From Campylobacterota bacterium (lineage in GTDB: Bacteria; Campylobacterota; Campylobacteria; Campylobacterales; QNZT01), in NCBI GenBank assembly GCA_022600175.1, contig JAHZKW010000159.1:1-60439 (forward strand): 60,439 nt of DNA. Reading direction: 5' to 3'. The notes beneath the pieces were generated by a model. The model was given only the letters and a program-made list of their open reading frames with translations. It made no database searches and was not told where the DNA came from. The translations under genes and the position numbers were made by a program. Position 1 is the stretch's first letter. The number at the start of each line of letters is the position of its first letter. Shown one piece after another: positions 1 through 60,439 of the stretch.

Positions 1-170
1 ATCGTCAAATTGACAACTTCTATCTCAATAAATATAATAATGGATTAACGAGTCTTTTAAAAGAGACTAAGGTGGAACATGAAGAGATCAAGATGTTTGC
101 CATAGAGCTTAAAAAAGCTGTACGAGGAAAATATGCAGAATTTAGTGAAAAGATATTTGAAAAAAGTTAA
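1..170 (+). CDS. 3' end of an unidentified CDS entering from upstream of the window
   Basis: Frame open from position 3 to TAA at 168-170 (...AIELKKAVRGKYAEFSEKIFEKS). No family recognised. Confidence 0.3.
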   Translation, partial: RQIDNFYLNKYNNGLTSLLKETKVEHEEIKMFAIELKKAVRGKYAEFSEKIFEKS

Positions 171-445
171 TCATGTGTACTTTTTTCACTATTTTTCACC
201 TTTTTTGAAAAGCCACCTTTTTTGGTTTTGGCTTTTAACTCTAGCGCTTCAACAACTGCTCTATAGTCCATACCACAATGATGCATCTTTGCAAAACATT
301 GTGCAATGACCGCAATGGTATTAGGGACTTCTCCCTTTTTTTTATAGGATTGAATATTTTTTTCACTCACTTTAATCAGATTACTAAATTTTGGCAGACT
401 GATCTCTGCATCTAATAAAAGCTTTTTAAACTCTATAAAGGTCAT
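167..445 (-). CDS. small helix-turn-helix (XRE-like) DNA-binding protein
   Basis: 92-aa ORF. The N-terminal segment ISLPKFSNLIKVSEKNIQSYKKKGEVPNTIAVIAQ looks like an HTH, and the tail is basic. Confidence 0.45.
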   Translation of the reverse strand: MTFIEFKKLLLDAEISLPKFSNLIKVSEKNIQSYKKKGEVPNTIAVIAQCFAKMHHCGMDYRAVVEALELKAKTKKGGFSKKVKNSEKSTHD

Positions 446-512
446 ATTACTCCTTAAATAATCAAGTTTAGAGCGAGATTATAGCATAAAATATATCTAA
501 ATGGATTTTTTA

Positions 513-541
513 TTGACTTTTGACTATAAAAAGAATATAAT
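513..541 (+). promoter_or_regulatory. consensus sigma70-type promoter for the lysine-rich gene
   Basis: TTGACT at 513-518, a 17-nt spacer, then TATAAT at 536-541. It lies about 58 nt upstream of the ATG at 599. Confidence 0.45.
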
Positions 542-598
542 CACTATAATTTATTACTAATAGTATTAAATAAATCAAATAATTTAAAGGGATTCCTT

Positions 599-937
599 AT
601 GGCAAAAGTTTTAAAAAAGAAATCAGTCAAAAAAGTTGCAACTAAAGCAACAAAAAAAGCAGTAGCAAAAAAAGTAGTTGCTAAGAAAAATGCAAAGTCA
701 TTAACCAAAAAAGTGACAAAAACAGTTTTAAAGAAAAAACCAAAAACTAAAAAAGTGGCTAAGAAATTAGCGAAAAAAGTGGTTGCAAAAAGTAGTAGCA
801 CACCAAAAGTAAAAAAGACAGTGAAAAAAGTTACTAAAAAAGCAGCAAAGCCAGTTGCTAAAAAAACTGTTGCAAAGAAAGTGGCAAAACCTTCAGTTAA
901 AAAAACAGTAAAGAAAGCAACAAAAAAAGTAGCGTAA
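599..937 (+). CDS. histone H1-like, lysine-rich nucleoid-type protein
   Basis: 112 aa made almost entirely of K/A/V/T repeats (KKVAKK, AKKVV, KKTVKK). RBS AAAGGGA lies upstream. The opposite-strand 149-aa F/L-rich ORF is its mirror artefact. Confidence 0.75.
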   Translation: MAKVLKKKSVKKVATKATKKAVAKKVVAKKNAKSLTKKVTKTVLKKKPKTKKVAKKLAKKVVAKSSSTPKVKKTVKKVTKKAAKPVAKKTVAKKVAKPSVKKTVKKATKKVA

Positions 938-1006
938 ATTGTATCATCTATAAGAGCTATAATGCTCTTGTAGATTTTTAATTGTAAAAACAATTTTGAC
1001 TTAGAT

Positions 1007-1024
1007 TGTAATACTCCTGTAACC
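1007..1024 (+). promoter_or_regulatory. candidate Pho box (2 phased repeats) upstream of phoD
   Basis: TGTAATA-ctcc-TGTAACC, with 7-mers starting at 1007 and 1018 (11-bp phase). TACAAT at 1034-1039 follows about 10 nt downstream. Confidence 0.5.
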
Positions 1025-1061
1025 TCAATATCTTACAATCCTTTTTACTAAAGGAGATTGT

Positions 1062-2849
1062 ATGCAATATTTTTCAAGAAGATCATTTATAAAAGTTTCA
1101 GCATTAAGTGCATGTTCGCTCTTTATTTCAACAACATTTTCAGGTTGTGGTGATGATAATGATGACGATAAAAACTATATCAGTGTACGTTTTGATCATG
1201 GTGTAGCTAGTGGAGATCCACTCAGTGACCGTGTGATTATTTGGACACGTGCAACACCACAAGAAGAGGTTGGTGCGCAAGAGCAAATCAGTATAGATTT
1301 TGAAGTTGCAAAAGATAGTGCTTTCAGTGACATTGTGAGAAGTGAGAGTGTAACCACGTCTAAAATAACAGATTTCACGATTAAAATTGATGTGCAAGAA
1401 CTAGAGTCTGGTACAGAGTATTATTATCGTTTTAAATCTAAAGAGAGTGTTTCTACTATTGGTAAAACTAAAACTTTACCTGTTGGTGAAATAGCAACGG
1501 TTAAAATGGCACTCTTTACCTGTGCAAATTACACCAATGGCTATTTCAACGCATATAGTGAAGCGGCAAAGATTGAAGATTTGGATGTTAGTGTACATGT
1601 AGGTGATTATATTTATGAGTATGGTATGTTTGAGAGTGATGGTCAGACACCTGCTTATGCAACTGAAAATGCAGTAGCAATCAATAGGGTTTTACCAGAG
1701 GATAATGATCAAGAGCTTTTAACACTTGAAGACTATCGTAAACGATATGCACTTTATCATACAGATAGTGGAACTCAGGCTATCCACCAAGCTGCTGCAA
1801 TGATCGTCGTATGGGATGATCATGAGGTGGCAAATGATACTTATAAAGGGGGTGCAGAAAATCATAATGAAAACGAAGGTGATTTTGAAGCACGAACAGA
1901 ATCTGCATTACAAGCTTATTTTGAGTGGTTACCTATTCGTCCAATAGAGGATAAAAAGAAAATTTACAGAACATTTGATTTTGGAAATCTTGTAAGTCTT
2001 CATATGCTAGAGACTAGATTGTTTGGAAGAGATAAGCAGTTAAATTATGCAGACTACTATACGCCAGAGTTTGATGTAGGGGCTTTTCAAACTGATGTTC
2101 TTGATACTGAGAGAACAATGTTAGGAAGTGAACAAGTGACATGGCTGCAGCAGCAACTTCAAACTTCAACAGCAACATGGCAGGTACTTGGTCAACAGGT
2201 TTTAATGGGGAAAATGAACCTTCCTGCAGAAATCTTAACACCAGTAGCACAGCTTGAATCCGCAACTGCTGAAGAGAAAGCAGTACTATTAACACAAATC
2301 AATACCTCTTTAGCCCAATTGGTAGAGATTAAGATGAAAGCTGCACAAAATGTGGCTTTAACAGAAATTGAACAAGCACGTTTAGCAATGGTCCTCCCAT
2401 ATAACTTAGATGCTTGGGATGGTTATTTTGCTGAGAGAGAAGTTATTTTAGGTGTGGCAAAGGCATTAGATAAAAACCTTGTGGTATTAGCAGGTGACAC
2501 CCATAATGCTTGGGCAAGTGATCTTAAAGATGTGAATGGTGATGTTGTAGGGGTTGAGTTTGCAACCAGTTCAGTTACTTCTCCAGGTCTTGAACAATAC
2601 TTAGGACTTCCAGATCAAGCCTCAGCAATGGGCTTTGAAGGTGCATTGCAGATTTTAGTAGATGACTTACACTATGTCAATAGTTACGATAGAGGTTTTA
2701 TGACGGTTACTTTTACACCTACACAAGCAATTTCTGAATGGCATTTTGTAGATAATTATCAATCTTCAACTTATGGTCTACTTTCAAGTAGAAGTAAACA
2801 GCTTAAGGTTGTTGCTGGCAATGAGGGACGTAAAGTAGAGTCAGTATAG
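1062..2849 (+). CDS. phoD: alkaline phosphatase D (PhoD family), Tat-exported
   Basis: Twin-arginine signal SRRSFIK. PhoD N-terminal signature FDHGVASGDPLSDRVIIWTR and the metallophosphatase motif VWDDHEVAND are present. Confidence 0.9.
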   Translation: MQYFSRRSFIKVSALSACSLFISTTFSGCGDDNDDDKNYISVRFDHGVASGDPLSDRVIIWTRATPQEEVGAQEQISIDFEVAKDSAFSDIVRSESVTTSKITDFTIKIDVQELESGTEYYYRFKSKESVSTIGKTKTLPVGEIATVKMALFTCANYTNGYFNAYSEAAKIEDLDVSVHVGDYIYEYGMFESDGQTPAYATENAVAINRVLPEDNDQELLTLEDYRKRYALYHTDSGTQAIHQAAAMIVVWDDHEVANDTYKGGAENHNENEGDFEARTESALQAYFEWLPIRPIEDKKKIYRTFDFGNLVSLHMLETRLFGRDKQLNYADYYTPEFDVGAFQTDVLDTERTMLGSEQVTWLQQQLQTSTATWQVLGQQVLMGKMNLPAEILTPVAQLESATAEEKAVLLTQINTSLAQLVEIKMKAAQNVALTEIEQARLAMVLPYNLDAWDGYFAEREVILGVAKALDKNLVVLAGDTHNAWASDLKDVNGDVVGVEFATSSVTSPGLEQYLGLPDQASAMGFEGALQILVDDLHYVNSYDRGFMTVTFTPTQAISEWHFVDNYQSSTYGLLSSRSKQLKVVAGNEGRKVESV

Positions 2850-2861
2850 ACTTTTTTGATT

Positions 2862-2889
2862 GAGCATTGAAGTGACCTCCTCAATGCTC
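2862..2889. terminator. hairpin between convergent phoD and the helicase gene
   Basis: GAGCATTGA (2862-2870), 10-nt loop, TCAATGCTC (2881-2889). Flanking T-runs are imperfect. Confidence 0.3.
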
Positions 2890-2913
2890 TTAATGTGTTG
2901 ATAAATTGAGTTT

Positions 2914-4464
2914 TTATCTTTGACGGTTTTTATAATGATTTCTTCGTCTTGATCTAGGAGATGGTTTATCTTTGGCCTCTTTTTTAGGGCTACTGTGTAG
3001 CTTTTTAGCTTTTAAGGCTTTTTGGCAGAGTTGATTGATATGCAGTCGTGTATTCCCAGCAAGTTCAACATCCACAAAGAGTTCAGGTAGTTTATATGCG
3101 ATCCATAAATAGAGGCTTATTTTTTTCACTTCATCTTCTGCTCTTAACAACTCTTGTTCATTACGTGCTTTTTGTCCAACTCTGATTGAAGGCTTATAAT
3201 GGACTATTTTATTTTCAATAATGGCATTAACATAAAAGAAGTATGCCTTTTTTATCAATGGTGATTTAGTACTTACAGGGGCTTGTACCAGCATATATTT
3301 ATCTTCTAAACTGAGACCCTTTTTGTTATCGATGATTTTTGCCAACTCTATCATCGCACTAATATTTGCAGCGATAAAAGGACCTGTAAAGTTCATGTGT
3401 TTGGAAAAATAGAGCAATATTTTGTGTAGACTTTTGGTATTTAAATGTTTTGAGAGTGCTTCAATTTGTGTATTGGTGGCTTTTACTTGAAAAGGGCCTT
3501 TGATTGTGTGTAGTGGAGCATAAAACTCTGAGGCAATATGTTTAAGTACACTTCTACTAGTTGCACCGATATATCCAACTTCATGATGTCCATATCGTCC
3601 AGCGCGTCCAGCGATTTGTATCACTTCATTGGGGATAAGTTTACGTTTACTGATACCGTCAAATTTAGTATCTGTACTAAAAAGTAGTGTTTGTATAGGT
3701 AAGTTTAATCCCATAGCGATAGCATCTGTTGCAACAAGGACACTACTTTCTCCTTCTCGAAAACGTCTTGCTTCTTCACGTCTGACTTCTGGAGAGAGAT
3801 TGCCATAGATGACAGAGACTTTATGTTGTTTTGAGAGTTTGTTTTTAAGGTTTAAGACATCTGCACGACTAAAAGCGACCAGGGCACTCTTAGGGGGAAT
3901 CTCTTTAAGAGGAATGGCTTTAGAGAGTACTTCTAATGGATTTTTACGTTGAAATTTCACCACTTCAAGTTCTTCATCTAGATATTTGGCTATCTGCTTA
4001 ACAGCATCTAACGCATTGACACTACCTGTCATGATCACTTTATCTGCAGGTACACCTACAATAGCATTCACCCATGCCCAACCGCGATCAGGATCTTCTA
4101 TCATTTGAATTTCATCAATAACTGCTAAGTCTACATCATAGTTGAAGTTGACCATCTCAATAGTTGAACAGATATGTCCAGCATCTTCATCGATGATCTC
4201 CTCTTCTCCTGTGATGAGTGATGTTGCTATCTCATGTGCGTTCAAATATTCATAGTTTTCAAGTGCTAATAATCGAAGTGGAGCTAAATACACACCACAA
4301 TCTGCTTCTATTAACTCTTGCATCGCACGGTGTGTTTTGCCACTATTGGTAGGTCCTACAAAGAAGTAGAGCTTACGTTTTTTTTCACGTGCTACTGGAT
4401 AGAGTGATTTAAGGTCACAGTTTAAAAGTTTGTGTAGTTGTTCTTGCCAATTTTCTCTTTGCAT
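2914..4464 (-). CDS. SUV3-like superfamily-2 ATP-dependent RNA/DNA helicase
   Basis: Walker A GPTNSGKTH, DEIQ box, SAT-like TGS and motif VI QIAGRAGR. The C-terminal tail is strongly basic (SPRSRRRNHYKNRQR). Confidence 0.75.
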   Translation of the reverse strand: MQRENWQEQLHKLLNCDLKSLYPVAREKKRKLYFFVGPTNSGKTHRAMQELIEADCGVYLAPLRLLALENYEYLNAHEIATSLITGEEEIIDEDAGHICSTIEMVNFNYDVDLAVIDEIQMIEDPDRGWAWVNAIVGVPADKVIMTGSVNALDAVKQIAKYLDEELEVVKFQRKNPLEVLSKAIPLKEIPPKSALVAFSRADVLNLKNKLSKQHKVSVIYGNLSPEVRREEARRFREGESSVLVATDAIAMGLNLPIQTLLFSTDTKFDGISKRKLIPNEVIQIAGRAGRYGHHEVGYIGATSRSVLKHIASEFYAPLHTIKGPFQVKATNTQIEALSKHLNTKSLHKILLYFSKHMNFTGPFIAANISAMIELAKIIDNKKGLSLEDKYMLVQAPVSTKSPLIKKAYFFYVNAIIENKIVHYKPSIRVGQKARNEQELLRAEDEVKKISLYLWIAYKLPELFVDVELAGNTRLHINQLCQKALKAKKLHSSPKKEAKDKPSPRSRRRNHYKNRQR

Positions 4465-4590
4465 GTGTTATGATAGCTAAAGATCATAAAGTTCTTGGCC
4501 TTTGTTTCATAACATAAAGCGTTTTTTATAAACTCTACACAAAGCTTTGTTATACTAATGTGATTAAATTTAAAAAAAGCGAGTAAAGAT

Positions 4591-4779
4591 ATGGATGTAA
4601 ATAAGTTTAGACGTACATGTAGACCCATTAGAATAGTAGTAGGTTTGGGATTGATAGGATATGGTGTGTATTCTGGGAACCCTTGGTTTTATTTAGGTGT
4701 GATACCTCTTATTGCAGGGTTAGTAAACTTTTGTCCAGCATGCATCATTACCAAAAAGTGTGATGTCGCTGAAGCCTAA
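4591..4779 (+). CDS. DUF2892 (YgaP-like) small membrane protein
   Basis: 62 aa with two hydrophobic helices and the C-terminal FCPAC motif typical of this family. Confidence 0.65.
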   Translation: MDVNKFRRTCRPIRIVVGLGLIGYGVYSGNPWFYLGVIPLIAGLVNFCPACIITKKCDVAEA

Positions 4780-4806
4780 TTAAAAATATAAAAGAGAGAA
4801 AATTTT

Positions 4807-5253
4807 ATGAGAAAATTATTTGTTGTTATCGGTCTATTATTGCCTTTATTTTTGAGTGCACAGCCAGTTAAAACGCAAAATGTTGTTTTTGACTGTGCCA
4901 GTGATGATCTTGCTTATGTGAGTTCTCGTCTATGGTTGATTGAAGAGAGTGCAAAAGAGTATAAAGAGAAGAAGATACCCTATAAAATAGTCTTGACAAT
5001 ACACTCTGGTTGTACGGAAGTAGTTTCAAAAGAGAGTGCAGAGGGTGATAAACTGATGCAAAATATTCAAAAGAAATTACAAAATCTTTCTACAAAACAT
5101 CAGGTATCTGTAGAGGCGTGTCAAATTGCCACAGATCGTTATGGTATTGAAAAAGATGATTTAGTCTCAGAGGTAAAATTAGTGCGAAACTCTATTACAA
5201 GAGTTATTGAACTACAAAATGAGGGGTATGCTTATGTCCCTTACCATAAGTAA
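4807..5253 (+). CDS. exported DsrE/DsrF-like (COG1416-type) protein
   Basis: Signal peptide present. The VVFDC...EACQIA...ELQNEGYAYVPY pattern resembles the DsrE-like family, recognised from memory only. Confidence 0.5.
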   Translation: MRKLFVVIGLLLPLFLSAQPVKTQNVVFDCASDDLAYVSSRLWLIEESAKEYKEKKIPYKIVLTIHSGCTEVVSKESAEGDKLMQNIQKKLQNLSTKHQVSVEACQIATDRYGIEKDDLVSEVKLVRNSITRVIELQNEGYAYVPYHK

Positions 5254-5595
5254 TTACTGTTTATCAATATATACTGCTAGCCAGATCGTTCCTGCTTCAA
5301 CGTGGAGGATCTGGTGAGGCTGTTTGGCTTTAAGAAAGTAATAATCTCCTCGTTTTAGAGAGATGTATTGCTCTTCTATTTTTAGTGTAGCACTCCCCTC
5401 TACAAGTATAAACCACTCTTCCTCATCTTGAGTGATAATCTCACTTCTTTCTATATGTGAACTCACGATACGTTTAATAATGATATTTGACTTTTGTAGG
5501 AGTGTTTCAAAAAGCTCACCTTTATGGGGAATGTCTATTTTGTCAAATATATTATGATTATTGTTTTGATGGTTCATCTTTAGTCCCATTAGCAC
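5254..5595 (-). CDS. cupin-domain protein
   Basis: 113 aa with the pattern WFILVEGSATL...LKRGDYYFLKAKQPHQI typical of cupin_2 barrels. Confidence 0.6.
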   Translation of the reverse strand: MLMGLKMNHQNNNHNIFDKIDIPHKGELFETLLQKSNIIIKRIVSSHIERSEIITQDEEEWFILVEGSATLKIEEQYISLKRGDYYFLKAKQPHQILHVEAGTIWLAVYIDKQ

Positions 5596-5680
5596 GATAT
5601 AGATTTATCGATAATTATAAAATTTTTTAATAAAAAAGTAACTATAAAAGCTATATAATTTTACAATAAAAGGAGAAACA

Positions 5681-6025
5681 GTGACATTAATAGAAATTTT
5701 TACAGATCATATACGCAATAGGAAAAGTCTTAAAACCTATGTGGAGATACGAAAAACGATTCCTACTCGTGGTGAATTTAATGATGAGACTTTGATTCAA
5801 GCTGAAGAAGATTTACAACGATTAAAACAAGAAGATGAAGAGATTTATGAGTTAATGTATGAAACGTTAGAAGCTTATTATGCACAAGATGCAGGTCACT
5901 ATGTAGAGTATCCTATAAACTTTGTGAGAGAAATATTGAAAATTTACCAGTGTAACGTACCTGCAAAAAAAGTATATGAACAATATAAGAGAGGATTGGA
6001 TCACCATATTCATGACTCCTGTTAA
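5681..6025 (+). CDS. hypothetical protein
   Basis: 114-aa ORF with GTG start preceded by AAGGAG. No family recognised. Confidence 0.45.
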   Translation: MTLIEIFTDHIRNRKSLKTYVEIRKTIPTRGEFNDETLIQAEEDLQRLKQEDEEIYELMYETLEAYYAQDAGHYVEYPINFVREILKIYQCNVPAKKVYEQYKRGLDHHIHDSC

Positions 6026-6079
6026 GATTTTATTTTATTTATGTTAATTATTAAATAAAATTAAATTATAATCATCTTT

Positions 6080-7915
6080 ATGGAAAATTCAAATTATCAA
6101 AAAGCTTTTGAAGAGAGTGCTCAAGGTATTTTAGTTGTTGAGGATACAGAGCGTATTATTTATAGTAATTCTGTAGTATCTAATATGCTTGGATACCAAT
6201 CTTTCGAGCTTTTAACACTTACATTTAACCAGCTTTTTGAAACAAAAAATGCCTATGATACATTTATCACAACACTCAAAGAACAGTTAGTCACACAAGA
6301 GAGTATCGATTTTAAGTATGAGTTTAAAACTAAATATTCTGAAGTGATTTGGGTGGAGGTTTCAAGTGATTATCAACCTATCTCTTCCATTTTTGTGATT
6401 ACCATTGTAGATATTTTTAAACGTCTTGAGTCTAAACAGAAGTTACAATTTTTGATTGAGGGATCTAATGATGGTATTTGGGAGTGGGATCTTATCAGTA
6501 ATGAAGTCTATTTCTCTGCACGATGGAAAGAGATGCTTGGATTTGAGGAGAGTGAACTTAAAAATGAGTTTTATACATGGGAGAGACGTCTTAATTTAGA
6601 AGATAAAGAGACTATTTTACAAGAGATTCAAAATTGTATTGATGGACAGGCTGATCACTTTGTCAATGTTCATAGATTGCGGCATAAAGAGGGGCATTGG
6701 GTCTGGATTTATGTACGGGCAAAGACTTTTTTTGATGCCAATGGTAAAGCGGTCTATATGTCAGGGTTTCATACTGATATTAGTGATCTTAAAAATGCAC
6801 AAAAAGATACCGAACAGCAATACTTGGTGCTTCGTTCATTGTTTGATGCAACACCTGATTTGATCAGTTATAAAGATTATGAAGTAGAAGGTGGTATATA
6901 CATCAGCTGTAATAGTGCTTTTGAAAAGTTTATTGGACTTAAAGAATCAGAGCTTATTGGTAAAAATGATATTGACCTTTTTGGTAAAGAGCGTGGAGAG
7001 TATAATCGAGAACAAGATAGAGAAGTGCTACGCCAAAGAACAAGCCGTATTATTGAAGAGTGGGTTACTTATCCTAATGAGAAAAGGGTACTACTACATA
7101 CAATGAAGACACCTGTTTATGATGATCAAGGAAAATTGTTAGGACTTTTTGGTATCTCAAGAGATATGACAGAGCAACATATGGGACAGGTTAAGGAGAA
7201 AGAGCATCATAAACAGCTTCTTTTTCAATCAAGATTAGCACAGATGGGAGAGATGATCTCTATGATTGTACATCAATGGAGACAACCACTCAATGCTTTA
7301 AGTATTGTAGTCAATAATCTCTATCTCGATCATGTAATGCAAGAGCTTAGTGATGAAAAGTTACAAAAATCGATTGATCAGAGTCAGAAAATTATTAAGA
7401 GTATGACACATACTATCGATGATTTTAGAAACTTTTATCAACAACACCAACCTACAAAAATGCTCAATATCAACGATGTTATTGAGAAAGCTTTAGATAT
7501 TACAGAAAATACTCTGATATCAAGTAATATTCGCTTGAAACGTACTTATGGTTGTAGAGATGAGATAGAGGTACATGAGAGTGAAATGATGCAAGTCTTT
7601 CTCAACATTTTGAAAAATGCACAAGATAATTTTAAAGAGAAAAAGGTGAGACAAGCACTGCTTATCATCAATACTACGGAGACTAAAGAGGGGATAGAGA
7701 TTGAGATATGTGATAATGGCGGAGGGATTAAAGAGGAGCATTTAGAGAAAGTTTTTGAACCCTATTTTACAACAAAATCTGATGCAAATGGGACAGGATT
7801 AGGACTCTATATGTCAAAAATGATTATTGAGGACCACCACCATGGTAAGATTTATGCCAAGAACAGTGATGTAGGTGTTTGTTTTGTGATTACACTTCCC
7901 AAAGTGTTAACATAG
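6080..7915 (+). CDS. cytoplasmic multi-PAS sensor histidine kinase (orphan)
   Basis: PAS repeats (GIWEWDL..., HRLRHKEGHWVW), H-box HQWRQPLNAL and an ATPase G-box GTGLGLYMSK. There is no adjacent response regulator. Confidence 0.85.
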   Translation: MENSNYQKAFEESAQGILVVEDTERIIYSNSVVSNMLGYQSFELLTLTFNQLFETKNAYDTFITTLKEQLVTQESIDFKYEFKTKYSEVIWVEVSSDYQPISSIFVITIVDIFKRLESKQKLQFLIEGSNDGIWEWDLISNEVYFSARWKEMLGFEESELKNEFYTWERRLNLEDKETILQEIQNCIDGQADHFVNVHRLRHKEGHWVWIYVRAKTFFDANGKAVYMSGFHTDISDLKNAQKDTEQQYLVLRSLFDATPDLISYKDYEVEGGIYISCNSAFEKFIGLKESELIGKNDIDLFGKERGEYNREQDREVLRQRTSRIIEEWVTYPNEKRVLLHTMKTPVYDDQGKLLGLFGISRDMTEQHMGQVKEKEHHKQLLFQSRLAQMGEMISMIVHQWRQPLNALSIVVNNLYLDHVMQELSDEKLQKSIDQSQKIIKSMTHTIDDFRNFYQQHQPTKMLNINDVIEKALDITENTLISSNIRLKRTYGCRDEIEVHESEMMQVFLNILKNAQDNFKEKKVRQALLIINTTETKEGIEIEICDNGGGIKEEHLEKVFEPYFTTKSDANGTGLGLYMSKMIIEDHHHGKIYAKNSDVGVCFVITLPKVLT

Positions 7916-7933
7916 ATAAAAATAGATGGACAA

Positions 7934-8671
7934 TTAACGTTCAAGCCAGTCGATAATTTTCCACTCTCCATCCATAGTCTCCACCAAGGCGGTACAGGAC
8001 TCTACCCAGTCACCGCAGTTTTTATACTCTACATCATCAATCATACGTATTTCAGCTTTGTGGATATGTCCGCAGATAATACCATGATAGTTTTTGTGCT
8101 TTGCATGGTCTGCTAATATACTCTCAAAGTCTGTAATAAAACTGACAGATTGTTTGACATTCTCTTTGACATATTTAGAGAGTGACCAGTAACGGTTAAT
8201 GCCAAACTTTCTTCGAATAAAGTTAAAGGTTTGATTGAGATGCAAAAGCATCTCATAACCAATATCACCAATCACTGCCAACCAACGTTTGGTCATAGTG
8301 ACAGAGTCAAAAAAGTCTCCATGTGTGATGTAGTAACGTTTGCCTTCAAGACTAATATAATCTGCTTCATTGATGACAGTAAGGCGATCACCTAATATAA
8401 GAGGTAAAAAAGAGCGTAAAAACTCATCATGATTTCCTGTGATGTAGTAGACATTAGTACCTTTTCTTGCTTTTCTCAGTACCTTTTGTATAACATCTGA
8501 GTGTGATTGTGTCCATCGAAATTTGCGTCTTATAGCCCATCCATCTATAATATCACCTACAAGATAAAAATTTTCAGATTCAGTCTCTTTCATAAAATCT
8601 AAAAACTTATCTGCTTGTGAAAACTTAGTCCCTAAATGGATATCGGATACAAAAATTGATCTATATTTCAT
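7934..8671 (-). CDS. LpxH-family calcineurin-like metallophosphoesterase (UDP-2,3-diacylglucosamine diphosphatase or PlcP-type phospholipase C)
   Basis: Motifs VSDIHLG, GDIIDGW, GNHDEF and GHIH. It is divergent from a Pho-box-bearing intergenic region. Confidence 0.8.
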   Translation of the reverse strand: MKYRSIFVSDIHLGTKFSQADKFLDFMKETESENFYLVGDIIDGWAIRRKFRWTQSHSDVIQKVLRKARKGTNVYYITGNHDEFLRSFLPLILGDRLTVINEADYISLEGKRYYITHGDFFDSVTMTKRWLAVIGDIGYEMLLHLNQTFNFIRRKFGINRYWSLSKYVKENVKQSVSFITDFESILADHAKHKNYHGIICGHIHKAEIRMIDDVEYKNCGDWVESCTALVETMDGEWKIIDWLER

Positions 8672-8799
8672 ATGGCATTAACTTCTTTGTCCTTATAAAG
8701 TTATTGCTAAAGTCTATAATATTTTGGTAACAAAGTAGTTACAATAGAAAAAGTCAAAGTTATTAAAATAATTTAATTACTCAGCATTATATTTCATTA

Positions 8800-8839
8800 A
8801 GTAACCATTTTGCAACCATCCTGCAATCATTTTGTTACT
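8800..8839 (+). promoter_or_regulatory. candidate Pho box array (4 phased repeats) upstream of the PhoX-like gene
   Basis: AGTAACC-attt-TGCAACC-atcc-TGCAATC-attt-TGTTACT, with 7-mers starting at 8800, 8811, 8822 and 8833 (exact 11-bp phase). A weaker pair TGGTAAC/TAGTTAC sits at 8725 and 8736. Confidence 0.6.
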
Positions 8840-8888
8840 TATGATTGATAAAGTTCTGTCAAAATTTTATAACAAAAAGGTGATGATT

Positions 8889-10760
8889 ATGCGTAAAACT
8901 TGGATTTCTTTAGCGACCGTGGCTATTTTAGGTATTGGCTTTACAGCCTGTAATGATTCTGATTCAAACTCTGATAAAGCAATCAAAGCAACAAAAGTTG
9001 AGTTTATTGGTATGGATGCTCCATCTACAACAGAGGAGATGACAAAAGCGTATTCAGCTGCAAAGGTACGTGTTTATACAGATGACACAGCTTACACTGA
9101 GCATAACCTCTCTTACAATACACTTTTCAATATCCAAGATAAAGTAGGTACAAATGCGTATCAAGCTGGACAGCTTTATAATGTAGATATGGAACCAATT
9201 ATGGATCCAAACAATGCACCAGTTTTAGCAGAGACACCAGATGCAAATTCACTCTTAAATGTAGGTGGAAAACTATTTCTTGTATCACATTTAGAGTATG
9301 ATTGGATTTTGGCAAATGGTGCTAAAGCTTATACCGTTGAAAACTGGTATACTAGAATGCCGATGAGTATGCTCCTCACTTCAATTGAGCAAGATGAGAG
9401 TGGACAACTTAAAGCAGTTGAGCAAAAAGCATTAGATTTTTCTGCTGTTGGTGGTATTTGGATTCCATGTTTTGGCTCACAAACACCTTGGAATACACAC
9501 TTAGGGAGTGAAGAAGATTATGATCTTTACTATAATGCTGGTGTAAGCGAGAGTAAAAGAGAAAATGGTGTCAAAGCGTTAACTGAAGTCTATTTTAAAA
9601 ATCAACAAACTGCGAATCCTTACCACTATGGTTTCATCACAGAGGTTAAAGTTAATAAAGATGCTTCCACTGAGATCACAAAACACTACTCGATGGGTAA
9701 AGGTACTTGGGAAATGTCAATGGTTTTAAGTGATGGGAAAACTGCTTACTTTGGTGATGATGGTAAAAATGTTGGTATGTTCATGTATGTCGCAGACAAT
9801 GCAAATGACTTGACAGCAGGTACTTTATATGCAGCGAAATGGACACAAACAAGTGCAGCAGGTTCTGATGGTGGAAGTGCAGATCTTTCATGGATCAAAC
9901 TAGGGCATGCGACAGATGCAGAAGTAAAAGGTTATGCTGATAGCCATACATTTACAGATATCTTTGATTTTGTGTCTGAAGTGGATGCCAATGGTACAAC
10001 ACCTGCTGGATATACACAAATTAGAGCTGGTCATAATGGGTTAGAGTATTTAAAACTTAAAGAGGGTAAAGAGACTGTAGCAGCATTTTTAGAACCACGT
10101 CGTTATGCAGCACTTAAAGGTGCAACAACAGAGTGGAATAAGATGGAAGGTGTTGCATTTGACAGTCAAGATAAAAAACTTTATATGGCTATGAGTTACA
10201 TTAAAGATGGTATGATGACTGATTCTGAAGCACCAAAAGATGATATCCAAGTGGCTAAAAATAACTGTGGAGCTACTTATGAAATCACTTTAGCAGGTAG
10301 TCAAACAGATAGTGATGGAAATGCGATTGATTCTGAGCTTGTCGCAACAGGGATGAGTGTACCAGCAGCACTTTTAGGTAAACCTATAGCTACAGATGCA
10401 AATGGAAATACATGTGCAGTTGACAGTATTGCAAATACAGATAATGTGTTCTTCTCAGATAAGATGAGAACACTCTTTATCGGTGAAGATAGTGGTACAC
10501 ATACAAACAACTTCGTTTGGGCGTATAATGTTGAAACGAAAAAACTCTCTCGTCTTCTTTCACTTCCTGCAGGTGCGGAAGCAACAGGACTTCAAGTGGT
10601 AGAGAATGAGAATGGTCATGCCTATATTATGAGTAATGCACAACATCTTGGTGACTTTACAAGCACAACACCAGATGAGTTAAAAACAACACTTTCTCCA
10701 AGTATCGATAAGTTCAATGCACCTATTGGATACATCGGTGGTATGCCAGGTATTAAGTAG
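8889..10760 (+). CDS. PhoX/DUF839-like phosphatase lipoprotein
   Basis: Hallmark PCFGSQTPWNTHLGSEED resembles the PhoX NCAGGxTPWGTxLxxEEN motif. Lipobox GFTAC is present. I prefer the ATG at 8889 (RBS AAGGTG), because the tracked TTG at 8832 lies inside the repeat array. Confidence 0.72.
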   Translation: MRKTWISLATVAILGIGFTACNDSDSNSDKAIKATKVEFIGMDAPSTTEEMTKAYSAAKVRVYTDDTAYTEHNLSYNTLFNIQDKVGTNAYQAGQLYNVDMEPIMDPNNAPVLAETPDANSLLNVGGKLFLVSHLEYDWILANGAKAYTVENWYTRMPMSMLLTSIEQDESGQLKAVEQKALDFSAVGGIWIPCFGSQTPWNTHLGSEEDYDLYYNAGVSESKRENGVKALTEVYFKNQQTANPYHYGFITEVKVNKDASTEITKHYSMGKGTWEMSMVLSDGKTAYFGDDGKNVGMFMYVADNANDLTAGTLYAAKWTQTSAAGSDGGSADLSWIKLGHATDAEVKGYADSHTFTDIFDFVSEVDANGTTPAGYTQIRAGHNGLEYLKLKEGKETVAAFLEPRRYAALKGATTEWNKMEGVAFDSQDKKLYMAMSYIKDGMMTDSEAPKDDIQVAKNNCGATYEITLAGSQTDSDGNAIDSELVATGMSVPAALLGKPIATDANGNTCAVDSIANTDNVFFSDKMRTLFIGEDSGTHTNNFVWAYNVETKKLSRLLSLPAGAEATGLQVVENENGHAYIMSNAQHLGDFTSTTPDELKTTLSPSIDKFNAPIGYIGGMPGIK

Positions 10761-10842
10761 TTAGAAGTATAAAATAGTTGAGGCTTTTTTGCCTTGACTA
10801 TATAAAAATCCCTTTAGAAAAATTAAATTTTAAAGGGCAAAG

Positions 10843-12822
10843 ATGTATAAGCGATTTATTTTATCTTTTTTAAGCGGATTTTTATTGATTGGGTGTAGCA
10901 ACACAAAGACTAATCAACCTACTACTGAAAATATACAAAAATTACCGATGTTAGGTGAACTTCGAAGTCGTACACTTTTTGAAAACCCTTATGCTAATAT
11001 TCCAGCACAATGTTATATTGAAACTTCTTATGGGACGCAGAACGCTTGTCTTTTTTGTCACTCCAATGCTGCTGCGCGTCAGCAACTTGGTAATACCTTA
11101 CCCCAAGCAGGTGCGAGTGCGATTGTTGGTAATTTACAGCTTGAGTATGCTTTTGGTCCAGCAAATGAATTTACTAAATCACCAAATATCAACCCATGGG
11201 AAAATACAATCTTTCCAGAAAAGCTTGATCTTGCTTTAGCAGAATCACAAATTGATCCCTCTTCTTGGGATATGCAAAGTTATATCAAACAAGATAATTG
11301 GAAAGCAGCTTATGCAAAAAAGAGGGGTTTGAAAACAGTGAGTAACAGTCATATTAAAGATGACGAATTTAGATTATTTCCTGCATTAAATCCTGAGGCG
11401 TTACCTGCAGATAGCGATGGTTTTGTAAGGATTGATAACATAACAGAAGCACTTTTTGAAGATGATAAAGGATTTAATAGTGGATGGAGAAGTATCAACT
11501 TTATGCCTTATGGTATCTTCACACCACATACAGGCAGTGTTAGTGGTGTCTATATTCGTATGGCTCCCAAATTTATGAAAGATGAGCGTGGCGAGTACAA
11601 TCTTACTATCTATAAGACTAATTTAGCGCTCTTGGAGAGAGCAATTCAAGATAGATTAGAGAGTGGAGATGACTTTTATGTAGGTGCAGCAAAGTCTGAG
11701 GATACGGATAAGGGACTCTTCCCTTTAGGAACAGAGTTTGCCCATCCTTTACACTATGTAGATATGGATGCAGATGGTCGTGATGTATCAAAAAATAGTT
11801 ATCCTGGTACAAGGGCAAATCGTGTCAAAGAGATTCGTTATATGTACAAGTATAAGATGTACTATCCTGGTGAAGTGGTTGCAAAGGAGGAGAATGCACC
11901 GCTTTATTATAACAAGCATGAGTCATGGATAGACAATGGAGCAGGGTGGTACCTCTCTGGTTTTATAGAAGATAAGCAAGGGGAGCTTCGAGGTCAAAGT
12001 CCTGAAGAGTTACTTCAATGTGTGGGATGTCATAGTTCAACTTATGGATTTGAGCCAGAACAGTTTAGTTCAGGTACAGGTAATACGATTGATACCGTAT
12101 GGTCATTTTCACGTAAGTTTGCAGGTGATTTAGGATGGAAGGAGATGGATTACCTTGGATATGAGCGTAACATAACCAGTAGTGCGCAGATGACATCTGG
12201 CCGTGCACATCGTGGTGACCCTATCAATCGTGATACAAAGATGGGTGAATTTCGCTATTTTCTAAATCATGTCGTAGGCGCTTCACTCTATGGTGATATG
12301 CCAAACTCAATGGAGGGGTATCTCAAAGATGTGATTCAAAGAGAGAGAGGATACAGTGATGATTTTCCTGCACTTGAGTTTGATTCTGTTACACAAGTAA
12401 GAACAATTCAAACACTTCGACTTAAACTCATACGTGAATTTACAGCAAAAAAAGAGTATCTTGATGCACAAGGATATATTCAAGCACCACTACTCTATCC
12501 TACGTTAAATGAGTCTCTAGTAGGTGCGACAGGATATAGAAAAGTGGTTGCAACCCAACGCTATACAAAAGGCAAAGACTATTTTGGACAGATACCATTT
12601 ACATTTAGATATTTTCGTGATGAAGAGAATGGATTTACACATATTGACGATATGACACCTTATACATTTGGTGAAATCATTACAGATAGACCTTATGACC
12701 ATAGTGAAAGTATTACAAAAGGGGTAGGGGATACGCTAACGTTGATTGATGAAAATGGGGATAATTATGATGCAGAGTATCTTCCTATTTTTGCCTATCC
12801 TCAAGCTTTTGAAACTAAATAA
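10843..12822 (+). CDS. di-haem (2x CxxCH) lipoprotein of unknown function
   Basis: Lipobox LLIGC. Haem-c motifs CLFCH and CVGCH are about 320 aa apart. It lies directly downstream of the PhoX-like gene. Confidence 0.7.
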   Translation: MYKRFILSFLSGFLLIGCSNTKTNQPTTENIQKLPMLGELRSRTLFENPYANIPAQCYIETSYGTQNACLFCHSNAAARQQLGNTLPQAGASAIVGNLQLEYAFGPANEFTKSPNINPWENTIFPEKLDLALAESQIDPSSWDMQSYIKQDNWKAAYAKKRGLKTVSNSHIKDDEFRLFPALNPEALPADSDGFVRIDNITEALFEDDKGFNSGWRSINFMPYGIFTPHTGSVSGVYIRMAPKFMKDERGEYNLTIYKTNLALLERAIQDRLESGDDFYVGAAKSEDTDKGLFPLGTEFAHPLHYVDMDADGRDVSKNSYPGTRANRVKEIRYMYKYKMYYPGEVVAKEENAPLYYNKHESWIDNGAGWYLSGFIEDKQGELRGQSPEELLQCVGCHSSTYGFEPEQFSSGTGNTIDTVWSFSRKFAGDLGWKEMDYLGYERNITSSAQMTSGRAHRGDPINRDTKMGEFRYFLNHVVGASLYGDMPNSMEGYLKDVIQRERGYSDDFPALEFDSVTQVRTIQTLRLKLIREFTAKKEYLDAQGYIQAPLLYPTLNESLVGATGYRKVVATQRYTKGKDYFGQIPFTFRYFRDEENGFTHIDDMTPYTFGEIITDRPYDHSESITKGVGDTLTLIDENGDNYDAEYLPIFAYPQAFETK

Positions 12823-12863
12823 GAGATCTTCCATTACAAAAGGGTTACATAAAAATAGCATCT

Positions 12864-12892
12864 TGTAACCTTTTTGCAATAATTTAGTATTA
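12864..12892 (+). promoter_or_regulatory. candidate Pho box (3 phased repeats) upstream of the small ORF and glycosyltransferase
   Basis: TGTAACC-tttt-TGCAATA-attt-AGTATTA, starting at 12864, 12875 and 12886. TACAAT lies at 12891-12896. Confidence 0.5.
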
Positions 12893-12926
12893 CAATAATT
12901 GACCCAAATTTTGTAAGGAAAATTTC

Positions 12927-13163
12927 TTGAAAAAGCTTTTAAAAAAAGTGAGAAAAGCATTTAAAGATGAGATTAAATTTGCACAAAAAGCAGGTTTTGA
13001 AGGCGTATTAGTGAGTCTTGAAGGATATATTTATCTTGAAGTTATCTATGATATAGAGACCCTTGAAGAGATTGTGATACAAAATGGATGGCAAGGTGAT
13101 AGTGTTTTGTTAAATTTTGTAGATAATAGTCAGAAAATGTTACGTATTACCCAAGCTGCTTGA
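12927..13163 (+). CDS. hypothetical small protein
   Basis: 78-aa ORF with TTG start and AAGGA upstream. It ends 4 nt before the glycosyltransferase ATG. Confidence 0.4.
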   Translation: MKKLLKKVRKAFKDEIKFAQKAGFEGVLVSLEGYIYLEVIYDIETLEEIVIQNGWQGDSVLLNFVDNSQKMLRITQAA

Positions 13164-13167
13164 TACT

Positions 13168-14337
13168 ATGTCTACAGAAGATCTTAAACTCTGTTTAGTG
13201 ACAGATACTCTTTGTGATGCCAATGGTGTTTCGCGGTTTATTCAAGATATCGCAAAAATCTCAAGGCAGAAGGAGAAGGCATTTACAGTCATTACTTCAA
13301 CGAAGAAAAACTATTGTCAAAGTGCTTGGAATTTACAAAATATAAAACCTATTTTAGCTTTTAAAATGCCTTTTTATCCTGAACTTGATTTAGTGATTCC
13401 TCCATTTTTAAAATTACATAAAGAGATAAAAAAGAGAAAACCTGATCTTTTGCATATTTCAACTCCTGGGATGCTTGGTCTGAGTGCACTCATAAGTGCA
13501 AGGATATTAAAGATTCCAGTGATGGGTACGTATCATACAGATTTTCCTTCTTATCTCTTTGTAAATACTAAAAGTAGATGGATTGAAAGATTTACCCAGA
13601 AATTTGAAAAAATTTTTTATAAGCGATTTGAAGGTCTCTTTATTCGTTCAGAGATGTATCGAACACAGCTTCAAAATCGTTTAGAATTTCAAAAACATCA
13701 AGTACATACTATCCCTGCAGGAATTGATACCTCAAGGTTTGATCCAGCATTAAGAGATCAAGGTGTTTGGGAAAAATATGGTATTCCTGCTAGTGCTAAA
13801 AAGGCACTTTTTGTAGGTCGTGTGACAAAAGAGAAAAATATAGGATTTTTGCTAGATCTATGGATAGAGCGTTATCAGGAAGGTTCACGTGAGTGGTTAG
13901 TTTTGATTGGGAGTGGAGCATACTATAATCAAAAAGAGAAATATGTACAATACAACATCAGGTTTTTAGGGCATCAAGAGGGGAAAACACTCTCCACACT
14001 CTATGCAAGTGCAGATCTTTTTATCTTCCCTTCTAATACGGATACTTTAGGGCAGGTGGTTATTGAAGCGATGGCAAGTGCTTTGCCAGTATTGGTAAGT
14101 GACATTGGCGGGCCACAAAGTATTGTTAATAAAAGTTTTTTTAATGGATATGTTTTGGCCGCTAATCAACAAAGAGTATGGAAAGAGGCACTCAATACAC
14201 TATTTAGTGATGATCGAAAGTTAAAGGCGATGGCTAAAAGTGCACTATTGGCCTCTAATGAGTTAACGATAGAGAAGAGTTTTGAGCTCTTTTGGCAAGC
14301 ACAACATGCGCTTGCTATGGAACAAAGGGGGTGTTGA
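13168..14337 (+). CDS. GT4-family (group 1) glycosyltransferase
   Basis: GT-B pattern with FVGRVTKEKN and the EX7E region FPSNTDTLGQVVIEAMASALPVLVSDIGG. Confidence 0.85.
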   Translation: MSTEDLKLCLVTDTLCDANGVSRFIQDIAKISRQKEKAFTVITSTKKNYCQSAWNLQNIKPILAFKMPFYPELDLVIPPFLKLHKEIKKRKPDLLHISTPGMLGLSALISARILKIPVMGTYHTDFPSYLFVNTKSRWIERFTQKFEKIFYKRFEGLFIRSEMYRTQLQNRLEFQKHQVHTIPAGIDTSRFDPALRDQGVWEKYGIPASAKKALFVGRVTKEKNIGFLLDLWIERYQEGSREWLVLIGSGAYYNQKEKYVQYNIRFLGHQEGKTLSTLYASADLFIFPSNTDTLGQVVIEAMASALPVLVSDIGGPQSIVNKSFFNGYVLAANQQRVWKEALNTLFSDDRKLKAMAKSALLASNELTIEKSFELFWQAQHALAMEQRGC

Positions 14338-15981
14338 TTAGATCAACATCCCTTTGATCATAAAGAAAATCATTGCTGAGAGTAGTGCTGCTGCCGGGAC
14401 AGTAATAACCCATGCTGCAATGATTTTTTTAACAGCATCTCTTTTGACATATTTAATCTTTTCCGTGGATTTAAGAATTTTTTTCGCTTCTTTAATCTTC
14501 TCCTCTTCATCATCAATAAGTTTATAGAGTGTAACAATACGTTTGTAATCACTTTTATCTTTGCGCTCTTTAGCTTCTAGTGTCTCAAGCTCAGCTTGAA
14601 ATGCTTTAAGATTTTTTTGTTCATCTTCAATAACCTCTTTTTCATCAGCGATTACTTGCTTCTCATCATAAGATTCCATCCACTCACGTAGAAAGCCAAC
14701 ACCAAAAACACCTCCTACCGCAATATGTGTAGAGCTGACAGGGAGACCAAGTTGACTGGCTATAATAACAGTGATCGCGGCAGCCATTGCGATTGAAAAT
14801 GCACGCATTTGATCAAGTTCAGTGATTTCTGACCCTACTGTTTTAATCAGTTTTGGACCATAGAGTGCTAATCCCACAGAGATACCGATAGCTCCTACAG
14901 CCATCACCCAAAGTGGAATACCTGCTTTTGATGAGATACCACCACTCATGACAGCATCACTGATTGCAGCCAGTGGCCCAATAGCATTAGCAACATCATT
15001 TGCTCCATGTGCAAAACTAAGGAGTGCTGCTGCAAAGATAAGTGGAATAGTAAAAAGTTTATTGACACTTGCACGATTGTTTTCTAAATTACCTGATTTT
15101 ACCATACGCTTTTTAACAAAGAAAAAGACAATAATAGCGATTAGTAGCCCTAAAAGAGCTGCTGTTAAAAAAGTTGGTTTTTTAGTGACTGGAAGTGTAA
15201 AGAAAAGTGTATCATTGACAAAAGAGACAATAGATGGCCAAACTTTCTTTAATCCTTTGAGTGTCAGGTAAGTTACAAAAGCCCAAGACATTACTGCAAC
15301 ATAAAATGGTACCCATTTTTTTGCTGCAATAACCCGGTCGTCTCTAAAGACAATAGTTTTTTTAATAGCAAATAAAAAACCCGCAGCAATAATACCCCCT
15401 AGTAGTGGAGAGATGATCCATGACGCTGCAATTTTTCCCATGGTTCCCCATGCCACAATAGAAAAACCTGCGGCTGCAATTCCTGCACCCATGACACCAC
15501 CGACAATAGAGTGTGTTGTGGAGACTGGTGCTTTAAAGGCTGTTGCAAAGTTGAGCCAAAGTGCTGCTGCAAGGAGTGCTGCCATCATAGCCCAGATAAA
15601 TTGATCTGTATTGCCCCCAAATGCACTAATATCAATAATCCCTTTTTTAATGGTCTTAACAACATCTCCCCCAGCAATAATCGCACCTGCTGCTTCAAAT
15701 ATTGCAGCGATAGCGATTGCACCACCTAAGGTTAGTGCTTTAGAACCAACCGCGGGTCCTACATTGTTGGCGACATCATTTGCACCTATATTCATTGCCA
15801 TATAAGCACCAAAGAGTGCTGCGATTGCTAAAAATGTATTATTGGGTATGTCTCCTGTTGAAGAGAAACTGTAGATAAGTACTGCTGCCATAAACAGTAT
15901 TGCTAGTCCCATTTTAATAAAATCAACACCACTTGATTTAATAGCTTTTTTCTGCATCTTCTTGATGGTCTGAATCTCCAT
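14338..15981 (-). CDS. pitA: PiT-family inorganic phosphate transporter
   Basis: Duplicated GANDVANNVGP and GANDVANAIGP signatures in a polytopic membrane protein. Confidence 0.9.
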   Translation of the reverse strand: MEIQTIKKMQKKAIKSSGVDFIKMGLAILFMAAVLIYSFSSTGDIPNNTFLAIAALFGAYMAMNIGANDVANNVGPAVGSKALTLGGAIAIAAIFEAAGAIIAGGDVVKTIKKGIIDISAFGGNTDQFIWAMMAALLAAALWLNFATAFKAPVSTTHSIVGGVMGAGIAAAGFSIVAWGTMGKIAASWIISPLLGGIIAAGFLFAIKKTIVFRDDRVIAAKKWVPFYVAVMSWAFVTYLTLKGLKKVWPSIVSFVNDTLFFTLPVTKKPTFLTAALLGLLIAIIVFFFVKKRMVKSGNLENNRASVNKLFTIPLIFAAALLSFAHGANDVANAIGPLAAISDAVMSGGISSKAGIPLWVMAVGAIGISVGLALYGPKLIKTVGSEITELDQMRAFSIAMAAAITVIIASQLGLPVSSTHIAVGGVFGVGFLREWMESYDEKQVIADEKEVIEDEQKNLKAFQAELETLEAKERKDKSDYKRIVTLYKLIDDEEEKIKEAKKILKSTEKIKYVKRDAVKKIIAAWVITVPAAALLSAMIFFMIKGMLI

Positions 15982-16046
15982 TTGATTGCCTCACTTTTTG
16001 AAGTTATAGTAAAATAATATCTCGATTTTTCTTTAATTATTGCACT

Positions 16047-16086
16047 TGTAACCATACTGTAATTATTTTGTAATCAAAATGTAATA
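16047..16086 (+). promoter_or_regulatory. candidate Pho box array (4 phased repeats) upstream of the porin
   Basis: TGTAACC-atac-TGTAATT-attt-TGTAATC-aaaa-TGTAATA, starting at 16047, 16058, 16069 and 16080. TATTAT lies about 10 nt downstream. Confidence 0.65.
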
Positions 16087-16139
16087 AAACTAGGTTATTA
16101 TTCCAACGCAAAAAAAAATTTTACCAAAAAGAGGGCAAA

Positions 16140-17168
16140 ATGAGAAGAATTCTATTATCTCTAACGGCATTGGCAGCACTTACAACTTCGGTAGTAGCAG
16201 AAGGGGTTACTGTAAAATCAAAAGCAGCAGTTTTGAAGTTTAGTGGTAAACACTATTTAGGGTTTGTACATACTGATGATTCAAATCAATTTGAAACAAG
16301 AAGAAATTACCTACAGGTTAAGGCTTACTTTGCAGAAGATCCAAAAAGTTTTTTTCGAATTACATTAGATACACATCAAGTTGATGATGATAAAGAGGTA
16401 GTAGGTGGTGATATCTACGGAACATGGAATACCAGATTAAAGTATGCATATCTCTATTTAGATAATGTATTACCATTTACAGGTGTTGAAATTGGTCAAG
16501 CACATCGTCCTTGGATTGATTATGAAGAGCATGGTGGATGGAACTATAGATCAATCTCAAAAGTATTTGTAGAAGCAGGTAATGGTGCACATTTGACAAA
16601 CTCTGCAGATATTGGTGTTAATTTTAAAACTAAAACCGAAAATTTCTCTAGTGAATTAGGTATTTTTAATGGTGAAGGGTACCATGGAGAAGAGGATGGT
16701 GAAGGACTCTCAACAGAGTGGCGATTAACCTATCATGCGCTTGGTGGTGGAACGCAAAAATCTAAAGCAAAACATACTTATGCAAATATCTCTTTTTTAG
16801 GACAATTAAACGCTGAAAGTAACAAACATAAAAATGAAGATTTGAACTGGATGGGGCTGCATGCTGTCTATAACCAACCAGCATTTTTACTTTCTGCTCA
16901 ATATATCACAACTAATGATGCACATGATAAATATGCAGGAGAAGGATATTCTGCAAATGGTGAATATCGTTTTATGCCAAAATGGAATTTGATAGGCAGA
17001 TATGACTATTTTGAGATGGATAGTGATGGAACGGAAAAAACAAGAATGATTGCAGGTGTTACACATAAATATAATAAAAATATTGAATTTATTGCAAATG
17101 TACTCACTGAAGAGGTGGGTAATGAAGATGAGACAGCACTCATGTTAACTGCTGAAATTAACTGGTAA
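16140..17168 (+). CDS. outer-membrane porin, probably phosphate-starvation induced
   Basis: Signal peptide, alternating beta-strand pattern and an aromatic C-terminus (EINW). It sits between the Pho box and pstS. Confidence 0.6.
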   Translation: MRRILLSLTALAALTTSVVAEGVTVKSKAAVLKFSGKHYLGFVHTDDSNQFETRRNYLQVKAYFAEDPKSFFRITLDTHQVDDDKEVVGGDIYGTWNTRLKYAYLYLDNVLPFTGVEIGQAHRPWIDYEEHGGWNYRSISKVFVEAGNGAHLTNSADIGVNFKTKTENFSSELGIFNGEGYHGEEDGEGLSTEWRLTYHALGGGTQKSKAKHTYANISFLGQLNAESNKHKNEDLNWMGLHAVYNQPAFLLSAQYITTNDAHDKYAGEGYSANGEYRFMPKWNLIGRYDYFEMDSDGTEKTRMIAGVTHKYNKNIEFIANVLTEEVGNEDETALMLTAEINW

Positions 17169-17185
17169 TGACCTGATGATATTGT

Positions 17186-17215
17186 GAACTGTAGATTATG
17201 AAAACCCTACAGTTC
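17186..17215 (+). terminator. hairpin after the porin gene
   Basis: GAACTGTAG (17186-17194), 12-nt loop, CTACAGTTC (17207-17215), then TGGGCTTTTG. Confidence 0.4.
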
Positions 17216-17243
17216 TGGGCTTTTGTCACTTTGGTTACAAAAA

Positions 17244-17276
17244 TGTAATCGTTTTGTAACCAAGTTAATCTATAAT
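17244..17276 (+). promoter_or_regulatory. candidate Pho box plus -10 for the pst operon
   Basis: TGTAATC-gttt-TGTAACC (starts 17244 and 17255), then a degenerate GTTAATC, then TATAAT at 17271-17276. An E. coli-like TGTCAC lies at 17224. Confidence 0.6.
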
Positions 17277-17307
17277 CGTTTTCTATATAATCTAGGAGAA
17301 AAATTTT

Positions 17308-18336
17308 ATGAAATTAAAAAAATCTTTAGTAGCTTTAGCAGCCGCTGCAGCACTTTTTACTGTAGCTGAAGCAAGAGAGCAAGTCAAAATTGTCGGATCA
17401 TCAACTGTATATCCATTTTCAAGTGCTGTAGCCGAGGAGCTAGGTGCAACAACCGACTATAAAACACCAGTAGTAGAATCAACAGGTTCTGGTGGAGGTA
17501 TGAAACTTTTTTGTAAAGGTAATGGATTAGATACTCCAGATATCACAAATGCTTCAAGAAGAATGAAAATCAATGAGTTTAAAATGTGCCAAGAGAATGG
17601 CGTTATAGATATCACTGAGGCTGTTGTTGGGTATGATGGTATTGCATTTGCAGATAGCAAGAAGAACAAGCCTTTTAGTGTAACAAAAAAACAGATTTTA
17701 TTAGCAGTTGCAGCAGATGTTCCAAGTAAAGATGGAAAATCATTGATCAAAAACCCTTATAAAAAATGGAGTGACATTGATGCTGCACTTCCATCACGTG
17801 ATATTGTAGTTTATGGTCCTCCAACAAGTTCAGGAACGAGAGATGCGTTTGAAGATATGATTATGAAATCACAAACGAAGAAGATGGACGTGTATACTAA
17901 TGCTGGGCATAAAAAATATCATAAAATTAGAACAGATGGTGTTTATGTACCTTCTGGTGAAAATGATAACTTGATTGTGCAAAAACTAGATAAAAACCCA
18001 AAAGCTTTTGGGATTTTTGGATATAGCTTCTTAGAAGAGAATAGTGATAAAGTACAAGGTACATTGATTGATGGTAAAGAACCTACAGCAGAAAATATCG
18101 GAACAGGTGCTTATCCACTCTCAAGAAGTCTCTACTTCTATATCAAAAATACACATGCTAAAGATGTTAAATCATTAGATGCTTTTGTCAATCTTTTTAT
18201 GGCTGATAAGATGATTGGTGAAGAGGGGATTTTAAGTGAAATAGGTCTTATCTCTTTACCAAAAGCACAACTTGAAGCGATTCAAAAAGCGGTAACTGAT
18301 CGTAAAAAACTTACAGAAGCTGATTTAGCAAAATAA
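17308..18336 (+). CDS. pstS: phosphate ABC transporter substrate-binding protein
   Basis: Signal peptide present. Segments VGSSTVYPF and TGSGGG are typical of the PstS family. Confidence 0.9.
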   Translation: MKLKKSLVALAAAAALFTVAEAREQVKIVGSSTVYPFSSAVAEELGATTDYKTPVVESTGSGGGMKLFCKGNGLDTPDITNASRRMKINEFKMCQENGVIDITEAVVGYDGIAFADSKKNKPFSVTKKQILLAVAADVPSKDGKSLIKNPYKKWSDIDAALPSRDIVVYGPPTSSGTRDAFEDMIMKSQTKKMDVYTNAGHKKYHKIRTDGVYVPSGENDNLIVQKLDKNPKAFGIFGYSFLEENSDKVQGTLIDGKEPTAENIGTGAYPLSRSLYFYIKNTHAKDVKSLDAFVNLFMADKMIGEEGILSEIGLISLPKAQLEAIQKAVTDRKKLTEADLAK

Positions 18337-18349
18337 TTTCATAATTCTT

Positions 18350-18379
18350 AGCAGTGTTAGCGTTAATGCTAACACTGCT
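18350..18379 (+). promoter_or_regulatory. perfect 12-bp stem-loop between pstS and pstC
   Basis: AGCAGTGTTAGC, loop gttaat, GCTAACACTGCT. No clear T-run follows. Confidence 0.6.
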
Positions 18380-18411
18380 TACTATATCTTTTAACTTTTA
18401 AGGATCCATTT

Positions 18412-19674
18412 ATGACTGCAGGTTCTCTTGCACTTCTATTTTTTGGTGTGATCACTCCTTTATCAATTGTTGGATATTTCTTAGGCAAAAGAAAAGCAGC
18501 ATTGATCACTACCAGCGGTATCCATATGCACTCACAAAGTGACCAATATGGGTGGCTCTCATTTTTATCAGTAATTATCCCCGCAATTACTGTTGCTGTG
18601 GTAGGGATACTTTTTTCACTTTTTGGCTTTGATGCAATACCTAAAACTTTTTTAGTTGCAGCAGCATTAGCAATGGGTGCTTTAAGTTTAATCATCGGTT
18701 TGAAGATGATTAAACCTGAGATTGAAGCACGAAATATTGTAGAGAGTGTTATTCGTAAAATACTTTTTTTAGCTTCAATGATTTCAGTTTTAACAACTTT
18801 TGGAATCTTGATATCCATTATTTTTGAATCTATACGCTTTTTTAATATGCAGAGTTTTTGGTATTTTATCACTGGAACACAGTGGTCAACTGAGGCTGCG
18901 TTCTTAGAGGGAGCAGGGCGTGCAGAAGATGCTGCAGGTGCTGCTAAGGCAATGTTTGGTTCTGTGCCATTGTTTGCTGGTACATTTATGATCACCTTTA
19001 TTGCGATGCTTATTGCTGTGCCTTTTGGACTCTTTTCTGCGATCTATCTTTCCCAATACGCTACGCCACAATTTCGTAATAGTTTTAAACCAATTATGGA
19101 GATGTTAGCAGGTATTCCAACAGTTGTATATGGCTTTTTTGCTGCAATTACTGTTGCACCGCTTGTGGTCAATGTCGCTGATTTTTTTGGTTTGGAAGCT
19201 TCTTTTAATAATGCATTGGCACCGGGCATTGTGATGGGGATTATGATTATCCCGATTATTTCATCTCTCTCTGATGATGTTATTAGTTCAGTACCTCGTT
19301 CGATGAAAGAGGGGTCATATGCTTTAGGTATGACGACTTCAGAAACGATTAAAGATATTATCTTGCCTTCAGCAATGCCTGGAATCATTGCGGCAGTATT
19401 GCTTGGTGTTTCTCGTGCATTAGGGGAGACTATGATTGTGGTAATGGCTGCAGGGCTTAGACCAAATCTTACTTGGAACCCGCTTGAAGATTTGACAACG
19501 GTAACAGTGATTATTGTGGATGCCCTAACAGGTGATCAAGAGTTTGATTCGGCATTAACGCTTTCTGCTTTTGCTTTAGGTTTAGTGCTCTTTTTTGTTA
19601 CTTTGGTGATCAATACAATTTCTGTCTATATGATCAAACGATTCAAAGAGAAATATAAAGTCTCAAATTTATAG
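18412..19674 (+). CDS. pstC: phosphate ABC transporter permease PstC (long form)
   Basis: Polytopic permease with an EAA-like loop (SYALGMTTSETIKDIILP). Its position follows pstS. Confidence 0.9.
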   Translation: MTAGSLALLFFGVITPLSIVGYFLGKRKAALITTSGIHMHSQSDQYGWLSFLSVIIPAITVAVVGILFSLFGFDAIPKTFLVAAALAMGALSLIIGLKMIKPEIEARNIVESVIRKILFLASMISVLTTFGILISIIFESIRFFNMQSFWYFITGTQWSTEAAFLEGAGRAEDAAGAAKAMFGSVPLFAGTFMITFIAMLIAVPFGLFSAIYLSQYATPQFRNSFKPIMEMLAGIPTVVYGFFAAITVAPLVVNVADFFGLEASFNNALAPGIVMGIMIIPIISSLSDDVISSVPRSMKEGSYALGMTTSETIKDIILPSAMPGIIAAVLLGVSRALGETMIVVMAAGLRPNLTWNPLEDLTTVTVIIVDALTGDQEFDSALTLSAFALGLVLFFVTLVINTISVYMIKRFKEKYKVSNL

Positions 19675-19682
19675 GTGTCAAG

Positions 19683-20846
19683 ATGAAAAATAATATTTTT
19701 ACAAATCCACAATTAAAAAAAAGACATAAAAAGTCTACAATTTTCAAGTATGGAGCACTTTTTAGCGTTATTATTACCTCTATCTTTTTAATTTGGTTTT
19801 TAGCTGATATGTTTACCAAGGGTGTTCCAGCATTTAAACAGGCATGGATAAAAACTGAAGTGACTTATAATGAAAAAACAGTCGATAACCCAAGGTTAGC
19901 AATTGATAAGCGTCTTCGAAAATTAGTCAGTCGTGCAGATCTTAGAACACTTCCTAGAAAAGTGAAGGAGGATCCTTCACTGATGGGGAAAACAGTTTCA
20001 GTATGGGTTTTAGCTGATGATCAAGTTGATCAGTATCTCAAAGGGCACTATACAAAACTAAAGAGTAAGCAACAGAAATATGTTGATGAACTTAAAAAAA
20101 GTGGTCAGGTGGAACTTCGTTTTAATAACATCTTTTTTACCTATGGCGATTCTAAAAACCCTGAGTATTCTGGGCTTTTTTCTGCCGCAGTAGGAACAGT
20201 CTTAACACTGATTGTCACTATGTTATTTGCTTTTCCAATAGGGGTTATGACCTCAATTTATCTAGAAGAGTTTGCACCACGAAATAGACTAACAGAGATT
20301 ATTGAGATTAATATCAATAATCTTGCGGCTATTCCATCAATTCTTTTTGGTTTATTAGGGTTAGCAATTTTTATAAACTTTTTTGGAGTACCTAGGAGTT
20401 CACCATTGGTAGGTGGTTTGACTCTTGGATTAATGACACTTCCTGTAGTCATTGTAAGTTCTCGTGCAGCACTTCGTTCAGTTCCCTCTTCGATTAGAGA
20501 AGCAGGATTTGGATTAGGGTTGACGCGTTGGCAGATTGTAAAAGATCATGTTTTACCATTGGCAATGCCTGGTATTTTAACAGGGTCAATTATCGGTTTA
20601 GCACAAGCGATGGGTGAAACTGCTCCACTTATTATTGTGGGAATGATTGCTTTTGTACCTGATGCACCAACGTCGGTGACAGATGCGGCAACTGTACTTC
20701 CTGCACAAATTTTTACATGGGCTTCAATGCCTGAAACTGCTTATATCGAGCGGACAGCAGCAGCGATATTAGTGCTTTTAGCAATATTAATGGCACTCAA
20801 TGCTATTGCAATTTATTTAAGAAAAAAATATGAGGTTAAGTGGTAA
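19683..20846 (+). CDS. pstA: phosphate ABC transporter permease PstA
   Basis: Permease with loop [20 protein letters not shown]. It sits in the pst context. Confidence 0.9.
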
Positions 20847-21625
20847 TGGGAAAAGATAAAAAAGCAAAGAATATTAAGGTAGAAGCTAAAAACTTAAACC
20901 TTTGGTATGGTGAAAAACAGGCACTGTTTGATGTTAATTTAGAAGTACTTGAAAATAGTATCACAGCATTTATTGGACCTTCAGGATGTGGTAAATCGAC
21001 ATTTTTAAGATGTTTGAATCGTATGAATGACCTTATTCCTATTGCCAGTATTGAAGGTGATGTAATTATTGATGGGCAAAATATCTATAATAAAGATGTC
21101 GATGTTGTTGCTGTTCGTAAAAGTGTAGGGATGGTGTTTCAAAGACCTAATCCTTTTCCAAAGAGTATTTATGAAAACATTGCCTATGCTGCACGTATGC
21201 ATGATATTGTTAAAAAAGGTCCTGAAGAGGAGGCGTTAGTACAAAAGTCATTGGAAGCTGCAAATCTTTGGAATGAAGTCAAAGATAAACTTAAAGATCC
21301 TGGAACTTCTCTCTCTGGCGGACAGCAGCAACGTTTATGTATTGCAAGAGCAATTGCGGTTAAGCCTAATATTATTTTGATGGATGAGCCGACATCTGCA
21401 CTGGATCCAATCAGTACTGAGAAGATAGAAGAGTTGATGTTAGAGTTAAAAAAAGAGTATACTATCATTACAGTAACACATAATATGCAACAAGCATCAC
21501 GTGTGAGCGACTATACGGCATTTTTTCACTTAGGTAATTTAATTGAATATAATCGTACAGATAAGATCTTTTTGAATCCAAAAGAGCAGAAAACTGAAGA
21601 CTATATTACAGGAAGGTATGGATAA
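20846..21625 (+). CDS. pstB: phosphate ABC transporter ATP-binding protein
   Basis: Walker [10 protein letters not shown], signature LSGGQQQR and Walker [12 protein letters not shown]. The ATG at 20846 overlaps the pstA TAA by 1 nt and has better spacing to GAGG than the tracked GTG at 20840. Confidence 0.92.
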
Positions 21626-22290
21626 TGTTACAAAACTATAAAGAGATTATGGATAGATCAAAATCACAAGTCACTGTATTGGCTGAAGATGTTTATACTG
21701 CTTTTGAACGTTCATGTGAGGCATTTGCCAATGATGATATTGAAAAAGCCACTGAAGCCAAAAAGATGATGAAAGATGCACATAATCAAAGTAATAAAAT
21801 TGATAATGAGATTATTAAAACTTTAGCACTCTTTTCACCTGAGGCAAAAGATTTAAGAGTGTTAATTGCTTATCTCAAAATTACCAATGAGTTAACCAGA
21901 ATTAGTGATTATATCAGAGGGCATGCAAAACATATTAAAATGCAAATTAGTGGTGAAGTTGATTTAACGTTGCTTAAAAACAATGCTATCTCTTTTCATG
22001 AAAGTACTAAAAAGTCTCTTAGGGCTGCTGTTGATAGTATTCATAGTACTGATATTGAACGACTTGAACATATCCATAGAGTAGTTAATGTAGAAGAGAG
22101 TAAGTGTGATGATATCTTCTCAATTTTAGAGAAGTCACTCTTAGAACAGATCTGTGTGCTTCCAGAACAAGCAAGTGATTTTATCCGTTTTTTAGACTCT
22201 ATGCGAAAGCTTGAGCGAATCTCAGATAGATCAGTTGATATTGTGAAGCTCTCATTTTATGCACAAAAAGGTGGAAAGATTAAGATATGA
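21625..22290 (+). CDS. phoU: phosphate signalling complex protein PhoU
   Basis: 221 aa with two PhoU repeats (ELTRISDYIRGHAK and KLERISDRSVDI). Confidence 0.9.
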   Translation: MLQNYKEIMDRSKSQVTVLAEDVYTAFERSCEAFANDDIEKATEAKKMMKDAHNQSNKIDNEIIKTLALFSPEAKDLRVLIAYLKITNELTRISDYIRGHAKHIKMQISGEVDLTLLKNNAISFHESTKKSLRAAVDSIHSTDIERLEHIHRVVNVEESKCDDIFSILEKSLLEQICVLPEQASDFIRFLDSMRKLERISDRSVDIVKLSFYAQKGGKIKI

Positions 22291-22961
22291 ATGCCCTGAT
22301 CGTTTTGATCGAAGATGAAGAAGATCTTTTAGAGTTGATGGAGTATCGTCTACAAAAAGAGGGATTTGAAACTGAGGGATTCCTCTCGACGAAAAATGTG
22401 GAACCTTTTTTAGCTGAAGAGGAGGTTGATCTGATGATTGTAGATCGTAACCTCCCTGGTATTGAGGGGTCTGATTTTGTCAAGATGCTTAGAGACAAAG
22501 GTTTTATCACTCCGGTAATTTTTGTGACAGCTAAAGCCAATGAAAATGATATTGAAGAGGGATTTGAACGTGGAGGGGATGACTATATCACTAAACCGTT
22601 TAACATGAATGAACTCTCTCTTCGTGTCAAAGCAATCTTAAAACGTACTAAAAGTATTACTGAAGGAAAGATCTCTTATCGTGATATTGTCCTAGATTTA
22701 AGTACACGTACTGCATATGTGGCTAAAAATGAAGTTAACCTTACTAAATTAGAGTTTAATCTATTGGCTTGTTTTATCAAACATAAAAATAGTGTACTTG
22801 ACAGAGATTTTTTGTTAGAATATGTCTGGGCAGATGAATTTGAAGTCAAACAAGAGAAAACTGTCAATGTAACGATCAATCGATTAAAAAAGAAGATAGA
22901 TCCAGATAAAGAGAAAAATTATATTAAATCCATCAGAGGTGTCGGGTATCAAATTTGTTAA
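22287..22961 (+). CDS. phoB: OmpR-family phosphate response regulator
   Basis: Receiver domain (DLMIVDRNLPG, ITKPF) plus a winged helix (IKSIRGVGYQI). ATGA overlap with phoU. Confidence 0.85.
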   Translation: MNALIVLIEDEEDLLELMEYRLQKEGFETEGFLSTKNVEPFLAEEEVDLMIVDRNLPGIEGSDFVKMLRDKGFITPVIFVTAKANENDIEEGFERGGDDYITKPFNMNELSLRVKAILKRTKSITEGKISYRDIVLDLSTRTAYVAKNEVNLTKLEFNLLACFIKHKNSVLDRDFLLEYVWADEFEVKQEKTVNVTINRLKKKIDPDKEKNYIKSIRGVGYQIC

Positions 22962-24343
22962 GATTAAATCAACTCTATTTTAGAAATTACTTTATTCTTT
23001 TCTTCTCTACTCTCTTAGTTGTAGCCTTCATAGGCTATATTATTCTCAAAGATCTTGAGATTAATAACCACAAAACAATGCTTAGTAACATGATTGATCT
23101 TGTACATATCAAACCTACAGATGATTTAGATGATATTGCAAAAGATGTTAAAGATAGAACCGGTGTACGTGTGACAATAATCTCAGATGATGGTATTGTG
23201 CTTGCAGAGAGTGATAAAAATAAGACTTTGATGGAAAATCATAGTGATCGTGCTGAAATTATAGAAGCCCATCAATTGATGAGTGGATCATCTGTGCGGT
23301 ATAGTCAGAGTGTTAAAACCGATTTTCTCTATGTTGCTAAACCGATGCTTTTAGGAGAGCAAAATCTCTATTTTCGTTTAGCATATTCATTAGAGAGTAT
23401 TAACAAAAAGTTTTATAATTTTTGGGCAAAAGCAACACTTTTTTTCGCACTCTCTATGTTTTTAGCCTTTTTTGTTGCGATGCGTATCAATAGAAATATT
23501 ACCCAAGATGTGAATAATACTAAAGAGCGCTTGACAGACCTTTTGAATAAAAATTTTGAGGTAGAAGCTTATACAACGAATACCCGAGAGTTTCATACTA
23601 TCTTAAATCAACTACAACAAATTTCAAAAAAGCTAAAAAAAAGAGAAGAGCAAAAGAATAAATATACAAAAAATCTCAAAATGCTAAATAAAAAACAGGG
23701 TGATATTATCTCAGCAATTAGTCATGAGTTTAAAAATCCAGTGGCTGCAATTATGGGATATGCGCAAACACTTAAAGAGGATAAAGATATTAGTCCAGTG
23801 ATGGAAGAGCGTTTTTTAGAGAAGATTAGTAAAAATGCAGATAAGATCTCAGATATGATAGATCGGCTCTCTATGGCAGTAAAGCTTGATAACGATGACT
23901 TTAAGCCTAAGTTTTCAAAGTTTAAACTCAAATCTTTGCTTGAAGATGTCAAAGAGACTTTGATGCAAAAATATAAAGATAAAGAGATTAATATCGATGT
24001 CAAAGATGTGACTCTTTATGCAGATAATGCAATGATCGAAAACCTCTTTATCAATTTGATTGAGAATGCACTGAAATATTCAGAGGATGAAGTCAATATC
24101 TTTATGAAAGAGGAGAAGATTTACATTGAAGATAAGGGCATTGGAATTGAATCACGTGATCTCTCTAATATTACCAAACGCTTTTTTAGAGTAGGTGATC
24201 TCTCTTGGGATAACTCTATTGGGGTTGGGTTATATATTGTGAAGTTTATTTTAAAACTACATAGTACAGATCTTCAAATCAAGAGTGAACCTGGTGTAGG
24301 TTCACTCTTTTATTTTGATCTTAAAAAGATGCTTATGAAATGA
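22955..24343 (+). CDS. phoR: phosphate sensor histidine kinase
   Basis: Two TM segments, H-box SHEFKNPVAAI and an HATPase region. TTG start overlaps the phoB stop. Confidence 0.8.
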   Translation: MLRLNQLYFRNYFILFFSTLLVVAFIGYIILKDLEINNHKTMLSNMIDLVHIKPTDDLDDIAKDVKDRTGVRVTIISDDGIVLAESDKNKTLMENHSDRAEIIEAHQLMSGSSVRYSQSVKTDFLYVAKPMLLGEQNLYFRLAYSLESINKKFYNFWAKATLFFALSMFLAFFVAMRINRNITQDVNNTKERLTDLLNKNFEVEAYTTNTREFHTILNQLQQISKKLKKREEQKNKYTKNLKMLNKKQGDIISAISHEFKNPVAAIMGYAQTLKEDKDISPVMEERFLEKISKNADKISDMIDRLSMAVKLDNDDFKPKFSKFKLKSLLEDVKETLMQKYKDKEINIDVKDVTLYADNAMIENLFINLIENALKYSEDEVNIFMKEEKIYIEDKGIGIESRDLSNITKRFFRVGDLSWDNSIGVGLYIVKFILKLHSTDLQIKSEPGVGSLFYFDLKKMLMK

Positions 24344-25549
24344 TCAGGCTTTAATCTTAGAGAAGTCAAGTTGAAACGTACTCCCTTGATTGAGTTGTGA
24401 TTGGATGGTGAGTGTTAAGTCATACTCTTTACAGATTTCGTTAACAATATCAAGTCCAATTCCAAATCCACCTACTGCGTCTGTACCTCTTTTATAGCGT
24501 TTTAAGATCTCTTCTTGATCCTTTTTACTAATACCGATACCTCGATCCTCTATGGTAAGTTTATGATCTTTGAGGGTAACAGTGACGATTTTGCCATGAT
24601 GGCTATATTTGACAGCATTAGAGAGTAGGTTATTGACAAGTTTAGAGGCACTTTCTCTATCCATCTCTATATAACAAGGGTTAAGTTCATTTTGAATTGT
24701 AATCTGTTTGGCTTGTGCAATCTCTGCATAAAATGTGATGCTTTTTTGTACTTCAGTTTTAAGATCAAACTTTACAATTTCATTTCGCTGTTGAATATCA
24801 CTAAAAGCGATATGCGAGAGTGAGTTATAGATATCTGAGATCTGCTTAGAACTGATCGTAATATGGCGCAGTAGTTTTTCTTCACTTAACCCTTTTTTCT
24901 TGAGGGCTGAAACACTCATCAAGAGGGCTGTAACAGGGGTATTGATCTCATGTGCACTATCTTTGATGAAATGATCAATATGGGCTATTTTTTCTTTTAC
25001 AGGCTTTAGGAGGAGTTTACTGAGTAAATAGCCGATAAATGCGATAAATATTGAGGAGATAAAGATCGTTGCAAAGATAAGATATTTTAAGTTATCGATA
25101 CTTGTTTGCATACTTGCATCTTCTGCAGAGATATAGTATATATTTTGGATTGGTTCTTTGAGTTTTTTCACAAGATGTACATAGGCTTTTTCCATATGTA
25201 AACCTTCCTCATAATTATGCAAAGGAAATTTTTGGTTTGATGCGATAACTGTTTTATTCGCATCAAAAAGTGCCACAGGCAAAATATAGTCTAAAGGGCA
25301 AAAAATATACTTCTTACCGTTCATTTTTGCTTGCATCAGTCCCATTTCAACTGCCATGACACTCTCTTGGAGATCTTTTTGGCAAGTTTTTTTCTGACCT
25401 TCTAACTCTTTGTTGTAGTATAAAATAGCGATAATACTCATTAAGAGCAGGGAAGATATCGTATAGAGTGTGATAAAACTAATAAGAGAGCGTTTTTCAT
25501 CCTTATTCAAAGCTATATCCCAATCCGCGGATTGTCTGGATTTTATCAT
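24344..25549 (-). CDS. sensor histidine kinase (unknown signal)
   Basis: Two TM segments, H-box AHEINTPVTAL and G-box GGFGIGLDIV. Its stop codon abuts the phoR stop codon with no spacer. Confidence 0.8.
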   Translation of the reverse strand: MIKSRQSADWDIALNKDEKRSLISFITLYTISSLLLMSIIAILYYNKELEGQKKTCQKDLQESVMAVEMGLMQAKMNGKKYIFCPLDYILPVALFDANKTVIASNQKFPLHNYEEGLHMEKAYVHLVKKLKEPIQNIYYISAEDASMQTSIDNLKYLIFATIFISSIFIAFIGYLLSKLLLKPVKEKIAHIDHFIKDSAHEINTPVTALLMSVSALKKKGLSEEKLLRHITISSKQISDIYNSLSHIAFSDIQQRNEIVKFDLKTEVQKSITFYAEIAQAKQITIQNELNPCYIEMDRESASKLVNNLLSNAVKYSHHGKIVTVTLKDHKLTIEDRGIGISKKDQEEILKRYKRGTDAVGGFGIGLDIVNEICKEYDLTLTIQSQLNQGSTFQLDFSKIKA

Positions 25550-26159
25550 GTCCTAAAATAACACGTAGATTTTTGATATAGACACGCAGTGTGGCGTTAC
25601 TTGGCATTTCATCAAATTCCCATATATTTTGGATCAGTTCATCATTAGAGATAACCCGTTTTTGATTATTGAGAAAGTAGTTTAGTATTTGACACTCTTT
25701 TTGAGAGAGTTTATGTAAGTGTCCCTCTTTCTTGAGAGTATGTTTTTCAAAGTCAAATGAGATATTTTGTCCAATTTTAATACTCTGGTCTACTTCAATA
25801 TTAAATTTTCTCTTGATATTTTCAATACGGTGGTCAAGCTCTTCGAGTTCAAAAGGTTTTTTGATGTAATCATCACATCCTGCGACAAATCCATTTTTAA
25901 GGTGTTCAATATCTTGGTAGGCAGTGATAAGAATGGTAGGTGTGTTTTTTTGATAATCACGTGCTGTTTGTAAGACCTCTATACCATTTTTCATAGGTAC
26001 ATTGATATCAAAGATAAAGAGATCAAAGTTTGTTTCGTCAATACACTCTAGTGCCTCTTCTCCATTACTACAGAGTATTACATTATACGCTTTATCATCA
26101 AGATGATCATACATGATATCTGAAAGAATGGGGTCATCTTCAAGCAGAAGTACTTTCAT
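25503..26159 (-). CDS. OmpR-family response regulator
   Basis: Receiver (MKVLLLEDDP, DLFIFDINVP, IKKPF) plus winged helix (IQTIRGLGYSF). Confidence 0.85.
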   Translation of the reverse strand: MKVLLLEDDPILSDIMYDHLDDKAYNVILCSNGEEALECIDETNFDLFIFDINVPMKNGIEVLQTARDYQKNTPTILITAYQDIEHLKNGFVAGCDDYIKKPFELEELDHRIENIKRKFNIEVDQSIKIGQNISFDFEKHTLKKEGHLHKLSQKECQILNYFLNNQKRVISNDELIQNIWEFDEMPSNATLRVYIKNLRVILGHDKIQTIRGLGYSFE

Positions 26160-26211
26160 AAAAAATCCTTTGCGAAATTGTAATCATACTTCGTGTAGCA
26201 TGCGTGTAATG

Positions 26212-26673
26212 TTAAAGAAGATGAAAATAGCCTAAGACTTGGTAGGTACCTGCGGAGAGAATACCTGCAAAGACACCTGCTAGTAGATCATCACCCATAA
26301 CACCCATGCCTCCTTTGACATGTTTATCTACCCGCCCAATGACAGAGGGCTTCCAAATATCTAAGATACGAAAGTAGATGATGCTGAGTACAATCTGTGT
26401 TAATGTTGCTCCACTCATTGCCATCGCAAGCCAGATACCTGCAACTTCATCGATAACAATTTCGCTGGCATCATGTATGCCTGATTCTGCTTCCTCTTTA
26501 TCAATCTCTCTTACAGCTATAATCGTAATAAGTACCATAGATAAAAAGAGTGTTTCAAGTGAAAGGTAGTAAAGGATAAGTGCACCCACAGCTGCACCTG
26601 CAAGTGTGCCCCAAGTCCCAGGGGCTTTGGGGAGTAATCCCGTATAAAAAAATGTTAAAAAAGCTCTACGCAC
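26212..26673 (-). CDS. pgpA: phosphatidylglycerophosphatase A
   Basis: PgpA pattern GLLPKAPGTWGTL...VIDEVAG...RILDIWKP. Confidence 0.85.
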   Translation of the reverse strand: MRRAFLTFFYTGLLPKAPGTWGTLAGAAVGALILYYLSLETLFLSMVLITIIAVREIDKEEAESGIHDASEIVIDEVAGIWLAMAMSGATLTQIVLSIIYFRILDIWKPSVIGRVDKHVKGGMGVMGDDLLAGVFAGILSAGTYQVLGYFHLL

Positions 26674-26688
26674 GACGCTTCTCCTTAC

Positions 26689-27885
26689 TTAAGTGAGTGA
26701 TACAGTTTGGTGAAGACTCATAATTTGCATATAAAATTGCTCTTCATTCATCTCTTCTATAAGCCCGGTCCCTGGAAAAAAGTTTGTAAATTTTCCTGTG
26801 AGATCTTCAAATCTATTAGGAAAGAGATGGCTTAAAATAATGGCGGATAACTCTTTACGCACCAACACAGCTGGCGGTAAAACCCCTACTTTTAAGAGCT
26901 CATAAATAAGCTCTGAGTTATATGAGATATGATGGTGCCTACCATGTGGACATGATCTGGTACTGACGAGTGTTTTACACTCATTACAGTAGACAAACTC
27001 ATTGACAACATTCATTGTAATACCAATATCGAGCTCTTTAAAATAGTCAATAATGGACTTCGTACCATTTTTATCATAATACATGCCAATACCTTGATGG
27101 CTTTGCCCAATAGAGATACTGTTACAGCCATAGTTCTTTGCAGCAATGGAGTCTAAGATAATATTATCAAGTCCTGCAAAGAGGTAGGTGTTCTCAAAAG
27201 GGATGATAATCACACGATTTTTGGGTAAAAAGTTATCGATAAAGTACTTGAGGGTTTTGTAACGAATATCATAAGTGAATGAGTCATGTTTATAAGGTTT
27301 TAGTAAAAAGAGTACTAAAAGATCACTCTTATCAAGTGCAATACGTATCATACGCTCATGTGCTCTATGAAAAGGTTTTGCTGAGAGCATTACAGCGGAG
27401 ATTTTTTTAGCACCTAAAAGCTCTTTTTGTTCTTGAATCTCTCTTTTATACTTTTTGACTTCATCAGAGTTGATTCTTGTTTCACCAGATATTGCATAGT
27501 TACCAAGACGTCGTAAAGTATCTGCCACACCTGGATTGGAAGGGTCAGTGGTAGAGAAGATTTTCTCTACACGTTTTTCTCTATCGATTAGAAAAACTTC
27601 ATCAACAACTAATTCACCACACTTTTCATCATTGACAATAATGTCAAGTATATCATTTTTCTTAGCCGACTTTAACACTTCTTCATTACGTCTGCCACTT
27701 GGTGCTAAAATAAAAGAGAAAGGAAAGTATTTGCCTTGATAAGCAGAAGTGGCATCTACCTGTTCTGCTTCTTGCTTATTCATTAGTCGTGTCACAGGAG
27801 AGAGGATTCCCTCCTTACACATACGCAGTGTTGCTAAAGCTTCACTGTCTAAATAAAGCTCTCTATTTCTTTTTTGAGATCCCAT
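26689..27885 (-). CDS. ATP sulfurylase (sulfate adenylyltransferase)-like protein
   Basis: PUA-like N-terminus (GILSPVTRLM), HxxH nucleotidyltransferase motif KPFHRAHE and later IGQSHQG. Confidence 0.68.
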   Translation of the reverse strand: MGSQKRNRELYLDSEALATLRMCKEGILSPVTRLMNKQEAEQVDATSAYQGKYFPFSFILAPSGRRNEEVLKSAKKNDILDIIVNDEKCGELVVDEVFLIDREKRVEKIFSTTDPSNPGVADTLRRLGNYAISGETRINSDEVKKYKREIQEQKELLGAKKISAVMLSAKPFHRAHERMIRIALDKSDLLVLFLLKPYKHDSFTYDIRYKTLKYFIDNFLPKNRVIIIPFENTYLFAGLDNIILDSIAAKNYGCNSISIGQSHQGIGMYYDKNGTKSIIDYFKELDIGITMNVVNEFVYCNECKTLVSTRSCPHGRHHHISYNSELIYELLKVGVLPPAVLVRKELSAIILSHLFPNRFEDLTGKFTNFFPGTGLIEEMNEEQFYMQIMSLHQTVSLT

Positions 27886-28765
27886 ATTTTTTTCTTTTTT
27901 CCCATAAACTTTTTCTCGAAATGCCGAGCTTTTTACTTAGTTCAGTATCTGGGAATTTTGTTTGATATTTTAGAATGATATATTTTACATAGTTCTCGAT
28001 AGAGAGAATATCACCCTTTTCAAAAACACCATCGTCATTTTTTATCTCAAAAATTTCCAGATCATCAACTTGCTCATTTAAATCTGTGGTAGAGAGTATA
28101 ACACGGCGATTTTGAATAAGTGATAAAATTTTAGATTTATCACTCTTTTTTATATTTTGATAGTCAATAAGATACACTAATTCTTTCTCATGAATCTTTT
28201 TTAATTGTGATAAAGCGTCCGCATCATCTAGTGAGATAAAGGTAAAAGATTCATTATACTCTTTGGCAAAATTAAAGACAACAGCATCGGCTACTTTTTG
28301 ATATGTTGTTTTGATAAGTAATGGTAGGGGTGTTTTTGCTGTAATCTGATGAGGCGTATTTTGCTTAAGTACATGATCAATATAACTCTTATACGTTGCA
28401 TTCTCTTTTTTGAAAATAATATAATCTTGGAGATGATCAAGTTTTCGTACTAACTCTTCAATCATAAATGGTTTGAGTATATAATCATTTGCACCAGCTT
28501 TTAATGGTCCTGAAACTGTATCGTTACTAACATAGGATACCATTAAAATGACAATAGAGTTTTTATAATGTTCAATGACAGGATAAAAGTTTTGTCCTGA
28601 AATATTTGTTGAGAGTAAAACTGCATCAAACTCTTCATCTTTGATGGCATCTTTAATTGAGGAGGCACTCTCACATACATGTCCTAATTCAGTCAGCTTG
28701 GCTGAAATGCTTTGTGCCAAATAAATCTCATTCTCTACTATTAGTATCTTCATCTTTTCTTCCAA
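27863..28765 (-). CDS. atypical orphan response regulator (HP1021/Cj1608-like): receiver plus Fis-type HTH
   Basis: Receiver fold with ENE in place of the acidic DD pair and LLSTN where the phospho-Asp is expected, but KPF is retained. C-terminal HTH_8 (LSKKLGISRKSLWEKRKKYGI). The ATG at 28753 forms an ATGA overlap with the ispDF stop and may be the true start. Confidence 0.75.
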   Translation of the reverse strand: MEEKMKILIVENEIYLAQSISAKLTELGHVCESASSIKDAIKDEEFDAVLLSTNISGQNFYPVIEHYKNSIVILMVSYVSNDTVSGPLKAGANDYILKPFMIEELVRKLDHLQDYIIFKKENATYKSYIDHVLKQNTPHQITAKTPLPLLIKTTYQKVADAVVFNFAKEYNESFTFISLDDADALSQLKKIHEKELVYLIDYQNIKKSDKSKILSLIQNRRVILSTTDLNEQVDDLEIFEIKNDDGVFEKGDILSIENYVKYIILKYQTKFPDTELSKKLGISRKSLWEKRKKYGISKKK

Positions 28766-29871
28766 TTATAATATTTTAATGATGCAACTGCTTCAACAGC
28801 TACACCCTCTTTACGGCCTATAAAACCCAATTTTTCTGTTGTCGTTGCTTTGACATTCACAAAAATTGGCTCACACTCTAAAATAGAGCCTATCGTTTTT
28901 CTCATTTTCTCTTTATAAGAAGAGAGTCGAGGTGTTTCAGCCATGATAGTGATGTCAACGTTATTGATCTCAAAACCAACCTCTTTGACAAACTTTATAA
29001 CCTCTTTTAACATCAATTTAGAATCGATATCTTTAAATGCTGCATCGCTATCAGGATATAACTCGCCAATATCTCCAGCGCCAATAGCACCTAAAAGTGC
29101 ATCTATCAGTGCATGAAGTGCAACATCGCCGTCCGAATGTGCTTTAAACCCAAACTTACTCTCTATCTCAATACCACCAAGATACATCTTTTTGTTCTCA
29201 CAAAACTGATGTACATCAAAGCCAGTACCAATGAAAGTACGCTCATTTGGTGCGTTCAAACACTCTAACGCTTTTAAATCGTCATATGTTGTAATTTTTT
29301 TAGCATTAATTGAACCATTTGTATAAAAAACACTCCCACCTATCGATTTGATAGCACTCGAGTCATCTGTAAAAAGTTGATCTTGTACAAGTGCTTTTTG
29401 CAAAACTTTACTTTTAGAGAGTTGTGGTGTTTGTATTAATTTGACTAAATCACGGTCAATAGTCTCATCCTGATAGACAACGGTATCGCTGACACTTAAG
29501 TAGGGAACGATGATATCTGCCTTATCATAGGCATTTATGATATCTTCTACCATCTTTATAGGAATACACGCACGTGCGACATCTGTGACTAAAACATGTG
29601 ATGTTTTGACAAAAAAGAGAGCATTTTTTAAAGAGCTTTGTCTGCTATCCCCACCTAAGACAAATCGATGATCACTTTGTTTCTGCATATACGAGAGTTC
29701 TGAAGCACCTGCTGTGATAATTACCTCTTTAAATGTAAAATGTGTTGTAAATCTTTTAGCAACAAATTTCCAAAGAGGAGTATCTTCGATACGTAACCAC
29801 TGTTTTTTCGTTTGTGATCCAAAACGTGTAGAGTTTCCTGCTGATAAAATGATCAGTGTTAAATCAGGCAA
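28750..29871 (-). CDS. ispDF: bifunctional IspD/IspF (MEP cytidylyltransferase and MEcPP synthase)
   Basis: IspD N-terminus (ILSAGNSTRFG) and IspF C-terminus (GFDVHQF...HSDGDVALHAL). Confidence 0.92.
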   Translation of the reverse strand: MPDLTLIILSAGNSTRFGSQTKKQWLRIEDTPLWKFVAKRFTTHFTFKEVIITAGASELSYMQKQSDHRFVLGGDSRQSSLKNALFFVKTSHVLVTDVARACIPIKMVEDIINAYDKADIIVPYLSVSDTVVYQDETIDRDLVKLIQTPQLSKSKVLQKALVQDQLFTDDSSAIKSIGGSVFYTNGSINAKKITTYDDLKALECLNAPNERTFIGTGFDVHQFCENKKMYLGGIEIESKFGFKAHSDGDVALHALIDALLGAIGAGDIGELYPDSDAAFKDIDSKLMLKEVIKFVKEVGFEINNVDITIMAETPRLSSYKEKMRKTIGSILECEPIFVNVKATTTEKLGFIGRKEGVAVEAVASLKYYNWKKR

Positions 29872-29992
29872 TTTTTGTCCTTTTTTTAAAAAGTGTTACG
29901 AAATTATACACATAGAAAGCTTTTTTTTATCTAATTTCTGTAAAATTACACTCTATTTGTGTACAATAAAAGGGTACATATAAGGGGAAACA

Positions 29993-31333
29993 ATGAGAGA
30001 ACAATGGTTAAAAAAACGTGAATCTGACGACGTTAAAACGCAGATGTATTACGCAAGACAAGGCATTATTACCGAAGAGATGGAATATGTTGCCAAAGTT
30101 GAGAAGATCTCAGCTGAGTTAGTACGTAGTGAGGTTGCCAGAGGACGTATGATTATCCCTGCAAATGTAAATCATCAGCACTTAAAACCAATGGCAATTG
30201 GTATTGCAGCAGGGTGCAAAATCAATTCTAATATCGGGTCATCAGCACTCGCTTCAGATGCAGCTGGAGAAGTTGAAAAAGTAAAAGTGAGTGAAAAACA
30301 TGGTGCAGACACGATTATGGACCTCTCTACTGGTGGAGATTTAGACATGATCCGTGAAGAGGTTATTAAAAATGCTTCAGTGCCAATTGGTACAGTACCT
30401 ATGTATCAAATTCTTCATGATATCAATAATAAAATCGAAGATCTAACAATAGAAAAGATGCTTGAAGTGATTGAACGACAGGCCAAGCAAGGTGTGAGTT
30501 ATTTTACAATTCATGCAGGATTTTTATTAGAGTTTATGCCACACGTTGCCAATAGAAAAATGGGAATCGTAAGTCGAGGTGGATCACTTATGGCTGCATG
30601 GATGATGCACTATCATAAAGAGAATCCATTTTATACAGCATTTGATGAGATTTTAGATATTTGTCGTAAATATGATGTTTCACTCTCTTTAGGAGATAGT
30701 CTTAGACCAGGTTGTCTGTATGATGCAAGTGATGCAGCACAACTTGGAGAGTTGAAGGTACTTGGAGAGTTGACGTTAAAAGCATGGGAAAAAGATGTAC
30801 AGGTGATGATTGAAGGACCTGGACATGTGCCTTTAAATCAAATTGAAAGAAATATGAAGTTAGAGCAAGAGTATTGCCACGAAGCACCTTTTTATATCTT
30901 AGGACCACTCGTGACAGATATCGCAGCAGGGTATGATCATATTAGTTCAGCGATTGGTGCAGCTGTTGGTGGTTGGCATGGTGCGAGTATGCTCTGTTAT
31001 GTGACACCAAAAGAGCATCTTGGCCTACCAAATGCCAAAGATGTACGTGAAGGGATTATCGCTTATAAAATCGCGGCACATGCCGCTGATATCGCTAGAG
31101 GTCGTAAAGATGCGATGAAAGTGGATGATGAGATGAGTGATGCACGTTACTCATTTGATTGGAATCGACAGTTTGAACTCTGTTTAGACCCTGAACGTGC
31201 TAAAGAGTATCATGATGAGACACTACCTCAAGATGTATTTAAAGAAGCAGAGTTTTGTTCTATGTGTGGACCAAAGTTTTGTTCTTATAAGATCACGCAA
31301 GATATCGTTGCAGAACACTCCATATCACAATAA
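29993..31333 (+). CDS. thiC: phosphomethylpyrimidine synthase
   Basis: Highly conserved ThiC blocks ([27 protein letters not shown]). Confidence 0.95.
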
Positions 31334-31388
31334 TAAATGTTAGTTAAGAGGATTATCCCTCTTAATTGATAATTACAGAAGGAAATTT

Positions 31389-32561
31389 ATGATTACAAAA
31401 GAACAAATAGAAGAGAGTTTAAAAGAGGTCATCTATCCTGGATTTACAAAAAGTATTGTAGATTTTGGATTTGTAAAAGCGATTGAAAGTAATGACGATG
31501 GTGTTTACGTTGAGATTGATATCTCCTCATCTGCTCCTGAAGTCGAGCAAGAGCTTAAAGAGGATATTACTAAGAGAGTACAACTTTTAGGGGCTAGTAG
31601 AATTGATGTTGTCGTGACAAAACCTAAAATGCCAAAGCAGTCAAGTTCACAAGGTAAAAATATTGCACCACATGTGAAGAACTTTGTCATGGTAAGTTCA
31701 GGAAAAGGTGGTGTAGGTAAATCAACAACTACTGTAAACTTAGCGATTGCGTTAGCGATGCAAGGGAAGAAAGTTGGACTTTTAGATGCAGATATCTATG
31801 GACCAAATATTCCACGTATGATGGGTGTAGATGGCGAGCAACCTGAAATTATCGGTAATAAAGTGAAGCCACTTTTAAGTCATGGTGTTGAAGTGATGTC
31901 TATGGGAAGTTTAATGGAAGAGGGCCAATCACTTATCTGGAGAGGTGCAATGATTATGAAAGCGATTCAGCAACTCTTGCAAGATATCTTATGGTCTGAG
32001 TTAGATGTGCTTGTCATCGATATGCCACCAGGGACTGGTGACGCACAGTTGAGTTTAGCGCAAAGTGTTCCTGTAACTGCAGGTATTTGTGTTACAACAC
32101 CACAAAAAGTTGCACTTGATGATACTGAGAGAAGTTTGGATATGTTTAAAAAATTAAATATTCCAATTGCAGGTGTAGTTGAGAATATGAGTGGTTTTAT
32201 CTGTCCTGAGACAGGTAAAGAGTATGATATTTTTGGTAAAGGAACTACTGCACCATTGGCTGAAAAATTTGAGTCAATAGTCATGGGTGAGATACCAATT
32301 GAACCTGCTGTAAGAGAGGGTGGAGATAGTGGTAAGCCAGTAGTTTTCCATGATCCAAGCAGTGAAACAGCGAAACGTTATCAAGAAGCAGCAGAGAAGC
32401 TTTGGAATACGATTGAGCAGATTAACGAAGAGGGTGGTGTGGATAATGAAGCTATTCAACCAACAACACCTCCAGGTGTAAGTGCATGTTCAACAGGTGC
32501 AGGTGAAGCACCAGAAGGAAATAGTAACAATAATAGTGGAGGAGGTTGCGGCTGTAATTAA
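31389..32561 (+). CDS. apbC: Mrp/ApbC/NBP35-type Fe-S cluster carrier ATPase
   Basis: DUF59-like N-terminus, deviant Walker A SGKGGVGKST and the CPETGK motif. It has an unusual Gly/Cys C-terminal tail (NNNSGGGCGCN). Confidence 0.9.
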   Translation: MITKEQIEESLKEVIYPGFTKSIVDFGFVKAIESNDDGVYVEIDISSSAPEVEQELKEDITKRVQLLGASRIDVVVTKPKMPKQSSSQGKNIAPHVKNFVMVSSGKGGVGKSTTTVNLAIALAMQGKKVGLLDADIYGPNIPRMMGVDGEQPEIIGNKVKPLLSHGVEVMSMGSLMEEGQSLIWRGAMIMKAIQQLLQDILWSELDVLVIDMPPGTGDAQLSLAQSVPVTAGICVTTPQKVALDDTERSLDMFKKLNIPIAGVVENMSGFICPETGKEYDIFGKGTTAPLAEKFESIVMGEIPIEPAVREGGDSGKPVVFHDPSSETAKRYQEAAEKLWNTIEQINEEGGVDNEAIQPTTPPGVSACSTGAGEAPEGNSNNNSGGGCGCN

Positions 32562-32585
32562 GCACCGTAACTAACTTTTAGGCAT

Positions 32586-32626
32586 AAAAAAAGGGGAAGC
32601 TTTCATTTGAAAGCTTCCCCTTTTTT
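32586..32626. terminator. bidirectional rho-independent terminator
   Basis: A-run, GGGGAAGCTTTC (32593-32604), loop attt, GAAAGCTTCCCC (32609-32620), then a T6 run. It lies between convergent apbC and rpmA. Confidence 0.8.
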
Positions 32627-32641
32627 AGTAGCGTTAGTAAA

Positions 32642-32902
32642 TTATACTGCAGCTGGAACAACAGAAACTTTGTTTCTTTGTTTATCTTTTTTTTGAAATT
32701 GTACGTAACCGTCAACAAGTGCAAAGATTGTATGATCTTTACCAATACCTACATTTTCACCAACATGTACTTTTGTACCTCTTTGTCTGATGATGATATT
32801 TCCAGCTCTTACGAATTCTCCACCAAACTTTTTTACGCCCAGTCGTTGACCTTGAGAGTCTCTATTATTCTGGGTACTACCTTGACCTTTCTTATGTGCC
32901 AT
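32642..32902 (-). CDS. rpmA: 50S ribosomal protein L27
   Basis: [28 protein letters not shown]... is the canonical L27 N-terminus. Confidence 0.95.
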
Positions 32903-33006
32903 GACTAAAATCCTTGTTATATTATAAAAATTTAATGCGAGATTATAGCAGATTTGACTTAAGTTTTCAATAGTTTTGATATAATTTTGATAACCAAGGA
33001 GTTTTT

Positions 33007-34242
33007 ATGGACCAATTTTTAAAAAAAGCAAAAGAAGCTAGTGCTGTTTTTGCCACGATAGATACGAAATTAAAAAATAGTATATTATTACAAATGGCGG
33101 ATGCACTTGAATCTCATGTTGAAGTGATTATCGATGCCAATAAAATAGATTTAGGATATGCTTATGATCAGTCATTATCTGAGGCGATGATTGATAGGTT
33201 GATATTAGATCAAAAGCGTGTGGTTGCTATGGCAGAATCACTTCGTCAGATTGCTGCACTTAAAGAACCTGTAGGCAGAATTCTTGAGGGGTGGACGGTT
33301 GAGAGTGGTTTACAAATCCAAAAAGTAACTATCCCAATTGGTGTGATTGGTATTATTTATGAGAGTCGTCCTAATGTGACTAGTGATACAGCAGCGCTGT
33401 GTTTTAAAAGCTCAAATGTATGTGTCTTAAAAGGCGGAAAAGAGGCCCAACACTCTAATAGTGCAATTGCTAAAGTGCTACAAGAGGTGTTAATACACAA
33501 TGATCTCCCTATTGAAATCATCTCGCTCCTTCCTGATGCTTCTAGAGAGGGTGTCTCTAAATTGATTAAACAAGATCAATATGTTGATCTTATTATTCCA
33601 AGAGGGGGTGAGGGGTTGATTCGTTATGTGAGTGAAAATGCTACGGTTCCTGTTGTCAAACATGATAAAGGGTTGTGTCATACTTATATCGATAAAGATG
33701 CGGATTTAGAGAAAGCTTTAAACGTCTGTATCAATGCAAAATGTAGACGTACGGGTATTTGTGGAGCAATGGAGACACTGTTGGTCCATGAAGATATTGC
33801 ACAAACTATATTACCAACATTAAAAGAGGCATTTGGTGCGTATCAAACTGAGTTAAGAGGGTGTGTAAAAACGCAAGAACTTATAGAGACAAGCGTTGCA
33901 AATGAGAAAGACTTTGATACGGAGTATTTGGATAATATCCTCTCTATTAAAGTAGTCGTAGATGAAACAGAAGCTATCAATCATGTAAAACGTTTTGGTT
34001 CTGGGCATTCGGATGCTATTATTACAGAAAATTATGGTGTGGCTGAACGTTTTTTAAATAGTGTGGACTCAGCCTGTGTTTATTTAAATGCAAGTACGCA
34101 GTTTACTGACGGGGGTGAGTTTGGTTTTGGTGCAGAAGTCGGAATTAGTACCAATAAATTACACGCTAGAGGACCAATGGGTATCAATGAGTTGACGACC
34201 TATAAGTATAAAGTCTATGGAAATGGACACACAAGAGCTTGA
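33007..34242 (+). CDS. proA: gamma-glutamyl phosphate reductase
   Basis: ProA blocks (IGIIYESRPNVT, GSGHSDAIITEN, NASTQFTDGGEFG). Confidence 0.93.
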   Translation: MDQFLKKAKEASAVFATIDTKLKNSILLQMADALESHVEVIIDANKIDLGYAYDQSLSEAMIDRLILDQKRVVAMAESLRQIAALKEPVGRILEGWTVESGLQIQKVTIPIGVIGIIYESRPNVTSDTAALCFKSSNVCVLKGGKEAQHSNSAIAKVLQEVLIHNDLPIEIISLLPDASREGVSKLIKQDQYVDLIIPRGGEGLIRYVSENATVPVVKHDKGLCHTYIDKDADLEKALNVCINAKCRRTGICGAMETLLVHEDIAQTILPTLKEAFGAYQTELRGCVKTQELIETSVANEKDFDTEYLDNILSIKVVVDETEAINHVKRFGSGHSDAIITENYGVAERFLNSVDSACVYLNASTQFTDGGEFGFGAEVGISTNKLHARGPMGINELTTYKYKVYGNGHTRA

Positions 34243-34805
34243 GTATCTTAAAGATTGAAAATCTTACTTTTGGGTATAAAGAGGGTGCTTTACTCTATAA
34301 AGATTTTTCGCTCTCTTTAGAAAAGGGTGAGGTAGTCTCTATAGTTGGTGCGAGTGGGAGTGGAAAGAGTACACTTTTTGATCTCATTACAGGTGTCTTA
34401 AACCCCCATTTTGGGAGTATAGAAAAGTCTAAAATAGCACAAATCTATCAAGACCCTTATAGCTCTTTCCACCCCTCTTATGCACTTATTTCACAAATTC
34501 AAGAGGTCGCATCTCTTGAGGGGATTGAAGGATATTTAAAGAAACTAAATCTAGAGAGTGCACTATTAGAGAAAAAGCCACATCAACTTAGTGGTGGTCA
34601 GTTACAACGTTGTTCAATTTTACGTGCACTATTAATGAAAGCAGATCTTATTTTGGCTGATGAACCAACTTCTGCACTTGATAATGTTGTACAGCTTGAT
34701 GTAATGAAGCTTTTAATGCAGTTTTTAGATCGTGTGGGTATTGTATTGATTACGCATGATGACGATCTTGCCACTTGGGCAAGTGATCGTATTGTTAGGC
34801 TTTAG
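34239..34805 (+). CDS. short stand-alone ABC transporter ATP-binding protein
   Basis: Walker A GASGSGKST, signature LSGGQLQR, Walker [12 protein letters not shown] and H-loop ITHD. No permease gene is adjacent. Confidence 0.75.
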   Translation: MSILKIENLTFGYKEGALLYKDFSLSLEKGEVVSIVGASGSGKSTLFDLITGVLNPHFGSIEKSKIAQIYQDPYSSFHPSYALISQIQEVASLEGIEGYLKKLNLESALLEKKPHQLSGGQLQRCSILRALLMKADLILADEPTSALDNVVQLDVMKLLMQFLDRVGIVLITHDDDLATWASDRIVRL

Positions 34806-34809
34806 ATCT

Positions 34810-36072
34810 TTACTCTTTGAGTCTTTTGACTTTTGCACCTAGTTGTTGGAGCTTTTTCTCAAGACCGACGTAGCCTCTATCTAAATGGTAGATACGGTGT
34901 ACCTTTGTTGTTCCTTTGGCAACTAGTGCTGCAAGCACAAGTGCACTACTCGCACGAAGGTCAGTTGCCATGACATCAGCACCATTGAGTTCATTATTAC
35001 CCTCTACAGTTGCTGTGTGGTTACTCAGAATGATATTGGCACCCATACGAATGAGTTCACTGACATGCATAAAACGATTTTCAAATAATTTCTCGTCGAT
35101 AGAACTTGCCCCTTCAGCAACAAGCGCGAGGGCCATAAATTGCGCTTGCATATCTGTTGGAAATCCAGGGTATTCGCTGGTAATGATTTTTGTGCCTTTG
35201 GTTTTAACAGCAGGTTTGATTGTGATTGAATCTTGTCCTAGATCAAAATCAAATCCCATCTCTTGAAGTTTAAGAATGATTGCAAAAAGATGTGTATGGT
35301 TTACTTTCTTGAGTGTAATTTCACTATTTGTAATAGCGCCTGCACAGAGGTAAGTTCCCGCTTCAATACGGTCTGGAATAACGCTGATAGTATCAATAGT
35401 GAGTAGCTTTTGCTCTGTCCCGTGGATGATAAGTTCATCACTACCAATACCTTCAATTTTGACACCAGATGCGTTGAGTACTTCACAGAGTTGCACAACT
35501 TCTGGCTCTTTTGCAGCATTGATAATTTTTGTTTCTCCTTTTGCTAGTGCTGCGGCCATGACGATATTTTCAGTTCCTGTAACAGTGATTTTGTCAAAAA
35601 CGATGGTTGTACCTTTGAGTCCTTCAGGGGCTGTTGCTCTGACATATCCTTGTTCAATGACAATTTCTGCACCCATCATCTCTAACGCTTTAAGATGTAG
35701 ATCAATAGGCCTTTGCCCTATTGCACAACCACCTGGAAGAGAGACTTCACACTTTCCAAATCTTGCAAGTAGTGGACCTAAAGTGAGAATTGAAGCACGC
35801 ATTTTACGTACGATATCATAGATTGCTGTGGTATTGTGGATAGAGGAAGCATCTATCTTTGCACAATTTCCTTCAAAGCTATAAGATGCACCTAGATTTT
35901 CAAGTAGTTTTAACATTGTGAAAACATCATTGACGCGTGGGAGATTCTCTATTTTGACTTCACTTTGACTCAGTATTGTCATTGCCAGAAGGGGGAGAGC
36001 CGCATTTTTTGCACCATCAATGGTGATTGTACCGCTTAATTTATTATTACCTTCTATCTCCAAATAGTCCAT
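34810..36072 (-). CDS. murA: UDP-N-acetylglucosamine 1-carboxyvinyltransferase
   Basis: MurA blocks ([32 protein letters not shown]). Confidence 0.95.
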
Positions 36073-36151
36073 TCTTATCCTTACACTTTTTTAAAGAGAT
36101 TATACCCACTAATTGTTAATTAAATAAAAGTATTGATAAGACGATCTGATA

Positions 36152-38308
36152 GTGACATATTCTTATATGTCAGAGGGGAATGAGCATGGGGTTGATATGG
36201 AAACTATTATAGATTTTCTCATACGTGAAAACCGTATAGAAAATGAGCATTTGATTAAATACCGTACAAAATTTATCAATATTACAGTGCAATTAGTTGC
36301 TTTAATCGCTCTTGTGATGGGGTTTGTACGCTATTTTCATGCTGAATATGTGATGAGTATTATTGATTTTATACTTTTTAGCTTTGGCATCTATATCATC
36401 TTTTATAATCAAGTAAATCCTAAAAATATTAATCGTGTTATTCAGGTTTTTCTCTTTGTCTTTTTCTTTTTTAGTTTCTTTTTAATGTATGCAGGTGACT
36501 ACGCAGTGAAGGTCACGATGTTTTTTATGTTTCTATCGGCTGCTATGTTTTTACAAGGTAAAAAAGCAGGTTTTTACTGGTATCTTGCAATCTTGATTGC
36601 CTCGATCTTACTCTATCTTTTTACTGAGTATTGGACAGGACATAATCTTACCTCTTTTTTAATGCTTCTGTTTTTTTTAACAGGGCACTATTCTGTGATT
36701 TTACTTTATGAAAATCAACAAGTAGATAGTCAAAAAGCACTTGAATCAATCAATCATAGATTAGATCAAACAGTTAAATCACGTACGCAAGAGCTTGAAG
36801 TGCAAAAAGAGGCATTTGAAACACTTTATAATAAATCCTCTGATGGTATTTTACTTTTGGAAAACCAAAAGTTTATCGATTGTAATGAATCTGTTGTAAA
36901 GATGTTAGCGTTTGATTCAAAAAAAGAGGTGATTGATAAAACGCCACTTGATCTCTCTCCAAAGTTTCAAGCTGATGGTATGCTCTCTTATGAAAAAGCA
37001 GACCTTATGATCAAGAAGTGTGAAAAATATGGCACTTGTAATTTTGAATGGTTGCATCTTAAGTCAGATGGTAAAGAGTTTTGGTGTGAGGTGGTATTGA
37101 CTCGAATTATGTTACATCAAAAACCTATTATACATGTGGTGTGGAGAGATATTAGTCTGCGTAAAGTGTTAGAACATGATGTCCAAAAACAGGCACAAAA
37201 ACTTGAAGAGTTTAATACACAGTTAGAAGAAAAAGTTCAGATACAAGTGGCAAAAGTACAAGAGACATTAGATAATTTTAAAATTTTAATTGATTCGATT
37301 ATTGAGGCAGTGGTGCTTTTTGATGCTGCAGATGGTATTGTTGAGTGTAATAAAGTGGCATTAGATATGTTTGGGTATAACAGGTCTGAGATCATGGGTA
37401 AAGATATTTATGACTTTGTGCATAAAGATGATCGCGATATTATTGATAATAATCTTTTATCCAATACCTCAGAACCTTATGAAGTGCGTGCAGTGACGAG
37501 TGATGGAAGAGTAATCCCTATTCTTGTGAGTGGCGCAGATATGATCTATAATGATAGCGCTGTACGTATTGTAACGATTGTTGATTTGAGTGAGTTAAAG
37601 CAGAAAGATCAAATACTTCAACTCCAATCTCGCCATGCTGTAATGGGTGAGATGATTGGTATGATAGCCCATCAGTGGAGACAACCTTTGGCGGCTGTTT
37701 CGGGTACAGTTGCTACTTTAAATTTAGATATTATGATGGATCATTATGACAATAAGCTTTTTAAAGACCACCTAGAGAGGATTAATCAGCATATACAATT
37801 TCTCTCAACAACTATTGATGATTTTAGAAACTTCTTTAAAGAGAATAAACAGTTAGCTCCGACCTCGTTAGAGACTATTATTGATGATAGTTTAAAAATT
37901 ATTGGTCCTACTGTTGAAGAGAATAGTATTGAAATTATTAAAGAGTATAAGTCAGATTATACTTTTTACTCATATCCCAATGAGTTAAAACAAGTGGTAT
38001 TAAATTTGATTAAAAATGCCCAAGATGCCTTATTGGAGAATAGAGTAAAATCACCAAGGATTAGCCTTAGTACCAGTCGCATCCATAATGATCTGACATT
38101 AGAAGTGTGGGATAATGCTGGTGGGATATCAGAAGTATTGATTGATTCAATTTTTGAACCTTACTTTACAACTAAAGAGAAAAAGGATGGTACAGGACTT
38201 GGTCTTTATATGTCTAAAATGATTATTGAAGAGCACTGTGATGGTGAAATATCTGTAAAAAATTGTGAAGAAGGAGCAAAATTTACAATTTTATTAAAAT
38301 GTGTTTAG
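36152..38308 (+). CDS. membrane-anchored PAS sensor histidine kinase (orphan; paralogue of 6080-7915)
   Basis: About 5 N-terminal TM helices, two PAS domains, H-box HQWRQPLAAV and G-box GTGLGLYMSK. The exact start is uncertain (an ATG at 36197 is possible). Confidence 0.8.
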   Translation: MTYSYMSEGNEHGVDMETIIDFLIRENRIENEHLIKYRTKFINITVQLVALIALVMGFVRYFHAEYVMSIIDFILFSFGIYIIFYNQVNPKNINRVIQVFLFVFFFFSFFLMYAGDYAVKVTMFFMFLSAAMFLQGKKAGFYWYLAILIASILLYLFTEYWTGHNLTSFLMLLFFLTGHYSVILLYENQQVDSQKALESINHRLDQTVKSRTQELEVQKEAFETLYNKSSDGILLLENQKFIDCNESVVKMLAFDSKKEVIDKTPLDLSPKFQADGMLSYEKADLMIKKCEKYGTCNFEWLHLKSDGKEFWCEVVLTRIMLHQKPIIHVVWRDISLRKVLEHDVQKQAQKLEEFNTQLEEKVQIQVAKVQETLDNFKILIDSIIEAVVLFDAADGIVECNKVALDMFGYNRSEIMGKDIYDFVHKDDRDIIDNNLLSNTSEPYEVRAVTSDGRVIPILVSGADMIYNDSAVRIVTIVDLSELKQKDQILQLQSRHAVMGEMIGMIAHQWRQPLAAVSGTVATLNLDIMMDHYDNKLFKDHLERINQHIQFLSTTIDDFRNFFKENKQLAPTSLETIIDDSLKIIGPTVEENSIEIIKEYKSDYTFYSYPNELKQVVLNLIKNAQDALLENRVKSPRISLSTSRIHNDLTLEVWDNAGGISEVLIDSIFEPYFTTKEKKDGTGLGLYMSKMIIEEHCDGEISVKNCEEGAKFTILLKCV

Positions 38309-38346
38309 CGTATAAAAGAGAAGGGTTGCTACATTTATAGTAGATC

Positions 38347-38385
38347 TGCATCTTAAAATGATAACGACTTTCATTTTAAGATGCA
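38347..38385. promoter_or_regulatory. palindromic operator candidate upstream of the Fur-fold regulator
   Basis: Perfect 15-bp arms TGCATCTTAAAATGA and TCATTTTAAGATGCA with a 9-nt spacer. The core CTTAAAATGA-N9-TCATTTTAAG (38352-38380) is identical to the site at 48946-48974. No T-run follows. Confidence 0.55.
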
Positions 38386-38442
38386 TTAAAGGAACTTTAT
38401 CGCACTATTATTTTTGAAAAAGATTTTCATTACTAAAGAGGT

Positions 38443-38853
38443 GTGATTTTGTTTGAAAAAGCGTTAGAAAAATTAGAGCAATGTATTAAAAGGAATGATT
38501 TAAACTATTCTGCTGTAAGAGAGGTCGCTCTCAAAGAGATTGCTTATGCGGAGCGAGGATTATGTGCAGATGAAATCCATCAAAGGGTAAATGAAAAGGT
38601 ACAGAAGAAAGTATCGTATAATACAGTCTATAGAGTGCTTCGTCTGTTTGAAGAGTGTGGTATTGTCATTACCATTCAAAGTAACGCTAAAAAAACACAC
38701 TATTTTCTTGCTGATGTGAAAACAAAGCTTTATCTTTTTGATGTTAAAAATCATCAAGTGAGTGCGATAAAAGCGCCTGATGTGGCAGATTCATTGCTAA
38801 AAGAGTTGGATCTAAATAGTACACACAATTTTATTGTTATCCATAAAAACTAA
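38443..38853 (+). CDS. Fur-family-fold transcriptional regulator lacking canonical metal-site motifs
   Basis: The N-terminal winged helix resembles Fur/PerR (AVREVALKEI...LCADEIHQRV...VSYNTVYRVLRLFEECGIV). There is no HHxH or CxxC cluster in the C-terminal half. The TTG at 38449 has better spacing to AAAGAGG than the tracked GTG. Confidence 0.6.
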   Translation: MILFEKALEKLEQCIKRNDLNYSAVREVALKEIAYAERGLCADEIHQRVNEKVQKKVSYNTVYRVLRLFEECGIVITIQSNAKKTHYFLADVKTKLYLFDVKNHQVSAIKAPDVADSLLKELDLNSTHNFIVIHKN

Positions 38854-38864
38854 AGGAGCAGATC

Positions 38865-39173
38865 ATGTCTGTTTTAGTGATTGGCGGAGATGATATTTTC
38901 GCTATCAAAGGTGTCTTGTATGGTTTAGGTGCCAAAGAAGTAAACCATTGGGATGGAGAGAAAAATGATGCTTTATCAGCCAAAGCAATTCCATCACATA
39001 CTGACTATATCCTTATGATGACTGATTTTATTAATCAAAAAATGGTGGATCAATATAAAAAAATGGCTCACAAAGAGGGGATTCCTTTAGTTTGCACAAG
39101 ACGTAGTGTGAGTTGTGTCTATGGGGAGTTTTGTAAAGTATTGGGTAAAGATTTTGGTTGCCCTTTTAACTAA
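38865..39173 (+). CDS. DUF2325-like small protein
   Basis: The pattern VLVIGGDD...HWDG...TDYILMMTDFINQKMV matches my memory of DUF2325. RBS AAAGGAG is present. Confidence 0.55.
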   Translation: MSVLVIGGDDIFAIKGVLYGLGAKEVNHWDGEKNDALSAKAIPSHTDYILMMTDFINQKMVDQYKKMAHKEGIPLVCTRRSVSCVYGEFCKVLGKDFGCPFN

Positions 39174-39190
39174 TTAGATAAGGAGATAAA

Positions 39191-39253
39191 ATGAAACATG
39201 ATGAGTGTTTTGGGATGGATGATCTTATCGATCCTAATGGATGTACATGCTAA
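39191..39253 (+). CDS. unannotated 20-aa acidic Cys-containing peptide (MKHDECFGMDDLIDPNGCTC)
   Basis: AAGGAG at 39180-39185, 5-nt spacer, ATG at 39191, TAA at 39251-39253. It overlaps the apbE start codons and is below the ORF-track size cut-off. Confidence 0.35.
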   Translation: MKHDECFGMDDLIDPNGCTC

Positions 39254-40194
39254 ATAGAGGCTTGAAAGTAGTCGTGGTATGTTTGATACTACCACTGCTT
39301 TTATCTTCAGATATGGTAACCCGTAATCAAGTGATCATGGGTACAACTGCAACAATCTCTTTAGAAGAGCGTTATCAAAAAGAGATACAACAAGGGTTTC
39401 AACATCTGCATAAAATTGAACGCTCACTCTCTAGTTATGATCCTCATGCTTTAGTCTATCAACTTAACAGCAAAAAAAGTATTGAGCCAGATCGTTATCT
39501 TTTAGATGTTTTAGCGAAAAGTAGACATTTTTATCAGTTAACTGATGGTTATTTTGATATTACAGTGGGTGCCCTTACCAAGGGTTTATACCATTTTGGA
39601 GAGAAAGAGCGTCTACCTAGCTTACAAGCAATGGCGCAGGCAAAAGTAAATTTTTATGGCATTGTAGTTGATAAAAGAGAGATCACGTTGAAAGAGGGGA
39701 TCACGATTGATTTAGGTGGTATTGGTAAAGGATATGGTATCGATCAGGTGGCTGAGGTCTATGATGAAGTAAATATTACAGAAGGTAAGATCTCACTTAG
39801 TGGAGATATACGATGCATCGATCCTTGTCAATTTTTTATACAAGATCCATTTAATGTGCAAGAGAGATATTTTAATATGCAAGCAAAAATCCCTCATCTT
39901 GCAATTTCAACGAGTGGCACGTATGAACGTTATATAAAATCACAAAAAAATCATCACTTAATCAATCCCAAACGTAAAAAACAGGGGCAAGATTTTGTTT
40001 CAGTAACGATCTTTACAGATGGGGATAATACAAAAGCAGATGCTTTAGCCACAGCTGTTTCGGTGATGCCTAAAAAAGAAGCTATAGCATTTTTACAACA
40101 ACAAGGGATTGGCTATATTTTAATTGCACCCAATGCACAAGTAATCTCTGGAAATTTAGAGCGTTTTATAGAGTTTGATGATGAGATAGAGTGA
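39241..40194 (+). CDS. apbE: ApbE-family FAD:protein FMN transferase, exported
   Basis: Signal peptide, then VIMGTTATI and the DLGGIGKGYGIDQ motif typical of ApbE/Ftp. Confidence 0.85.
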   Translation: MYMLNRGLKVVVVCLILPLLLSSDMVTRNQVIMGTTATISLEERYQKEIQQGFQHLHKIERSLSSYDPHALVYQLNSKKSIEPDRYLLDVLAKSRHFYQLTDGYFDITVGALTKGLYHFGEKERLPSLQAMAQAKVNFYGIVVDKREITLKEGITIDLGGIGKGYGIDQVAEVYDEVNITEGKISLSGDIRCIDPCQFFIQDPFNVQERYFNMQAKIPHLAISTSGTYERYIKSQKNHHLINPKRKKQGQDFVSVTIFTDGDNTKADALATAVSVMPKKEAIAFLQQQGIGYILIAPNAQVISGNLERFIEFDDEIE

Positions 40195-40341
40195 AAGTAT
40201 ACAAAGTGTCAATGTTGAGAGTAGTTTTAAAAGGCTAAAGAATACAGTGCTACTGATAAAAAATGAGACAACATTGGAGGTGAGCATCACGATAAAAAGC
40301 AGAAGAGTGTATTTTGATATTTTATATTTGTGTTTGATCAC
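40156..40341 (-). CDS. small two-helix membrane protein
   Basis: 61 aa. GTG start forms a GTGA overlap with the upstream stop. The 3' end overlaps the apbE 3' end by 39 nt on the other strand. Confidence 0.35.
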   Translation of the reverse strand: MIKHKYKISKYTLLLFIVMLTSNVVSFFISSTVFFSLLKLLSTLTLCILSLYLIIKLYKTL

Positions 40342-40565
40342 AGCAAAAAGTGTGTTAATATAAAAAAGATGATACTCATACCAAATAGATGCGGACTTAC
40401 AGTCTCTAAAAGTCCAAAAAAACTTTTTTGCGTATAGTAGGCGGTGGTGCCATCAACTGACCAGTGGGTATGAAGTGTGAACATCCATGCACCGGTAATT
40501 AATAACAAGACAGTTAGCAGTAAAAAGTAGCGAATAACTATGGCAAAGTGTTGTTCTTGAGTCAT
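40338..40565 (-). CDS. small His-containing two-helix membrane protein
   Basis: Start re-set to the ATG at 40565 (MTQEQHF...), which forms an ATGA overlap with the upstream stop. It carries the motif LLETVSPHLF. Confidence 0.5.
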   Translation of the reverse strand: MTQEQHFAIVIRYFLLLTVLLLITGAWMFTLHTHWSVDGTTAYYTQKSFFGLLETVSPHLFGMSIIFFILTHFLL

Positions 40566-41032
40566 CGTGTTAATCCTATAAGTATCATGAGTGCCATGAG
40601 CATTGCTAGTAGATGCCACAGTATACATAGAACAATCCAGAATACAATAAAAGTAACACCCCAGTAATAGCCCATAAGTAGAGTGATATGAGAGAGTATG
40701 GCTGTACTAAAAGAGAAGTGTAGTAATTTATTGAGCACACTTGTCTGTTTTGCTACCGCAACAAAGATTGATGATATGACTAAGAGGGTGAGTAGTGAGA
40801 TGAAAATATCTATATGTACCCGCTCTAATAAAGTATCAAATAAAATTGGATCTATAAAGTTCTCTTCATCACCCATAATTGTTGAGGTGGCTGCTTCCAG
40901 GGTTAATCCAATTTGATAGTGATGTAGTATAAGATCCAAGATCAAAAAGAGAAGTAAAATGGCAGTAACCACCCATACAAGTTTTTTTAATAGTGGATTA
41001 TGATCTAACGTTTTAGTGACTAAAAACTTCAA
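40562..41032 (-). CDS. four-helix His-containing membrane protein
   Basis: 156 aa with about 4 TM helices and several intramembrane His residues. It carries the motif LLERVHIDIF. 4-nt overlap with the FMN-binding gene. Confidence 0.6.
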   Translation of the reverse strand: MKFLVTKTLDHNPLLKKLVWVVTAILLLFLILDLILHHYQIGLTLEAATSTIMGDEENFIDPILFDTLLERVHIDIFISLLTLLVISSIFVAVAKQTSVLNKLLHFSFSTAILSHITLLMGYYWGVTFIVFWIVLCILWHLLAMLMALMILIGLTR

Positions 41033-41544
41033 GGTGCTTTTACCTCAATCACTGCTAACGCAATTCTTGCAGCATCACTTAGTGCTCTTGCTGACATGGT
41101 AGCACCACTGATGGTCGGAATATCTTTCCCACTGATGATCATATCTTTGCCACTTTTCCCCGTAAATACAGCTTGCCATTTTTTGTTAGGTTTGTACTCT
41201 CTTGGTTCTGAGAAAGAGAGGATTTCAATTGATTTTAGTTTTTTACTGTTATCTATCATATATAAAACAGCAGCGTTTTTTGTGCGTATACGTCTTTTTA
41301 GAAGTACGCCATAGCCTACAAGGGTGTTCTCTTTTTTTAGATTATAAAGACGTACAATTTTAGAGTTTAACTTTGCTCTCGCTTTTTGTTGAATAGCTTG
41401 CGCCTCTTTTTTTGTTAAAATGATACTCTTTTTTTCTATAACAAGATCACTAGAAAAGTTTGTTTTTAAGATCTCTTCTACAGAAATATTACCTTTGGCA
41501 AAAAGTGTAGTTGCAAATGCAACTACAAGTAGTAAACCTCTCAT
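41029..41544 (-). CDS. exported FMN-binding-domain protein (flavinylation target)
   Basis: Signal peptide present. The C-terminal DIPTISGATMSARA matches the FMN_bind/ApbE substrate motif (SGAT). Confidence 0.75.
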   Translation of the reverse strand: MRGLLLVVAFATTLFAKGNISVEEILKTNFSSDLVIEKKSIILTKKEAQAIQQKARAKLNSKIVRLYNLKKENTLVGYGVLLKRRIRTKNAAVLYMIDNSKKLKSIEILSFSEPREYKPNKKWQAVFTGKSGKDMIISGKDIPTISGATMSARALSDAARIALAVIEVKAP

Positions 41545-42750
41545 TTATGGCTCCAAAAGATGTTCATAACGTTTATCTGTCAACGTTTTTAAAAATGCTT
41601 CCAGTGCATCTAACTTATCATCTGTAAGCTCAGGCATTGCAAGATCCTCATGATTGATAGTTGTATTAACATCAGTCTGTCTCCATGGTGCATTTGTTTC
41701 TGGATTGAGTGGTCGATCTCCATCACCCATATGATCATAAAACTCTAGTACAGTACGAAGTTCTTTGAAAACACCGTTATGCATATATGGCCCTGTAATA
41801 GCGATATTTCTCAGGGTCGGTACTTTGATTGCACCATCAAGTGCACTATCATTAATCGTACTTTGACTTAGTATACCATGTTCGGTTGTATTCTCATCTA
41901 ATCCTTTGATCGCTAAGATATCAAAGTTTTTAGGTGTTCCGATATTATGGTACTCATAGTTTGAAAAAGTTTCATTTTTAAGACCCTCTAATGACTGTAA
42001 CATATGACAGTTAATACAGTTTGTATTTGCTTCAGAAAAGAATAGGCTCATACCCAGCTCTTCAGGGATTGTCCAATTACCCTCGCTTAAACATACACTG
42101 GTGCGTTTTGTCTCCTTACAGGTTAAAAACCTATCATATTTAGAATCAAACGGTGCAAACTCTTCTGTTTTTTCAAACTTACCAATGGCCTCTCCCATTG
42201 CCTCATAAGAAGCATTGATATCATCAAAAATTCCTACGCCATAGTGTGTTTCAAATGCTATCACATAATCAGGGTTTTCTTTAATTCTATCAATCACAGC
42301 GTCACGACTTGGCATCATCATCTCTGCTTGATCTAGTGGAGGACCCATGGCTTGGTCTTTAAGGGTCGCAGCACGTCCATCATGAAATTGTCCCCCAATA
42401 TATTGTGAGTTATTTACATCAAAATGAAACGAAGGACTAAACATTGCATAAGCTGCTGTAGGAGCATTTCTTCCACCTAGTGCTGCGCCATCATCTCCGA
42501 CTGAGAGAGCCCCATTGACAAAGATACTTTGATCTGCATCTTCTGCTAAAAATCTGGCATCAATAAAGCCATGATCGGGATCATGACAGGTGGCACAGGC
42601 TGTTTGTCTATTGAGTGAAAGATTTGTATCAAAATAGAGACTTTTACCTAACTTCTCTTTTGTATCAAATGTGATACTTTCACTACTACCGCTCCCACAT
42701 GCACTAAAAAGTAGTGCAGTGGTGGTGAGATACATCAATGACTTTTTCAT
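41545..42750 (-). CDS. di-haem cytochrome c peroxidase (CCP/MauG family) lipoprotein
   Basis: Lipobox LFSAC. Haem motifs CATCH and CINCH are present, along with GGQFHDGRAATL and PTLRN blocks. Confidence 0.88.
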   Translation of the reverse strand: MKKSLMYLTTTALLFSACGSGSSESITFDTKEKLGKSLYFDTNLSLNRQTACATCHDPDHGFIDARFLAEDADQSIFVNGALSVGDDGAALGGRNAPTAAYAMFSPSFHFDVNNSQYIGGQFHDGRAATLKDQAMGPPLDQAEMMMPSRDAVIDRIKENPDYVIAFETHYGVGIFDDINASYEAMGEAIGKFEKTEEFAPFDSKYDRFLTCKETKRTSVCLSEGNWTIPEELGMSLFFSEANTNCINCHMLQSLEGLKNETFSNYEYHNIGTPKNFDILAIKGLDENTTEHGILSQSTINDSALDGAIKVPTLRNIAITGPYMHNGVFKELRTVLEFYDHMGDGDRPLNPETNAPWRQTDVNTTINHEDLAMPELTDDKLDALEAFLKTLTDKRYEHLLEP

Positions 42751-42759
42751 GCTATCCTC

Positions 42760-44100
42760 CTAAAAGATAAATCCAGCAGTTGCTGTAAAAACACTCTCAT
42801 CTGCTAATTTTGCATTTGAGGCATAATCTTTGGTGGCAAATTCTGCTTTGATTACCACTTTAGGATCAGGGAAATAGGCAATTCCAGCCGAGTATTCTAC
42901 AAATTTGTAGTTATCACTATATTGGGTTTCATCATCAGCATCAAGGTCAAGTCTCTCTAGATCTAAAACAGCAAAAAGTTTATGAGAAGTTTTATATTGG
43001 TGTAAGATATCGTAGCCTATTGTAAGATATTGACCATTGACACTTCCTGATATTGTTGAATCTTCAGTATTTAACTTTTTATATTCGTCTCCTAATGAAC
43101 CGACCACTGCAAGTGCTTGAATATCAAAACCGTTGTTTTTGTAACTGGCATGGGCTTCAGCCATTGTAATTGAGACATCAGCTTCTAAGGTATTGACAGT
43201 TGCACCTGGTTTATCTTGTGCTAAAACGGAGCTTTGTCCATAGTAGAGTGATCCACCAATATCAAGTCCAGGTTGTATCGTATATGCACCACGCGCCACA
43301 AAAGAGAGGTCATCTGTAAATTGGCGTGCCCCAAGTCTTCCTTGTTGGATAAAACGTCCTTCTGTAAATTTTCCAGCATCAGGCGATGTGACAATACCAA
43401 CGTAGTAGTCTACCTCTTTGATGTTACCATAGAGTAGAGCTCCATTTGTATGCCAAGTAGATGGGATGATATATGTTTCAACCAATGGACGCTCTGCTGT
43501 AAGATAAGAGGTAGGTTCATGGTTTAAGTTGATATTTCCAAATGGGGTGAGGATATGTCCAATACGTAAGTTATAAGCTTCATCAAACAAAAAATCAAGA
43601 TAAGAGAACTCTACGATCACATATTTATAGTTTTTTTCACCGTCACTTCTTGCCCCTCCGTCTTCAAATTCAACTTCTGTGTTCATCACAATCCAGTCAT
43701 TGAATTTGAATCCAAAGTAGGGTACAAAACGGACAACATTAGTCTCTGATGTCTCTCTTGTATCATTATTGACACTATCACTGTAGTTTTTAAAATCAGT
43801 ATACTTTTTATATTTGTAAGAGCCATAACCGCCTAAAGAGACAACAGAGTTTGAGTGGTAGACTTTTGAGGCCGCTTTTCCTAATGCACTGACACTTTCA
43901 TATGGGTCACCGCTAAAAGAGGGGTCTTTTGCATTTTCAATCTCCTCAATCAGTGTTTCGTTATTGGCTTGTTGCTCTTTTTTATAACTTTGAAATTCGC
44001 TTTTAAGGGCTTTGAGTTCTGCTTCAAGTTCTGCATTGCTTGCAGCATAAAGTACCATCTGTGAAGAGAGTACCAAGGATAGCGTGGTTTTTTTGATCAT
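42760..44100 (-). CDS. outer-membrane porin with N-terminal coiled coil (paralogue of 48999-50147)
   Basis: Signal peptide, coiled coil (ELEAELKALKSEFQ), beta-barrel pattern and C-terminal Phe (GFIF). Confidence 0.65.
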   Translation of the reverse strand: MIKKTTLSLVLSSQMVLYAASNAELEAELKALKSEFQSYKKEQQANNETLIEEIENAKDPSFSGDPYESVSALGKAASKVYHSNSVVSLGGYGSYKYKKYTDFKNYSDSVNNDTRETSETNVVRFVPYFGFKFNDWIVMNTEVEFEDGGARSDGEKNYKYVIVEFSYLDFLFDEAYNLRIGHILTPFGNINLNHEPTSYLTAERPLVETYIIPSTWHTNGALLYGNIKEVDYYVGIVTSPDAGKFTEGRFIQQGRLGARQFTDDLSFVARGAYTIQPGLDIGGSLYYGQSSVLAQDKPGATVNTLEADVSITMAEAHASYKNNGFDIQALAVVGSLGDEYKKLNTEDSTISGSVNGQYLTIGYDILHQYKTSHKLFAVLDLERLDLDADDETQYSDNYKFVEYSAGIAYFPDPKVVIKAEFATKDYASNAKLADESVFTATAGFIF

Positions 44101-44984
44101 AATTTTATTCCTTTGATAAATGGGTTTAAAAATAGTCCTAAAAGAGAGTGTGTAATCTGCTCATCTTTGAGTCCAAATGTTAAATTTTCTTTTTTTGTTG
44201 ATGTATGGGTTTTAAATAAAAAATCCCAGATTGCTAAATAGCTTCCATAATTTTTATGGCTATAGGCTTTGGTATGATGAAGTTGATGCTGGTAGGGTGA
44301 AATGATCCATTTTTCTACTTTTGTACCAAAACTCAGTGGTATATGTGAGTGTCTTAAGTTTGCACCTAAGAGTGAAAAGACAAAGACAAAAATATTAACA
44401 CCTAAAATTTCATATAGTGCAATACCTGCTCCAAAAAAGTAGATAAAAATAGCAGTGACCATACCTACACTCACTGCATATCGAAGACCAAAAAGAAGAT
44501 GTTCTATAGGGTGAATACGGTAATAGGTCAAAGGGTTAAGTACTTCAGCACTATGGTGAACTCTATGAAAACGCCATAAAATAGGTACTGTATGCATGAG
44601 TCTATGTAACCAATAACGGGTAAAGTCATTGACAATAAAAAGGGCACATGAATATCCTAGTACTAACCATAGTTTATCAACTCTAATCCGCTCCATATAA
44701 CCAAAGTAGTGTTGAAGTTGCATTACCGTCCAATAAGCAACATCACTAACACCAATGAGTAGTGGAATGAGTAATGTCATTTTAATTACTGTAGAGATCA
44801 TGAAATAGAGATAGTCTAATTGTGCTGATTTATGCCATAGGATTTTTTTTGAAAATTGTCTCTTTAAAATAGCAGGTGTGTGCCAAAAGAAGAGAAGTGC
44901 TAACACCAATGCACTCAACATATAGCCTATATAGATACGCTGATCTGCATCGATAAAGTAGTTAAACCCTAGTAATTCAGCCAT
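44097..44984 (-). CDS. membrane fatty-acid hydroxylase / sterol-desaturase superfamily di-iron enzyme
   Basis: His boxes HRLMH, HRVHH and HQLHH in a polytopic protein. Confidence 0.8.
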   Translation of the reverse strand: MAELLGFNYFIDADQRIYIGYMLSALVLALLFFWHTPAILKRQFSKKILWHKSAQLDYLYFMISTVIKMTLLIPLLIGVSDVAYWTVMQLQHYFGYMERIRVDKLWLVLGYSCALFIVNDFTRYWLHRLMHTVPILWRFHRVHHSAEVLNPLTYYRIHPIEHLLFGLRYAVSVGMVTAIFIYFFGAGIALYEILGVNIFVFVFSLLGANLRHSHIPLSFGTKVEKWIISPYQHQLHHTKAYSHKNYGSYLAIWDFLFKTHTSTKKENLTFGLKDEQITHSLLGLFLNPFIKGIKL

Positions 44985-46084
44985 TAGTCACCATCTGCCT
45001 CAATGATTTTAGAGGTAATGTTTAAAGCATTGATCAATGATAGATAGTAGCCATTGTGTAAATTGACTAAAGCCAAATAGAGCTCATGGATCTTTTCATC
45101 ACTCACACTCTCTTCAAGCGTTTTGTCAAAACTATCTACAAGGGTTTGTGCAGCATTGATGTAGCCGATCACCTCTTGTAACTCTTTACTTGCACTGTTT
45201 GCGTTGGCAAAATCAGAGAAATTACTAAAGCTTTGTGGTTTCATAAGCTTTGCATGTGTCTCTAAAATTGCTTTGATACCTTCTAATGAGGCACGACTTC
45301 TATAGTACTCTAGACGTTTTTGATTGGATTGATTTTTATACTTGACTGTTAAACCAGCAGCATCTCCAACACGCCACTCCTTGAGTTTATAAGAGCTATC
45401 TATGAGTATATTCATTAAGGAGTCTGATGCTTCTTGTACATCTGCTTTGAATGTTGTATCATTTTGATAGAAAGTTAGAATGGGTGTTGTTCTTTTGATA
45501 AGGTTATCTATCACTAATCCAATGGCTTGGATGCGTCGCTTATTACTCTTTTGCATCTCAACAAGCAGTGCTTCATTGGTCTCTGCTTCACCAAAAAGAA
45601 GATACTCTAATGCAGTAAAACCTTTAGTTGAGTTTTTATAGAGTAGTCCTGCTAAATCAGCTTCTTTAGCCAAGATATTATCTAAGAGTGTTGCAACACT
45701 CTCATTTCCGATATGAAAATGATCAATCAATATCACCAAATCTATAAGCTCTTTATCAAAATCAGCCGCAATAAATGCAGTTTGTACATTTTTCCAGCTA
45801 AAAGCAGACGTTTTAAAATTCTCTTGAATAAGAGCTAGTTGGTTGAGTGTGGTATTGGTTTCAAATGTGCTAACACTTGTTTTTAATGTTTGTAGTGATT
45901 GTTGTAATTTTTCTGCATCAGGAATGAGGATATTCTCTTGGATAGAGGTAAAGGCATCTGTCGTGGTTTGTGCTTTTGCACTGATAAGACCCTCTTCACC
46001 ATCATAGGCATTCTCTCCTCCACAAGCTGCAAAAAATAGAATTAGTATACCTCCAATGAGAGGCATCAATAGTTTTTTGAACAC
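44984..46084 (-). CDS. imelysin-like (Peptidase_M75 fold) lipoprotein, second copy
   Basis: Lipobox FFAAC. The motif GFTALEYLLFGE is typical of the imelysin family. Confidence 0.75.
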   Translation of the reverse strand: MFKKLLMPLIGGILILFFAACGGENAYDGEEGLISAKAQTTTDAFTSIQENILIPDAEKLQQSLQTLKTSVSTFETNTTLNQLALIQENFKTSAFSWKNVQTAFIAADFDKELIDLVILIDHFHIGNESVATLLDNILAKEADLAGLLYKNSTKGFTALEYLLFGEAETNEALLVEMQKSNKRRIQAIGLVIDNLIKRTTPILTFYQNDTTFKADVQEASDSLMNILIDSSYKLKEWRVGDAAGLTVKYKNQSNQKRLEYYRSRASLEGIKAILETHAKLMKPQSFSNFSDFANANSASKELQEVIGYINAAQTLVDSFDKTLEESVSDEKIHELYLALVNLHNGYYLSLINALNITSKIIEADGD

Positions 46085-46093
46085 ATGTTTCCT

Positions 46094-47449
46094 TTATAGT
46101 GAGTGCAAGAATTGTAAAACTTGCGCTCTTGATTTTTTATCTAATGCCATAAAAGCATTTTTTGATTTTTGGGCTTCGCCTCCATGCCAAAGAATTGCTT
46201 CTTCAATAGTTCGTGCACGTCCATCATGCAGATAGTTTGCTTCACCACTAACTGTTTTATAAAGACCGATTCCCCATAATGGTGCAGTTCTCCACTCTCT
46301 GCCATCTGCTAAAAACTCACTACGTCCATCTGCTAAACCTTCTCCCATATCATGAACCAATAGATCCGTAAATGGATGAATAGTTTCGCCATTTACTGTT
46401 TTATGTGTAGTGACATGACAAGCTGTACAGTTGAGCGTTTTGAAGAGTTTTGCACCTTTGGTATGTTGCTTAGGGTTTCGTTGGTTTGGTACACTAAGGT
46501 TTGATACATAATAAGTTATAGCGTCAAGTCTATTACCTGGTAAGTCAAAAGTATGTTTCCCTTTGGGTGCTTTTAAACAGGCCTCTTGTTTTTCACTGCA
46601 GTTGTCTGAAGGAAAGAGAGGGTTACTTAACCCCATATCGTTATGGGCAGCAGCTGCAGATTGCACTTTAACCGTGGATGCAGATGCTTTCCATGTAAAA
46701 CGTCCTAAAGTTGTTTTGTTTGTCTCTGGTGAATAGACAAGATTTGCTTTGCCTGAGATACCATCATGGTTACTATCATTGATATCTTCTAAGTTAAGAA
46801 TATCCTTTTGAGGGATATCCTCTAAAAGCCCTAATCCAATGAGTGGCGTACCGATACGTGGCGCAAAGATAGTCTCTTTGTCAAATGCTCCATAAACCTT
46901 TTTGGTAATAGTGTAGTGTGGTTTACGTAAACTATAAGTGGTGCCATCAGGATAAGTACCATCAATAGTATTATAAGTGAGGGATACTTTTCCTTCATAA
47001 GGGACACTATGGTTACCATTGAGACTAAGTTGTGCCCCATACATTGAGTCAGGTTCAAAACCTATTGTTTTTACCTTTTGCATATCTTTTGGGTTTTTAT
47101 GTGAAAGTCTTAGTAGATGTGATCTTGTCATGGTGCCGTTTTTTGTTACTGCCACGCCCGCACCATTGTTGGGATGACAGGTGATACATGTGTTGGCATT
47201 AAAGAGAGGTCCTAATCCATCTCGTGCTGTGGTTGCAGAGGGGGCCTCTACCCATGGTACACGAAAAAAACTTTTGCCTAAAATAAACATATCTTCTTCA
47301 TCATGTGTCATAGATTTGGGAGGGACGGAGAAGGATTTTTTGCAAGATTTATTTGTACTTAGAGTGCCGCCGAGTTTGCCATATTGATAATTTGAGGTAC
47401 TATTTCCAGTAACCGTAAAGGCTACCAGAAATATCAGTATATTTTTCAT
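46094..47449 (-). CDS. DUF1111 di-haem oxidoreductase (peroxidase-like)
   Basis: Haem motifs CITCH and CTACH. Its position between two imelysin genes matches the described imelysin/DUF1111 cluster. Confidence 0.8.
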   Translation of the reverse strand: MKNILIFLVAFTVTGNSTSNYQYGKLGGTLSTNKSCKKSFSVPPKSMTHDEEDMFILGKSFFRVPWVEAPSATTARDGLGPLFNANTCITCHPNNGAGVAVTKNGTMTRSHLLRLSHKNPKDMQKVKTIGFEPDSMYGAQLSLNGNHSVPYEGKVSLTYNTIDGTYPDGTTYSLRKPHYTITKKVYGAFDKETIFAPRIGTPLIGLGLLEDIPQKDILNLEDINDSNHDGISGKANLVYSPETNKTTLGRFTWKASASTVKVQSAAAAHNDMGLSNPLFPSDNCSEKQEACLKAPKGKHTFDLPGNRLDAITYYVSNLSVPNQRNPKQHTKGAKLFKTLNCTACHVTTHKTVNGETIHPFTDLLVHDMGEGLADGRSEFLADGREWRTAPLWGIGLYKTVSGEANYLHDGRARTIEEAILWHGGEAQKSKNAFMALDKKSRAQVLQFLHSL

Positions 47450-47451
47450 CT

Positions 47452-48882
47452 TTATTCAAGGTTACTGACATCAGTTTCATCTTCATCTGTGACATCTGCT
47501 GTTGTCATAGAGATACCAAACTCAGATGCAATTTTTACGATTTCATCACCTAAATCACGCATATCGTTTTTTGCATCTCTTACATTACTTCTGTTCACAC
47601 TATCAGCTTTAATTTGATAGTCAAAGTGTTCACCACCTGTTGCTTTTGCTGCTGCATCGATTTTTGCAACTTTTGTATCAATTGAGGTGATAAGTTCATC
47701 AATTTTAGCTTTTTCATCACTACTTAAAAGTGCATAAACACTGTTCCCATAGTCTGTACCATTATAGGTTCCCTTAAGTACGTTTGTAAAACCTTTATAG
47801 TTTAAGTCAATATCTCTATGTGTATTATCACTAAAGCATGAGTGTTCATCCTCTTCACTTGGTGTCAATACTGCGATTGCAATTCTCTCATTTGCTAATT
47901 CAGATTTGATAAACATACCCATTCCTGCAAAAATATCTTTGAGTGCTGTTGTTTGTGCAATATTCTTATCTGCATCTGTACCTGTTAATTCACCTAAAAG
48001 TGCTTTTCTATATTTACCTTTATCTCCATCAAGATCTTTGTTCCAAGCATCTCTTACAACGATAAGATCATCAACAAGTTTGGTTGCTGCTGCATTTAAG
48101 TACGCCTTTCTTCTTTCACTTTCAGTATTATCATCTGTATAATCTGATAAAGATCTTTCACCTGCCTTTTGCGCACCATGAGTAATGTTATCTGCACCTG
48201 GTGTTTCATAATCTTGATCTTGTCCCCAAAGTAAAAACTCGATCGCATGGTATCCTGTTGCAACATTGGCTTCACCACCATTTTCGTTGAGTGCTGTCAG
48301 TGTTGCAACATTGATCGTTGCAATATTGATCTCAGTTGCATTTTCATCACTATCAGTAGATGTATCCGGTGTGAATAATCCTGTTGAGTCGATGATGTTT
48401 CCAGTTGTTCTCTCTCCTTGATCATCAATTGTATAATCGATCATGTTTTCATCTAGTGGCCATGCATTGATCTGTCCCTCAAGTGCACCATAAGCCTCTT
48501 CAACCCAATTTCCCTCTGCATCAACTGGTCCATTTGAGAGTCTAAAGATTTCAGTTTGACCATAAGATTCACGAGAAGTAAGCCATGCATCTTTTGCTGC
48601 TTGTAGTGTTGTTTCTGTTGGTGTTGTTGTAAATGCTTCAAGTGCGGTTTTGAGTGCTTGTGCATCTGTGATTGAGTCTGTGTAAGCATCAAGTGCAATG
48701 TTTGAGTAGCTCTCTAAAACACTTTTAATTGTTTTTGTTTGTGCGGTTGCGTTCATATCTTTTACCATGGTAAAAGTTTCTGTAGCTGTTGTAGTGTCAT
48801 TGTTACTACTGCCACATCCGACCATTGATAGTGAAAGTGCTGCCGCTAATGACAAAGCACCTAATTGATTTCTGATTTTCAT
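47452..48882 (-). CDS. imelysin-like iron-regulated protein A type lipoprotein
   Basis: Lipobox MVGC. It carries the motif GYHAIEFLLWGQD. Confidence 0.8.
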   Translation of the reverse strand: MKIRNQLGALSLAAALSLSMVGCGSSNNDTTTATETFTMVKDMNATAQTKTIKSVLESYSNIALDAYTDSITDAQALKTALEAFTTTPTETTLQAAKDAWLTSRESYGQTEIFRLSNGPVDAEGNWVEEAYGALEGQINAWPLDENMIDYTIDDQGERTTGNIIDSTGLFTPDTSTDSDENATEINIATINVATLTALNENGGEANVATGYHAIEFLLWGQDQDYETPGADNITHGAQKAGERSLSDYTDDNTESERRKAYLNAAATKLVDDLIVVRDAWNKDLDGDKGKYRKALLGELTGTDADKNIAQTTALKDIFAGMGMFIKSELANERIAIAVLTPSEEDEHSCFSDNTHRDIDLNYKGFTNVLKGTYNGTDYGNSVYALLSSDEKAKIDELITSIDTKVAKIDAAAKATGGEHFDYQIKADSVNRSNVRDAKNDMRDLGDEIVKIASEFGISMTTADVTDEDETDVSNLE

Positions 48883-48942
48883 CTCTTCTCCTATTTAATA
48901 TTGATATTAGATTTCAAAATTATATTAACCAAACCTTATTCG

Positions 48943-48977
48943 AGACTTAAAATGATAATTGTTATCATTTTAAGTCT
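48943..48977. promoter_or_regulatory. palindromic operator candidate (Fur-box-like) upstream of the imelysin operon
   Basis: 16-bp arms AGACTTAAAATGATAA and TTATCATTTTAAGTCT with a 3-nt centre. It contains TGATAAT-t-GTTATCA (7-1-7 Fur-box-like). TATAAT on the minus strand lies at 48924-48919. Confidence 0.55.
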
Positions 48978-48998
48978 TATGGCTGATAGGGTGTAATA

Positions 48999-50147
48999 TT
49001 AAAAGACGTAAGCCGTACCTAGCTCTATACGGTTGTCATCTTCTCCTTTATTATCTCGGATCATATAATCCACTTTTAAAATGACATTTTTAGTGGGTTG
49101 GTAGTTAAGTCCGATGACTGTGTTTGTGACATCGTCATCAGCTGGAACTTCTGTTCCTTCTTGATTATATTTTTCATCGAAACGGTTATATGTTTCATAC
49201 CGTATGAAAGGGGTGAAGTGCTCATTGATATCATATGAGGCATTAAGATAGTAACCTACACCTTTACCCGATGCATTCTTTTCTAATTTTTGTGCTACTT
49301 TTGCTGCATCATCAACTTGACTCATCGCATAAAGACCTCTTATTGCAAAACCTTGGATTTTATAACCAGCATGTACCTCTGCAATAGTGGTACTTACACC
49401 ATCAAGAGTATTATCCCCTTGACTTGCATCACCCGTAAAAACTGAAGCACCTAGCATCAGACCTGGCACACCTTGATAATCAACCCGTGCCACAATGCCA
49501 AAATCATCTGCTTTTGATTTTTGTCCACTTTGACGCATAGCCCGTACTTCGCTACCTTGTCCCGCATTAAGTCCTGCAACAATACCTATTTGATAAGCGA
49601 TGTCTGAGATACTTCCATGTAAGATTGCACCATTTTCATGCCATGTAGAAGGGATGATATACTTTTCAACTTCTGGACGATTCACAGCGTTAAAAGCAGT
49701 AGCTTCATGATAGAGGTTGATATAGCCTACTGGAACGATGACATGACCTAGTTTTACACTTGCCATTTCATTGAGTGTGAAGTCTAAGTAGGCTTGTTCA
49801 ACAATGCCATATCCACCAGTTTTTTCTCGTCCACCATGTTCCCACTCTAGTTCAGAAACAAATTTGATATTATCTGTAAATTGGTATCCAACATAGAGAA
49901 TAGCACGATAGATATCTAGTTTATCTGTTGCGTCGTCATCATCTAGGTATTTGATATAATCCATCTTCCCATAACCACCGATTGAGACACGATCCATTAC
50001 TGAAGATGCACTCTCCTTTTCTTGCATTGTTGCAATTTCGTTGATCAATTGATCATATTTTGTATTGAGCTCTTCTAGATTAGCTGCATTTATTTGTGTC
50101 ACTGCACAAAGACTCATTACTGTCATAAGACTATGTAATTTTTTCAT
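48999..50147 (-). CDS. outer-membrane porin with N-terminal coiled coil
   Basis: It shares RPEVEKYIIPSTWHENGAILHG with 42760-44100 (RPLVETYIIPSTWHTNGALLYG). C-terminal Phe (AYVF). Confidence 0.65.
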   Translation of the reverse strand: MKKLHSLMTVMSLCAVTQINAANLEELNTKYDQLINEIATMQEKESASSVMDRVSIGGYGKMDYIKYLDDDDATDKLDIYRAILYVGYQFTDNIKFVSELEWEHGGREKTGGYGIVEQAYLDFTLNEMASVKLGHVIVPVGYINLYHEATAFNAVNRPEVEKYIIPSTWHENGAILHGSISDIAYQIGIVAGLNAGQGSEVRAMRQSGQKSKADDFGIVARVDYQGVPGLMLGASVFTGDASQGDNTLDGVSTTIAEVHAGYKIQGFAIRGLYAMSQVDDAAKVAQKLEKNASGKGVGYYLNASYDINEHFTPFIRYETYNRFDEKYNQEGTEVPADDDVTNTVIGLNYQPTKNVILKVDYMIRDNKGEDDNRIELGTAYVF

Positions 50148-50224
50148 TTAATACTCCCCTTGTTCCCTTTTTTTTTGATGTTTCCATCTCTTAAAAATAG
50201 CTTAGGAAGATATTCTTAAAAGAT

Positions 50225-50262
50225 GATATTGTAGTTTAAGGGGGGGTATAAACTACAATATC
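50225..50262 (-). terminator. hairpin downstream of fldA
   Basis: GATATTGTAGTTTA (50225-50238), a 10-nt loop with a G7 run, TAAACTACAATATC (50249-50262). A T-rich stretch follows on the minus strand. Confidence 0.45.
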
Positions 50263-50340
50263 AAGGGCAATCTAATTCTGTAACATTTACTTAAAACGTG
50301 TTCAAGTGTTGATATATTGAAGTTTTTCTCTCTCCACCTC

Positions 50341-50844
50341 CTAATTTAAATATGATTTAATTGAATCAATCCACTGATCGATTCTCTTTTCTGTTAATTC
50401 ATCTTGATTATCTTCATCTAATGCAAGACCTACAAAGGCGTTATCAACAATGGCTGTTGATTCATCAAAATCATAACCTTCAGTTGACCATCCGTTACCA
50501 ACTACATTGGCACCTTTATCTACAGCATATTTGTAAAGTGTTCCCATCGCATCTAAATAGTTATCAGGGTATCCATCTTGATCTCCAAGACCAAAAAATG
50601 CTACTGTTTTACCAGCAAAATCCACCTCTTTAAAGTCATCTTCAAAATCTTCCCAATCATCTTGTAAGTCGCCTTCTCCCCATGTGGAAGTTCCAATGAT
50701 AAGTTCAGTATAGGTTTGAAAATCTTCTGCTTTGGCATTTGCGATATCATGCATCTCAACTTCTACATCTAGTTTTGATTTGATTATTTCTGCGACACGC
50801 TCAGTTGCACCGCCATTACTGCCATAAAAAATGCCTATTGCCAT
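50341..50844 (-). CDS. fldA: long-chain flavodoxin
   Basis: MAIGIFYGSNGGATE FMN-phosphate loop. 167 aa, acidic. Confidence 0.92.
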   Translation of the reverse strand: MAIGIFYGSNGGATERVAEIIKSKLDVEVEMHDIANAKAEDFQTYTELIIGTSTWGEGDLQDDWEDFEDDFKEVDFAGKTVAFFGLGDQDGYPDNYLDAMGTLYKYAVDKGANVVGNGWSTEGYDFDESTAIVDNAFVGLALDEDNQDELTEKRIDQWIDSIKSYLN

Positions 50845-51626
50845 TTTTTTGTTCTCCTTTTTTGATTTTTAATACAGAATGAAAATGAATAGGGAATCAT
50901 TTTCACTCTATATTCGTCCTCTGAAAGCTTGATATCGTTTTGAAATTTAAGATCCACATGTTTTGCAAAACTATTGTTTTTAGGAAAGATGAGAAAAACT
51001 TGACGAATTTTGTCAGAACGTAGGTGATCCATCGCCATATCAATGTTGTGATTGACGGTTTGATCTTGACGCATTGTTTTTTTCTCTATATTCTTATAAG
51101 AGGGGATGACTACTGTAGGAGAAGCTAGTGGATCAGGATCATAGATGATGATTTCATTGATGCCTAACTCTACTTTACATTTTTTATTGACTTTCTTGAT
51201 ACGTTCATAGACTAGATTTAAAAACATATCATCTAAATCCATCATCAACTCATAAGTTCCATTTTTATAGATCATTTGAATAAGCTTGGCAACATTTGAT
51301 GTTGGAGATTGTAATACTAATGTTGATTTTTTCTCAAGATATGCATGGATAATTTTAGTCCCTGCTAAATCTAAGGTAAATGAATCCTTAGGACGGTTTT
51401 GGTGCGCTTGTTTTAAGATATGGTCAATCTTTGTGGTAAAAACAGCTTTGAGATCTTGATATCCAATATATTCAGACTTTTTAAATCGTAGTGTCTTATC
51501 TACATAAAAATTAAAGAGATTAAAGAAAAGTAGTCTATTTTGTTTTGTACTACGCATCTGTTCACTTTGTGGTAAATACTCTATTACACCACCATTATTA
51601 TCTTGTACAAATCCTACATATTGCAT
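50835..51626 (-). CDS. hypothetical protein co-transcribed with fldA
   Basis: 263-aa ORF whose stop overlaps the fldA start by 10 nt. No family recognised. Confidence 0.5.
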   Translation of the reverse strand: MQYVGFVQDNNGGVIEYLPQSEQMRSTKQNRLLFFNLFNFYVDKTLRFKKSEYIGYQDLKAVFTTKIDHILKQAHQNRPKDSFTLDLAGTKIIHAYLEKKSTLVLQSPTSNVAKLIQMIYKNGTYELMMDLDDMFLNLVYERIKKVNKKCKVELGINEIIIYDPDPLASPTVVIPSYKNIEKKTMRQDQTVNHNIDMAMDHLRSDKIRQVFLIFPKNNSFAKHVDLKFQNDIKLSEDEYRVKMIPYSFSFCIKNQKRRTKKWQ

Positions 51627-51772
51627 CTTAAATCCTTTTTGAATTTGAAAATAGTTATCGAAATGATATTGTTTTATTCTTAAAATAAATTGAAATCGAA
51701 AATGGTTATCAAATTAAGTTGTAAGTAAGTTTGCCTCTTTTATGATTGCATCATCAATTGAGGAGTTGTGTC

Positions 51773-51910
51773 ATGCATGAACGTAAAGAGTTAATATATG
51801 AGTTAGGTATATTTGTACTACTTATTGTGGTAATAGGACTTTTTACCTATAGTATCGTGCATCTTCTCTCTGATAAAAACTTGATAGCGTTTATCACTTA
51901 TATATCGTAA
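51773..51910 (+). CDS. unannotated 45-aa single-helix membrane peptide
   Basis: GAGGAG at 51760-51765, 7-nt spacer, ATG at 51773 (MHERKELIYELGIFVLLIVVIGLFTYSIVHLL...), TAA at 51908-51910. Confidence 0.3.
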   Translation: MHERKELIYELGIFVLLIVVIGLFTYSIVHLLSDKNLIAFITYIS

Positions 51911-51934
51911 AAGATATTTTTTATTGAGAATAAA

Positions 51935-52042
51935 ATGAGCTTACTTCAACTAATACTCTTTTTTTATGTGGCATTAAATACTAGTGTGTTGATACTCTTT
52001 TTATTCTCTATAAAGTATATAAATAAAGAGGATTATGAATGA
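51935..52042 (+). CDS. unannotated 35-aa hydrophobic peptide
   Basis: ATG at 51935 (MSLLQLILFFYVALNTSVLILFLFSIKYINKEDYE). Its TGA forms an ATGA overlap with the ATG at 52039. The RBS is weak. Confidence 0.2.
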   Translation: MSLLQLILFFYVALNTSVLILFLFSIKYINKEDYE

Positions 52043-52263
52043 AGAACTTAATTTTTATACTAATTTTTTCAGCTTTTACATTTCAGGCATGTAGTGTAAA
52101 AAAGACAGGAGTAGAGTGTGAAAAGAGTAGTCATATCAATAGTGACAGCAACGGTAGTAGTGAGTGCATCAACAAATGTCAAACTAGATACAATCATGGT
52201 AACCACAGCTACAAAGACAAGCAAAAATATCGAAGGTGTGAGCGCGAGTGTCATCGTCGTTGA
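52039..52263 (+). CDS. possible small Cys/His-rich lipoprotein overlapping the receptor gene out of frame
   Basis: RBS AAAGAGGA lies 6-7 nt upstream. Lipobox TFQAC is present. The last 146 nt overlap the TonB-dependent receptor in another frame, so it may be spurious beyond the signal peptide. Confidence 0.25.
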   Translation: MKNLIFILIFSAFTFQACSVKKTGVECEKSSHINSDSNGSSECINKCQTRYNHGNHSYKDKQKYRRCERECHRR

Positions 52264-54220
52264 TGCGCAGAAAATAGAGTCAATGGGTGCTTCAACTTTA
52301 GGTGATGTAATTAAAAAAACACCAGGCTTAACAGTGCAGTATGGAACTTTCCCTAGTGCATCGAGTAAGTCAAAATCTTCTATATCGCTAAGAGGTATGG
52401 GTGCAAATGGGACACTCTTTTTGATTAATGGTAAAAGACTTTCTGGGGAGGTAAAAAACCCTTATGATTTAGATAGGATCCCTGCATCAGCGATTGAAAG
52501 AGTTGAAGTAGTCAAAGGCCCTATGAGCTCGCTCTATGGTGCAGATGCTGTAGGTGGTGTGATTAATATTATTATGAAAAAACCAACTAAAGTTTTTGAG
52601 GGGTCGGTGGGTGCAAAATATGGTTCTAATATAGATGGAGATGGGTCAAACTCAGGTTTGAACTTCAATGTGAGAGGTAAAAAAGAGAAACTTTCTTATA
52701 GTTTTAATGCAGATGCACTATACTCAGAGCCTTATACACAAAGCGAGAATGCAAATGTTTTAGTAAAAACTGCTACTGGAAAAGTGAAGCCTTCTGTCCA
52801 CCCTTACCCAGGTGTTCAGCAATTGGCAGATGAATATGTCACAGATGTAACTTATAGAGAAAAGGCAACAGTTTATAATTTTGGTGGTCGTTTGTCTTAT
52901 GATTTTAACGATGTATTTACTATGGGAGTAGATGCAAATTATATGGATGAAGAGAGAGAGGGTGCATATAATGGGTATTATCACCCTTCAAATCACATTA
53001 GTAATGGAAACAAAATACCTATTTTTAATATACCTGTAAACTCTATAGATGAAAATAGTCGACGTAATATTGGCGTAGATACACAATGGACAGTATCTAA
53101 TGATCTATTATTGAAGCTTAATATTTATAATAGTTTTTATAAAAAGAGAAATACAACAACAGCAGTGAATTATCAGGCAATGGGGTATGAAAATGAAGTC
53201 GCATCTAGTGCAAATGGTATGAGTGCAGATGTAGATATTACTTCCTATGAACTTAGTGGAAATCATGTTTTAAGTGATACACATTTATTAACTTTTGGAG
53301 GAGAGCATAGAGATGAAACAAGAGAAGCAACCGTCTTTGACAATACACCAGGTTTTAGCGAAAAATCTGTTGATTACCAAGCATTATATTTACAAGATGA
53401 ATGGGAATTAAGTGATACTTTAAATGTAGTATTTGGCGGAAGATACGATGCCATTAGCAATGCAGATAATAAAGCAACATTTAGAGTGGGAGCCGTTAAG
53501 AATCTTTCAAAAGCACTCAATTTTAGATTTAATTTTGCACAAGGTTATCGTACGCCAGATATTAGGGAGATGTATATTTTTAAGCAGACTCCTGCAGGTA
53601 TGCAAAGAGGAGCCGAGACAATTGGGTATAACTTACAGCCTGAGTTTACTAACGCATATGAGGTAGGCTTGAGTGGTACAAGAGAAGGATTTGATTATGC
53701 CATAGCCCTTTTTTACAATCAAATTGATGATCAGATAGAGCAAGTGCAAAGAGGGGATACCGATACTGGTCAATATTGGACATTTGAAAATGTGAGTGAA
53801 GCAGAGACTTTTGGTGTGGAGACAACCTTAGGATATAGTTTTGATAATGGTGCTTATCTCTCATTTGCTTGGAATGAACTTCAAACAGAAAACAAAGATA
53901 CAGGTAAAGATTTGGAATTTAACCCTGAACGTACACTCTCAATGGGTCTTGATACAACATTAATGGCCGATTGGAGTGTTGGGATATTAGCAACATATAT
54001 TGGAGAACAATACTATAGTAAAGCAACTACAAATGGAAATATTGATGCTAGTACAGAGGCTTATACACTTGTAGACTTAACCAGTAGTTATAAGTTTGGT
54101 GACAATAAAAAATATGAGATCTATGGTGGTGTGAATAACATTTTTGATGAGAGTGTAGAAAATATTCTTGGTTCAAATGTTGGGACTTATGTTTTTGCGG
54201 GTATAAGAGCAGATTTTTAG
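52118..54220 (+). CDS. TonB-dependent outer-membrane receptor
   Basis: GTG start with AGGAG upstream, signal peptide, plug region (LDTIMVTATK, ERVEVVKGPMSSLYGADAVGGVINI) and C-terminal aromatic residue (RADF). Confidence 0.9.
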   Translation: MKRVVISIVTATVVVSASTNVKLDTIMVTTATKTSKNIEGVSASVIVVDAQKIESMGASTLGDVIKKTPGLTVQYGTFPSASSKSKSSISLRGMGANGTLFLINGKRLSGEVKNPYDLDRIPASAIERVEVVKGPMSSLYGADAVGGVINIIMKKPTKVFEGSVGAKYGSNIDGDGSNSGLNFNVRGKKEKLSYSFNADALYSEPYTQSENANVLVKTATGKVKPSVHPYPGVQQLADEYVTDVTYREKATVYNFGGRLSYDFNDVFTMGVDANYMDEEREGAYNGYYHPSNHISNGNKIPIFNIPVNSIDENSRRNIGVDTQWTVSNDLLLKLNIYNSFYKKRNTTTAVNYQAMGYENEVASSANGMSADVDITSYELSGNHVLSDTHLLTFGGEHRDETREATVFDNTPGFSEKSVDYQALYLQDEWELSDTLNVVFGGRYDAISNADNKATFRVGAVKNLSKALNFRFNFAQGYRTPDIREMYIFKQTPAGMQRGAETIGYNLQPEFTNAYEVGLSGTREGFDYAIALFYNQIDDQIEQVQRGDTDTGQYWTFENVSEAETFGVETTLGYSFDNGAYLSFAWNELQTENKDTGKDLEFNPERTLSMGLDTTLMADWSVGILATYIGEQYYSKATTNGNIDASTEAYTLVDLTSSYKFGDNKKYEIYGGVNNIFDESVENILGSNVGTYVFAGIRADF

Positions 54221-54245
54221 AAAGTAAAAGAGAAAAGGAAAAAGT

Positions 54246-55196
54246 ATGAAAAAAGTGATAGTTATGAGTGTAGCATTAGGATTGGTGACATGGTTAGTTG
54301 CAAAAACACCAACACATACAGAGGATAATCTAAAACAAAAGATTGCCAAAATGGCAGGTGAAAAAGGGAGATTTGCTACACATGAAATGTTTCCAAAAGA
54401 TTATTTTTTAATTTCAAAAAATTTACCTTTTGTGATGGGGTTAGTTCTTAACCATCCACAAAGTAGTACATTAGAATTGAGTGATGATCAGAAAAAAACA
54501 CTTAAAGCGATTAAAGAGAAAACTGTACCTATAGTACTCAAAGAAGCTAAAGCAATTAAAACATTGGAGTTAGCACTTGCAGATAAGATAGTCAAAGGTG
54601 CAAAAGCGGCTGACTTGAGTGCAGAGGTAGAGAAGATAGGTGCATTAAAAATAGCATTGACAAAGAAGCATCTTGTATGCATTGAAAAGTCACTGGCAAT
54701 CTTAACACCTAAACAACTAGATAAGATGATGCAGTATGCAGGGAAGAAAGGTAAAAATAAACATAAGCAAGAGTCAGCACACCCTATTGAAGAGTTGGTT
54801 GATTTACCACACCCTATTAAAATGATTATGCCAAACAGAGAGAAACTCAAAATTACTGTTGATCAGGAAAAAGCACTAGAAGAGAAGATGATGGCAGTTT
54901 TCCCAGAAAAAATCCATGGCAATATGGATAAAGCTGAAGTGATTGAGACAAAGATCAAAAAAGCCGTTTTAAGTGAGTCAAAAACGAAAGAGGATCTTAA
55001 AGTTGATATCCAAACGTTAGCTGATATCAAAGTTAGTATTACCAATGATCATATTGATGCACTTAATACACTAGAGACAATTTTAACAAAAGCACAGTTT
55101 TCTCAGTTGTTAATAATGATGGGGCATAAAAAAGAGCATAGCCATGATCATGGGTCTAAAGATCATCACCATGACCATAAAGGTCATAAACACTAA
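54246..55196 (+). CDS. periplasmic tandem LTXXQ (Spy/CpxP/ZraP-like) protein with His-rich tail
   Basis: Signal peptide. Two repeats of about 120 aa each carry two LxxxQ motifs (LSDDQKKTL and LTPKQLDKM; ITVDQEKAL and LTKAQFSQL). The tail is HKKEHSHDHGSKDHHHDHKGHKH. Confidence 0.7.
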   Translation: MKKVIVMSVALGLVTWLVAKTPTHTEDNLKQKIAKMAGEKGRFATHEMFPKDYFLISKNLPFVMGLVLNHPQSSTLELSDDQKKTLKAIKEKTVPIVLKEAKAIKTLELALADKIVKGAKAADLSAEVEKIGALKIALTKKHLVCIEKSLAILTPKQLDKMMQYAGKKGKNKHKQESAHPIEELVDLPHPIKMIMPNREKLKITVDQEKALEEKMMAVFPEKIHGNMDKAEVIETKIKKAVLSESKTKEDLKVDIQTLADIKVSITNDHIDALNTLETILTKAQFSQLLIMMGHKKEHSHDHGSKDHHHDHKGHKH

Positions 55197-55221
55197 TTAG
55201 TGAATAAGTAGGAGTAAAGCA

Positions 55222-55356
55222 GTGGCATATGATGTGAGACGAATCATTGATTCCAAAGAGCTTTTTAAAAAAGAGAAAACGGTGATGATTTCTCATGAGG
55301 GGACACAGTATATATTGCGTATTACCAAAGAGAATAAATTGATATTGACAAAATAA
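55222..55356 (+). CDS. hemP: unannotated HemP-type hemin-uptake small protein
   Basis: GTG at 55222 with AGGAG upstream. The 44-aa product ends in the HemP signature ISHEGTQYILRITKENKLILTK. The tracked minus-strand ORF 55156-55386 is its shadow. Confidence 0.7.
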   Translation: MAYDVRRIIDSKELFKKEKTVMISHEGTQYILRITKENKLILTK

Positions 55357-55420
55357 GAAGAGTTTAGCCAGCCACTGCTTGTGCATCAGCCAGCCAATAA
55401 CTTTATTGAAAAGATAAAGG

Positions 55421-55954
55421 ATGGTTTGTATGATTGCGATGTTAGAGAGTTTTATGTATGAGGTGTCAAATATATTTTTGACACCTGTTTTGATTTTAAT
55501 TGTATTACTATTTGTATATGCATTTTTTCAAATCGGGGTATTTTCCGCTGAAGTATTTACCCGCAAAAAGTATGCCGCTTTATATAAAAGGTATGTTAAA
55601 GAGTCCACTGATAAGGGTGTTAAAGGGTACCCTGTTTATAACTATTATGTACAAAATGGCATTTTAGATACTGATAGTCTAGAGCTTTTTGCTTTTAAAA
55701 AACTTCAAAATGCCTCCATTGTTACACGTGTTGCACCTATGCTTGGACTTGTGGCTACAATGATCCCTATGGGACCAGCACTTAAAGCACTCTCTAATGG
55801 TAATGTACAAGGGATTAGTGAAAATCTTATTATCGCTTTTGCAGCCGTTATATTTGCCCTGATTACCGCTTCTATCACTTATTGGATTACGACTAAACGT
55901 AAAGCCTGGTACGCTGAAGAGATTACTACTATTGTCAGAGAGCAGAGTGTATGA
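55421..55954 (+). CDS. MotA/TolQ/ExbB-family proton channel protein
   Basis: 177 aa with three TM helices and the VAPMLGLVATMIPMGPAL motif. Confidence 0.8.
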   Translation: MVCMIAMLESFMYEVSNIFLTPVLILIVLLFVYAFFQIGVFSAEVFTRKKYAALYKRYVKESTDKGVKGYPVYNYYVQNGILDTDSLELFAFKKLQNASIVTRVAPMLGLVATMIPMGPALKALSNGNVQGISENLIIAFAAVIFALITASITYWITTKRKAWYAEEITTIVREQSV

Positions 55955-56268
55955 AATTGCTTAATGAAGATGAATCTTTGAATCCTATTCTTTCTGCTGT
56001 GAATTTGATTGATGTTTTTCTAGTGATTATTGCTGCTCTTTTAATCTCTATAGCCAAAAATCCGCTTAACCCTTTTAGTGCTGATGATGTGACGGTGATA
56101 AAAAATCAGGGTAAGAAAAATATGGAGATTATTACTAAAAAAGGTAAAAAGATCACCAAATATAAGTCAAGTGGTAAGATTGGAGAGGGTGAAGGTGAAA
56201 AGGCAGGTGTTGCCTATAAGATGAAGGATGGCTCGATTATCTATGTACCTGAAGGAGTACAGAAGTGA
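55951..56268 (+). CDS. DUF2149-like single-pass protein in the ExbD position
   Basis: 105 aa with one N-terminal TM helix and a Gly/Lys-rich beta-like tail. ATGA overlap upstream and GTGA overlap downstream. Family recalled from memory. Confidence 0.6.
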   Translation: MKLLNEDESLNPILSAVNLIDVFLVIIAALLISIAKNPLNPFSADDVTVIKNQGKKNMEIITKKGKKITKYKSSGKIGEGEGEKAGVAYKMKDGSIIYVPEGVQK

Positions 56269-59200
56269 GATTTTTTATTGTTATCGCATTTTTTGTCTCT
56301 TTACTCTATGCTTCACCCAAAAAAGTCTTGATTATTTCAACACCTATGGGTGCAACATCACAATCAAGCAAGATGCAATATCTTAAAAATGCTGCACAAC
56401 AGATTGATGATCTTAGTGTTGATTATACCTTCTCTAATGCCCTTGGATGGAGTGATATCAATGGTTCTGTACATTTTACCACCACAAGTGTTAATGATGA
56501 GATTATGCAAAAAAAGTTATTTTTTGCATATGATTTGATTTTGTTTGACTCTCTTGCTGGAGCGATGAGTTTAAAGTCGACATTGAATAGTTTTGCAGAT
56601 ACGATAGAAGAGAGTGAGCAAAAGATAATTGTGCCCTTACCTATGGTAGAGGAAGAGGCATATCGTAAAAATATCAGTGAGAAAGATCATAAAGCACTCT
56701 ATGCTTATTGGAGCAATGGTGGTGCTAAAAATCTTGATAACATGATTGACTATATTCATAATCGAATTTTTCTAGAAAATAGTAAGAATATTGAACCTGC
56801 AGTTGAAATTCCTAAGGAGGGGATATACCATCCTCAATATGAGAATATTGTCTTTAAGACAACAAAAGCATATTTTGAATATTTTGGGATTAAAAAAGGT
56901 GAAAAGCCGATTATTGCTTTAGCTTTTCATCGTGGATCATTCTCTTCAAATACAATGGCGCCTATAGATGATGCGATCAAACATTTAGAGGCTAAGGGGG
57001 TAGCGGTATTACCTTATTTTACCAAAGTGGGTGGAGATGACTTTGTTGGAATGCAGTTTTTGCAAGAGAATAATGAAACTATAGTTGATGTGGTGATTAA
57101 TTTTCAGATTATGATTATTGACCATGAGAGCCTTAAGCCTATTTATCAACAGTTAAATGTTCCAATACTTCATGCACTCTATTATCGACATGGTGATGAG
57201 AAGAAGTGGAAAGAGGATACTTCTGGTGTACATTTTTCGATGATTCCTATGACTTATATTATACCTGAAACGTTAGGATATACAGAAGGCTTAGTCGTTG
57301 CTACACAAAATCAAAAAACAAAAGAGATTGAAACAATCCCTTATCAACTTAATGCTTTAGTGCAAAAAGCTTTCAATATGGCAAAGTTAAAACATCTTGA
57401 AAATAGACAAAAAAAAGTTGCTTTGATGTTTTATAACTACCCTCCAGGTATTAACAATTTGGGTGCCTCATTTCTCAATATTCCTGAAAGTTTAACAACG
57501 TTTTTTAAGCATCTTTCAGAGGAGGGGTATAGCACAGAGTCAAAAGACCAAGTATGGTTTGAGGCGATGGCAACAAAGATCTTAAAAGCTTATTATGAGA
57601 GTGGTAAAGAGGAAGAGATGTTAACAGAAGGTGTGGCTGCACTTTTTGCTTATGAAGATTATATAGACTTTTTTGAAACGTTACCACAAGAGATTCAAGA
57701 CGCAATGAATAGAAAGTGGGGTAAACCAGATCAAAGTAAGATGGTTATTGAGAAAAAAGGAGATAAGTTTTTTCTCATTCCTCGTGTGAGGTTGGGAAAT
57801 GTGATTTTGATGCCTCAGCCAAGAAGAGCAGATCGTAAAGATAATAATATAAGTCAAGATGAGAGTGATTCCAATCTTTGGCACAATACTAATATTGCAG
57901 TTAATCACGCCTATCTTGCTGCTTATCTTTATGTGCGAAAACAGTTTGAAGCAGATGCACTTATTCATTTTGGTACACATGGAACACAAGAGTGGATGCC
58001 AGGTAAAGAGAGAGGATTAAGTATCTATGATAATCCTTTTTTAGTGTTGGGTGATTTACCGATATTTTACCCTTATATCACCAATAATGTTGCAGAGTCT
58101 ATTCAAGCAAAACGAAGAGGACGTGCAACACTGATCTCCCATCAAACGCCACCATTTGGTCTTACTGGTACTTATAATGAGTTAGGTGAGATCATGGAAA
58201 ATATTACACAGTATAAGAGTGTAGATGAGGGGATGCTGAAAGCTAATCTTAAAAAGATGATTACCCAGACTGCTATTGCGATCAATGTACATAGAGATTT
58301 AGAGTATACCGAAGCGATGATTGCAGATGATTTTGAGATGTTTATTAGTAAGTTAGAAGATTTTATCTTAGCGACTTCTGCTACAGCACAACCTTTAGGG
58401 ATGCATACCTATGGAACATATCCTAAAGATGAACATCTTATTACTACTGTAATGCAAATGGTTGGAAAAGAGTTTATGCAAAAAGCTGATGGTGAAAGGT
58501 ATTTTTCTAAAGATTATACGGAGTTCAATCAATCCAAAGCATATAGCGTGTTAAGGTCTGCACTTTTTGAAAATAATAGCAGTGTTGTGATTGATCCAGA
58601 GCTTGCTGTTTATGTTGATAAGGCAAAAGCTTATGCTAACTCTTTTAAAAATCAAAAAGAGATTAAAAATTTAGTACGTGCGTTAAATGGTGAATATATT
58701 GAAAGTGGTATTGGTGGAGATCCGATACGAAATCCAAGTTCAGTTCCTACTGGAAATAACATGTATGGATTTGATCCCTCAAAAGTGCCAACGCCTGCGG
58801 CATATAAGACAGGCTCAAAATTGATGAAAGATTTTATCGAAAATTTTTATCAAGAAAACGGTAAATATCCTACAAAACTTACCTTTAATCTCTGGTCTTT
58901 AGAGACAATGCGTCACTATGGTGTGTTAGAGAGTGAGATACTTTATGCGATGGGGGTGAAGCCTATTTGGAATGAGCAGGGGTTACAAGATAGTTATATT
59001 CAGAGTATGGCGTTGCCGATGCTTAAAAACTATCTTCCTGATTTTTTAGCAAAGTGGATTGCGTCTATGGTCACACTGCCTCGTATTGAGATGGTATTAT
59101 CATGGCTTCCTGAGAAGATGGCTGAAAAACCTCAAAAAATGATCAAACATGCAAAAGCGGTCAATAAAGGGGATATTATTGATGTTGAGATTATCCCTTA

Positions 59201-60311
59201 TAGTGAACTCAAACGTCCTTGTGCAGATGTCGTTGTCTCTGCAACGGGTTTGTATCGTGATACCTTTCCTCAAACGATGCAGTTGATTGCTAAAGCAGTT
59301 GATAAAGTAGCATCATTAAAAGAAGATAAAAATCATCTCTATATTAATGCGAACAAAATAAAGCAAAATCTCTTAGATAAAAATATAAGTATCGAAGAGG
59401 CAACAAGACTCTCTACTATACGGGTTTTTTCTAATAAAAGCGGAAAATATGGTAGTGGAGTAAGTAAACTTACCAATACTGAAAAATTTACTGCTGAGAC
59501 TGATAGTGCAATCGCTGAGGATTATCTTGAAGAGAGAGGGTATTACTTTGGTGCTGATGAAAAAAGTTGGAATCAAAAATTACCTCATGTAGATTTGTAT
59601 GCTCAAAACCTTAGTGGTACTGATAGTGTTTTATTTTCAAGGACTTCTAATCTCTATGCGCTTTTAACAAGTGATGATCCTTATGGGTATTTTGGTGCAC
59701 TCTCTTTAGCGATAAGAGATATAGACGGTAAAGCACCGAAAACCTATATCTCTAATCTTCGTGATCCCAATGGTGCAAAAATGCAAAGTACTGCTGAGTT
59801 TATGGCACAGGAACTGAGAAGCCGTTATTTTCATCCCAAATGGATAGAAGAGATGAAATCAGAAGGGTATAGTGGTACCCAAGGTGTACTTGATGTAGTG
59901 AATAATTTCTGGGGTTGGCAAGTGGTTGACCCTAATGTAGTGAGAGATGATCAATGGAAAGAGTTTTTTGAAGTTTATATTCAAGATAAACACAATTTAG
60001 GGTTAAAAGAGTGGTTTGAAAAAGCCAATGCAGATAATTTGGCACAGATGATGGAGCGTATGCTTGAAGCTGTACGTTTGGGATATTGGCAAGCAGATGA
60101 AAAAACAGTCAAAACTTTAAAAGAGCGTTATAAAAAACTTGAAATAACACATAATGTCAAAAGTTATAATGAAAAGTTTAAAGCATTGTTAGAGAGTGAT
60201 CAAGTATCTGGATTTGGGTTAGCAAAACCGATTTCTGCGAAACTAGAGATGGCAAATAGTGCACCCAAACAAAATAAAAAAATAAGCAAGGAGTCTGGTC
60301 GTTGGTTATGA
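56265..60311 (+). CDS. CobN/Mg-chelatase large-subunit family protein with N-terminal signal/anchor (HmuS-like)
   Basis: 1348 aa. CobN hallmark HFGTHGTQEWMPGKE is present. The N-terminus MRFFIVIAFFVSLLYASP looks like a signal peptide. No ChlI/ChlD-type AAA+ partner lies in the window. Confidence 0.9.
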   Translation: MRFFIVIAFFVSLLYASPKKVLIISTPMGATSQSSKMQYLKNAAQQIDDLSVDYTFSNALGWSDINGSVHFTTTSVNDEIMQKKLFFAYDLILFDSLAGAMSLKSTLNSFADTIEESEQKIIVPLPMVEEEAYRKNISEKDHKALYAYWSNGGAKNLDNMIDYIHNRIFLENSKNIEPAVEIPKEGIYHPQYENIVFKTTKAYFEYFGIKKGEKPIIALAFHRGSFSSNTMAPIDDAIKHLEAKGVAVLPYFTKVGGDDFVGMQFLQENNETIVDVVINFQIMIIDHESLKPIYQQLNVPILHALYYRHGDEKKWKEDTSGVHFSMIPMTYIIPETLGYTEGLVVATQNQKTKEIETIPYQLNALVQKAFNMAKLKHLENRQKKVALMFYNYPPGINNLGASFLNIPESLTTFFKHLSEEGYSTESKDQVWFEAMATKILKAYYESGKEEEMLTEGVAALFAYEDYIDFFETLPQEIQDAMNRKWGKPDQSKMVIEKKGDKFFLIPRVRLGNVILMPQPRRADRKDNNISQDESDSNLWHNTNIAVNHAYLAAYLYVRKQFEADALIHFGTHGTQEWMPGKERGLSIYDNPFLVLGDLPIFYPYITNNVAESIQAKRRGRATLISHQTPPFGLTGTYNELGEIMENITQYKSVDEGMLKANLKKMITQTAIAINVHRDLEYTEAMIADDFEMFISKLEDFILATSATAQPLGMHTYGTYPKDEHLITTVMQMVGKEFMQKADGERYFSKDYTEFNQSKAYSVLRSALFENNSSVVIDPELAVYVDKAKAYANSFKNQKEIKNLVRALNGEYIESGIGGDPIRNPSSVPTGNNMYGFDPSKVPTPAAYKTGSKLMKDFIENFYQENGKYPTKLTFNLWSLETMRHYGVLESEILYAMGVKPIWNEQGLQDSYIQSMALPMLKNYLPDFLAKWIASMVTLPRIEMVLSWLPEKMAEKPQKMIKHAKAVNKGDIIDVEIIPYSELKRPCADVVVSATGLYRDTFPQTMQLIAKAVDKVASLKEDKNHLYINANKIKQNLLDKNISIEEATRLSTIRVFSNKSGKYGSGVSKLTNTEKFTAETDSAIAEDYLEERGYYFGADEKSWNQKLPHVDLYAQNLSGTDSVLFSRTSNLYALLTSDDPYGYFGALSLAIRDIDGKAPKTYISNLRDPNGAKMQSTAEFMAQELRSRYFHPKWIEEMKSEGYSGTQGVLDVVNNFWGWQVVDPNVVRDDQWKEFFEVYIQDKHNLGLKEWFEKANADNLAQMMERMLEAVRLGYWQADEKTVKTLKERYKKLEITHNVKSYNEKFKALLESDQVSGFGLAKPISAKLEMANSAPKQNKKISKESGRWL

Positions 60312-60439
60312 TGACCAAGAGGTAGCCGATAACGTTGACTTTTCACTTAAAGCAGGTGAGTTATGTGCCGTGGTCGGTATCAATGGTATTGGTAAATCAA
60401 CCTTATTGCGAACCCTCGCGAAGCTGCAGCCCAAATTAA
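60286..60439 (+). CDS. 5' part of an FepC/HmuV-type ABC transporter ATP-binding protein running off the window; start unresolved
   Basis: The frame reads ...SLVVGYDDQEVADNVDFSLKAGELCAVVGINGIGKSTLLRTLAKLQPKL (Walker A). An in-frame TAA at 60283-60285 leaves no ATG/GTG/TTG start; only a CTG at 60295 is available. Confidence 0.55.

What the first reader, a model, noticed from the sequence alone, without database searches (positions are those of the whole stretch)
38347..48977. Identical 29-bp palindromic operator in front of a metal-site-less Fur-fold regulator and the imelysin operon
CTTAAAATGA-TAACGACTT-TCATTTTAAG (38352-38380) and CTTAAAATGA-TAATTGTTA-TCATTTTAAG (48946-48974) have identical 10-bp arms and identical 9-bp spacing. 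Each lies roughly 20-25 bp upstream of a -10-like hexamer, over the -35 region. One precedes the gene 38443-38853, whose product has a Fur-type winged helix but none of the His/Cys metal-site clusters. The other precedes the 10-gene periplasmic redox operon. This suggests an autoregulated, dedicated regulator, possibly sensing something other than Fe(II) directly, layered on a site that also looks like a 7-1-7 Fur box.
Basis: partly seen in the sequence, partly recalled or inferred. Interest (0 to 1): 0.65.

Follow-up and report, generated by a model that had tools for sequence, protein, structure and literature searches.

The report
Fur-box promoter modules of an iron island
The two identical palindromes are real, but they are the standard iron-repressor (Fur) binding box fused to the local promoter's -35 element; the same module controls iron genes in relatives that lack the odd neighbouring Fur-like regulator, so a private operator for that regulator is possible but not shown.

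Summary
Observation confirmed. Both 29-bp sites are exact, are the only strict copies in the 2.5-Mb genome, and are longer than reported (15- and 16-bp arms).

Each site is a 7-1-7 Fur-type box (TGATAAy-n-AyTnTCA), then one base, then TTTAAG (the Campylobacter -35 consensus), with a -10-like hexamer 21-23 nt further on.

A weight matrix finds a third strong copy upstream of a canonical fur-DUF1232-feoAB operon. A fourth, weaker module precedes the window's TonB-receptor operon.

The same module precedes feoA, feoB and porin genes in ten genomes of other families that have only canonical Fur. In G027 one palindrome serves two divergent operons (imelysin and fur2-feoAB), with a -10 on each side.

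The hairpins are not conserved and have no T-tract.

The local regulator (FurL) has a full Fur fold. It lacks canonical metal sites S1-S3 but keeps four invariant Cys/His. It belongs to a rare clade usually found beside DUF2325 and ferritin.

Two-armed palindromes are enriched in genomes with this clade (3/12 against 1/389), but they also occur without it (G005).

Verdict: these are ordinary Fur-family operator/promoter modules of an iron island. A FurL-dedicated operator is unproven (about 25%).

The parts
38347..38385 (+). Site 1: full palindrome TGCATCTTAAAATGA-N9-TCATTTTAAGATGCA (15-bp arms) upstream of the Fur-like gene
   Evidence: RNA fold -18.9 kcal/mol in this genome only
38359..38373 (+). 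Site 1 core: 7-1-7 Fur-type box TGATAAC-G-ACTTTCA ('GACT' variant; 3 mismatches to TGATAATnATTATCA)
   Evidence: Conserved as TGATAAyGACTnyCA upstream of all 7 FurL orthologues. An identical 22-mer lies at C18:1472-1493.
38375..38380 (+). TTTAAG, the -35-type promoter element of the FurL operon
   Evidence: Invariant in orthologues and always 21-23 nt before a -10-like hexamer. The C. jejuni -35 consensus is TTTAAGTnTT (PMC3824568).
38403..38411 (+). -10 region candidates CACTAT / TATTAT
   Evidence: Aligned with CATAAT, CAAAAT and CAGAAT of the orthologues
38411..38429 (+). Second conserved block TTTTTGAAAAAGATTTTCA (a putative second operator at about +1; carries the Fur half-site ATTATCA in orthologues)
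   Evidence: Alignment A1. A near-identical block lies in the G005 TonB-receptor promoter and a related one in G028.
38449..38853 (+). FurL: 134-aa divergent Fur-family regulator (an alternative GTG start is at 38443)
   Evidence: PF01475 at 45 bits. AF2 pLDDT 85, TM 0.78 to H. pylori Fur 2xig. No NCBIfam equivalog. Canonical S1-S3 ligands absent. Invariant C39, C70, H84, H132.
38865..39173 (+). DUF2325 protein, the conserved partner gene of FurL-type regulators
   Evidence: adjacent to FurL-type genes in 8 loci
39241..40194 (+). ApbE flavin transferase, last gene of the FurL transcription unit
   Evidence: same arrangement in L017
48943..48977 (-). Site 2: full palindrome AGACTTAAAATGATAA-TTG-TTATCATTTTAAGTCT (16-bp arms) upstream of the imelysin operon
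48953..48967 (-). Site 2 core: near-consensus 7-1-7 Fur box (TGATAACAATTATCA on the minus strand; 1 mismatch)
   Evidence: orthologous site in G027
48946..48951 (-). TTTAAG (minus strand), the -35-type element of the imelysin operon promoter
48919..48924 (-). TATAAT (minus strand) -10 hexamer, 21 nt after TTTAAG
40338..48882 (-). Tightly packed operon: imelysin, DHOR di-haem protein, imelysin, FA_hydroxylase, OMP, cytochrome c peroxidase, FMN_bind protein, small membrane proteins
51697..51746 (+). A further, weaker module of the same architecture: CGAAAATGGTTATCA-A-ATTAAG, 22 nt, TATGAT. It lies upstream of the mini-ORF 51773-51910 and the TonB-dependent receptor 52118-54220.
   Evidence: orthologous module in G030

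Best explanation
Each palindrome is a Fur-family operator built into a sigma-70 promoter of an iron-acquisition island. The central 15 bp form a 7-1-7 Fur box (TGATAAy-n-AyTnTCA). One base further on lies TTTAAG, the -35-type element of Campylobacterales promoters, and a -10 hexamer follows 21-23 nt later. A second box-like block sits around the transcription start.

Under iron-replete conditions a Fur-family dimer occupies the box and blocks RNA polymerase. The most likely binder is the canonical Fur encoded on contig C37, possibly with the fur2 product. Under iron limitation the FurL-DUF2325-ApbE unit, the imelysin/di-haem/peroxidase operon, fur2-feoAB and the TonB-receptor operon are all de-repressed together.

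The shared 10-bp 'arms' are the outer three bases of the box (TGA/TCA), an A/T tract, and the -35 hexamer together with its mirror image. In G027 the mirror image is a second, divergent promoter. In this genome the mirror copies may be relics of that arrangement or extended A/T-rich contacts.

FurL is a regulated member of this regulon. Whether it also binds the boxes is open.

Shown: the sequence architecture, its conservation, and its independence from FurL. Inferred: which protein binds, and that binding represses.
For: - Exact sites, only two strict copies in the genome.
- A weight matrix finds a third site at C18:1472-1500, with a 22-nt core identical to site 1. It lies 50 nt upstream of a canonical Fur (HHDH plus 2x CxxC) that heads fur-DUF1232-feoA-feoB.
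- The pattern TGATAAYGACTNYCANTTTAAG (up to 1 mismatch) hits 11 of 301 genomes of the order, against 2 for the reversed control. The hits lie upstream of feoA (6), feoB, porin and other genes. Nine of those ten other genomes have no FurL-type gene at all; the tenth, G082, has a distant FurL-like paralogue.
- Every site has a -10-like hexamer starting 21-23 nt after TTTAAG. TTTAAGTnTT is the published C. jejuni -35 consensus.
- Site 2 matches TGATAATnATTATCA with 1 mismatch.
- In G027 one palindrome lies between the divergent imelysin and fur2-DUF1232-feoAB operons, with TACTAT and TATAAT 22 nt out on either side.
- G028 (99% complete) and G005, both without a FurL-type gene, carry the full architecture (box 1, -35, 22 nt, -10, box 2). 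In G005 it is two-armed and almost identical to the FurL promoter, but it drives a TonB receptor.
- All regulated genes are iron-related. Imelysin genes are Fur- or PerR-controlled in other bacteria.
Against: - No binding or expression data exist.
- Two-armed palindromes are strongly enriched in genomes with FurL-type genes (3/12 against 1/389, Fisher p = 8e-5). In G082 all three copies lie inside the FurL-like/DUF2325 island.
- Site 1 and all FurL promoters carry a conserved non-consensus right half (GACTnyCA), which canonical Fur might bind poorly.
- fur2 is also confined to FurL-bearing genomes, so three paralogues are candidates.
- The perfect outer-arm symmetry of the two window sites (7/7), extended by different flanking bases, is not explained by a divergent promoter in this genome.
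- G005 is only 89% complete, so a FurL-type gene could have been missed there.
Confidence: 0.6

Rival explanations
1. One reading: the two-armed 27-29-bp palindrome is the cognate operator of the FurL-type regulator. FurL autoregulates and controls the imelysin operon, overlaying or competing with canonical Fur at a Fur-like core. The signal may be sensed through its invariant Cys/His residues or through the co-encoded Cys-rich DUF2325 protein.
For: - Two-armed palindromes occur in 3/12 genomes with FurL-type genes against 1/389 without.
- In G082 and G067, in another family of the order, the FurL-like gene is preceded by CTTAAAATGAtAAcGATTATCGtTTTAAG-type palindromes with the same arms.
- In G030 the identical 17-mer ATGATAATGACTTCCAT precedes both FurL and an imelysin-DHOR operon.
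- FurL keeps the Fur recognition-helix Tyr-Arg pair and the R24/E25 residues.
- FurL, fur2-feoAB and the imelysin operon occur only together in the family.
Against: - The same core and promoter module occur in FurL-less genomes.
- The left arm is not conserved in 5 of 6 FurL orthologue promoters, which show 2-4 of 7 matches.
- 9 of 12 FurL-type genomes lack the two-armed site, and some FurL-type genes have no box at all (G333, G372/G384).
- The enrichment may only reflect common descent of a mobile iron island that carries its own promoters.
- G301 has an xACT box at feoB with only canonical Furs.
Confidence: 0.25
2. The second canonical paralogue Fur2 (C18:978-1421) is the main binder of the 'GACT' variant boxes, autoregulating and cross-regulating FurL. 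Fur2 heads the feoAB operon and is found only in the island-bearing genomes.
For: - The fur2 promoter carries the 22-mer identical to site 1.
- fur2 orthologues exist only in G000 and G027.
- In G027 the fur2 promoter shares its box with the imelysin operon.
Against: - FurL orthologue contigs from metagenomes cannot be checked for fur2.
- G082 has GACT boxes with no fur2-type gene evident. It has one canonical Fur plus the FurL-like gene.
- The recognition helices of the G000 and G027 Fur2 proteins differ (YQ against YR).
Confidence: 0.1
3. The palindromes act mainly as RNA hairpins that end or stabilise the transcripts of the upstream co-directional genes (the PAS histidine kinase ending at 38308 and the porin ending at 48999).
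For: - Both sites lie 25-39 nt after a co-directional stop codon.
- Both fold at -18.9 kcal/mol, z about -6.
- The arm extensions differ in sequence between the sites but remain complementary.
Against: - There is no T-tract, and no terminator-like call.
- Orthologous FurL-upstream sites do not fold (z from -2.0 to +0.8), although their core sequence is conserved.
- The upstream genes differ between genomes, yet the site keeps a fixed register to the downstream -10.
- In G027 the site lies between divergent genes, where no transcript can end.
Confidence: 0.05

Closest known systems
Classical Fur box (7-1-7 TGATAATnATTATCA; Baichoo and Helmann model) at iron-uptake promoters such as feoAB. Solved Fur-operator complexes include M. 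gryphiswaldense Fur-feoAB1 (4RB3).
   Same: An inverted 7-1-7 core, a position over the -35/-10 region, two boxes per promoter, iron-acquisition target genes, and the same module at feoA in related genomes.
   Different: The box is fused at fixed register to the Campylobacter-type -35 element TTTAAG. In a few genomes it is mirrored into a 27-35-bp perfect palindrome. The FurL and fur2 promoters carry a conserved degenerate right half (GACTnyCA).
Campylobacter jejuni sigma-70 promoter (-35 TTTAAGTnTT, -16 TTTTTTTG, -10 TATAAT; Wosten et al., as cited in PMC3824568)
   Same: TTTAAG is invariant and followed by a -10-like hexamer at constant distance in all 20 sites examined.
   Different: The organisms here are uncultured Campylobacterales MAGs. 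The promoter assignment is by sequence only, with no mapped transcription starts.
Helicobacter pylori and C. jejuni Fur (PDB 2xig, 4ets, 6d57), the nearest solved relatives of FurL
   Same: Winged-helix plus dimerisation-domain fold (TM 0.78 to 2xig) and the recognition helix motif TVYRxL.
   Different: About 20% identity. S2 ligands are replaced (A37 for H42, F86 for E90). There is no HHDH cluster and no CxxC pairs. No NCBIfam Fur, PerR, Zur or Irr model comes near its cut-off.
Irr-type Fur-family regulators (haem-responsive and lacking the structural zinc site)
   Same: Fur-family members without the Cys4 site. The Irr models are FurL's second-best NCBIfam hits (32 bits).
   Different: The scores are far below the cut-offs (150-170 bits). 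FurL has no Cys-Pro haem-regulatory motif or His-cluster. The taxon and gene context (DUF2325, ferritin) also differ.
C. jejuni Cj1384c (a DUF2325 protein in the PerR-regulated katA cluster; PMC9426514)
   Same: A small Cys-containing DUF2325 protein under the control of a Fur-family regulator in a Campylobacterota iron/peroxide context.
   Different: Here DUF2325 is co-transcribed with a Fur-like regulator and often with ferritin, not with catalase.

Membership tests
Fur box (7-1-7 operator) | Inverted repeat matching TGATAATnATTATCA | tested here: met
   Site 2 has 1 mismatch. Site 1 has 3 mismatches (TGATAAC-G-ACTTTCA), so it is a degenerate member. The feoA sites in relatives are perfect.
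Fur box (7-1-7 operator) | Overlaps or abuts core promoter elements of the regulated gene | tested here: met
   The box ends 1 nt before TTTAAG, and a -10-like hexamer follows 21-23 nt later at all 20 sites. This rests on sequence only, with no mapped transcription starts.
Fur box (7-1-7 operator) | Found upstream of iron-homeostasis genes and conserved across species, independent of any accessory regulator | tested here: met
   Found at feoA, feoB, porin, TonB-receptor, fur2 and imelysin genes. Present in genomes with only canonical Fur.
Fur box (7-1-7 operator) | Bound by metal-loaded Fur, with iron-dependent repression | not testable with these tools
   Needs EMSA, footprinting or reporter assays.
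Fur family protein (PF01475), for the 38449-38853 product | Pfam FUR match above the gathering score and a Fur fold (wHTH plus dimerisation domain) | tested here: met
   45.4 bits against a cut-off of 23.1. AF2 pLDDT 85. Foldseek top hits are all Fur, Mur or PerR, with TM up to 0.78.
Fur family protein (PF01475), for the 38449-38853 product | Regulatory metal site S2 (His/Glu ligands, HHxH cluster) | tested here: not met
   In the alignment to 2xig, H42 becomes A37, E90 becomes F86, and H96-H99 have no counterpart.
Fur family protein (PF01475), for the 38449-38853 product | Structural Zn(Cys)4 site (two CxxC pairs) | tested here: not met
   Absent from all 13 close FurL sequences. Present in the wider short Fur-like clade.
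Fur, PerR, Zur and Irr equivalogs (NCBIfam) | Score above the curated equivalog cut-off | tested here: not met
   The best hit is 34.9 bits against a cut-off of 200 (Helicobacter-type Fur). Irr models score 32 bits against 150-170.
Intrinsic (Rho-independent) terminator | G+C-rich stem followed by a T-tract, with the structure conserved in orthologues | tested here: not met
   No terminator-like call and no T-tract. The stems are A/T-rich. Orthologous sites do not fold.
Dispersed repeat (REP or MITE-like) | Many copies in unrelated contexts | tested here: not met
   2 strict copies and 3-4 matrix hits in 2.5 Mb, all at iron-gene promoters.

The most novel reading that the evidence does not exclude
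FurL-type proteins form a rare clade of short Fur-fold regulators that have lost the regulatory metal site, and in the window's subgroup also the structural zinc site. In this reading they are a second, non-canonical reader of Fur boxes. They would work together with the almost always adjacent Cys-rich DUF2325 protein, and often ferritin. DUF2325 or the invariant C39/C70/H84/H132 set would sense iron, haem or peroxide and switch FurL on the extended two-armed palindromes, adding a second signal to Fur-controlled promoters of a mobile iron/peroxide island.
Probability: 0.2. Interest if true: 0.7.

Novelty: new member of a known kind. Interest (0 to 1): 0.35.

Why it matters
The cis-elements themselves are ordinary. 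They show that the imelysin / di-haem / peroxidase operon, the FurL-DUF2325-ApbE unit, fur2-feoAB and the TonB-receptor operon of this uncultured Campylobacterales organism form one iron-responsive regulon. That supports an iron-acquisition role for the poorly understood imelysin cluster.

They also give a compact, transferable description of a Fur-regulated promoter in this order: box, one base, TTTAAG, 22 nt, -10, second box.

The less ordinary by-product is the FurL-type clade. These are Fur-fold proteins without any canonical metal site, very rare in public data, and consistently linked to DUF2325 and ferritin. DUF2325 is the family of C. jejuni Cj1384c, the most strongly light/ROS-induced gene in that organism and of unknown function. 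If FurL and DUF2325 work together, this would give DUF2325 a testable function.

Tried and rejected
- **Dispersed repeat: rejected.** There are 2 strict copies in the genome.
- **Conserved transcript-end hairpin: rejected as the main function.** Orthologous sites do not fold and there is no T-tract.
- **FurL-exclusive motif: rejected.** The motif occurs in genomes with only canonical Fur.
- **The 'GACT' right-half variant as a FurL signature: first weakened, then left open.**
  - G082, which I took as FurL-less, turned out to have a FurL-like gene.
  - G301 has an AACT box at feoB with only canonical Furs.
- **Recent duplication as the reason for identity between site 1 and the C18 site: rejected.** The similarity stops exactly at the 22-mer and the flanks are unrelated.
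- **Bidirectional promoters as the sole reason for two-fold symmetry: only partly adequate.** It holds for G027 and for two of the G082 sites, but not for the two window sites or for G082 site b.
- **Measuring Cys/His distances in the AF2 model: not possible.** The coordinates are not exposed.
- **A genome-contig scan with the FurL alignment returned only G027 and G030**.

Full report
**1. Observation**

The two 29-mers are at the stated coordinates. The pattern CTTAAAATGA-N9-TCATTTTAAG gives two zero-mismatch hits, against 0.03 expected. These are the only copies in the 2.5-Mb, 36% G+C assembly, even at up to 2 mismatches.

The palindromes are longer than reported:
- Site 1 is 38347-38385, with 15-bp arms.
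- Site 2 is 48943-48977, with 16-bp arms.

**2. Gene context**

- Site 1 lies between a PAS histidine kinase gene (36152-38308, + strand) and a + strand unit: a Fur-family gene (38449-38853, called FurL here), DUF2325 (38865-39173) and ApbE (39241-40194).
- Site 2 lies between a porin gene (48999-50147, - strand) and a tightly packed - strand operon (48882 down to 40338). That operon encodes imelysin, a DHOR di-haem protein, a second imelysin, an FA_hydroxylase, an OMP, a cytochrome c peroxidase, an FMN_bind protein and small membrane proteins.
- Further on lie a flavodoxin operon and a TonB-dependent receptor.
- The genome has five Fur-family genes: a canonical Fur (C37), a second canonical-type Fur (C18), a PerR-like gene (C115), a partial one (C74), and FurL.

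**3. Anatomy of the element**

FurL orthologues (52-71% identity) came from two genomes of the same genus (G027, G030) and four metagenome contigs. Upstream of all seven, the core TGATAAyGACTnyCAnTTTAAG is conserved although the upstream genes differ. The right end, TTTAAG, is invariant. The left arm, CTTAAAA, is not, with 2-4 of 7 symmetric positions.

At all 20 sites collected, a -10-like hexamer (TAnnAT or CAnAAT) begins 21-23 nt after TTTAAG. TTTAAGTnTT is the published C. jejuni -35 consensus (PMC3824568).

The central 15 bp are a 7-1-7 Fur box. Site 2 has one mismatch to TGATAATnATTATCA and site 1 has three. A second conserved block (TTTTTGAAAAAGATTATCA, 38411-38429) lies between the -10 and the ribosome-binding site.

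**4. More copies, and independence from FurL**

A weight matrix built from eight sites finds a third strong site at C18:1472-1500. Its last 22 nt are identical to site 1 and its flanks are unrelated. It lies 50 nt upstream of a canonical Fur (HHDH plus two CxxC pairs) that heads a fur-DUF1232-feoA-feoB operon.

A weaker module (CGAAAATGGTTATCA-A-ATTAAG, 22 nt, TATGAT; 51697-51746) precedes the mini-ORF and TonB-receptor operon. An orthologous module is present in G030.

Across 301 genomes of the order, the core plus TTTAAG (up to 1 mismatch) occurs in 11 genomes, against 2 for the reversed control. Outside the own genome it precedes feoA (six cases), feoB, a porin and other genes. Nine of the ten other genomes have only canonical Fur proteins.

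G028 (99% complete, no FurL-type gene) has the full architecture: box 1, TTTAAT, 22 nt, TAAAAT, box 2. G005 (no FurL-type gene detected, 89% complete) has a two-armed palindrome followed by CATAAT-CCTTTTTTGAAAAAGATTATCA. That is almost the FurL promoter module, but there it drives a TonB receptor.

**5. The palindromy**

In G027 the imelysin operon and fur2-DUF1232-feoAB are divergent. They share one palindrome (CTTAAAATGATAACGACTATCAATTTAAG), with TATAAT and TACTAT 22 nt out on either side. That is a bidirectional promoter with a central operator.

Two of the three G082 palindromes are also in divergent intergenic regions.

This does not explain the two window sites, which face the 3' ends of co-directional genes. 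Their symmetry may be a relic of such an arrangement, an extended protein contact, or a secondary hairpin role.

**6. Hairpin rival**

Both window sites fold at -18.9 kcal/mol (z about -6). The orthologous FurL sites do not fold (z from -2.0 to +0.8). There is no T-tract and no terminator-like call. The G027 site lies between divergent genes. Termination is therefore not the conserved function.

**7. The regulator**

- FurL matches Pfam FUR at 45 bits.
- The AF2 model is confident (pLDDT 85) and superposes on Fur, Mur and PerR structures, with TM 0.78 to H. pylori Fur 2xig.
- In the alignment to 2xig the S2 ligands are replaced (H42 by A37, E90 by F86). There is no HHDH cluster and no CxxC pair.
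- No NCBIfam Fur, PerR, Zur or Irr model comes near its cut-off.
- C39, C70, H84 and H132 are invariant in all 13 close relatives, so 'metal-site-less' holds only for the canonical sites.
- The recognition helix keeps the Fur Tyr-Arg pair. From established Fur-DNA structures (4RB1, 4RB3) this suggests Fur-box-like specificity. That is an inference.
- The family is very rare: 2 representative clusters at E below 1e-30 and 13 at E below 1e-10 among 1.84 billion.
- It nests in a wider clade of 125-142-aa Fur-like proteins that keep the Cys4 site but lack the His cluster.

**8. Does the palindrome track FurL?**

- FurL, fur2 and the imelysin gene occur in exactly the same genomes of the family, so they form one island.
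- The two-armed pattern TTAAAATGATAAYNNNTNTCNTTTTAA (up to 1 mismatch) occurs in 4 of 401 genomes, against 1 for the control: G000, G027, G082 and G005.
- A clade profile separates 12 genomes with FurL-type genes (92-168 bits) from canonical Fur proteins (74 bits or less).
- That gives 3/12 against 1/389 (Fisher p = 8e-5). The genomes are not phylogenetically independent.
- In G082 all three palindromes lie in an iron island that carries a FurL-like gene, DUF2325, ferritin, a porin, an imelysin-like gene, feoA and exbBD-tonB.
- G067 has the same layout.
- In G030 the identical 17-mer precedes both the (broken) FurL gene and an imelysin-DHOR operon.
- DUF2325 lies next to FurL-type genes in 8 loci and ferritin in 6.

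They are equally expected if the island simply carries its own Fur-regulated promoters.

**9. Conclusion**

The architecture (a Fur-type box fused to the -35 element of iron-gene promoters) is well supported, at about 0.85. That canonical Fur is the main binder is the most economical reading, at about 0.6. FurL as the cognate or additional binder is at about 0.25, Fur2 about 0.1, and a hairpin function about 0.05.

There is literature precedent. Imelysin genes are Fur-regulated in Riemerella (PMC5609570) and PerR-regulated in Leptospira (PMC8638851). The C. jejuni DUF2325 gene cj1384c is PerR-regulated (PMC9426514).

**10. Limits**

Most relatives are incomplete MAGs.

Noticed in passing
own genome contig C18:978-1600 (locus L004): A third copy of the element (CTGAATGTGATAACGACTTTCATTTTAAG, 1472-1500, minus strand) lies 50 nt upstream of a second canonical Fur (147 aa). 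That Fur heads a fur-DUF1232-feoA-feoB operon. A YceI-like gene is divergent from it.
   Followed up: yes
window 51641-51746: Tandem Fur-box-like elements sit in the divergent region between the unknown-263aa/flavodoxin operon and the TonB-receptor locus. The + strand one (51697-51718) has the same box / ATTAAG / 22 nt / TATGAT layout and precedes the mini-ORF 51773-51910. The mini-ORF and the module are conserved in G030.
   Followed up: partly
window 38411-38429, and G005 locus L091 about 1555-1585: A second conserved block (CATAAT-CCTTTTTTGAAAAAGATTATCA type) lies downstream of the -10 in FurL promoters. It recurs almost unchanged in a TonB-receptor promoter of a genome without FurL. It is probably a second Fur operator at the transcription start.
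   Followed up: partly
L014 (G030:C130) about 14770-14815: The G030 FurL gene is interrupted by a tandem 13-bp repeat (CAAAAGAGTCAAC, three copies) that shifts the frame. This is either a pseudogene or an assembly artefact.
   Followed up: no
L085 (G082:C1:1515000-1529000): A compact iron island in a complete genome of another family. It carries feoA x2, a 63-aa ferredoxin-like gene, an FTR1-like permease, a multihaem cytochrome, an imelysin/EfeO-like gene, ferritin, a porin, DUF2325, exbBD-tonB and a FurL-like gene. Three two-armed palindromes mark its promoters.
   Followed up: partly
window 38449-38853 and alignments A2/A3: FurL relatives split into two subgroups. One has two extra Cys residues (THYCL...C) aligned with the S2/S3 ligand positions of H. 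pylori Fur. The other, which includes the window's protein, has none. P0016 is an intermediate that still has both CxxC pairs.
   Followed up: partly
L094 (G027:C346:883-2346) and L085 10042-10068: The arrangement DUF2325 gene, then palindrome, then porin gene recurs in G027 and G082. In G027 DUF2325 is not next to FurL but sits here.
   Followed up: no
window 39241-40194 and 41029-41544: ApbE in the FurL unit probably flavinylates the FMN_bind protein of the convergent imelysin operon. Co-regulation of the two units through the same box therefore makes functional sense. The same pairing is seen in L017.
   Followed up: no

What the first reader, a model, noticed from the sequence alone, without database searches (positions are those of the whole stretch)
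40156..50147. Expanded imelysin / DUF1111 / imelysin cluster: a periplasmic haem-flavin redox operon with no recognisable iron permease
The described, functionally unresolved iron-uptake-associated cluster is imelysin, DUF1111 di-haem protein, imelysin and DUF1513. Here the first three are present (47452-48882, 46094-47449, 44984-46084), but no DUF1513-like gene is recognisable. In its place are a membrane di-iron fatty-acid hydroxylase, a second porin, a CCP/MauG-type di-haem peroxidase, an FMN-binding protein and three small membrane proteins. All are joined by gaps of at most 9 nt or by ATGA/GTGA/TAATG overlaps. A paralogous porin and a Fur-box-like operator lie upstream, and ApbE is encoded convergently. 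The parts echo EfeO (M75 fold) plus EfeB (peroxidase), but no FTR1/EfeU, Feo or ABC permease is recognisable. This could be a peroxide- or flavin-linked Fe(II)/Fe(III) handling system whose membrane component is novel.
Basis: partly seen in the sequence, partly recalled or inferred. Interest (0 to 1): 0.8.

Follow-up and report, generated by a model that had tools for sequence, protein, structure and literature searches.

The report
Iron-regulated flavin–haem periplasmic redox operon
This gene cluster joins a known but unexplained iron-uptake gene trio to a previously undescribed flavin-carrying module that probably carries electrons across the inner membrane, which gives a testable idea of how such iron systems are powered.

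Summary
The cluster is real and tightly packed on the minus strand (40156-48882, plus a porin at 48999-50147). The domain calls are correct, with one exception. The "three small membrane proteins" are two paralogous PF27139 (Aq_1264_TM) genes, and the second is broken by a 1-nt deletion in a T-run.

Comparative genomics splits the operon into two separable modules. Module B is imelysin(GxHxxE), DUF1111/DHOR, imelysin(GxxxxE), FA-hydroxylase, porin paralogue and a MauG-like di-haem enzyme. Module A is a porin, an FMN_bind protein with an ApbE flavinylation motif, the PF27139 pair, and convergent ApbE.

Module A is conserved in at least three phyla and usually occurs without imelysins. In Anaeromyxobacter it sits in a fur-feoB-feoA operon. 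Some relatives fuse PF27139 to ApbE. The only invariant residues of PF27139 are two histidines 13 apart in TM2, a spacing seen in transmembrane bis-haem helices. Fur-box-like palindromes precede both modules.

Best reading: a Fur-regulated periplasmic iron-redox system. A flavinylated protein, fed through a new putative haem membrane conduit, supplies electrons to Efe-like iron-handling proteins. Iron itself enters through a transporter encoded elsewhere, most likely Feo. The membrane component is novel in function but is more likely an electron conduit than a permease. All function is inferred.

The parts
48999..50147 (-). Porin382: Porin_O_P/BBP2-type outer-membrane barrel with signal peptide, N-terminal coiled coil and C-terminal Phe. 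It is the orthologue of the porin that accompanies module A elsewhere.
   Evidence: Pfam hit. It is 54-64% identical to the porins next to FMN_bind-P1-P2 in L001, L005 and L010.
48953..48967 (.). Fur-box-like palindrome TGATAACAATTATCA, 71 nt upstream of the imelysin 1 ATG.
   Evidence: It is the only exact match in the window. Similar sites lie upstream of the modules in 15 of the 16 contigs scanned; 29 of 73 matches fall in 1.35% of the sequence.
47452..48882 (-). Imelysin 1 (ICMP/PA4370-type lipoprotein with a GxHxxE motif, GYHAIE).
   Evidence: PF09375 E=2e-64. PDB 7xrx IcmP E=1e-52. The lipobox LSMVGC is read.
46094..47449 (-). DHOR/DUF1111 di-haem c protein (CITCH and CTACH motifs).
   Evidence: PF06537 E=5e-89. 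No sequence relative in the PDB.
44984..46084 (-). Imelysin 2 (IPPA/PA4372-type lipoprotein with a GxxxxE motif, GFTALE).
   Evidence: PF09375 E=3e-16. The motif is read. The classes are as defined in PMC3143127.
44097..44984 (-). Membrane di-iron FA_hydroxylase-superfamily protein (FAH).
   Evidence: PF04116 E=1e-24. The His boxes H127/H131, H140/H143/H144, H212/H214 and H233/H236/H237 are invariant in 5 orthologues. The gene is always between imelysin 2 and the MauG-like gene.
42760..44100 (-). OMP446: a paralogue of Porin382 inside the operon.
   Evidence: 36% identity, E=4e-60, to Porin382. It is adjacent to the MauG-like gene in L003, L015, L016 and L018.
41545..42750 (-). MauG-like di-haem c lipoprotein (CATCH and CINCH motifs; Tyr294-equivalent present).
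   Evidence: PF03150 E=8e-38. phmmer against PDB MauG gives E=3e-88, 299 bits, versus 1e-17 for classical CCPs. The Tyr is conserved in 8 of 8 orthologues, while Trp93 and Trp199 are not.
41029..41544 (-). Periplasmic FMN_bind protein (NqrC/RnfG-like) with the ApbE flavinylation motif DIPTISGAT.
   Evidence: PF04205 E=3e-7. Weak RnfG hits. The motif is conserved in homologues from other phyla.
40562..41032 (-). P1: a PF27139 (Aq_1264_TM) 4-TM protein, 156 aa, TTG start.
   Evidence: Homologues carry PF27139. AF2 gives a 4-helix TM bundle, pLDDT 83. H73 is the only invariant His across phyla.
40156..40565 (-). P2: the second PF27139 paralogue (136 aa if repaired), interrupted by a -1 frameshift at the T5 run 40345-40349. 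It carries the family's two invariant His (H55 and H68).
   Evidence: The AF2 model of homologue P0069 has pLDDT 90. The invariant H-x12-H motif is shown.
39241..40194 (+). ApbE FAD:protein FMN transferase, convergent, with a 39-nt 3' overlap with P2.
   Evidence: PF02424 E=1.5e-57. The convergent position is conserved in L001, L005, L009-L012, L014, L016, L019 and L022.
38443..39173 (+). Divergent Fur-family regulator (38443-38853) and DUF2325 protein (38865-39173), recurrent neighbours of the modules.
   Evidence: Orthologues lie next to the modules in L003, L013, L016 and L023.
50341..51626 (-). Unknown 263-aa protein plus long-chain flavodoxin (FldA-type). This is an iron-sparing gene pair with Fur-box-like sites upstream (51646-51711), and the flavodoxin is a possible cytoplasmic electron donor.
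   Evidence: The pair is conserved near the modules in L013, L023 and L024.

Best explanation
The region is a Fur-controlled composite operon of a Sulfurovum-like Campylobacterota genome. It is made of two modules that also occur separately.

Module B consists of imelysin(GxHxxE), DUF1111/DHOR, imelysin(GxxxxE), an FA-hydroxylase-family membrane protein, a porin paralogue and a MauG-like di-haem enzyme. It is an outer-membrane/periplasmic, Efe-like iron-binding and haem-redox unit.

Module A consists of a porin, a secreted FMN_bind protein that ApbE flavinylates on the Thr of its SGAT motif, and a heterodimer of two 4-TM PF27139 proteins. It is an electron-supply unit.

The proposed electron flow runs in three steps. 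First, a cytoplasmic donor (flavodoxin, flavin reductase or a Bfd-type ferredoxin) or the quinol pool reduces His-ligated haem(s) b held between P1 and P2. Second, those haems reduce the covalently bound periplasmic FMN. Third, the FMN passes electrons either to Fe(III) held by the imelysins or entering through the porins, or to the di-haem c proteins.

The Fe(II) produced is imported by a transporter encoded elsewhere, most likely Feo. The operon itself encodes no permease.

What is shown: gene content, synteny, motifs, fusions and operator-like sites. What is inferred: haem binding, direction of electron flow, the acceptor, and Feo as the exit route.
For: 1. Modularity. tblastn of the window proteins against 22 fetched contigs shows the following.
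- Porin/FMN_bind/P1/P2/ApbE occurs alone in L001, L005-L007, L009-L012, L014, L017, L021 and L022.
- It is joined to module B in two different orders: A then B in L003, and B then A in the window, L015 and L016.
- Module B occurs without A in L023-L026.

2. Link of PF27139 to flavinylation.
- FMN_bind lies directly upstream of PF27139 in every context seen where the upstream DNA is present, including Sulfurimonas, Anaeromyxobacter, Bdellovibrionales and unbinned metagenome contigs.
- In two remote members PF27139 is fused to ApbE (P0176, P0198).
- L103 is a minimal two-gene system of FMN_bind plus a PF27139::ApbE fusion.
- P0175 is a natural P1-P2 fusion, which supports a heterodimer.
- The flavinylation motif D-x3-[ST]GAT is conserved.

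3. Haem-like signature.
- In an alignment of 84 diverse family members the only invariant columns are two His 13 residues apart in TM2.
- P1 keeps the outer His.
- A spacing of 13-14 residues on one helix is seen in bis-haem membrane proteins (NOX/FRD TM5, MsrQ, cytochrome b; own knowledge).
- Conserved-His logic led to the experimental proof that DUF4405 and the dimeric FezC are flavinylation-associated cytochromes (PMC10979944).

4. Cytoplasmic redox neighbours of the TM pair are Flavin_Reduct (L018), Fer2_BFD (L019) and flavodoxin (window, L013, L023/24).

5. Iron link.
- The exact Fur-box-like palindrome sits before imelysin 1.
- Such sites are about 29-fold enriched upstream of the modules in the 16 contigs scanned, matching in 15 of them (p about 6e-35, not corrected for intergenic AT bias).
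- L019 reads fur-feoB-x-feoA-porin-FMN_bind-P1-P2-bfd, with ApbE and ferritin adjacent.
- FeoA lies 8 kb from the cluster in L003.
- TonB receptors flank module A in L005 and the window.

6. c-type haem partners are adjacent to FMN_bind. A MauG-like gene directly precedes it in the window, L015, L016 and L018; in L003 the MauG-like gene is at the far end of the cluster. A di-haem c lipoprotein precedes it in L020.
Against: - No experiment exists on any PF27139 protein, and no paper mentions the family.
- PF27139 shows no sequence or fold relationship to any known membrane cytochrome. Foldseek against the PDB gives E>3 for both models, the Pfam scan of 84 members gives no recurrent hit, and the profile search of the PDB finds nothing.
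- Across phyla the P1/P2 pair offers only three universally conserved His, so a second bis-His haem is not guaranteed.
- The heterodimer could not be modelled.
- In this window P2 is frameshifted, so the module may be inactive here, or the sequence may carry a homopolymer error.
- The Fur-box statistic is not corrected for AT-rich intergenic composition, and the local Fur-family regulator is too divergent to type.
- The role of the FA-hydroxylase is unexplained.
- The MauG-like enzyme may not be an electron acceptor at all.
Confidence: 0.5

Rival explanations
1. This is a peroxide-handling system rather than an iron-uptake system. Module A feeds electrons through FMN to the di-haem enzymes (DHOR and the MauG-like protein), which reduce H2O2 in the periplasm. 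The purpose would be detoxification, use of peroxide as an electron acceptor, or protection of Fe(II) from Fenton chemistry during iron starvation.
For: - Two peroxidase-superfamily di-haem proteins are in the operon.
- OMP-MauG-like-FMN_bind-P1-P2 occurs without imelysins in Sulfurimonas (L018).
- The Leptospira imelysin/DUF1111/imelysin operon is induced by H2O2 as well as by iron limitation (PMC7567364).
- The local Fur-family regulator could be PerR-like.
Against: - The 'CCP' has the MauG-type Tyr ligand, which according to PMC7567364 distinguishes MauGs from peroxidatic CCPs.
- Most module A loci carry no peroxidase at all.
- The neighbourhood is iron-type: feoAB, ferritin, TonB receptors, flavodoxin and Fur boxes.
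Confidence: 0.2
2. The P1/P2 pair is itself the missing permease. It would be a new 8-TM heterodimeric Fe(II) channel whose conserved His (and often a Glu five residues before the outer His) bind the metal, with the FMN protein acting as the ferric reductase that loads it.
For: - No other permease is present in the operon or window.
- The module always includes a porin and a periplasmic reductase-like protein.
- The conserved His and LLE motif lie at the periplasmic end of TM2.
Against: - The acidic residue is replaced by Lys in many members (LLK/VLK), and only the two His are invariant.
- Fusion to ApbE and cytoplasmic redox neighbours fit electron transfer better.
- In Anaeromyxobacter the module is co-operonic with feoB/feoA, which already supplies a permease.
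- The FMN protein would then have no encoded electron source.
Confidence: 0.1
3. PF27139 proteins are accessory factors for flavinylation. They could be an exporter that delivers FAD to periplasmic ApbE or a membrane dock for ApbE and its substrate. On this reading they are not part of the working electron path.
For: - PF27139::ApbE fusions exist, and L103 is a minimal two-gene system of FMN_bind plus the fusion.
- How FAD reaches periplasmic ApbE is unknown for most Gram-negatives (own knowledge).
- Paired small 4-TM proteins recall heterodimeric small transporters (own knowledge).
Against: - Most ApbE-dependent systems (Nqr, Rnf, NosR) work without PF27139, and the family is rare, with 98 clusters at 50% identity among 1.84 billion representatives.
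- An invariant H-x12-H in one TM helix is not a known flavin-transport motif.
- The module would then lack any route for electrons.
Confidence: 0.12
4. The MauG-like enzyme matures a partner protein rather than acting as a peroxidase. Using H2O2 or O2 plus electrons, it would oxidise an aromatic residue of an imelysin, DHOR or the porin to create a metal-binding or redox cofactor. Known precedents are MauG with methylamine dehydrogenase and MbnH with MbnP. This can coexist with the main explanation.
For: - It is close to MauG (E=3e-88) with the Tyr294-equivalent conserved in 8 of 8 orthologues.
- No methylamine dehydrogenase gene is nearby.
- An imelysin 2-FAH-MauG-like trio recurs: a second copy in L016, and in L023-L024.
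- The W199 partner-interface residue differs, as expected for a different substrate.
Against: - The inter-haem Trp93, which is important for bis-Fe(IV) charge resonance, is His, Tyr or Leu here.
- No candidate modified residue was identified.
- In L018 the enzyme occurs without imelysins.
Confidence: 0.15

Closest known systems
Fur-regulated imelysin / DUF1111 / imelysin (/DUF1513) clusters (P. aeruginosa PA4370-PA4373, V. cholerae VC1264-VC1266, Leptospira LruB operon)
   Same: The first three genes match in order and in class: an ICMP-type imelysin with GxHxxE, a DUF1111 di-haem protein, then an IPPA-type imelysin with GxxxxE. A Fur-box-like operator is present and no permease is encoded.
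   Different: There is no DUF1513. The trio is extended by an FA-hydroxylase-family protein, a porin paralogue and a MauG-like enzyme, and is fused to an FMN_bind/PF27139/ApbE module.
EfeUOB / EfeM ferrous-iron uptake system
   Same: An M75-fold periplasmic iron-binding protein works next to a haem peroxidase-type enzyme. The overall logic is periplasmic Fe(II)/Fe(III) redox handling.
   Different: There is no EfeU/FTR1 permease and no cupredoxin domain. The haem enzymes are di-haem c proteins, not the DyP-type EfeB (own knowledge; PMC3143127 equates the two).
ApbE-flavinylation-associated extracytosolic electron-transfer systems (PepSY-like/FoxB, MsrQ-like, DUF4405/FezC, NapH-like, Listeria EET PplA-FmnB-EetAB)
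   Same: A secreted FMN_bind protein with the flavinylation motif, a neighbouring ApbE and a dedicated membrane protein with conserved TM histidines are all present. There are repeated links to iron assimilation.
   Different: The membrane partner (PF27139, a heterodimer of two 4-TM proteins) is not one of the eleven described classes. It has no detectable sequence or fold similarity to them. A porin is a near-constant member.
MauG / MbnH / BthA family of Tyr-ligated di-haem enzymes
   Same: The protein scores 299 bits against P. denitrificans MauG, and both CxxCH motifs and the Tyr294 ligand are conserved.
   Different: No methylamine dehydrogenase or MbnP partner is nearby. Trp93 and Trp199 are replaced. 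It scores below the NCBIfam MauG and MbnH cut-offs.
Porin-cytochrome outer-membrane conduits (MtrCAB, PioAB, Cyc2)
   Same: A dedicated outer-membrane barrel is encoded next to a periplasmic redox protein and an inner-membrane electron module.
   Different: The barrel is a Porin_O_P/BBP2-type porin of about 380-450 aa, not a 26-strand MtrB-type or fused Cyc2 barrel. The redox protein is a flavoprotein, not a multihaem cytochrome. No test of insertion was possible.

Membership tests
Canonical imelysin/DUF1111/imelysin/DUF1513 cluster | ICMP-type imelysin with a GxHxxE motif as the first gene | tested here: met
   PF09375 E=2e-64; GYHAIE; IcmP (7xrx) E=1e-52.
Canonical imelysin/DUF1111/imelysin/DUF1513 cluster | DUF1111 (DHOR) di-haem protein between the two imelysins | tested here: met
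   PF06537 E=5e-89; two CxxCH motifs.
Canonical imelysin/DUF1111/imelysin/DUF1513 cluster | Second imelysin of the IPPA type (GxxxxE, His lost) | tested here: met
   PF09375 E=3e-16; GFTALE.
Canonical imelysin/DUF1111/imelysin/DUF1513 cluster | DUF1513 protein as the fourth gene | tested here: not met
   Every ORF of the operon is assigned to another family. The same is true in L003, L015, L016 and L023.
Canonical imelysin/DUF1111/imelysin/DUF1513 cluster | Fur regulation | tested here: inconclusive
   An exact palindrome lies 71 nt upstream, and such sites are conserved and enriched in relatives. No expression data exist.
EfeUOB | FTR1-family permease EfeU | tested here: not met
   No PF03239 hit in the operon or in the annotated window ORFs.
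EfeUOB | DyP-type peroxidase EfeB | tested here: not met
   The haem enzymes are PF06537 and PF03150 di-haem c proteins.
ApbE-flavinylated extracytosolic electron-transfer system | Secreted FMN_bind domain with the [ST]GA[ST] flavinylation motif | tested here: met
   PF04205 hit; signal peptide; DIPTISGAT; conserved in L018-L020.
ApbE-flavinylated extracytosolic electron-transfer system | ApbE encoded in the same cluster | tested here: met
   39241-40194, PF02424 E=1.5e-57, convergent. The position is conserved, and ApbE fusions to PF27139 exist.
ApbE-flavinylated extracytosolic electron-transfer system | Membrane component that carries electrons (cofactor binding shown) | not testable with these tools
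   Only conservation (invariant H-x12-H) and context support it. A haem spectrum of the expressed protein is needed.
Known flavinylation-associated membrane cytochromes (PepSY_TM, MsrQ/Ferric_reduct, DUF4405) | Sequence or fold membership | tested here: not met
   No Pfam hit for 84 members at E<=1. Foldseek against the PDB gives E>3. The profile search of the PDB finds nothing.
PF27139 (Aq_1264_TM) | Match to the Pfam model | tested here: inconclusive
   The model is absent from the local Pfam copy, so the window proteins give no hit. The database's precomputed annotation gives PF27139 for the window's own 75-aa P2 fragment (P0066) and for the homologues of both genes, but lists no domain for the window's own P1 (P0001).
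MauG family | Two CxxCH haems with Tyr (Tyr294) as the distal ligand of the six-coordinate haem | tested here: met
   Aligned to MauG with Y at the LEFYDH position; 8 of 8 orthologues. The criterion is quoted in PMC7567364.
MauG family | Inter-haem Trp93, interface Trp199, and a methylamine dehydrogenase substrate | tested here: not met
   W93 is replaced by H, Y or L and W199 is replaced by E, Q or N. No mau genes are in the window. The TIGR03791 score is 77, against a cut-off of 444.
Bacterial cytochrome c peroxidase (classical CCP) | Met/His-ligated electron-transfer haem and close similarity to CcpA-type enzymes | tested here: not met
   The best classical CCP hit is E=6e-17, against 3e-88 for MauG, and Tyr occupies the ligand position.
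Fatty-acid hydroxylase superfamily | Tripartite His-box motif (HxxxH, HxxHH, HxxHH) in a multi-TM protein | tested here: met
   PF04116 E=1e-24; the His boxes are invariant in 5 orthologues. The substrate is unknown; the OlsE score is 56, against a cut-off of 475.

The most novel reading that the evidence does not exclude
Porin + flavinylated FMN_bind protein + PF27139 heterodimer + ApbE may be a previously unrecognised, multi-phylum, Fur/Feo-linked system. In it, a new class of dimeric, His-ligated haem membrane protein would carry electrons from the cytoplasm to a periplasmic covalent flavin, which reduces Fe(III) for Feo-dependent uptake. In Sulfurovum-like bacteria this module would be hard-wired to the imelysin/DUF1111 trio and a MauG-like enzyme. 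That would reveal the long-missing electron source of imelysin-type iron systems.
Probability: 0.4. Interest if true: 0.75.

Novelty: new variant of a known kind. Interest (0 to 1): 0.64.

Why it matters
Imelysin/DUF1111 clusters are widespread, Fur-regulated and linked to virulence (IcmP, LruB). Since 2011, however, nobody has known how they are connected to the cell's electron pool or to an iron permease.

This locus and its relatives physically link the trio to an ApbE-flavinylated periplasmic protein and a dedicated membrane partner. The same partner module sits in a fur-feoB-feoA operon in another phylum.

That gives a concrete, testable wiring diagram: cytoplasmic donor, then PF27139, then FMN, then iron or di-haem proteins, then Feo.

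It also nominates PF27139 as a further class of flavinylation-associated membrane redox protein, alongside PepSY-like, MsrQ-like and DUF4405/FezC. The family is small (98 clusters at 50% identity) and wholly unstudied.

It further flags a recurrent association of imelysin, FA-hydroxylase and a MauG-like enzyme that has no explanation yet.

Tried and rejected
- Structural homology for the membrane proteins. AF2 models of P1 (pLDDT 83) and P2 (pLDDT 90) are plain 4-TM bundles. Foldseek against the PDB gave nothing below E=3. A profile search of PDB sequences and a Pfam scan of 84 family members were also empty. The shorter palindrome was used instead.\n- The promoter and terminator scans were not enriched over shuffles, so they were not used.\n- Rfam and tRNA scans of the window were empty.\n- Literature searches for aq_1264/PF27139, for MauG plus imelysin, for FMN-binding plus FeoB plus ApbE plus porin, and for PA4370-72 found no description of this architecture.\n- 'Three membrane proteins' and 'GTGA overlap' were rejected in favour of a frameshift.\n- 'Classical cytochrome c peroxidase' was rejected for 41545-42750.\n- 'Chance juxtaposition of two operons' was rejected. 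The junction has a 0-nt gap, and the A+B linkage recurs in two different orders.\n- Dissimilatory Fe(II) oxidation was considered and set aside. The reasons are the low potential expected of an NqrC/RnfG-type FMN, the Fur-type regulation and the feo/ferritin context. This is inference and was not tested.

Full report
OBSERVATION

- 48999-50147: a Porin_O_P/BBP2-type porin.
- 47452-48882: an imelysin (PF09375, E=2e-64) with a lipobox and GYHAIE (GxHxxE). It is related to P. aeruginosa IcmP, PDB 7xrx, E=1e-52.
- 46094-47449: a DHOR/DUF1111 di-haem protein (E=5e-89).
- 44984-46084: a second imelysin (E=3e-16) with GFTALE (GxxxxE).
- 44097-44984: an FA_hydroxylase-superfamily membrane protein with intact His boxes.
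- 42760-44100: a second barrel, 36% identical to the first porin (E=4e-60).
- 41545-42750: a CCP_MauG di-haem lipoprotein.
- 41029-41544: an FMN_bind protein.
- 39241-40194 (+): ApbE, convergent.

From imelysin 1 to the last gene the junctions are gaps of 0-9 nt or overlaps of 1-4 nt. A 116-nt spacer separates the upstream porin from imelysin 1. It holds the only exact TGATAAnnATTATCA palindrome of the whole 60-kb window, at 48953-48967.

No DUF1513, FTR1, Feo or iron-type ABC gene is in the cluster or among the other annotated ORFs of the window. The left half of the window is a phosphate-starvation island.

CORRECTION: TWO MEMBRANE GENES, NOT THREE

The "three small membrane proteins" are two genes.
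- P1 (40562-41032, 156 aa) starts at TTG, and its N-terminus MKFLVTK matches all homologues.
- The ORFs 40338-40628 and 40156-40341 are two halves of one P2 gene.
- The minus strand reads CAC TTTTT GCT GTG ATC, with the T5 run at 40345-40349. One more T gives ...LTHFFAVIKHKY....
- The repaired 136-aa product aligns end to end with about 50 uninterrupted homologues of about 135 aa.
- The reported "GTGA overlap" is therefore a -1 frameshift. It is either a homopolymer sequencing error or a real lesion.

TWO MODULES

Homologues of P1 and P2 carry the recently created Pfam family PF27139 (Aq_1264_TM), which is absent from the local Pfam copy.

I fetched their genomic contexts and ran tblastn with all window proteins. 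The result is clear-cut.
- The set porin, FMN_bind, P1, P2 with a convergent ApbE (module A) is the conserved unit. It is seen in L001, L005-L007, L009-L012, L014 and L017, all from Sulfurovum or Campylobacterales MAGs. In some short contigs the ApbE side is cut off.
- The six genes imelysin 1, DHOR, imelysin 2, FAH, OMP446 and the MauG-like gene (module B) are attached to A in only four cases.
- Those four use two different orders: B then A in the window, L015 and L016, and A then B in L003.
- In the window, module B looks inserted between the porin and the FMN_bind gene of a module A.
- A metagenome scan seeded with the FA-hydroxylase found module B without A. L023 reads DUF2325-Fur-x-imelysin 1-DHOR-imelysin 2-FAH-MauG-like, followed by Fe(III)-type solute-binding proteins.
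- The same scan found more distant FAH relatives next to TonB receptors, HmuY-like proteins and imelysins.
- L016 has a second imelysin 2-FAH-MauG-like trio.

The membrane proteins belong to the flavin unit.

THE PF27139 FAMILY

A profile search of 1.84 billion cluster representatives found only 98 members at E<=1e-3.

In an alignment of 84 of them (mean identity 26%), the only invariant columns are two histidines 13 residues apart in TM2, with consensus PH-x12-HF. P1-type paralogues keep only the outer His.

AlphaFold models of P1 (pLDDT 83) and of a P2 homologue (pLDDT 90) are 4-TM bundles. Neither model nor profile resembles anything solved or any other Pfam family.

Remote members give three fusions that link the parts.
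- P0176 and P0198 are PF27139 plus a fifth TM helix plus ApbE.
- P0198 is preceded by an overlapping FMN_bind gene, giving a minimal two-gene system.
- P0175 is a P1-like and P2-like fusion preceded by FMN_bind, which supports a P1/P2 heterodimer.

Contexts in other phyla repeat the module.
- Sulfurimonas sp. HSL3-7: OMP, MauG-like, FMN_bind, P1, P2, Flavin_Reduct.
- Anaeromyxobacter terrae: fur, feoB, a 75-aa gene, feoA/DtxR-like, porin, FMN_bind, P1, P2, a Bfd-type [2Fe-2S] protein, with convergent ApbE and ferritin.
- A Bdellovibrionales contig: a di-haem c lipoprotein, FMN_bind, P1, P2.
- Two further contigs: porin, FMN_bind, P1, P2, with ApbE adjacent in L022 and about 4 kb away in L021.

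The flavinylation motif D-x3-[ST]GAT is conserved in all FMN_bind homologues.

IRON LINK

Fur-box-like palindromes lie just upstream of the first gene of module A or B in 15 of the 16 contigs scanned.
- 29 of 73 matches fall in 1.35% of the sequence, binomial p about 6e-35.
- The test is not corrected for the AT-richness of intergenic DNA.

The neighbourhoods also point to iron.
- The feoAB/fur/ferritin/bfd context in Anaeromyxobacter.
- FeoA near L003.
- TonB-dependent receptors (window 52118-54220; L005).
- A Fur-family regulator and a flavodoxin next to the window cluster.

In Leptospira the canonical trio responds to both iron limitation and H2O2 (PMC7567364).

THE "CCP"

Against PDB sequences the protein matches Paracoccus MauG at E=3e-88 (299 bits). 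Classical peroxidases score about 1e-17 and a PDB 'di-heme enzyme' entry (6e1c) 6e-14.

The Tyr294 haem ligand is conserved in all eight orthologues examined. PMC7567364 cites this residue as the feature that separates MauGs from CCPs. Trp93 and Trp199 are replaced, and no methylamine dehydrogenase is nearby.

It is best called a MauG-like, Tyr-ligated di-haem enzyme with an unknown partner.

MECHANISM (INFERRED)

The most economical model is that ApbE flavinylates the secreted FMN_bind protein. A P1/P2 heterodimer would hold at least one bis-His haem b near the periplasmic face, using the outer His of each subunit. A second site would involve the inner His of P2.

The heterodimer would pass electrons from a cytoplasmic donor (flavodoxin, flavin reductase or a Bfd-like ferredoxin are recurrent neighbours) or from quinol to the periplasmic FMN.

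The flavoprotein would then do one or both of two things.
- Reduce Fe(III) that enters through the dedicated porins or is held on the imelysins, releasing Fe(II) for Feo.
- Reduce the di-haem c proteins (DHOR, MauG-like), which would otherwise lack a donor.

Precedents are the PepSY-like, MsrQ-like and DUF4405/FezC cytochromes. These were recognised by the same logic of ApbE neighbourhood plus conserved TM histidines, and DUF4405 and the homodimeric FezC were shown experimentally to bind haem (PMC8238504 and PMC10979944).

A 13-14-residue His spacing on a single helix occurs in bis-haem membrane proteins (own knowledge).

I put 0.5 on this overall model. My confidence in the parts is:
- about 0.85 for the two-module, flavinylation-linked architecture;
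- about 0.7 for iron regulation;
- about 0.45-0.5 for haem-based electron conduction by PF27139.

RIVALS

- A peroxide-reducing system (0.2). Most module A loci lack any peroxidase and the "CCP" is MauG-type, but Leptospira data and L018 keep this reading alive.
- P1/P2 as a new Fe(II) permease (0.1). The acidic residue near the outer His is often Lys, the module is co-operonic with Feo, and the ApbE fusions argue against it.
- P1/P2 as a FAD exporter or ApbE accessory (0.12). This fits the fusions but leaves the system without an electron path.
- MauG-like maturation of a partner protein (0.15). This is compatible with the main model.

COMPARISON AND NOVELTY

The first three genes are a bona fide member of the known imelysin/DUF1111/imelysin cluster type, minus DUF1513. 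The system works like EfeUOB in outline, but it is not a member because EfeU and the DyP-type EfeB are absent.

Module A meets the defining features of ApbE-flavinylated extracytosolic electron-transfer systems. Its membrane partner, however, is none of the described classes, and no paper mentions the family.

I rate the whole as a new variant of a known kind. If PF27139 proves to be a haem conduit feeding iron reduction, it would be a new class within that kind, and the first proposed electron source for imelysin systems.

CAVEATS

- Everything functional is inferred from sequence and context.
- P2 is frameshifted in this window.
- The genome and metagenome scans used narrow peptide patterns, so counts are lower bounds.
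- The heterodimer could not be modelled.
- The role of the FA-hydroxylase is unexplained.

Noticed in passing
window 40338-40349 (minus strand): A T5 homopolymer where the homologues imply T6 splits the second PF27139 gene into 75-aa and 61-aa ORFs. A -1 slip on the run would restore the conserved HFFA(V/I)IK sequence. It may be a sequencing error, a pseudogene or slippage.
   Followed up: partly
window 40156-40194; L001 10834-10872; L005 12199-12237; L022 8485-8525: The 3' ends of P2 and the convergent ApbE overlap by about 39-41 nt. The overlap is conserved from Campylobacterota through to the unbinned metagenome contig L022. It suggests a shared terminator or antisense coupling.
   Followed up: no
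window 50341-51626 (-): A 263-aa protein with no Pfam or NCBIfam hit overlaps the start of a long-chain flavodoxin by 10 nt. The pair recurs near the modules in L013, L023 and L024. It is preceded by two Fur-box-like sites (51646-51711).
   Followed up: partly
window 52118-60311 (+): A metal-chelate uptake-type cluster made of a TonB-dependent receptor, an unknown 316-aa protein, a MotA/ExbB-like protein, DUF2149 and a 1348-aa CobN-like chelatase subunit. The receptor and the 316-aa protein also flank module A in L005.
   Followed up: partly
window 38443-39173 (+): A divergent Fur-family regulator scores below every NCBIfam cut-off, so Fur, Irr and PerR cannot be told apart. It is followed by a DUF2325 protein. 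Both are recurrent neighbours of the modules (L003, L013, L016, L023), and Fur-box-like sites lie at 38359-38429.
   Followed up: partly
window 1062-24343: A phosphate-starvation island containing PhoD, a PhoX-like phosphatase, a PHO4 transporter, PstC/PstA-like permeases and sensor kinases.
   Followed up: no
L016 15973-18857 (-); L023-L026: A shorter recurrent trio of IPPA-type imelysin, FA-hydroxylase and MauG-like enzyme exists on its own. More distant relatives of this FA-hydroxylase sit beside TonB receptors, HmuY-like proteins and imelysins in the metagenome contigs L030 and L032 (L030's receptor carries a CarboxypepD_reg domain). No function is known for this association.
   Followed up: partly
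window 41506-41527 (-): A 9-bp hairpin followed by CTTTTTG lies 18 nt inside the FMN_bind ORF, exactly at the junction of modules B and A. The terminator scan as a whole is not enriched (7 found, 7.9 expected), so this may be chance.
   Followed up: no
L019 (Anaeromyxobacter terrae JALCYY010000058) 2088-10422: A single locus reads fur-feoB-(75 aa)-feoA/DtxR-like-porin-FMN_bind-P1-P2-Bfd-like [2Fe-2S], with convergent ApbE and ferritin. This is the clearest link between the PF27139 module and Feo-type iron uptake, and a good experimental entry point.
   Followed up: partly

What the first reader, a model, noticed from the sequence alone, without database searches (positions are those of the whole stretch)
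40156..41544. FMN-binding protein chained to three small His-bearing membrane proteins: a candidate flavinylated transmembrane electron conduit
The exported protein 41029-41544 ends with ...DIPTISGATMSA, the ApbE flavinylation motif, and ApbE is encoded 835 nt away. Its gene overlaps by 4 nt a 156-aa four-helix protein. That gene overlaps (ATGA) a 75-aa two-helix protein, which in turn overlaps (GTGA) a 61-aa two-helix protein. The first two share a related motif just before a helix (LLERVHIDIF and LLETVSPHLF) and contain several intramembrane His residues, as expected for haem-b or metal ligation. The layout resembles extracytosolic flavinylated electron-transfer modules (Listeria PplA/FmnB/Eet, RnfG/NqrC), but the membrane parts match no family I recognise.
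Basis: partly seen in the sequence, partly recalled or inferred. Interest (0 to 1): 0.7.

Follow-up and report, generated by a model that had tools for sequence, protein, structure and literature searches.

The report
Flavoprotein with paired novel membrane partners
A secreted protein that probably carries a covalently attached flavin is always encoded next to a pair of related four-helix membrane proteins of an uncharacterised family, usually among iron-uptake genes. It is probably a new route for sending electrons across the inner membrane to reduce iron.

Summary
The core observation is real, but the gene count is wrong. There are two membrane genes, not three.

- **The split gene.** The 75-aa and 61-aa ORFs are the two halves of one 136-aa gene, broken by a missing T in a T6 run (+ strand A5, 40345-40349). 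An independent assembly of the same organism is identical over 6,474 nt except for that base and encodes the intact protein. All relatives also have one ORF.
- **The family.** The 156-aa and 136-aa proteins are distant paralogs of Pfam PF27139 (Aq_1264_TM), a family of unknown function with about 154 clusters among 1.84 billion representatives.
- **The conserved module.** FMN_bind protein (invariant SGAT threonine), then paralog 1, then paralog 2. It usually has a convergent apbE and an upstream porin-like outer-membrane protein. It recurs in Campylobacterota, Bdellovibrionales, a Bacteroidota MAG and Aquificaceae. In the last two the paralogs are fused, in gene order.
- **Neighbours.** Mostly iron genes: Fur, FeoAB, TonB receptors, ferritin, imelysin/DHOR.
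- **Conserved histidines.** One at the periplasmic end of TM2 in each paralog, and a second 13 residues deeper in paralog 2.
- **What it is not.** It matches none of the published flavinylation-associated membrane classes and no solved structure.

Best reading: a quinol-fed membrane pair, possibly binding haem b, that reduces a periplasmic flavoprotein for iron assimilation. This is inferred, not shown.

The parts
41029..41544 (-). Exported FMN_bind protein (171 aa). The predicted flavinylated Thr149 is encoded at 41098-41100, in the motif KDIPTISGATMSA.
   Evidence: PF04205, 31.2 bits against a cut-off of 22. Weak RnfG-like hits lie far below their cut-offs. D141, I145, G147 and T149 are invariant in orthologs from eight loci.
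40562..41032 (-). Paralog 1 of the Aq_1264_TM pair: 156 aa, TTG start, four TM helices, N-in by the positive-inside rule. Conserved H73 sits at the periplasmic end of TM2 and H140 in TM4.
   Evidence: 65 homologs, most annotated PF27139. Alignment A2. AF2 model with pLDDT 91.6 and helices 13-40, 65-93, 98-124 and 126-155. H73 is invariant in 104 diverse members.
40156..40565 (-). Paralog 2 of the pair. It is a single 136-aa gene that the window reads as two ORFs (75 aa, 40338-40565; 61 aa, 40156-40341). H59 and H72 (H-x12-H) on TM2 are invariant.
   Evidence: Alignments A1 and A4. Repair by adding one T gives the protein found intact in L037. PF27139 is annotated on the 75-aa ORF.
40345..40349 (.). 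Homopolymer (A5 on +, T5 on -) that is one base short and causes the apparent split of paralog 2.
   Evidence: Relatives have T6 or T7 at this codon pair. L037 differs from the window only by this base over 6,474 nt.
39241..40194 (+). ApbE flavin transferase. It is convergent with paralog 2 and their 3' ends overlap by 39 nt.
   Evidence: PF02424, 195.6 bits. The same convergent overlap is seen in L001, L007, L034 and L035.
42760..44100 (-). Porin-like outer-membrane beta-barrel with an N-terminal coiled coil. It is a frequent fifth member of the module.
   Evidence: Weak OMP_b-brl hit. Homologs sit directly upstream of FMN_bind in most loci.
41545..42750 (-). Di-haem CCP_MauG / MbnH-like lipoprotein, inserted between the porin and the FMN_bind gene. 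It is accessory and a possible electron acceptor.
   Evidence: PF03150, 130.9 bits. The MbnH-family hit lies below its cut-off. Same position in L012, L027, L028 and L037; next to ApbE in L035.
38443..39173 (+). Fur-family regulator (38443-38853) and a DUF2325 protein (38865-39173), immediately upstream of apbE on the same strand.
   Evidence: PF01475 and PF10087. Fur or DUF2325 neighbours recur in L003, L012, L025, L028 and L037.
44097..48882 (-). Upstream genes of the same strand block: imelysin, DHOR di-haem protein, imelysin, FA_hydroxylase.
   Evidence: Pfam hits. The same block is linked to the module in L003, L012, L027, L028 and L035.
48948..48972 (.). Fur-box-like palindrome TAAAATGATAATTGTTATCATTTTA, ahead of the first imelysin gene.
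   Evidence: Two overlapping 19-mers, each with 4 mismatches to the E. coli Fur consensus. The window holds 11 sites with 5 or fewer mismatches, against about 6 in shuffles. This is suggestive only.

Best explanation
The locus encodes a conserved periplasmic reductase module.

**Proposed mechanism (inferred)**
1. ApbE attaches FMN to Thr149 of the exported FMN_bind protein.
2. That protein docks on a pseudo-symmetric inner-membrane heterodimer of two paralogous four-helix Aq_1264_TM proteins: the 156-aa gene and a single 136-aa gene.
3. The pair takes electrons from the membrane pool, most likely menaquinol, since neither subunit has a cytoplasmic domain.
4. Electrons pass through a cofactor held between the two TM2 helices. 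The likely site is a bis-His haem b at H73 (paralog 1) and H59 (paralog 2) near the periplasmic face. A second haem or a quinol site lies deeper, at H72 (paralog 2) and H140 (paralog 1).
5. The reduced flavoprotein then reduces a periplasmic substrate. This is most often Fe(III) that has entered through the linked porin or TonB receptors, giving Fe(II) for Feo-type uptake.

**Shown here:** gene structure, paralogy, fusions, module conservation, residue conservation and iron-gene context.

**Inferred:** flavinylation, complex formation, the cofactor, the electron donor and the substrate.
For: - **Module conservation.** FMN_bind, then paralog 1, then paralog 2 (or a fusion) occurs in about 30 loci from Sulfurovum and other Campylobacterales, Hydrogenimonas, Bdellovibrionales, a Bacteroidota MAG and Aquificaceae. 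FMN_bind and the membrane gene overlap by a few bases in the window, L006, L007, L035 and L036.
- **Fusion evidence.** 13 proteins of 300-331 aa carry both domains. The paralog-1 profile best hits the N domain and the paralog-2 profile the C domain.
- **Flavinylation site.** The threonine is invariant, and apbE is convergent and overlapping in many loci.
- **Conserved residues.**
  - H73 is invariant in 104 members.
  - H59 and H72 are invariant in paralog 2.
  - In the fusions the three equivalent histidines, plus a lysine at the periplasmic start of the last helix, are invariant.
  - From my own knowledge, the 13-residue spacing on one helix matches di-haem ligand spacing in ferric-reductase-domain proteins.
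- **Topology.** Charge distribution and the AF2 helices place the TM1-TM2 loop, with its acidic G[ND]EE.F..P motif, in the periplasm.
- **Iron context.**
  - Fur next to the module in the window, L012, L025 and L028.
  - FeoB or FeoAB in L016, L022 and L034.
  - TonB receptors in L005 and L030.
  - Ferritin and ZnuA in L035.
  - The imelysin/DHOR block in six loci.
  - Flavodoxin in the window and L025.
- **No alternative carrier.** No other membrane redox protein is conserved in the module.
Against: - No cofactor, flavinylation or activity has been measured.
- Only three histidines are universal across the pair. The paralog-1 position 140 is Q, N or E in nearly half the family, including the fusions. 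A classical four-His di-haem centre is therefore not general.
- Foldseek and profile searches find no similarity to any known cytochrome b. The best hit is haem A synthase 6a2j, E 0.55, TM-score 0.24.
- Some loci have no iron genes nearby (L001, L029, L036). Some sit next to Msr, NosZ or CCP genes instead.
- L025 has the membrane pair without an adjacent FMN_bind gene.
- In Listeria, small membrane proteins next to pplA and fmnB turned out not to be electron carriers (PMC9973259).
Confidence: 0.55

Rival explanations
1. The Aq_1264_TM pair is a flavin (FAD) exporter, or a delivery device that supplies periplasmic ApbE. It would play the role that EetB/FmnA play in Listeria. Electrons would reach the flavoprotein from periplasmic carriers such as c-type cytochromes.
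For: In Listeria, the membrane protein EetB next to pplA and fmnB is an FAD-exporting ECF-S subunit. EetA is dispensable, and the two co-localise and are sometimes fused (PMC9973259). Here apbE overlaps the 3' end of paralog 2 in many loci. How FAD reaches the periplasm in these bacteria is not known to me.
Against: - The constant partner is FMN_bind, not ApbE. apbE is several kb away or not seen in L003, L036 and L038.
- There is no match to EetB (PF07456) or to any transporter family.
- No ATPase or ECF-T partner is encoded in the module.
- Eight helices with three invariant intramembrane histidines look more like a cofactor site than a channel for FAD.
Confidence: 0.15
2. The pair is a metal permease, for example for Fe(II). 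It would use the conserved Glu/His motif (LLE..H) and the acidic periplasmic loop, with the flavoprotein acting as its dedicated ferric reductase and taking electrons from elsewhere.
For: - The module often lacks its own inner-membrane iron transporter. This holds for the window and for L012.
- There is a conserved acidic loop G[ND]EE.F..P, and Glu lies 3-5 residues before the universal His.
- The genomic context is iron-related.
Against: - The Glu is only moderately conserved: 56 of 104 members.
- FeoB is present near several modules, which makes a second Fe(II) permease unnecessary there.
- The periplasmic flavin would be left without an encoded electron source.
- There is no similarity to FTR1, VIT1, ZIP or other metal-transporter folds.
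Confidence: 0.1
3. The module is a general supplier of reducing power to the periplasm, and its main client is not iron. In this window the client would be the adjacent di-haem CCP/MbnH-like enzyme; elsewhere it would be Msr or another periplasmic reductase.
For: - The CCP_MauG gene lies directly upstream of FMN_bind in the window, L012, L027, L028 and L037, and next to ApbE in L035.
- A periplasmic MsrAB-thioredoxin fusion is adjacent in L025, and PMSR in L031.
- NosZ lies upstream in L030.
Against: - Most modules have no CCP or Msr neighbour.
- Iron genes are the commonest neighbours across phyla.
- This rival differs from the best explanation only in the final electron acceptor.
Confidence: 0.15
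4. The 75-aa and 61-aa ORFs are genuinely separate subunits in this organism, a naturally split gene made by translational coupling at GTGA. That would give a three-subunit membrane complex.
For: The two ORFs overlap by GTGA, so reinitiation is conceivable. The break falls in the cytoplasmic loop between TM2 and TM3.
Against: An otherwise identical independent assembly has the intact gene: one gap and 0 mismatches in 6,474 nt. All relatives have one ORF. The break lies in a homopolymer, which is the commonest site of assembly and sequencing indels.
Confidence: 0.05

Closest known systems
Pfam PF27139 (Aq_1264_TM), named after Aquifex aeolicus aq_1264; function unknown
   Same: Both membrane genes belong to it, according to precomputed annotation of the 75-aa ORF and of most homologs. 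The Aquificaceae members are the fused two-domain form and also follow an FMN_bind gene.
   Different: The family entry carries no function. Full-text searches for aq_1264 and for PF27139 each found no paper. The link to FMN_bind, ApbE, a porin and iron genes, and the two-paralog architecture, are worked out here.
Flavinylation-associated transmembrane electron-transfer systems of Meheust et al. 2021 and Huang et al. 2024: NapH-like, MsrQ-like, PepSY-like, DsbD, Nqr/Rnf-like and DUF4405/FezC (PMC8238504, PMC11334425)
   Same: - The logic is the same: ApbE, a secreted FMN_bind protein and a membrane partner.
- Iron-assimilation genes (Fur, TonB receptors, ferrous-iron transport) are frequent neighbours.
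- The most conserved residues are intramembrane histidines, as in the PepSY, MsrQ and DUF4405 cytochromes.
   Different: - The membrane partner matches none of those families.
- It is a heterodimer or fusion of two four-helix domains, with three rather than four universal histidines.
- A porin-like outer-membrane protein is part of the module.
Listeria flavin-based extracellular electron transfer locus (PplA, FmnB, EetA, EetB, FmnA, Ndh2)
   Same: It combines an FMN_bind protein, an ApbE-type transferase and two small co-localised membrane proteins that are sometimes fused.
   Different: EetB is an ECF-S FAD exporter (PF07456) and EetA is dispensable (PMC9973259). There is no sequence match to the proteins here, and the module has no Ndh2, DmkA/B or ECF components.
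RnfG/NqrC with the paralogous membrane pair RnfA/RnfE (NqrE/NqrD)
   Same: The flavoprotein gives weak RnfG-like matches. A pseudo-symmetric pair of paralogous small membrane subunits could hold a redox centre at their interface; that NqrD/E do so is my own knowledge.
   Different: The scores are far below the family cut-offs (21 bits against 230). No RnfD/B/C or NqrB/F genes are present. The conserved ligands here are His, not Cys.

Membership tests
Pfam PF27139 Aq_1264_TM | Significant match to the family HMM. | tested here: met
   Precomputed PF27139 is annotated on the window's 75-aa ORF, on 57 of 64 homologs of the 156-aa ORF and on both genes in L001, L003, L005, L034, L035 and L036. The local Pfam copy lacks the model, so the 156-aa ORF itself is assigned through its homologs. 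It is 41-60% identical to the listed homologs, most of which carry the annotation.
ApbE-flavinylated FMN_bind proteins (PF04205) | FMN_bind domain above the gathering score. | tested here: met
   31.2 bits against a cut-off of 22.
ApbE-flavinylated FMN_bind proteins (PF04205) | [S/T]GA[S/T] flavinylation motif with a conserved Thr. | tested here: met
   The motif is ISGATMS. G147 and T149 are invariant in orthologs from eight loci and in four close relatives.
ApbE-flavinylated FMN_bind proteins (PF04205) | Extracytosolic location and a cognate ApbE. | tested here: met
   The N-terminal segment MRGLLLVVAFATTLFA-KG reads as a signal peptide (sequence). ApbE is 835 nt away and is conserved in the module.
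ApbE-flavinylated FMN_bind proteins (PF04205) | Covalent FMN actually attached. | not testable with these tools
   This needs UV-fluorescent SDS-PAGE or mass spectrometry, with and without apbE.
Known flavinylation-associated membrane conduits (NapH-like PF12801, MsrQ-like PF01794, PepSY-like PF03929/PF16357, DsbD PF02683, NqrB/RnfD PF03116, DUF4405) | Sequence match of the membrane partner to one of these families. | tested here: not met
   The window ORFs gave no such Pfam hit at E up to 1. No such family recurs among 104 family members. The only trace is a PepSY_TM hit at E 0.084 on one paralog 2.
Listeria EetB-type FAD exporter (PF07456) | Match to the EetB ECF-S family, with ECF-T and ECF-A partners. 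| tested here: not met
   No hit. No ECF genes occur in any module.
Transmembrane di-haem cytochromes b | Four conserved intramembrane His arranged as two bis-His pairs. | tested here: inconclusive
   Three His are universal across the pair: H73 in paralog 1, and H59 and H72 in paralog 2. A fourth, H140, is present in 56 of 104 members and in all Campylobacterota-type paralog 1 sequences. The geometry could not be measured.
Transmembrane di-haem cytochromes b | Fold similarity to a solved cytochrome b. | tested here: not met
   Foldseek against the PDB gave a best E of 2.3 for the single domain and 0.55 for the fusion (haem A synthase, TM-score 0.24).
Rnf/Nqr complexes | RnfG/NqrC equivalog score and presence of the RnfD/A/E (NqrB/D/E) genes. 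| tested here: not met
   RnfG models score 15-21 bits against cut-offs of 102-230. No Rnf or Nqr membrane genes are in the window region.

The most novel reading that the evidence does not exclude
Aq_1264_TM pairs are a previously unrecognised class of membrane redox protein. In this reading, two four-helix domains bind a cofactor at their interface through only three universal histidines. They oxidise menaquinol and reduce a covalently flavinylated periplasmic protein. Together with a dedicated porin, this forms a self-contained envelope ferric-reductase system in Aquificae, Campylobacterota, Bdellovibrionota and Bacteroidota. It would be a further class beside the published flavinylation-associated conduits.
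Probability: 0.45. Interest if true: 0.65.

Novelty: new variant of a known kind. Interest (0 to 1): 0.55.

Why it matters
Extracytosolic flavinylated proteins need a route for electrons across the inner membrane. Two large surveys catalogued these routes (PMC8238504, PMC11334425), and this membrane family is not among them.

If the pair is a redox conduit, three things follow:
- A named but function-less Pfam family would gain a function.
- There would be a compact, cloneable system of four or five genes to test.
- It would suggest how sulfur-oxidising Campylobacterota, Aquificae and predatory Bdellovibrionales reduce iron in the periplasm ahead of Feo uptake.

The case also shows how a homopolymer indel can make one gene look like two 'small proteins'.

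Tried and rejected
- **Family scans of the membrane ORFs.** Pfam and NCBIfam gave nothing in the local libraries.
- **Structure searches.** Foldseek of the single-domain model (pLDDT 91.6) and the fused model (pLDDT 88.3) against the PDB gave no significant match. Haem A synthase was top for the fusion, at E 0.55 and TM-score 0.24, and I treat it as noise.
- **Profile search of PDB sequences.** Nothing relevant.
- **Pfam scan of 104 family members at E up to 1.** No recurrent family.
- **Direct comparison of the paralogs.** BLASTP was not significant. hhalign gave only 15% probability but was colinear. Homology therefore rests on the fused proteins and on the shared Pfam model.
- **Promoter and terminator scan.** No more sites than in shuffles.
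- **Programmed frameshifting at the split.** Rejected. There is no slippery heptamer, a T5 run is too short for transcriptional slippage (my own knowledge of slippage lengths), and an identical assembly has T6.
- **Literature searches for aq_1264 and PF27139.** No papers.
- **His-His distances.** Model coordinates are not exposed by the tools, so these could not be measured.
Full report
**What is at the coordinates**

The minus strand carries a long run of tightly packed genes:

| Coordinates | Product |
|---|---|
| 47452-48882 | imelysin |
| 46094-47449 | DHOR di-haem protein |
| 44984-46084 | imelysin |
| 44097-44984 | FA_hydroxylase |
| 42760-44100 | porin-like outer-membrane barrel |
| 41545-42750 | CCP_MauG / MbnH-like di-haem lipoprotein |
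| 41029-41544 | FMN_bind protein |
| 40562-41032 | 156-aa membrane protein |
| 40338-40565 | 75-aa ORF |
| 40156-40341 | 61-aa ORF |

- ApbE (39241-40194) converges from the plus strand and overlaps the last ORF by 39 nt.
- A Fur-family gene (38443-38853) and a DUF2325 gene (38865-39173) precede ApbE on the plus strand.

**The 'three' membrane proteins are two**

- In relatives, the gene after the 152-160-aa protein is one ORF of 129-142 aa. The window's 75-aa ORF aligns to its N half and the 61-aa ORF to its C half.
- At the junction, relatives read CAC/CAT TTT TTT GCN (His-Phe-Phe-Ala). The window reads CAC TTT TTG CTG TGA, one T short.
- Adding one T gives a 136-aa protein.
- The 90%-identity cluster of the 75-aa ORF holds a 157-aa protein from an independent ENA metagenome scaffold.
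- That scaffold (L037) matches the window over 6,474 nt with no mismatch and a single gap, T6 against T5, at + strand 40345-40349.
- The split is therefore a homopolymer indel. It is most likely an assembly error and at most a population variant.
- The correct start of this gene is the ATG of MTQEQ..., as homolog N-termini show. The upstream ATG used for the 157-aa call is not supported.

**The two membrane proteins are paralogs of a small, uncharacterised family**

- Most homologs of the 156-aa protein, and the window's 75-aa ORF, carry precomputed Pfam PF27139 (Aq_1264_TM). The local Pfam copy lacks this model.
- A profile of 59 homologs, searched against 1.84 billion representative proteins, found only 154 clusters at E up to 0.001.
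- Thirteen of these are 300-331 aa and contain two domains. The paralog-1 profile scores best on their N domain and the paralog-2 profile on their C domain. They are fusions in gene order, which argues that the two paralogs work as one unit.
- One fused cluster includes Aquifex aeolicus and Aquificaceae proteins, the namesake of the family.
- Direct comparison of the two paralog profiles is weak but colinear.
- The AF2 model of the 156-aa protein is confident (pLDDT 91.6). It shows four long helices, with a short helix and a hairpin in the TM1-TM2 loop. The fused model has pLDDT 88.3.
- Neither model has a significant match in the PDB. Sequence profiles match no solved structure and no other Pfam family.

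**Conserved residues**

- *Paralog 1, Campylobacterota type.* H73 and H140 are invariant, and H37 and H105 nearly so.
- *Paralog 1, 104 diverse members.* Only H73 is invariant. Position 140 is His in 56 members and otherwise Q, N or E.
- *Paralog 2.* H59 and H72 are invariant, 13 residues apart on TM2.
- *Fusions.* The three equivalent histidines are invariant, as is a lysine at the start of the last helix.
- *Topology.* The charge distribution puts both N-termini in the cytoplasm. The acidic TM1-TM2 loop (G[ND]EE.F..P) lies in the periplasm.
- *Position in the membrane.* H73 and H59 sit near the periplasmic face. H72 and H140 sit deeper, towards the cytoplasmic side. This follows from the sequences and the model helices.

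**The module is conserved far beyond this organism**

A scan of one genome per species found 23 loci, all Campylobacterota MAGs. Protein look-ups added other lineages:

| Lineage | Locus |
|---|---|
| Hydrogenimonas | L008 |
| Bdellovibrionales | L034 |
| Bacteroidota MAG (fused form) | L006 |
| Aquificaceae (fused form) | L038 |
| Unidentified organisms | L007, L035, L036 |

- A tblastn map shows the same core in nearly all loci: a porin-like outer-membrane protein, then FMN_bind, paralog 1 and paralog 2, with apbE convergent.
- Paralog 2 is a single ORF in every relative.
- The upstream proteins in the distant loci are orthologs of the window's flavoprotein, and the flavinylated Thr is invariant.
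- FMN_bind is the constant partner. apbE is sometimes several kb away or not on the fragment (L003, L036, L038).
- L025 is the one locus with the membrane pair and no FMN_bind gene nearby.

**Genomic context**

- *Iron genes dominate:*
  - Fur-family genes next to the module in the window, L012, L025 and L028.
  - FeoB in L016 and L022, and FeoAB divergent from the module in Bdellovibrionales (L034).
  - TonB-dependent receptors in L005 and L030.
  - Ferritin and a ZnuA-type transporter in L035.
  - The imelysin/DHOR/FA_hydroxylase/porin/CCP block in the window, L003, L012, L027, L028 and L035.
  - Flavodoxin in the window and L025.
- A Fur-box-like palindrome lies ahead of the first imelysin gene. 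This is suggestive only.
- *Other neighbours also occur:* periplasmic Msr genes (L025, L031), NosZ (L030), and DoxX, pirin and YceI (L036). Some modules stand among unrelated genes (L001).

**Mechanism**

- The flavoprotein needs an electron source, and the paired membrane proteins are the only conserved membrane component. They are translationally coupled to it and fused to each other in some lineages.
- They have no cytoplasmic domain, so the donor is most likely the quinol pool.
- One universal histidine per domain at the same depth suggests a single bis-His site at the domain interface near the periplasm. A haem b would fit, and the conserved lysines at the periplasmic start of TM4 could neutralise its propionates.
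- The deeper His of paralog 2, paired with H, Q, N or E in paralog 1, could ligate a second haem in the Campylobacterota type, or line a quinol site.
- The acceptor is most often Fe(III), judging from the neighbours. The adjacent CCP-like enzyme or other periplasmic reductases are alternatives.
- All of this is inference. I put it at 0.55.

**Rivals**

- *Flavin exporter.* The main rival comes from Listeria. There, the small membrane proteins beside pplA and fmnB were first thought to carry electrons. EetB then proved to be an FAD exporter and EetA was dispensable (PMC9973259). Here, the constant partnership with FMN_bind rather than ApbE argues against that reading. So do the absence of any ECF or transporter signature and the pattern of intramembrane histidines. 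It is not excluded.
- *Fe(II) permease.* This would leave the flavin without an electron source, and FeoB is already present near several modules.
- *Genuinely split three-subunit complex.* This is contradicted by the identical assembly that carries the intact gene.

**Comparison with what is known**

The two surveys of flavinylation systems list these membrane partners: NapH-like, MsrQ-like, PepSY-like, DsbD, Nqr/Rnf-like, and later the DUF4405 and FezC cytochromes (PMC8238504, PMC11334425).

- The present module follows the same logic and has the same link to iron.
- Its membrane partner matches none of those families.
- It has a different architecture, and it comes with its own porin.
- Full-text searches for aq_1264 and for PF27139 each returned no paper.

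I therefore class it as a new variant of a known kind. It is of moderate interest: a natural but undescribed extension of the catalogue, in a compact system that is easy to test.

Noticed in passing
window 37156-43628, compared with L037 (ENA ERZ23491157 scaffold_282): An independent metagenome assembly is identical to the window over 6,474 nt except for one homopolymer base. The same organism was therefore assembled twice, and other homopolymer indels may exist elsewhere in the window.
   Followed up: partly
window 44097-48882 and 41545-44100: The block imelysin, DHOR, imelysin, FA_hydroxylase, porin and CCP/MbnH-like recurs as a unit in L003, L012, L027, L028 and L035. A membrane fatty-acid-hydroxylase-type di-iron enzyme inside a putative periplasmic iron-handling operon is unexplained.
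   Followed up: partly
window 38443-39173: A short Fur-family protein and a DUF2325 protein precede apbE on the same strand. DUF2325 also neighbours the module or apbE in L003, L025 and L037. Its role is unknown.
   Followed up: no
window 54246-55196: A 316-aa exported protein downstream of the TonB-dependent receptor ends in a His-rich tail (HSHDHGSKDHHHDHKGHKH). It has no Pfam hit in the window, but its L005 homolog has a faint LTXXQ hit. It is a possible periplasmic metal-binding protein.
   Followed up: no
window 50341-51626: A flavodoxin gene, a typical iron-sparing marker, is overlapped at its start by a 263-aa ORF with no family match.
   Followed up: no
L010 138-947 (P0169): One family member fuses an Aq_1264_TM domain to a C-terminal PilZ domain. 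This hints at c-di-GMP control in some lineages.
   Followed up: no
L025 5964-8872 and L031 2043-4531: In two loci the membrane pair or apbE sits next to periplasmic methionine sulfoxide reductase genes. In L025 no FMN_bind gene is nearby. This recalls the MsrPQ arrangement and suggests alternative electron acceptors.
   Followed up: partly
window 40156-40194; L001 8834-8872; L007 2942-2995; L034 6926-6988; L035 6797-6856: The convergent 3' overlap of paralog 2 and apbE (39-63 nt) is conserved across distant lineages. It may matter for transcript termination or for antisense coupling.
   Followed up: no
L005 8001-10237: In one relative the porin gene is inserted between paralog 1 and paralog 2, so gene order within the module is not fixed.
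   Followed up: no
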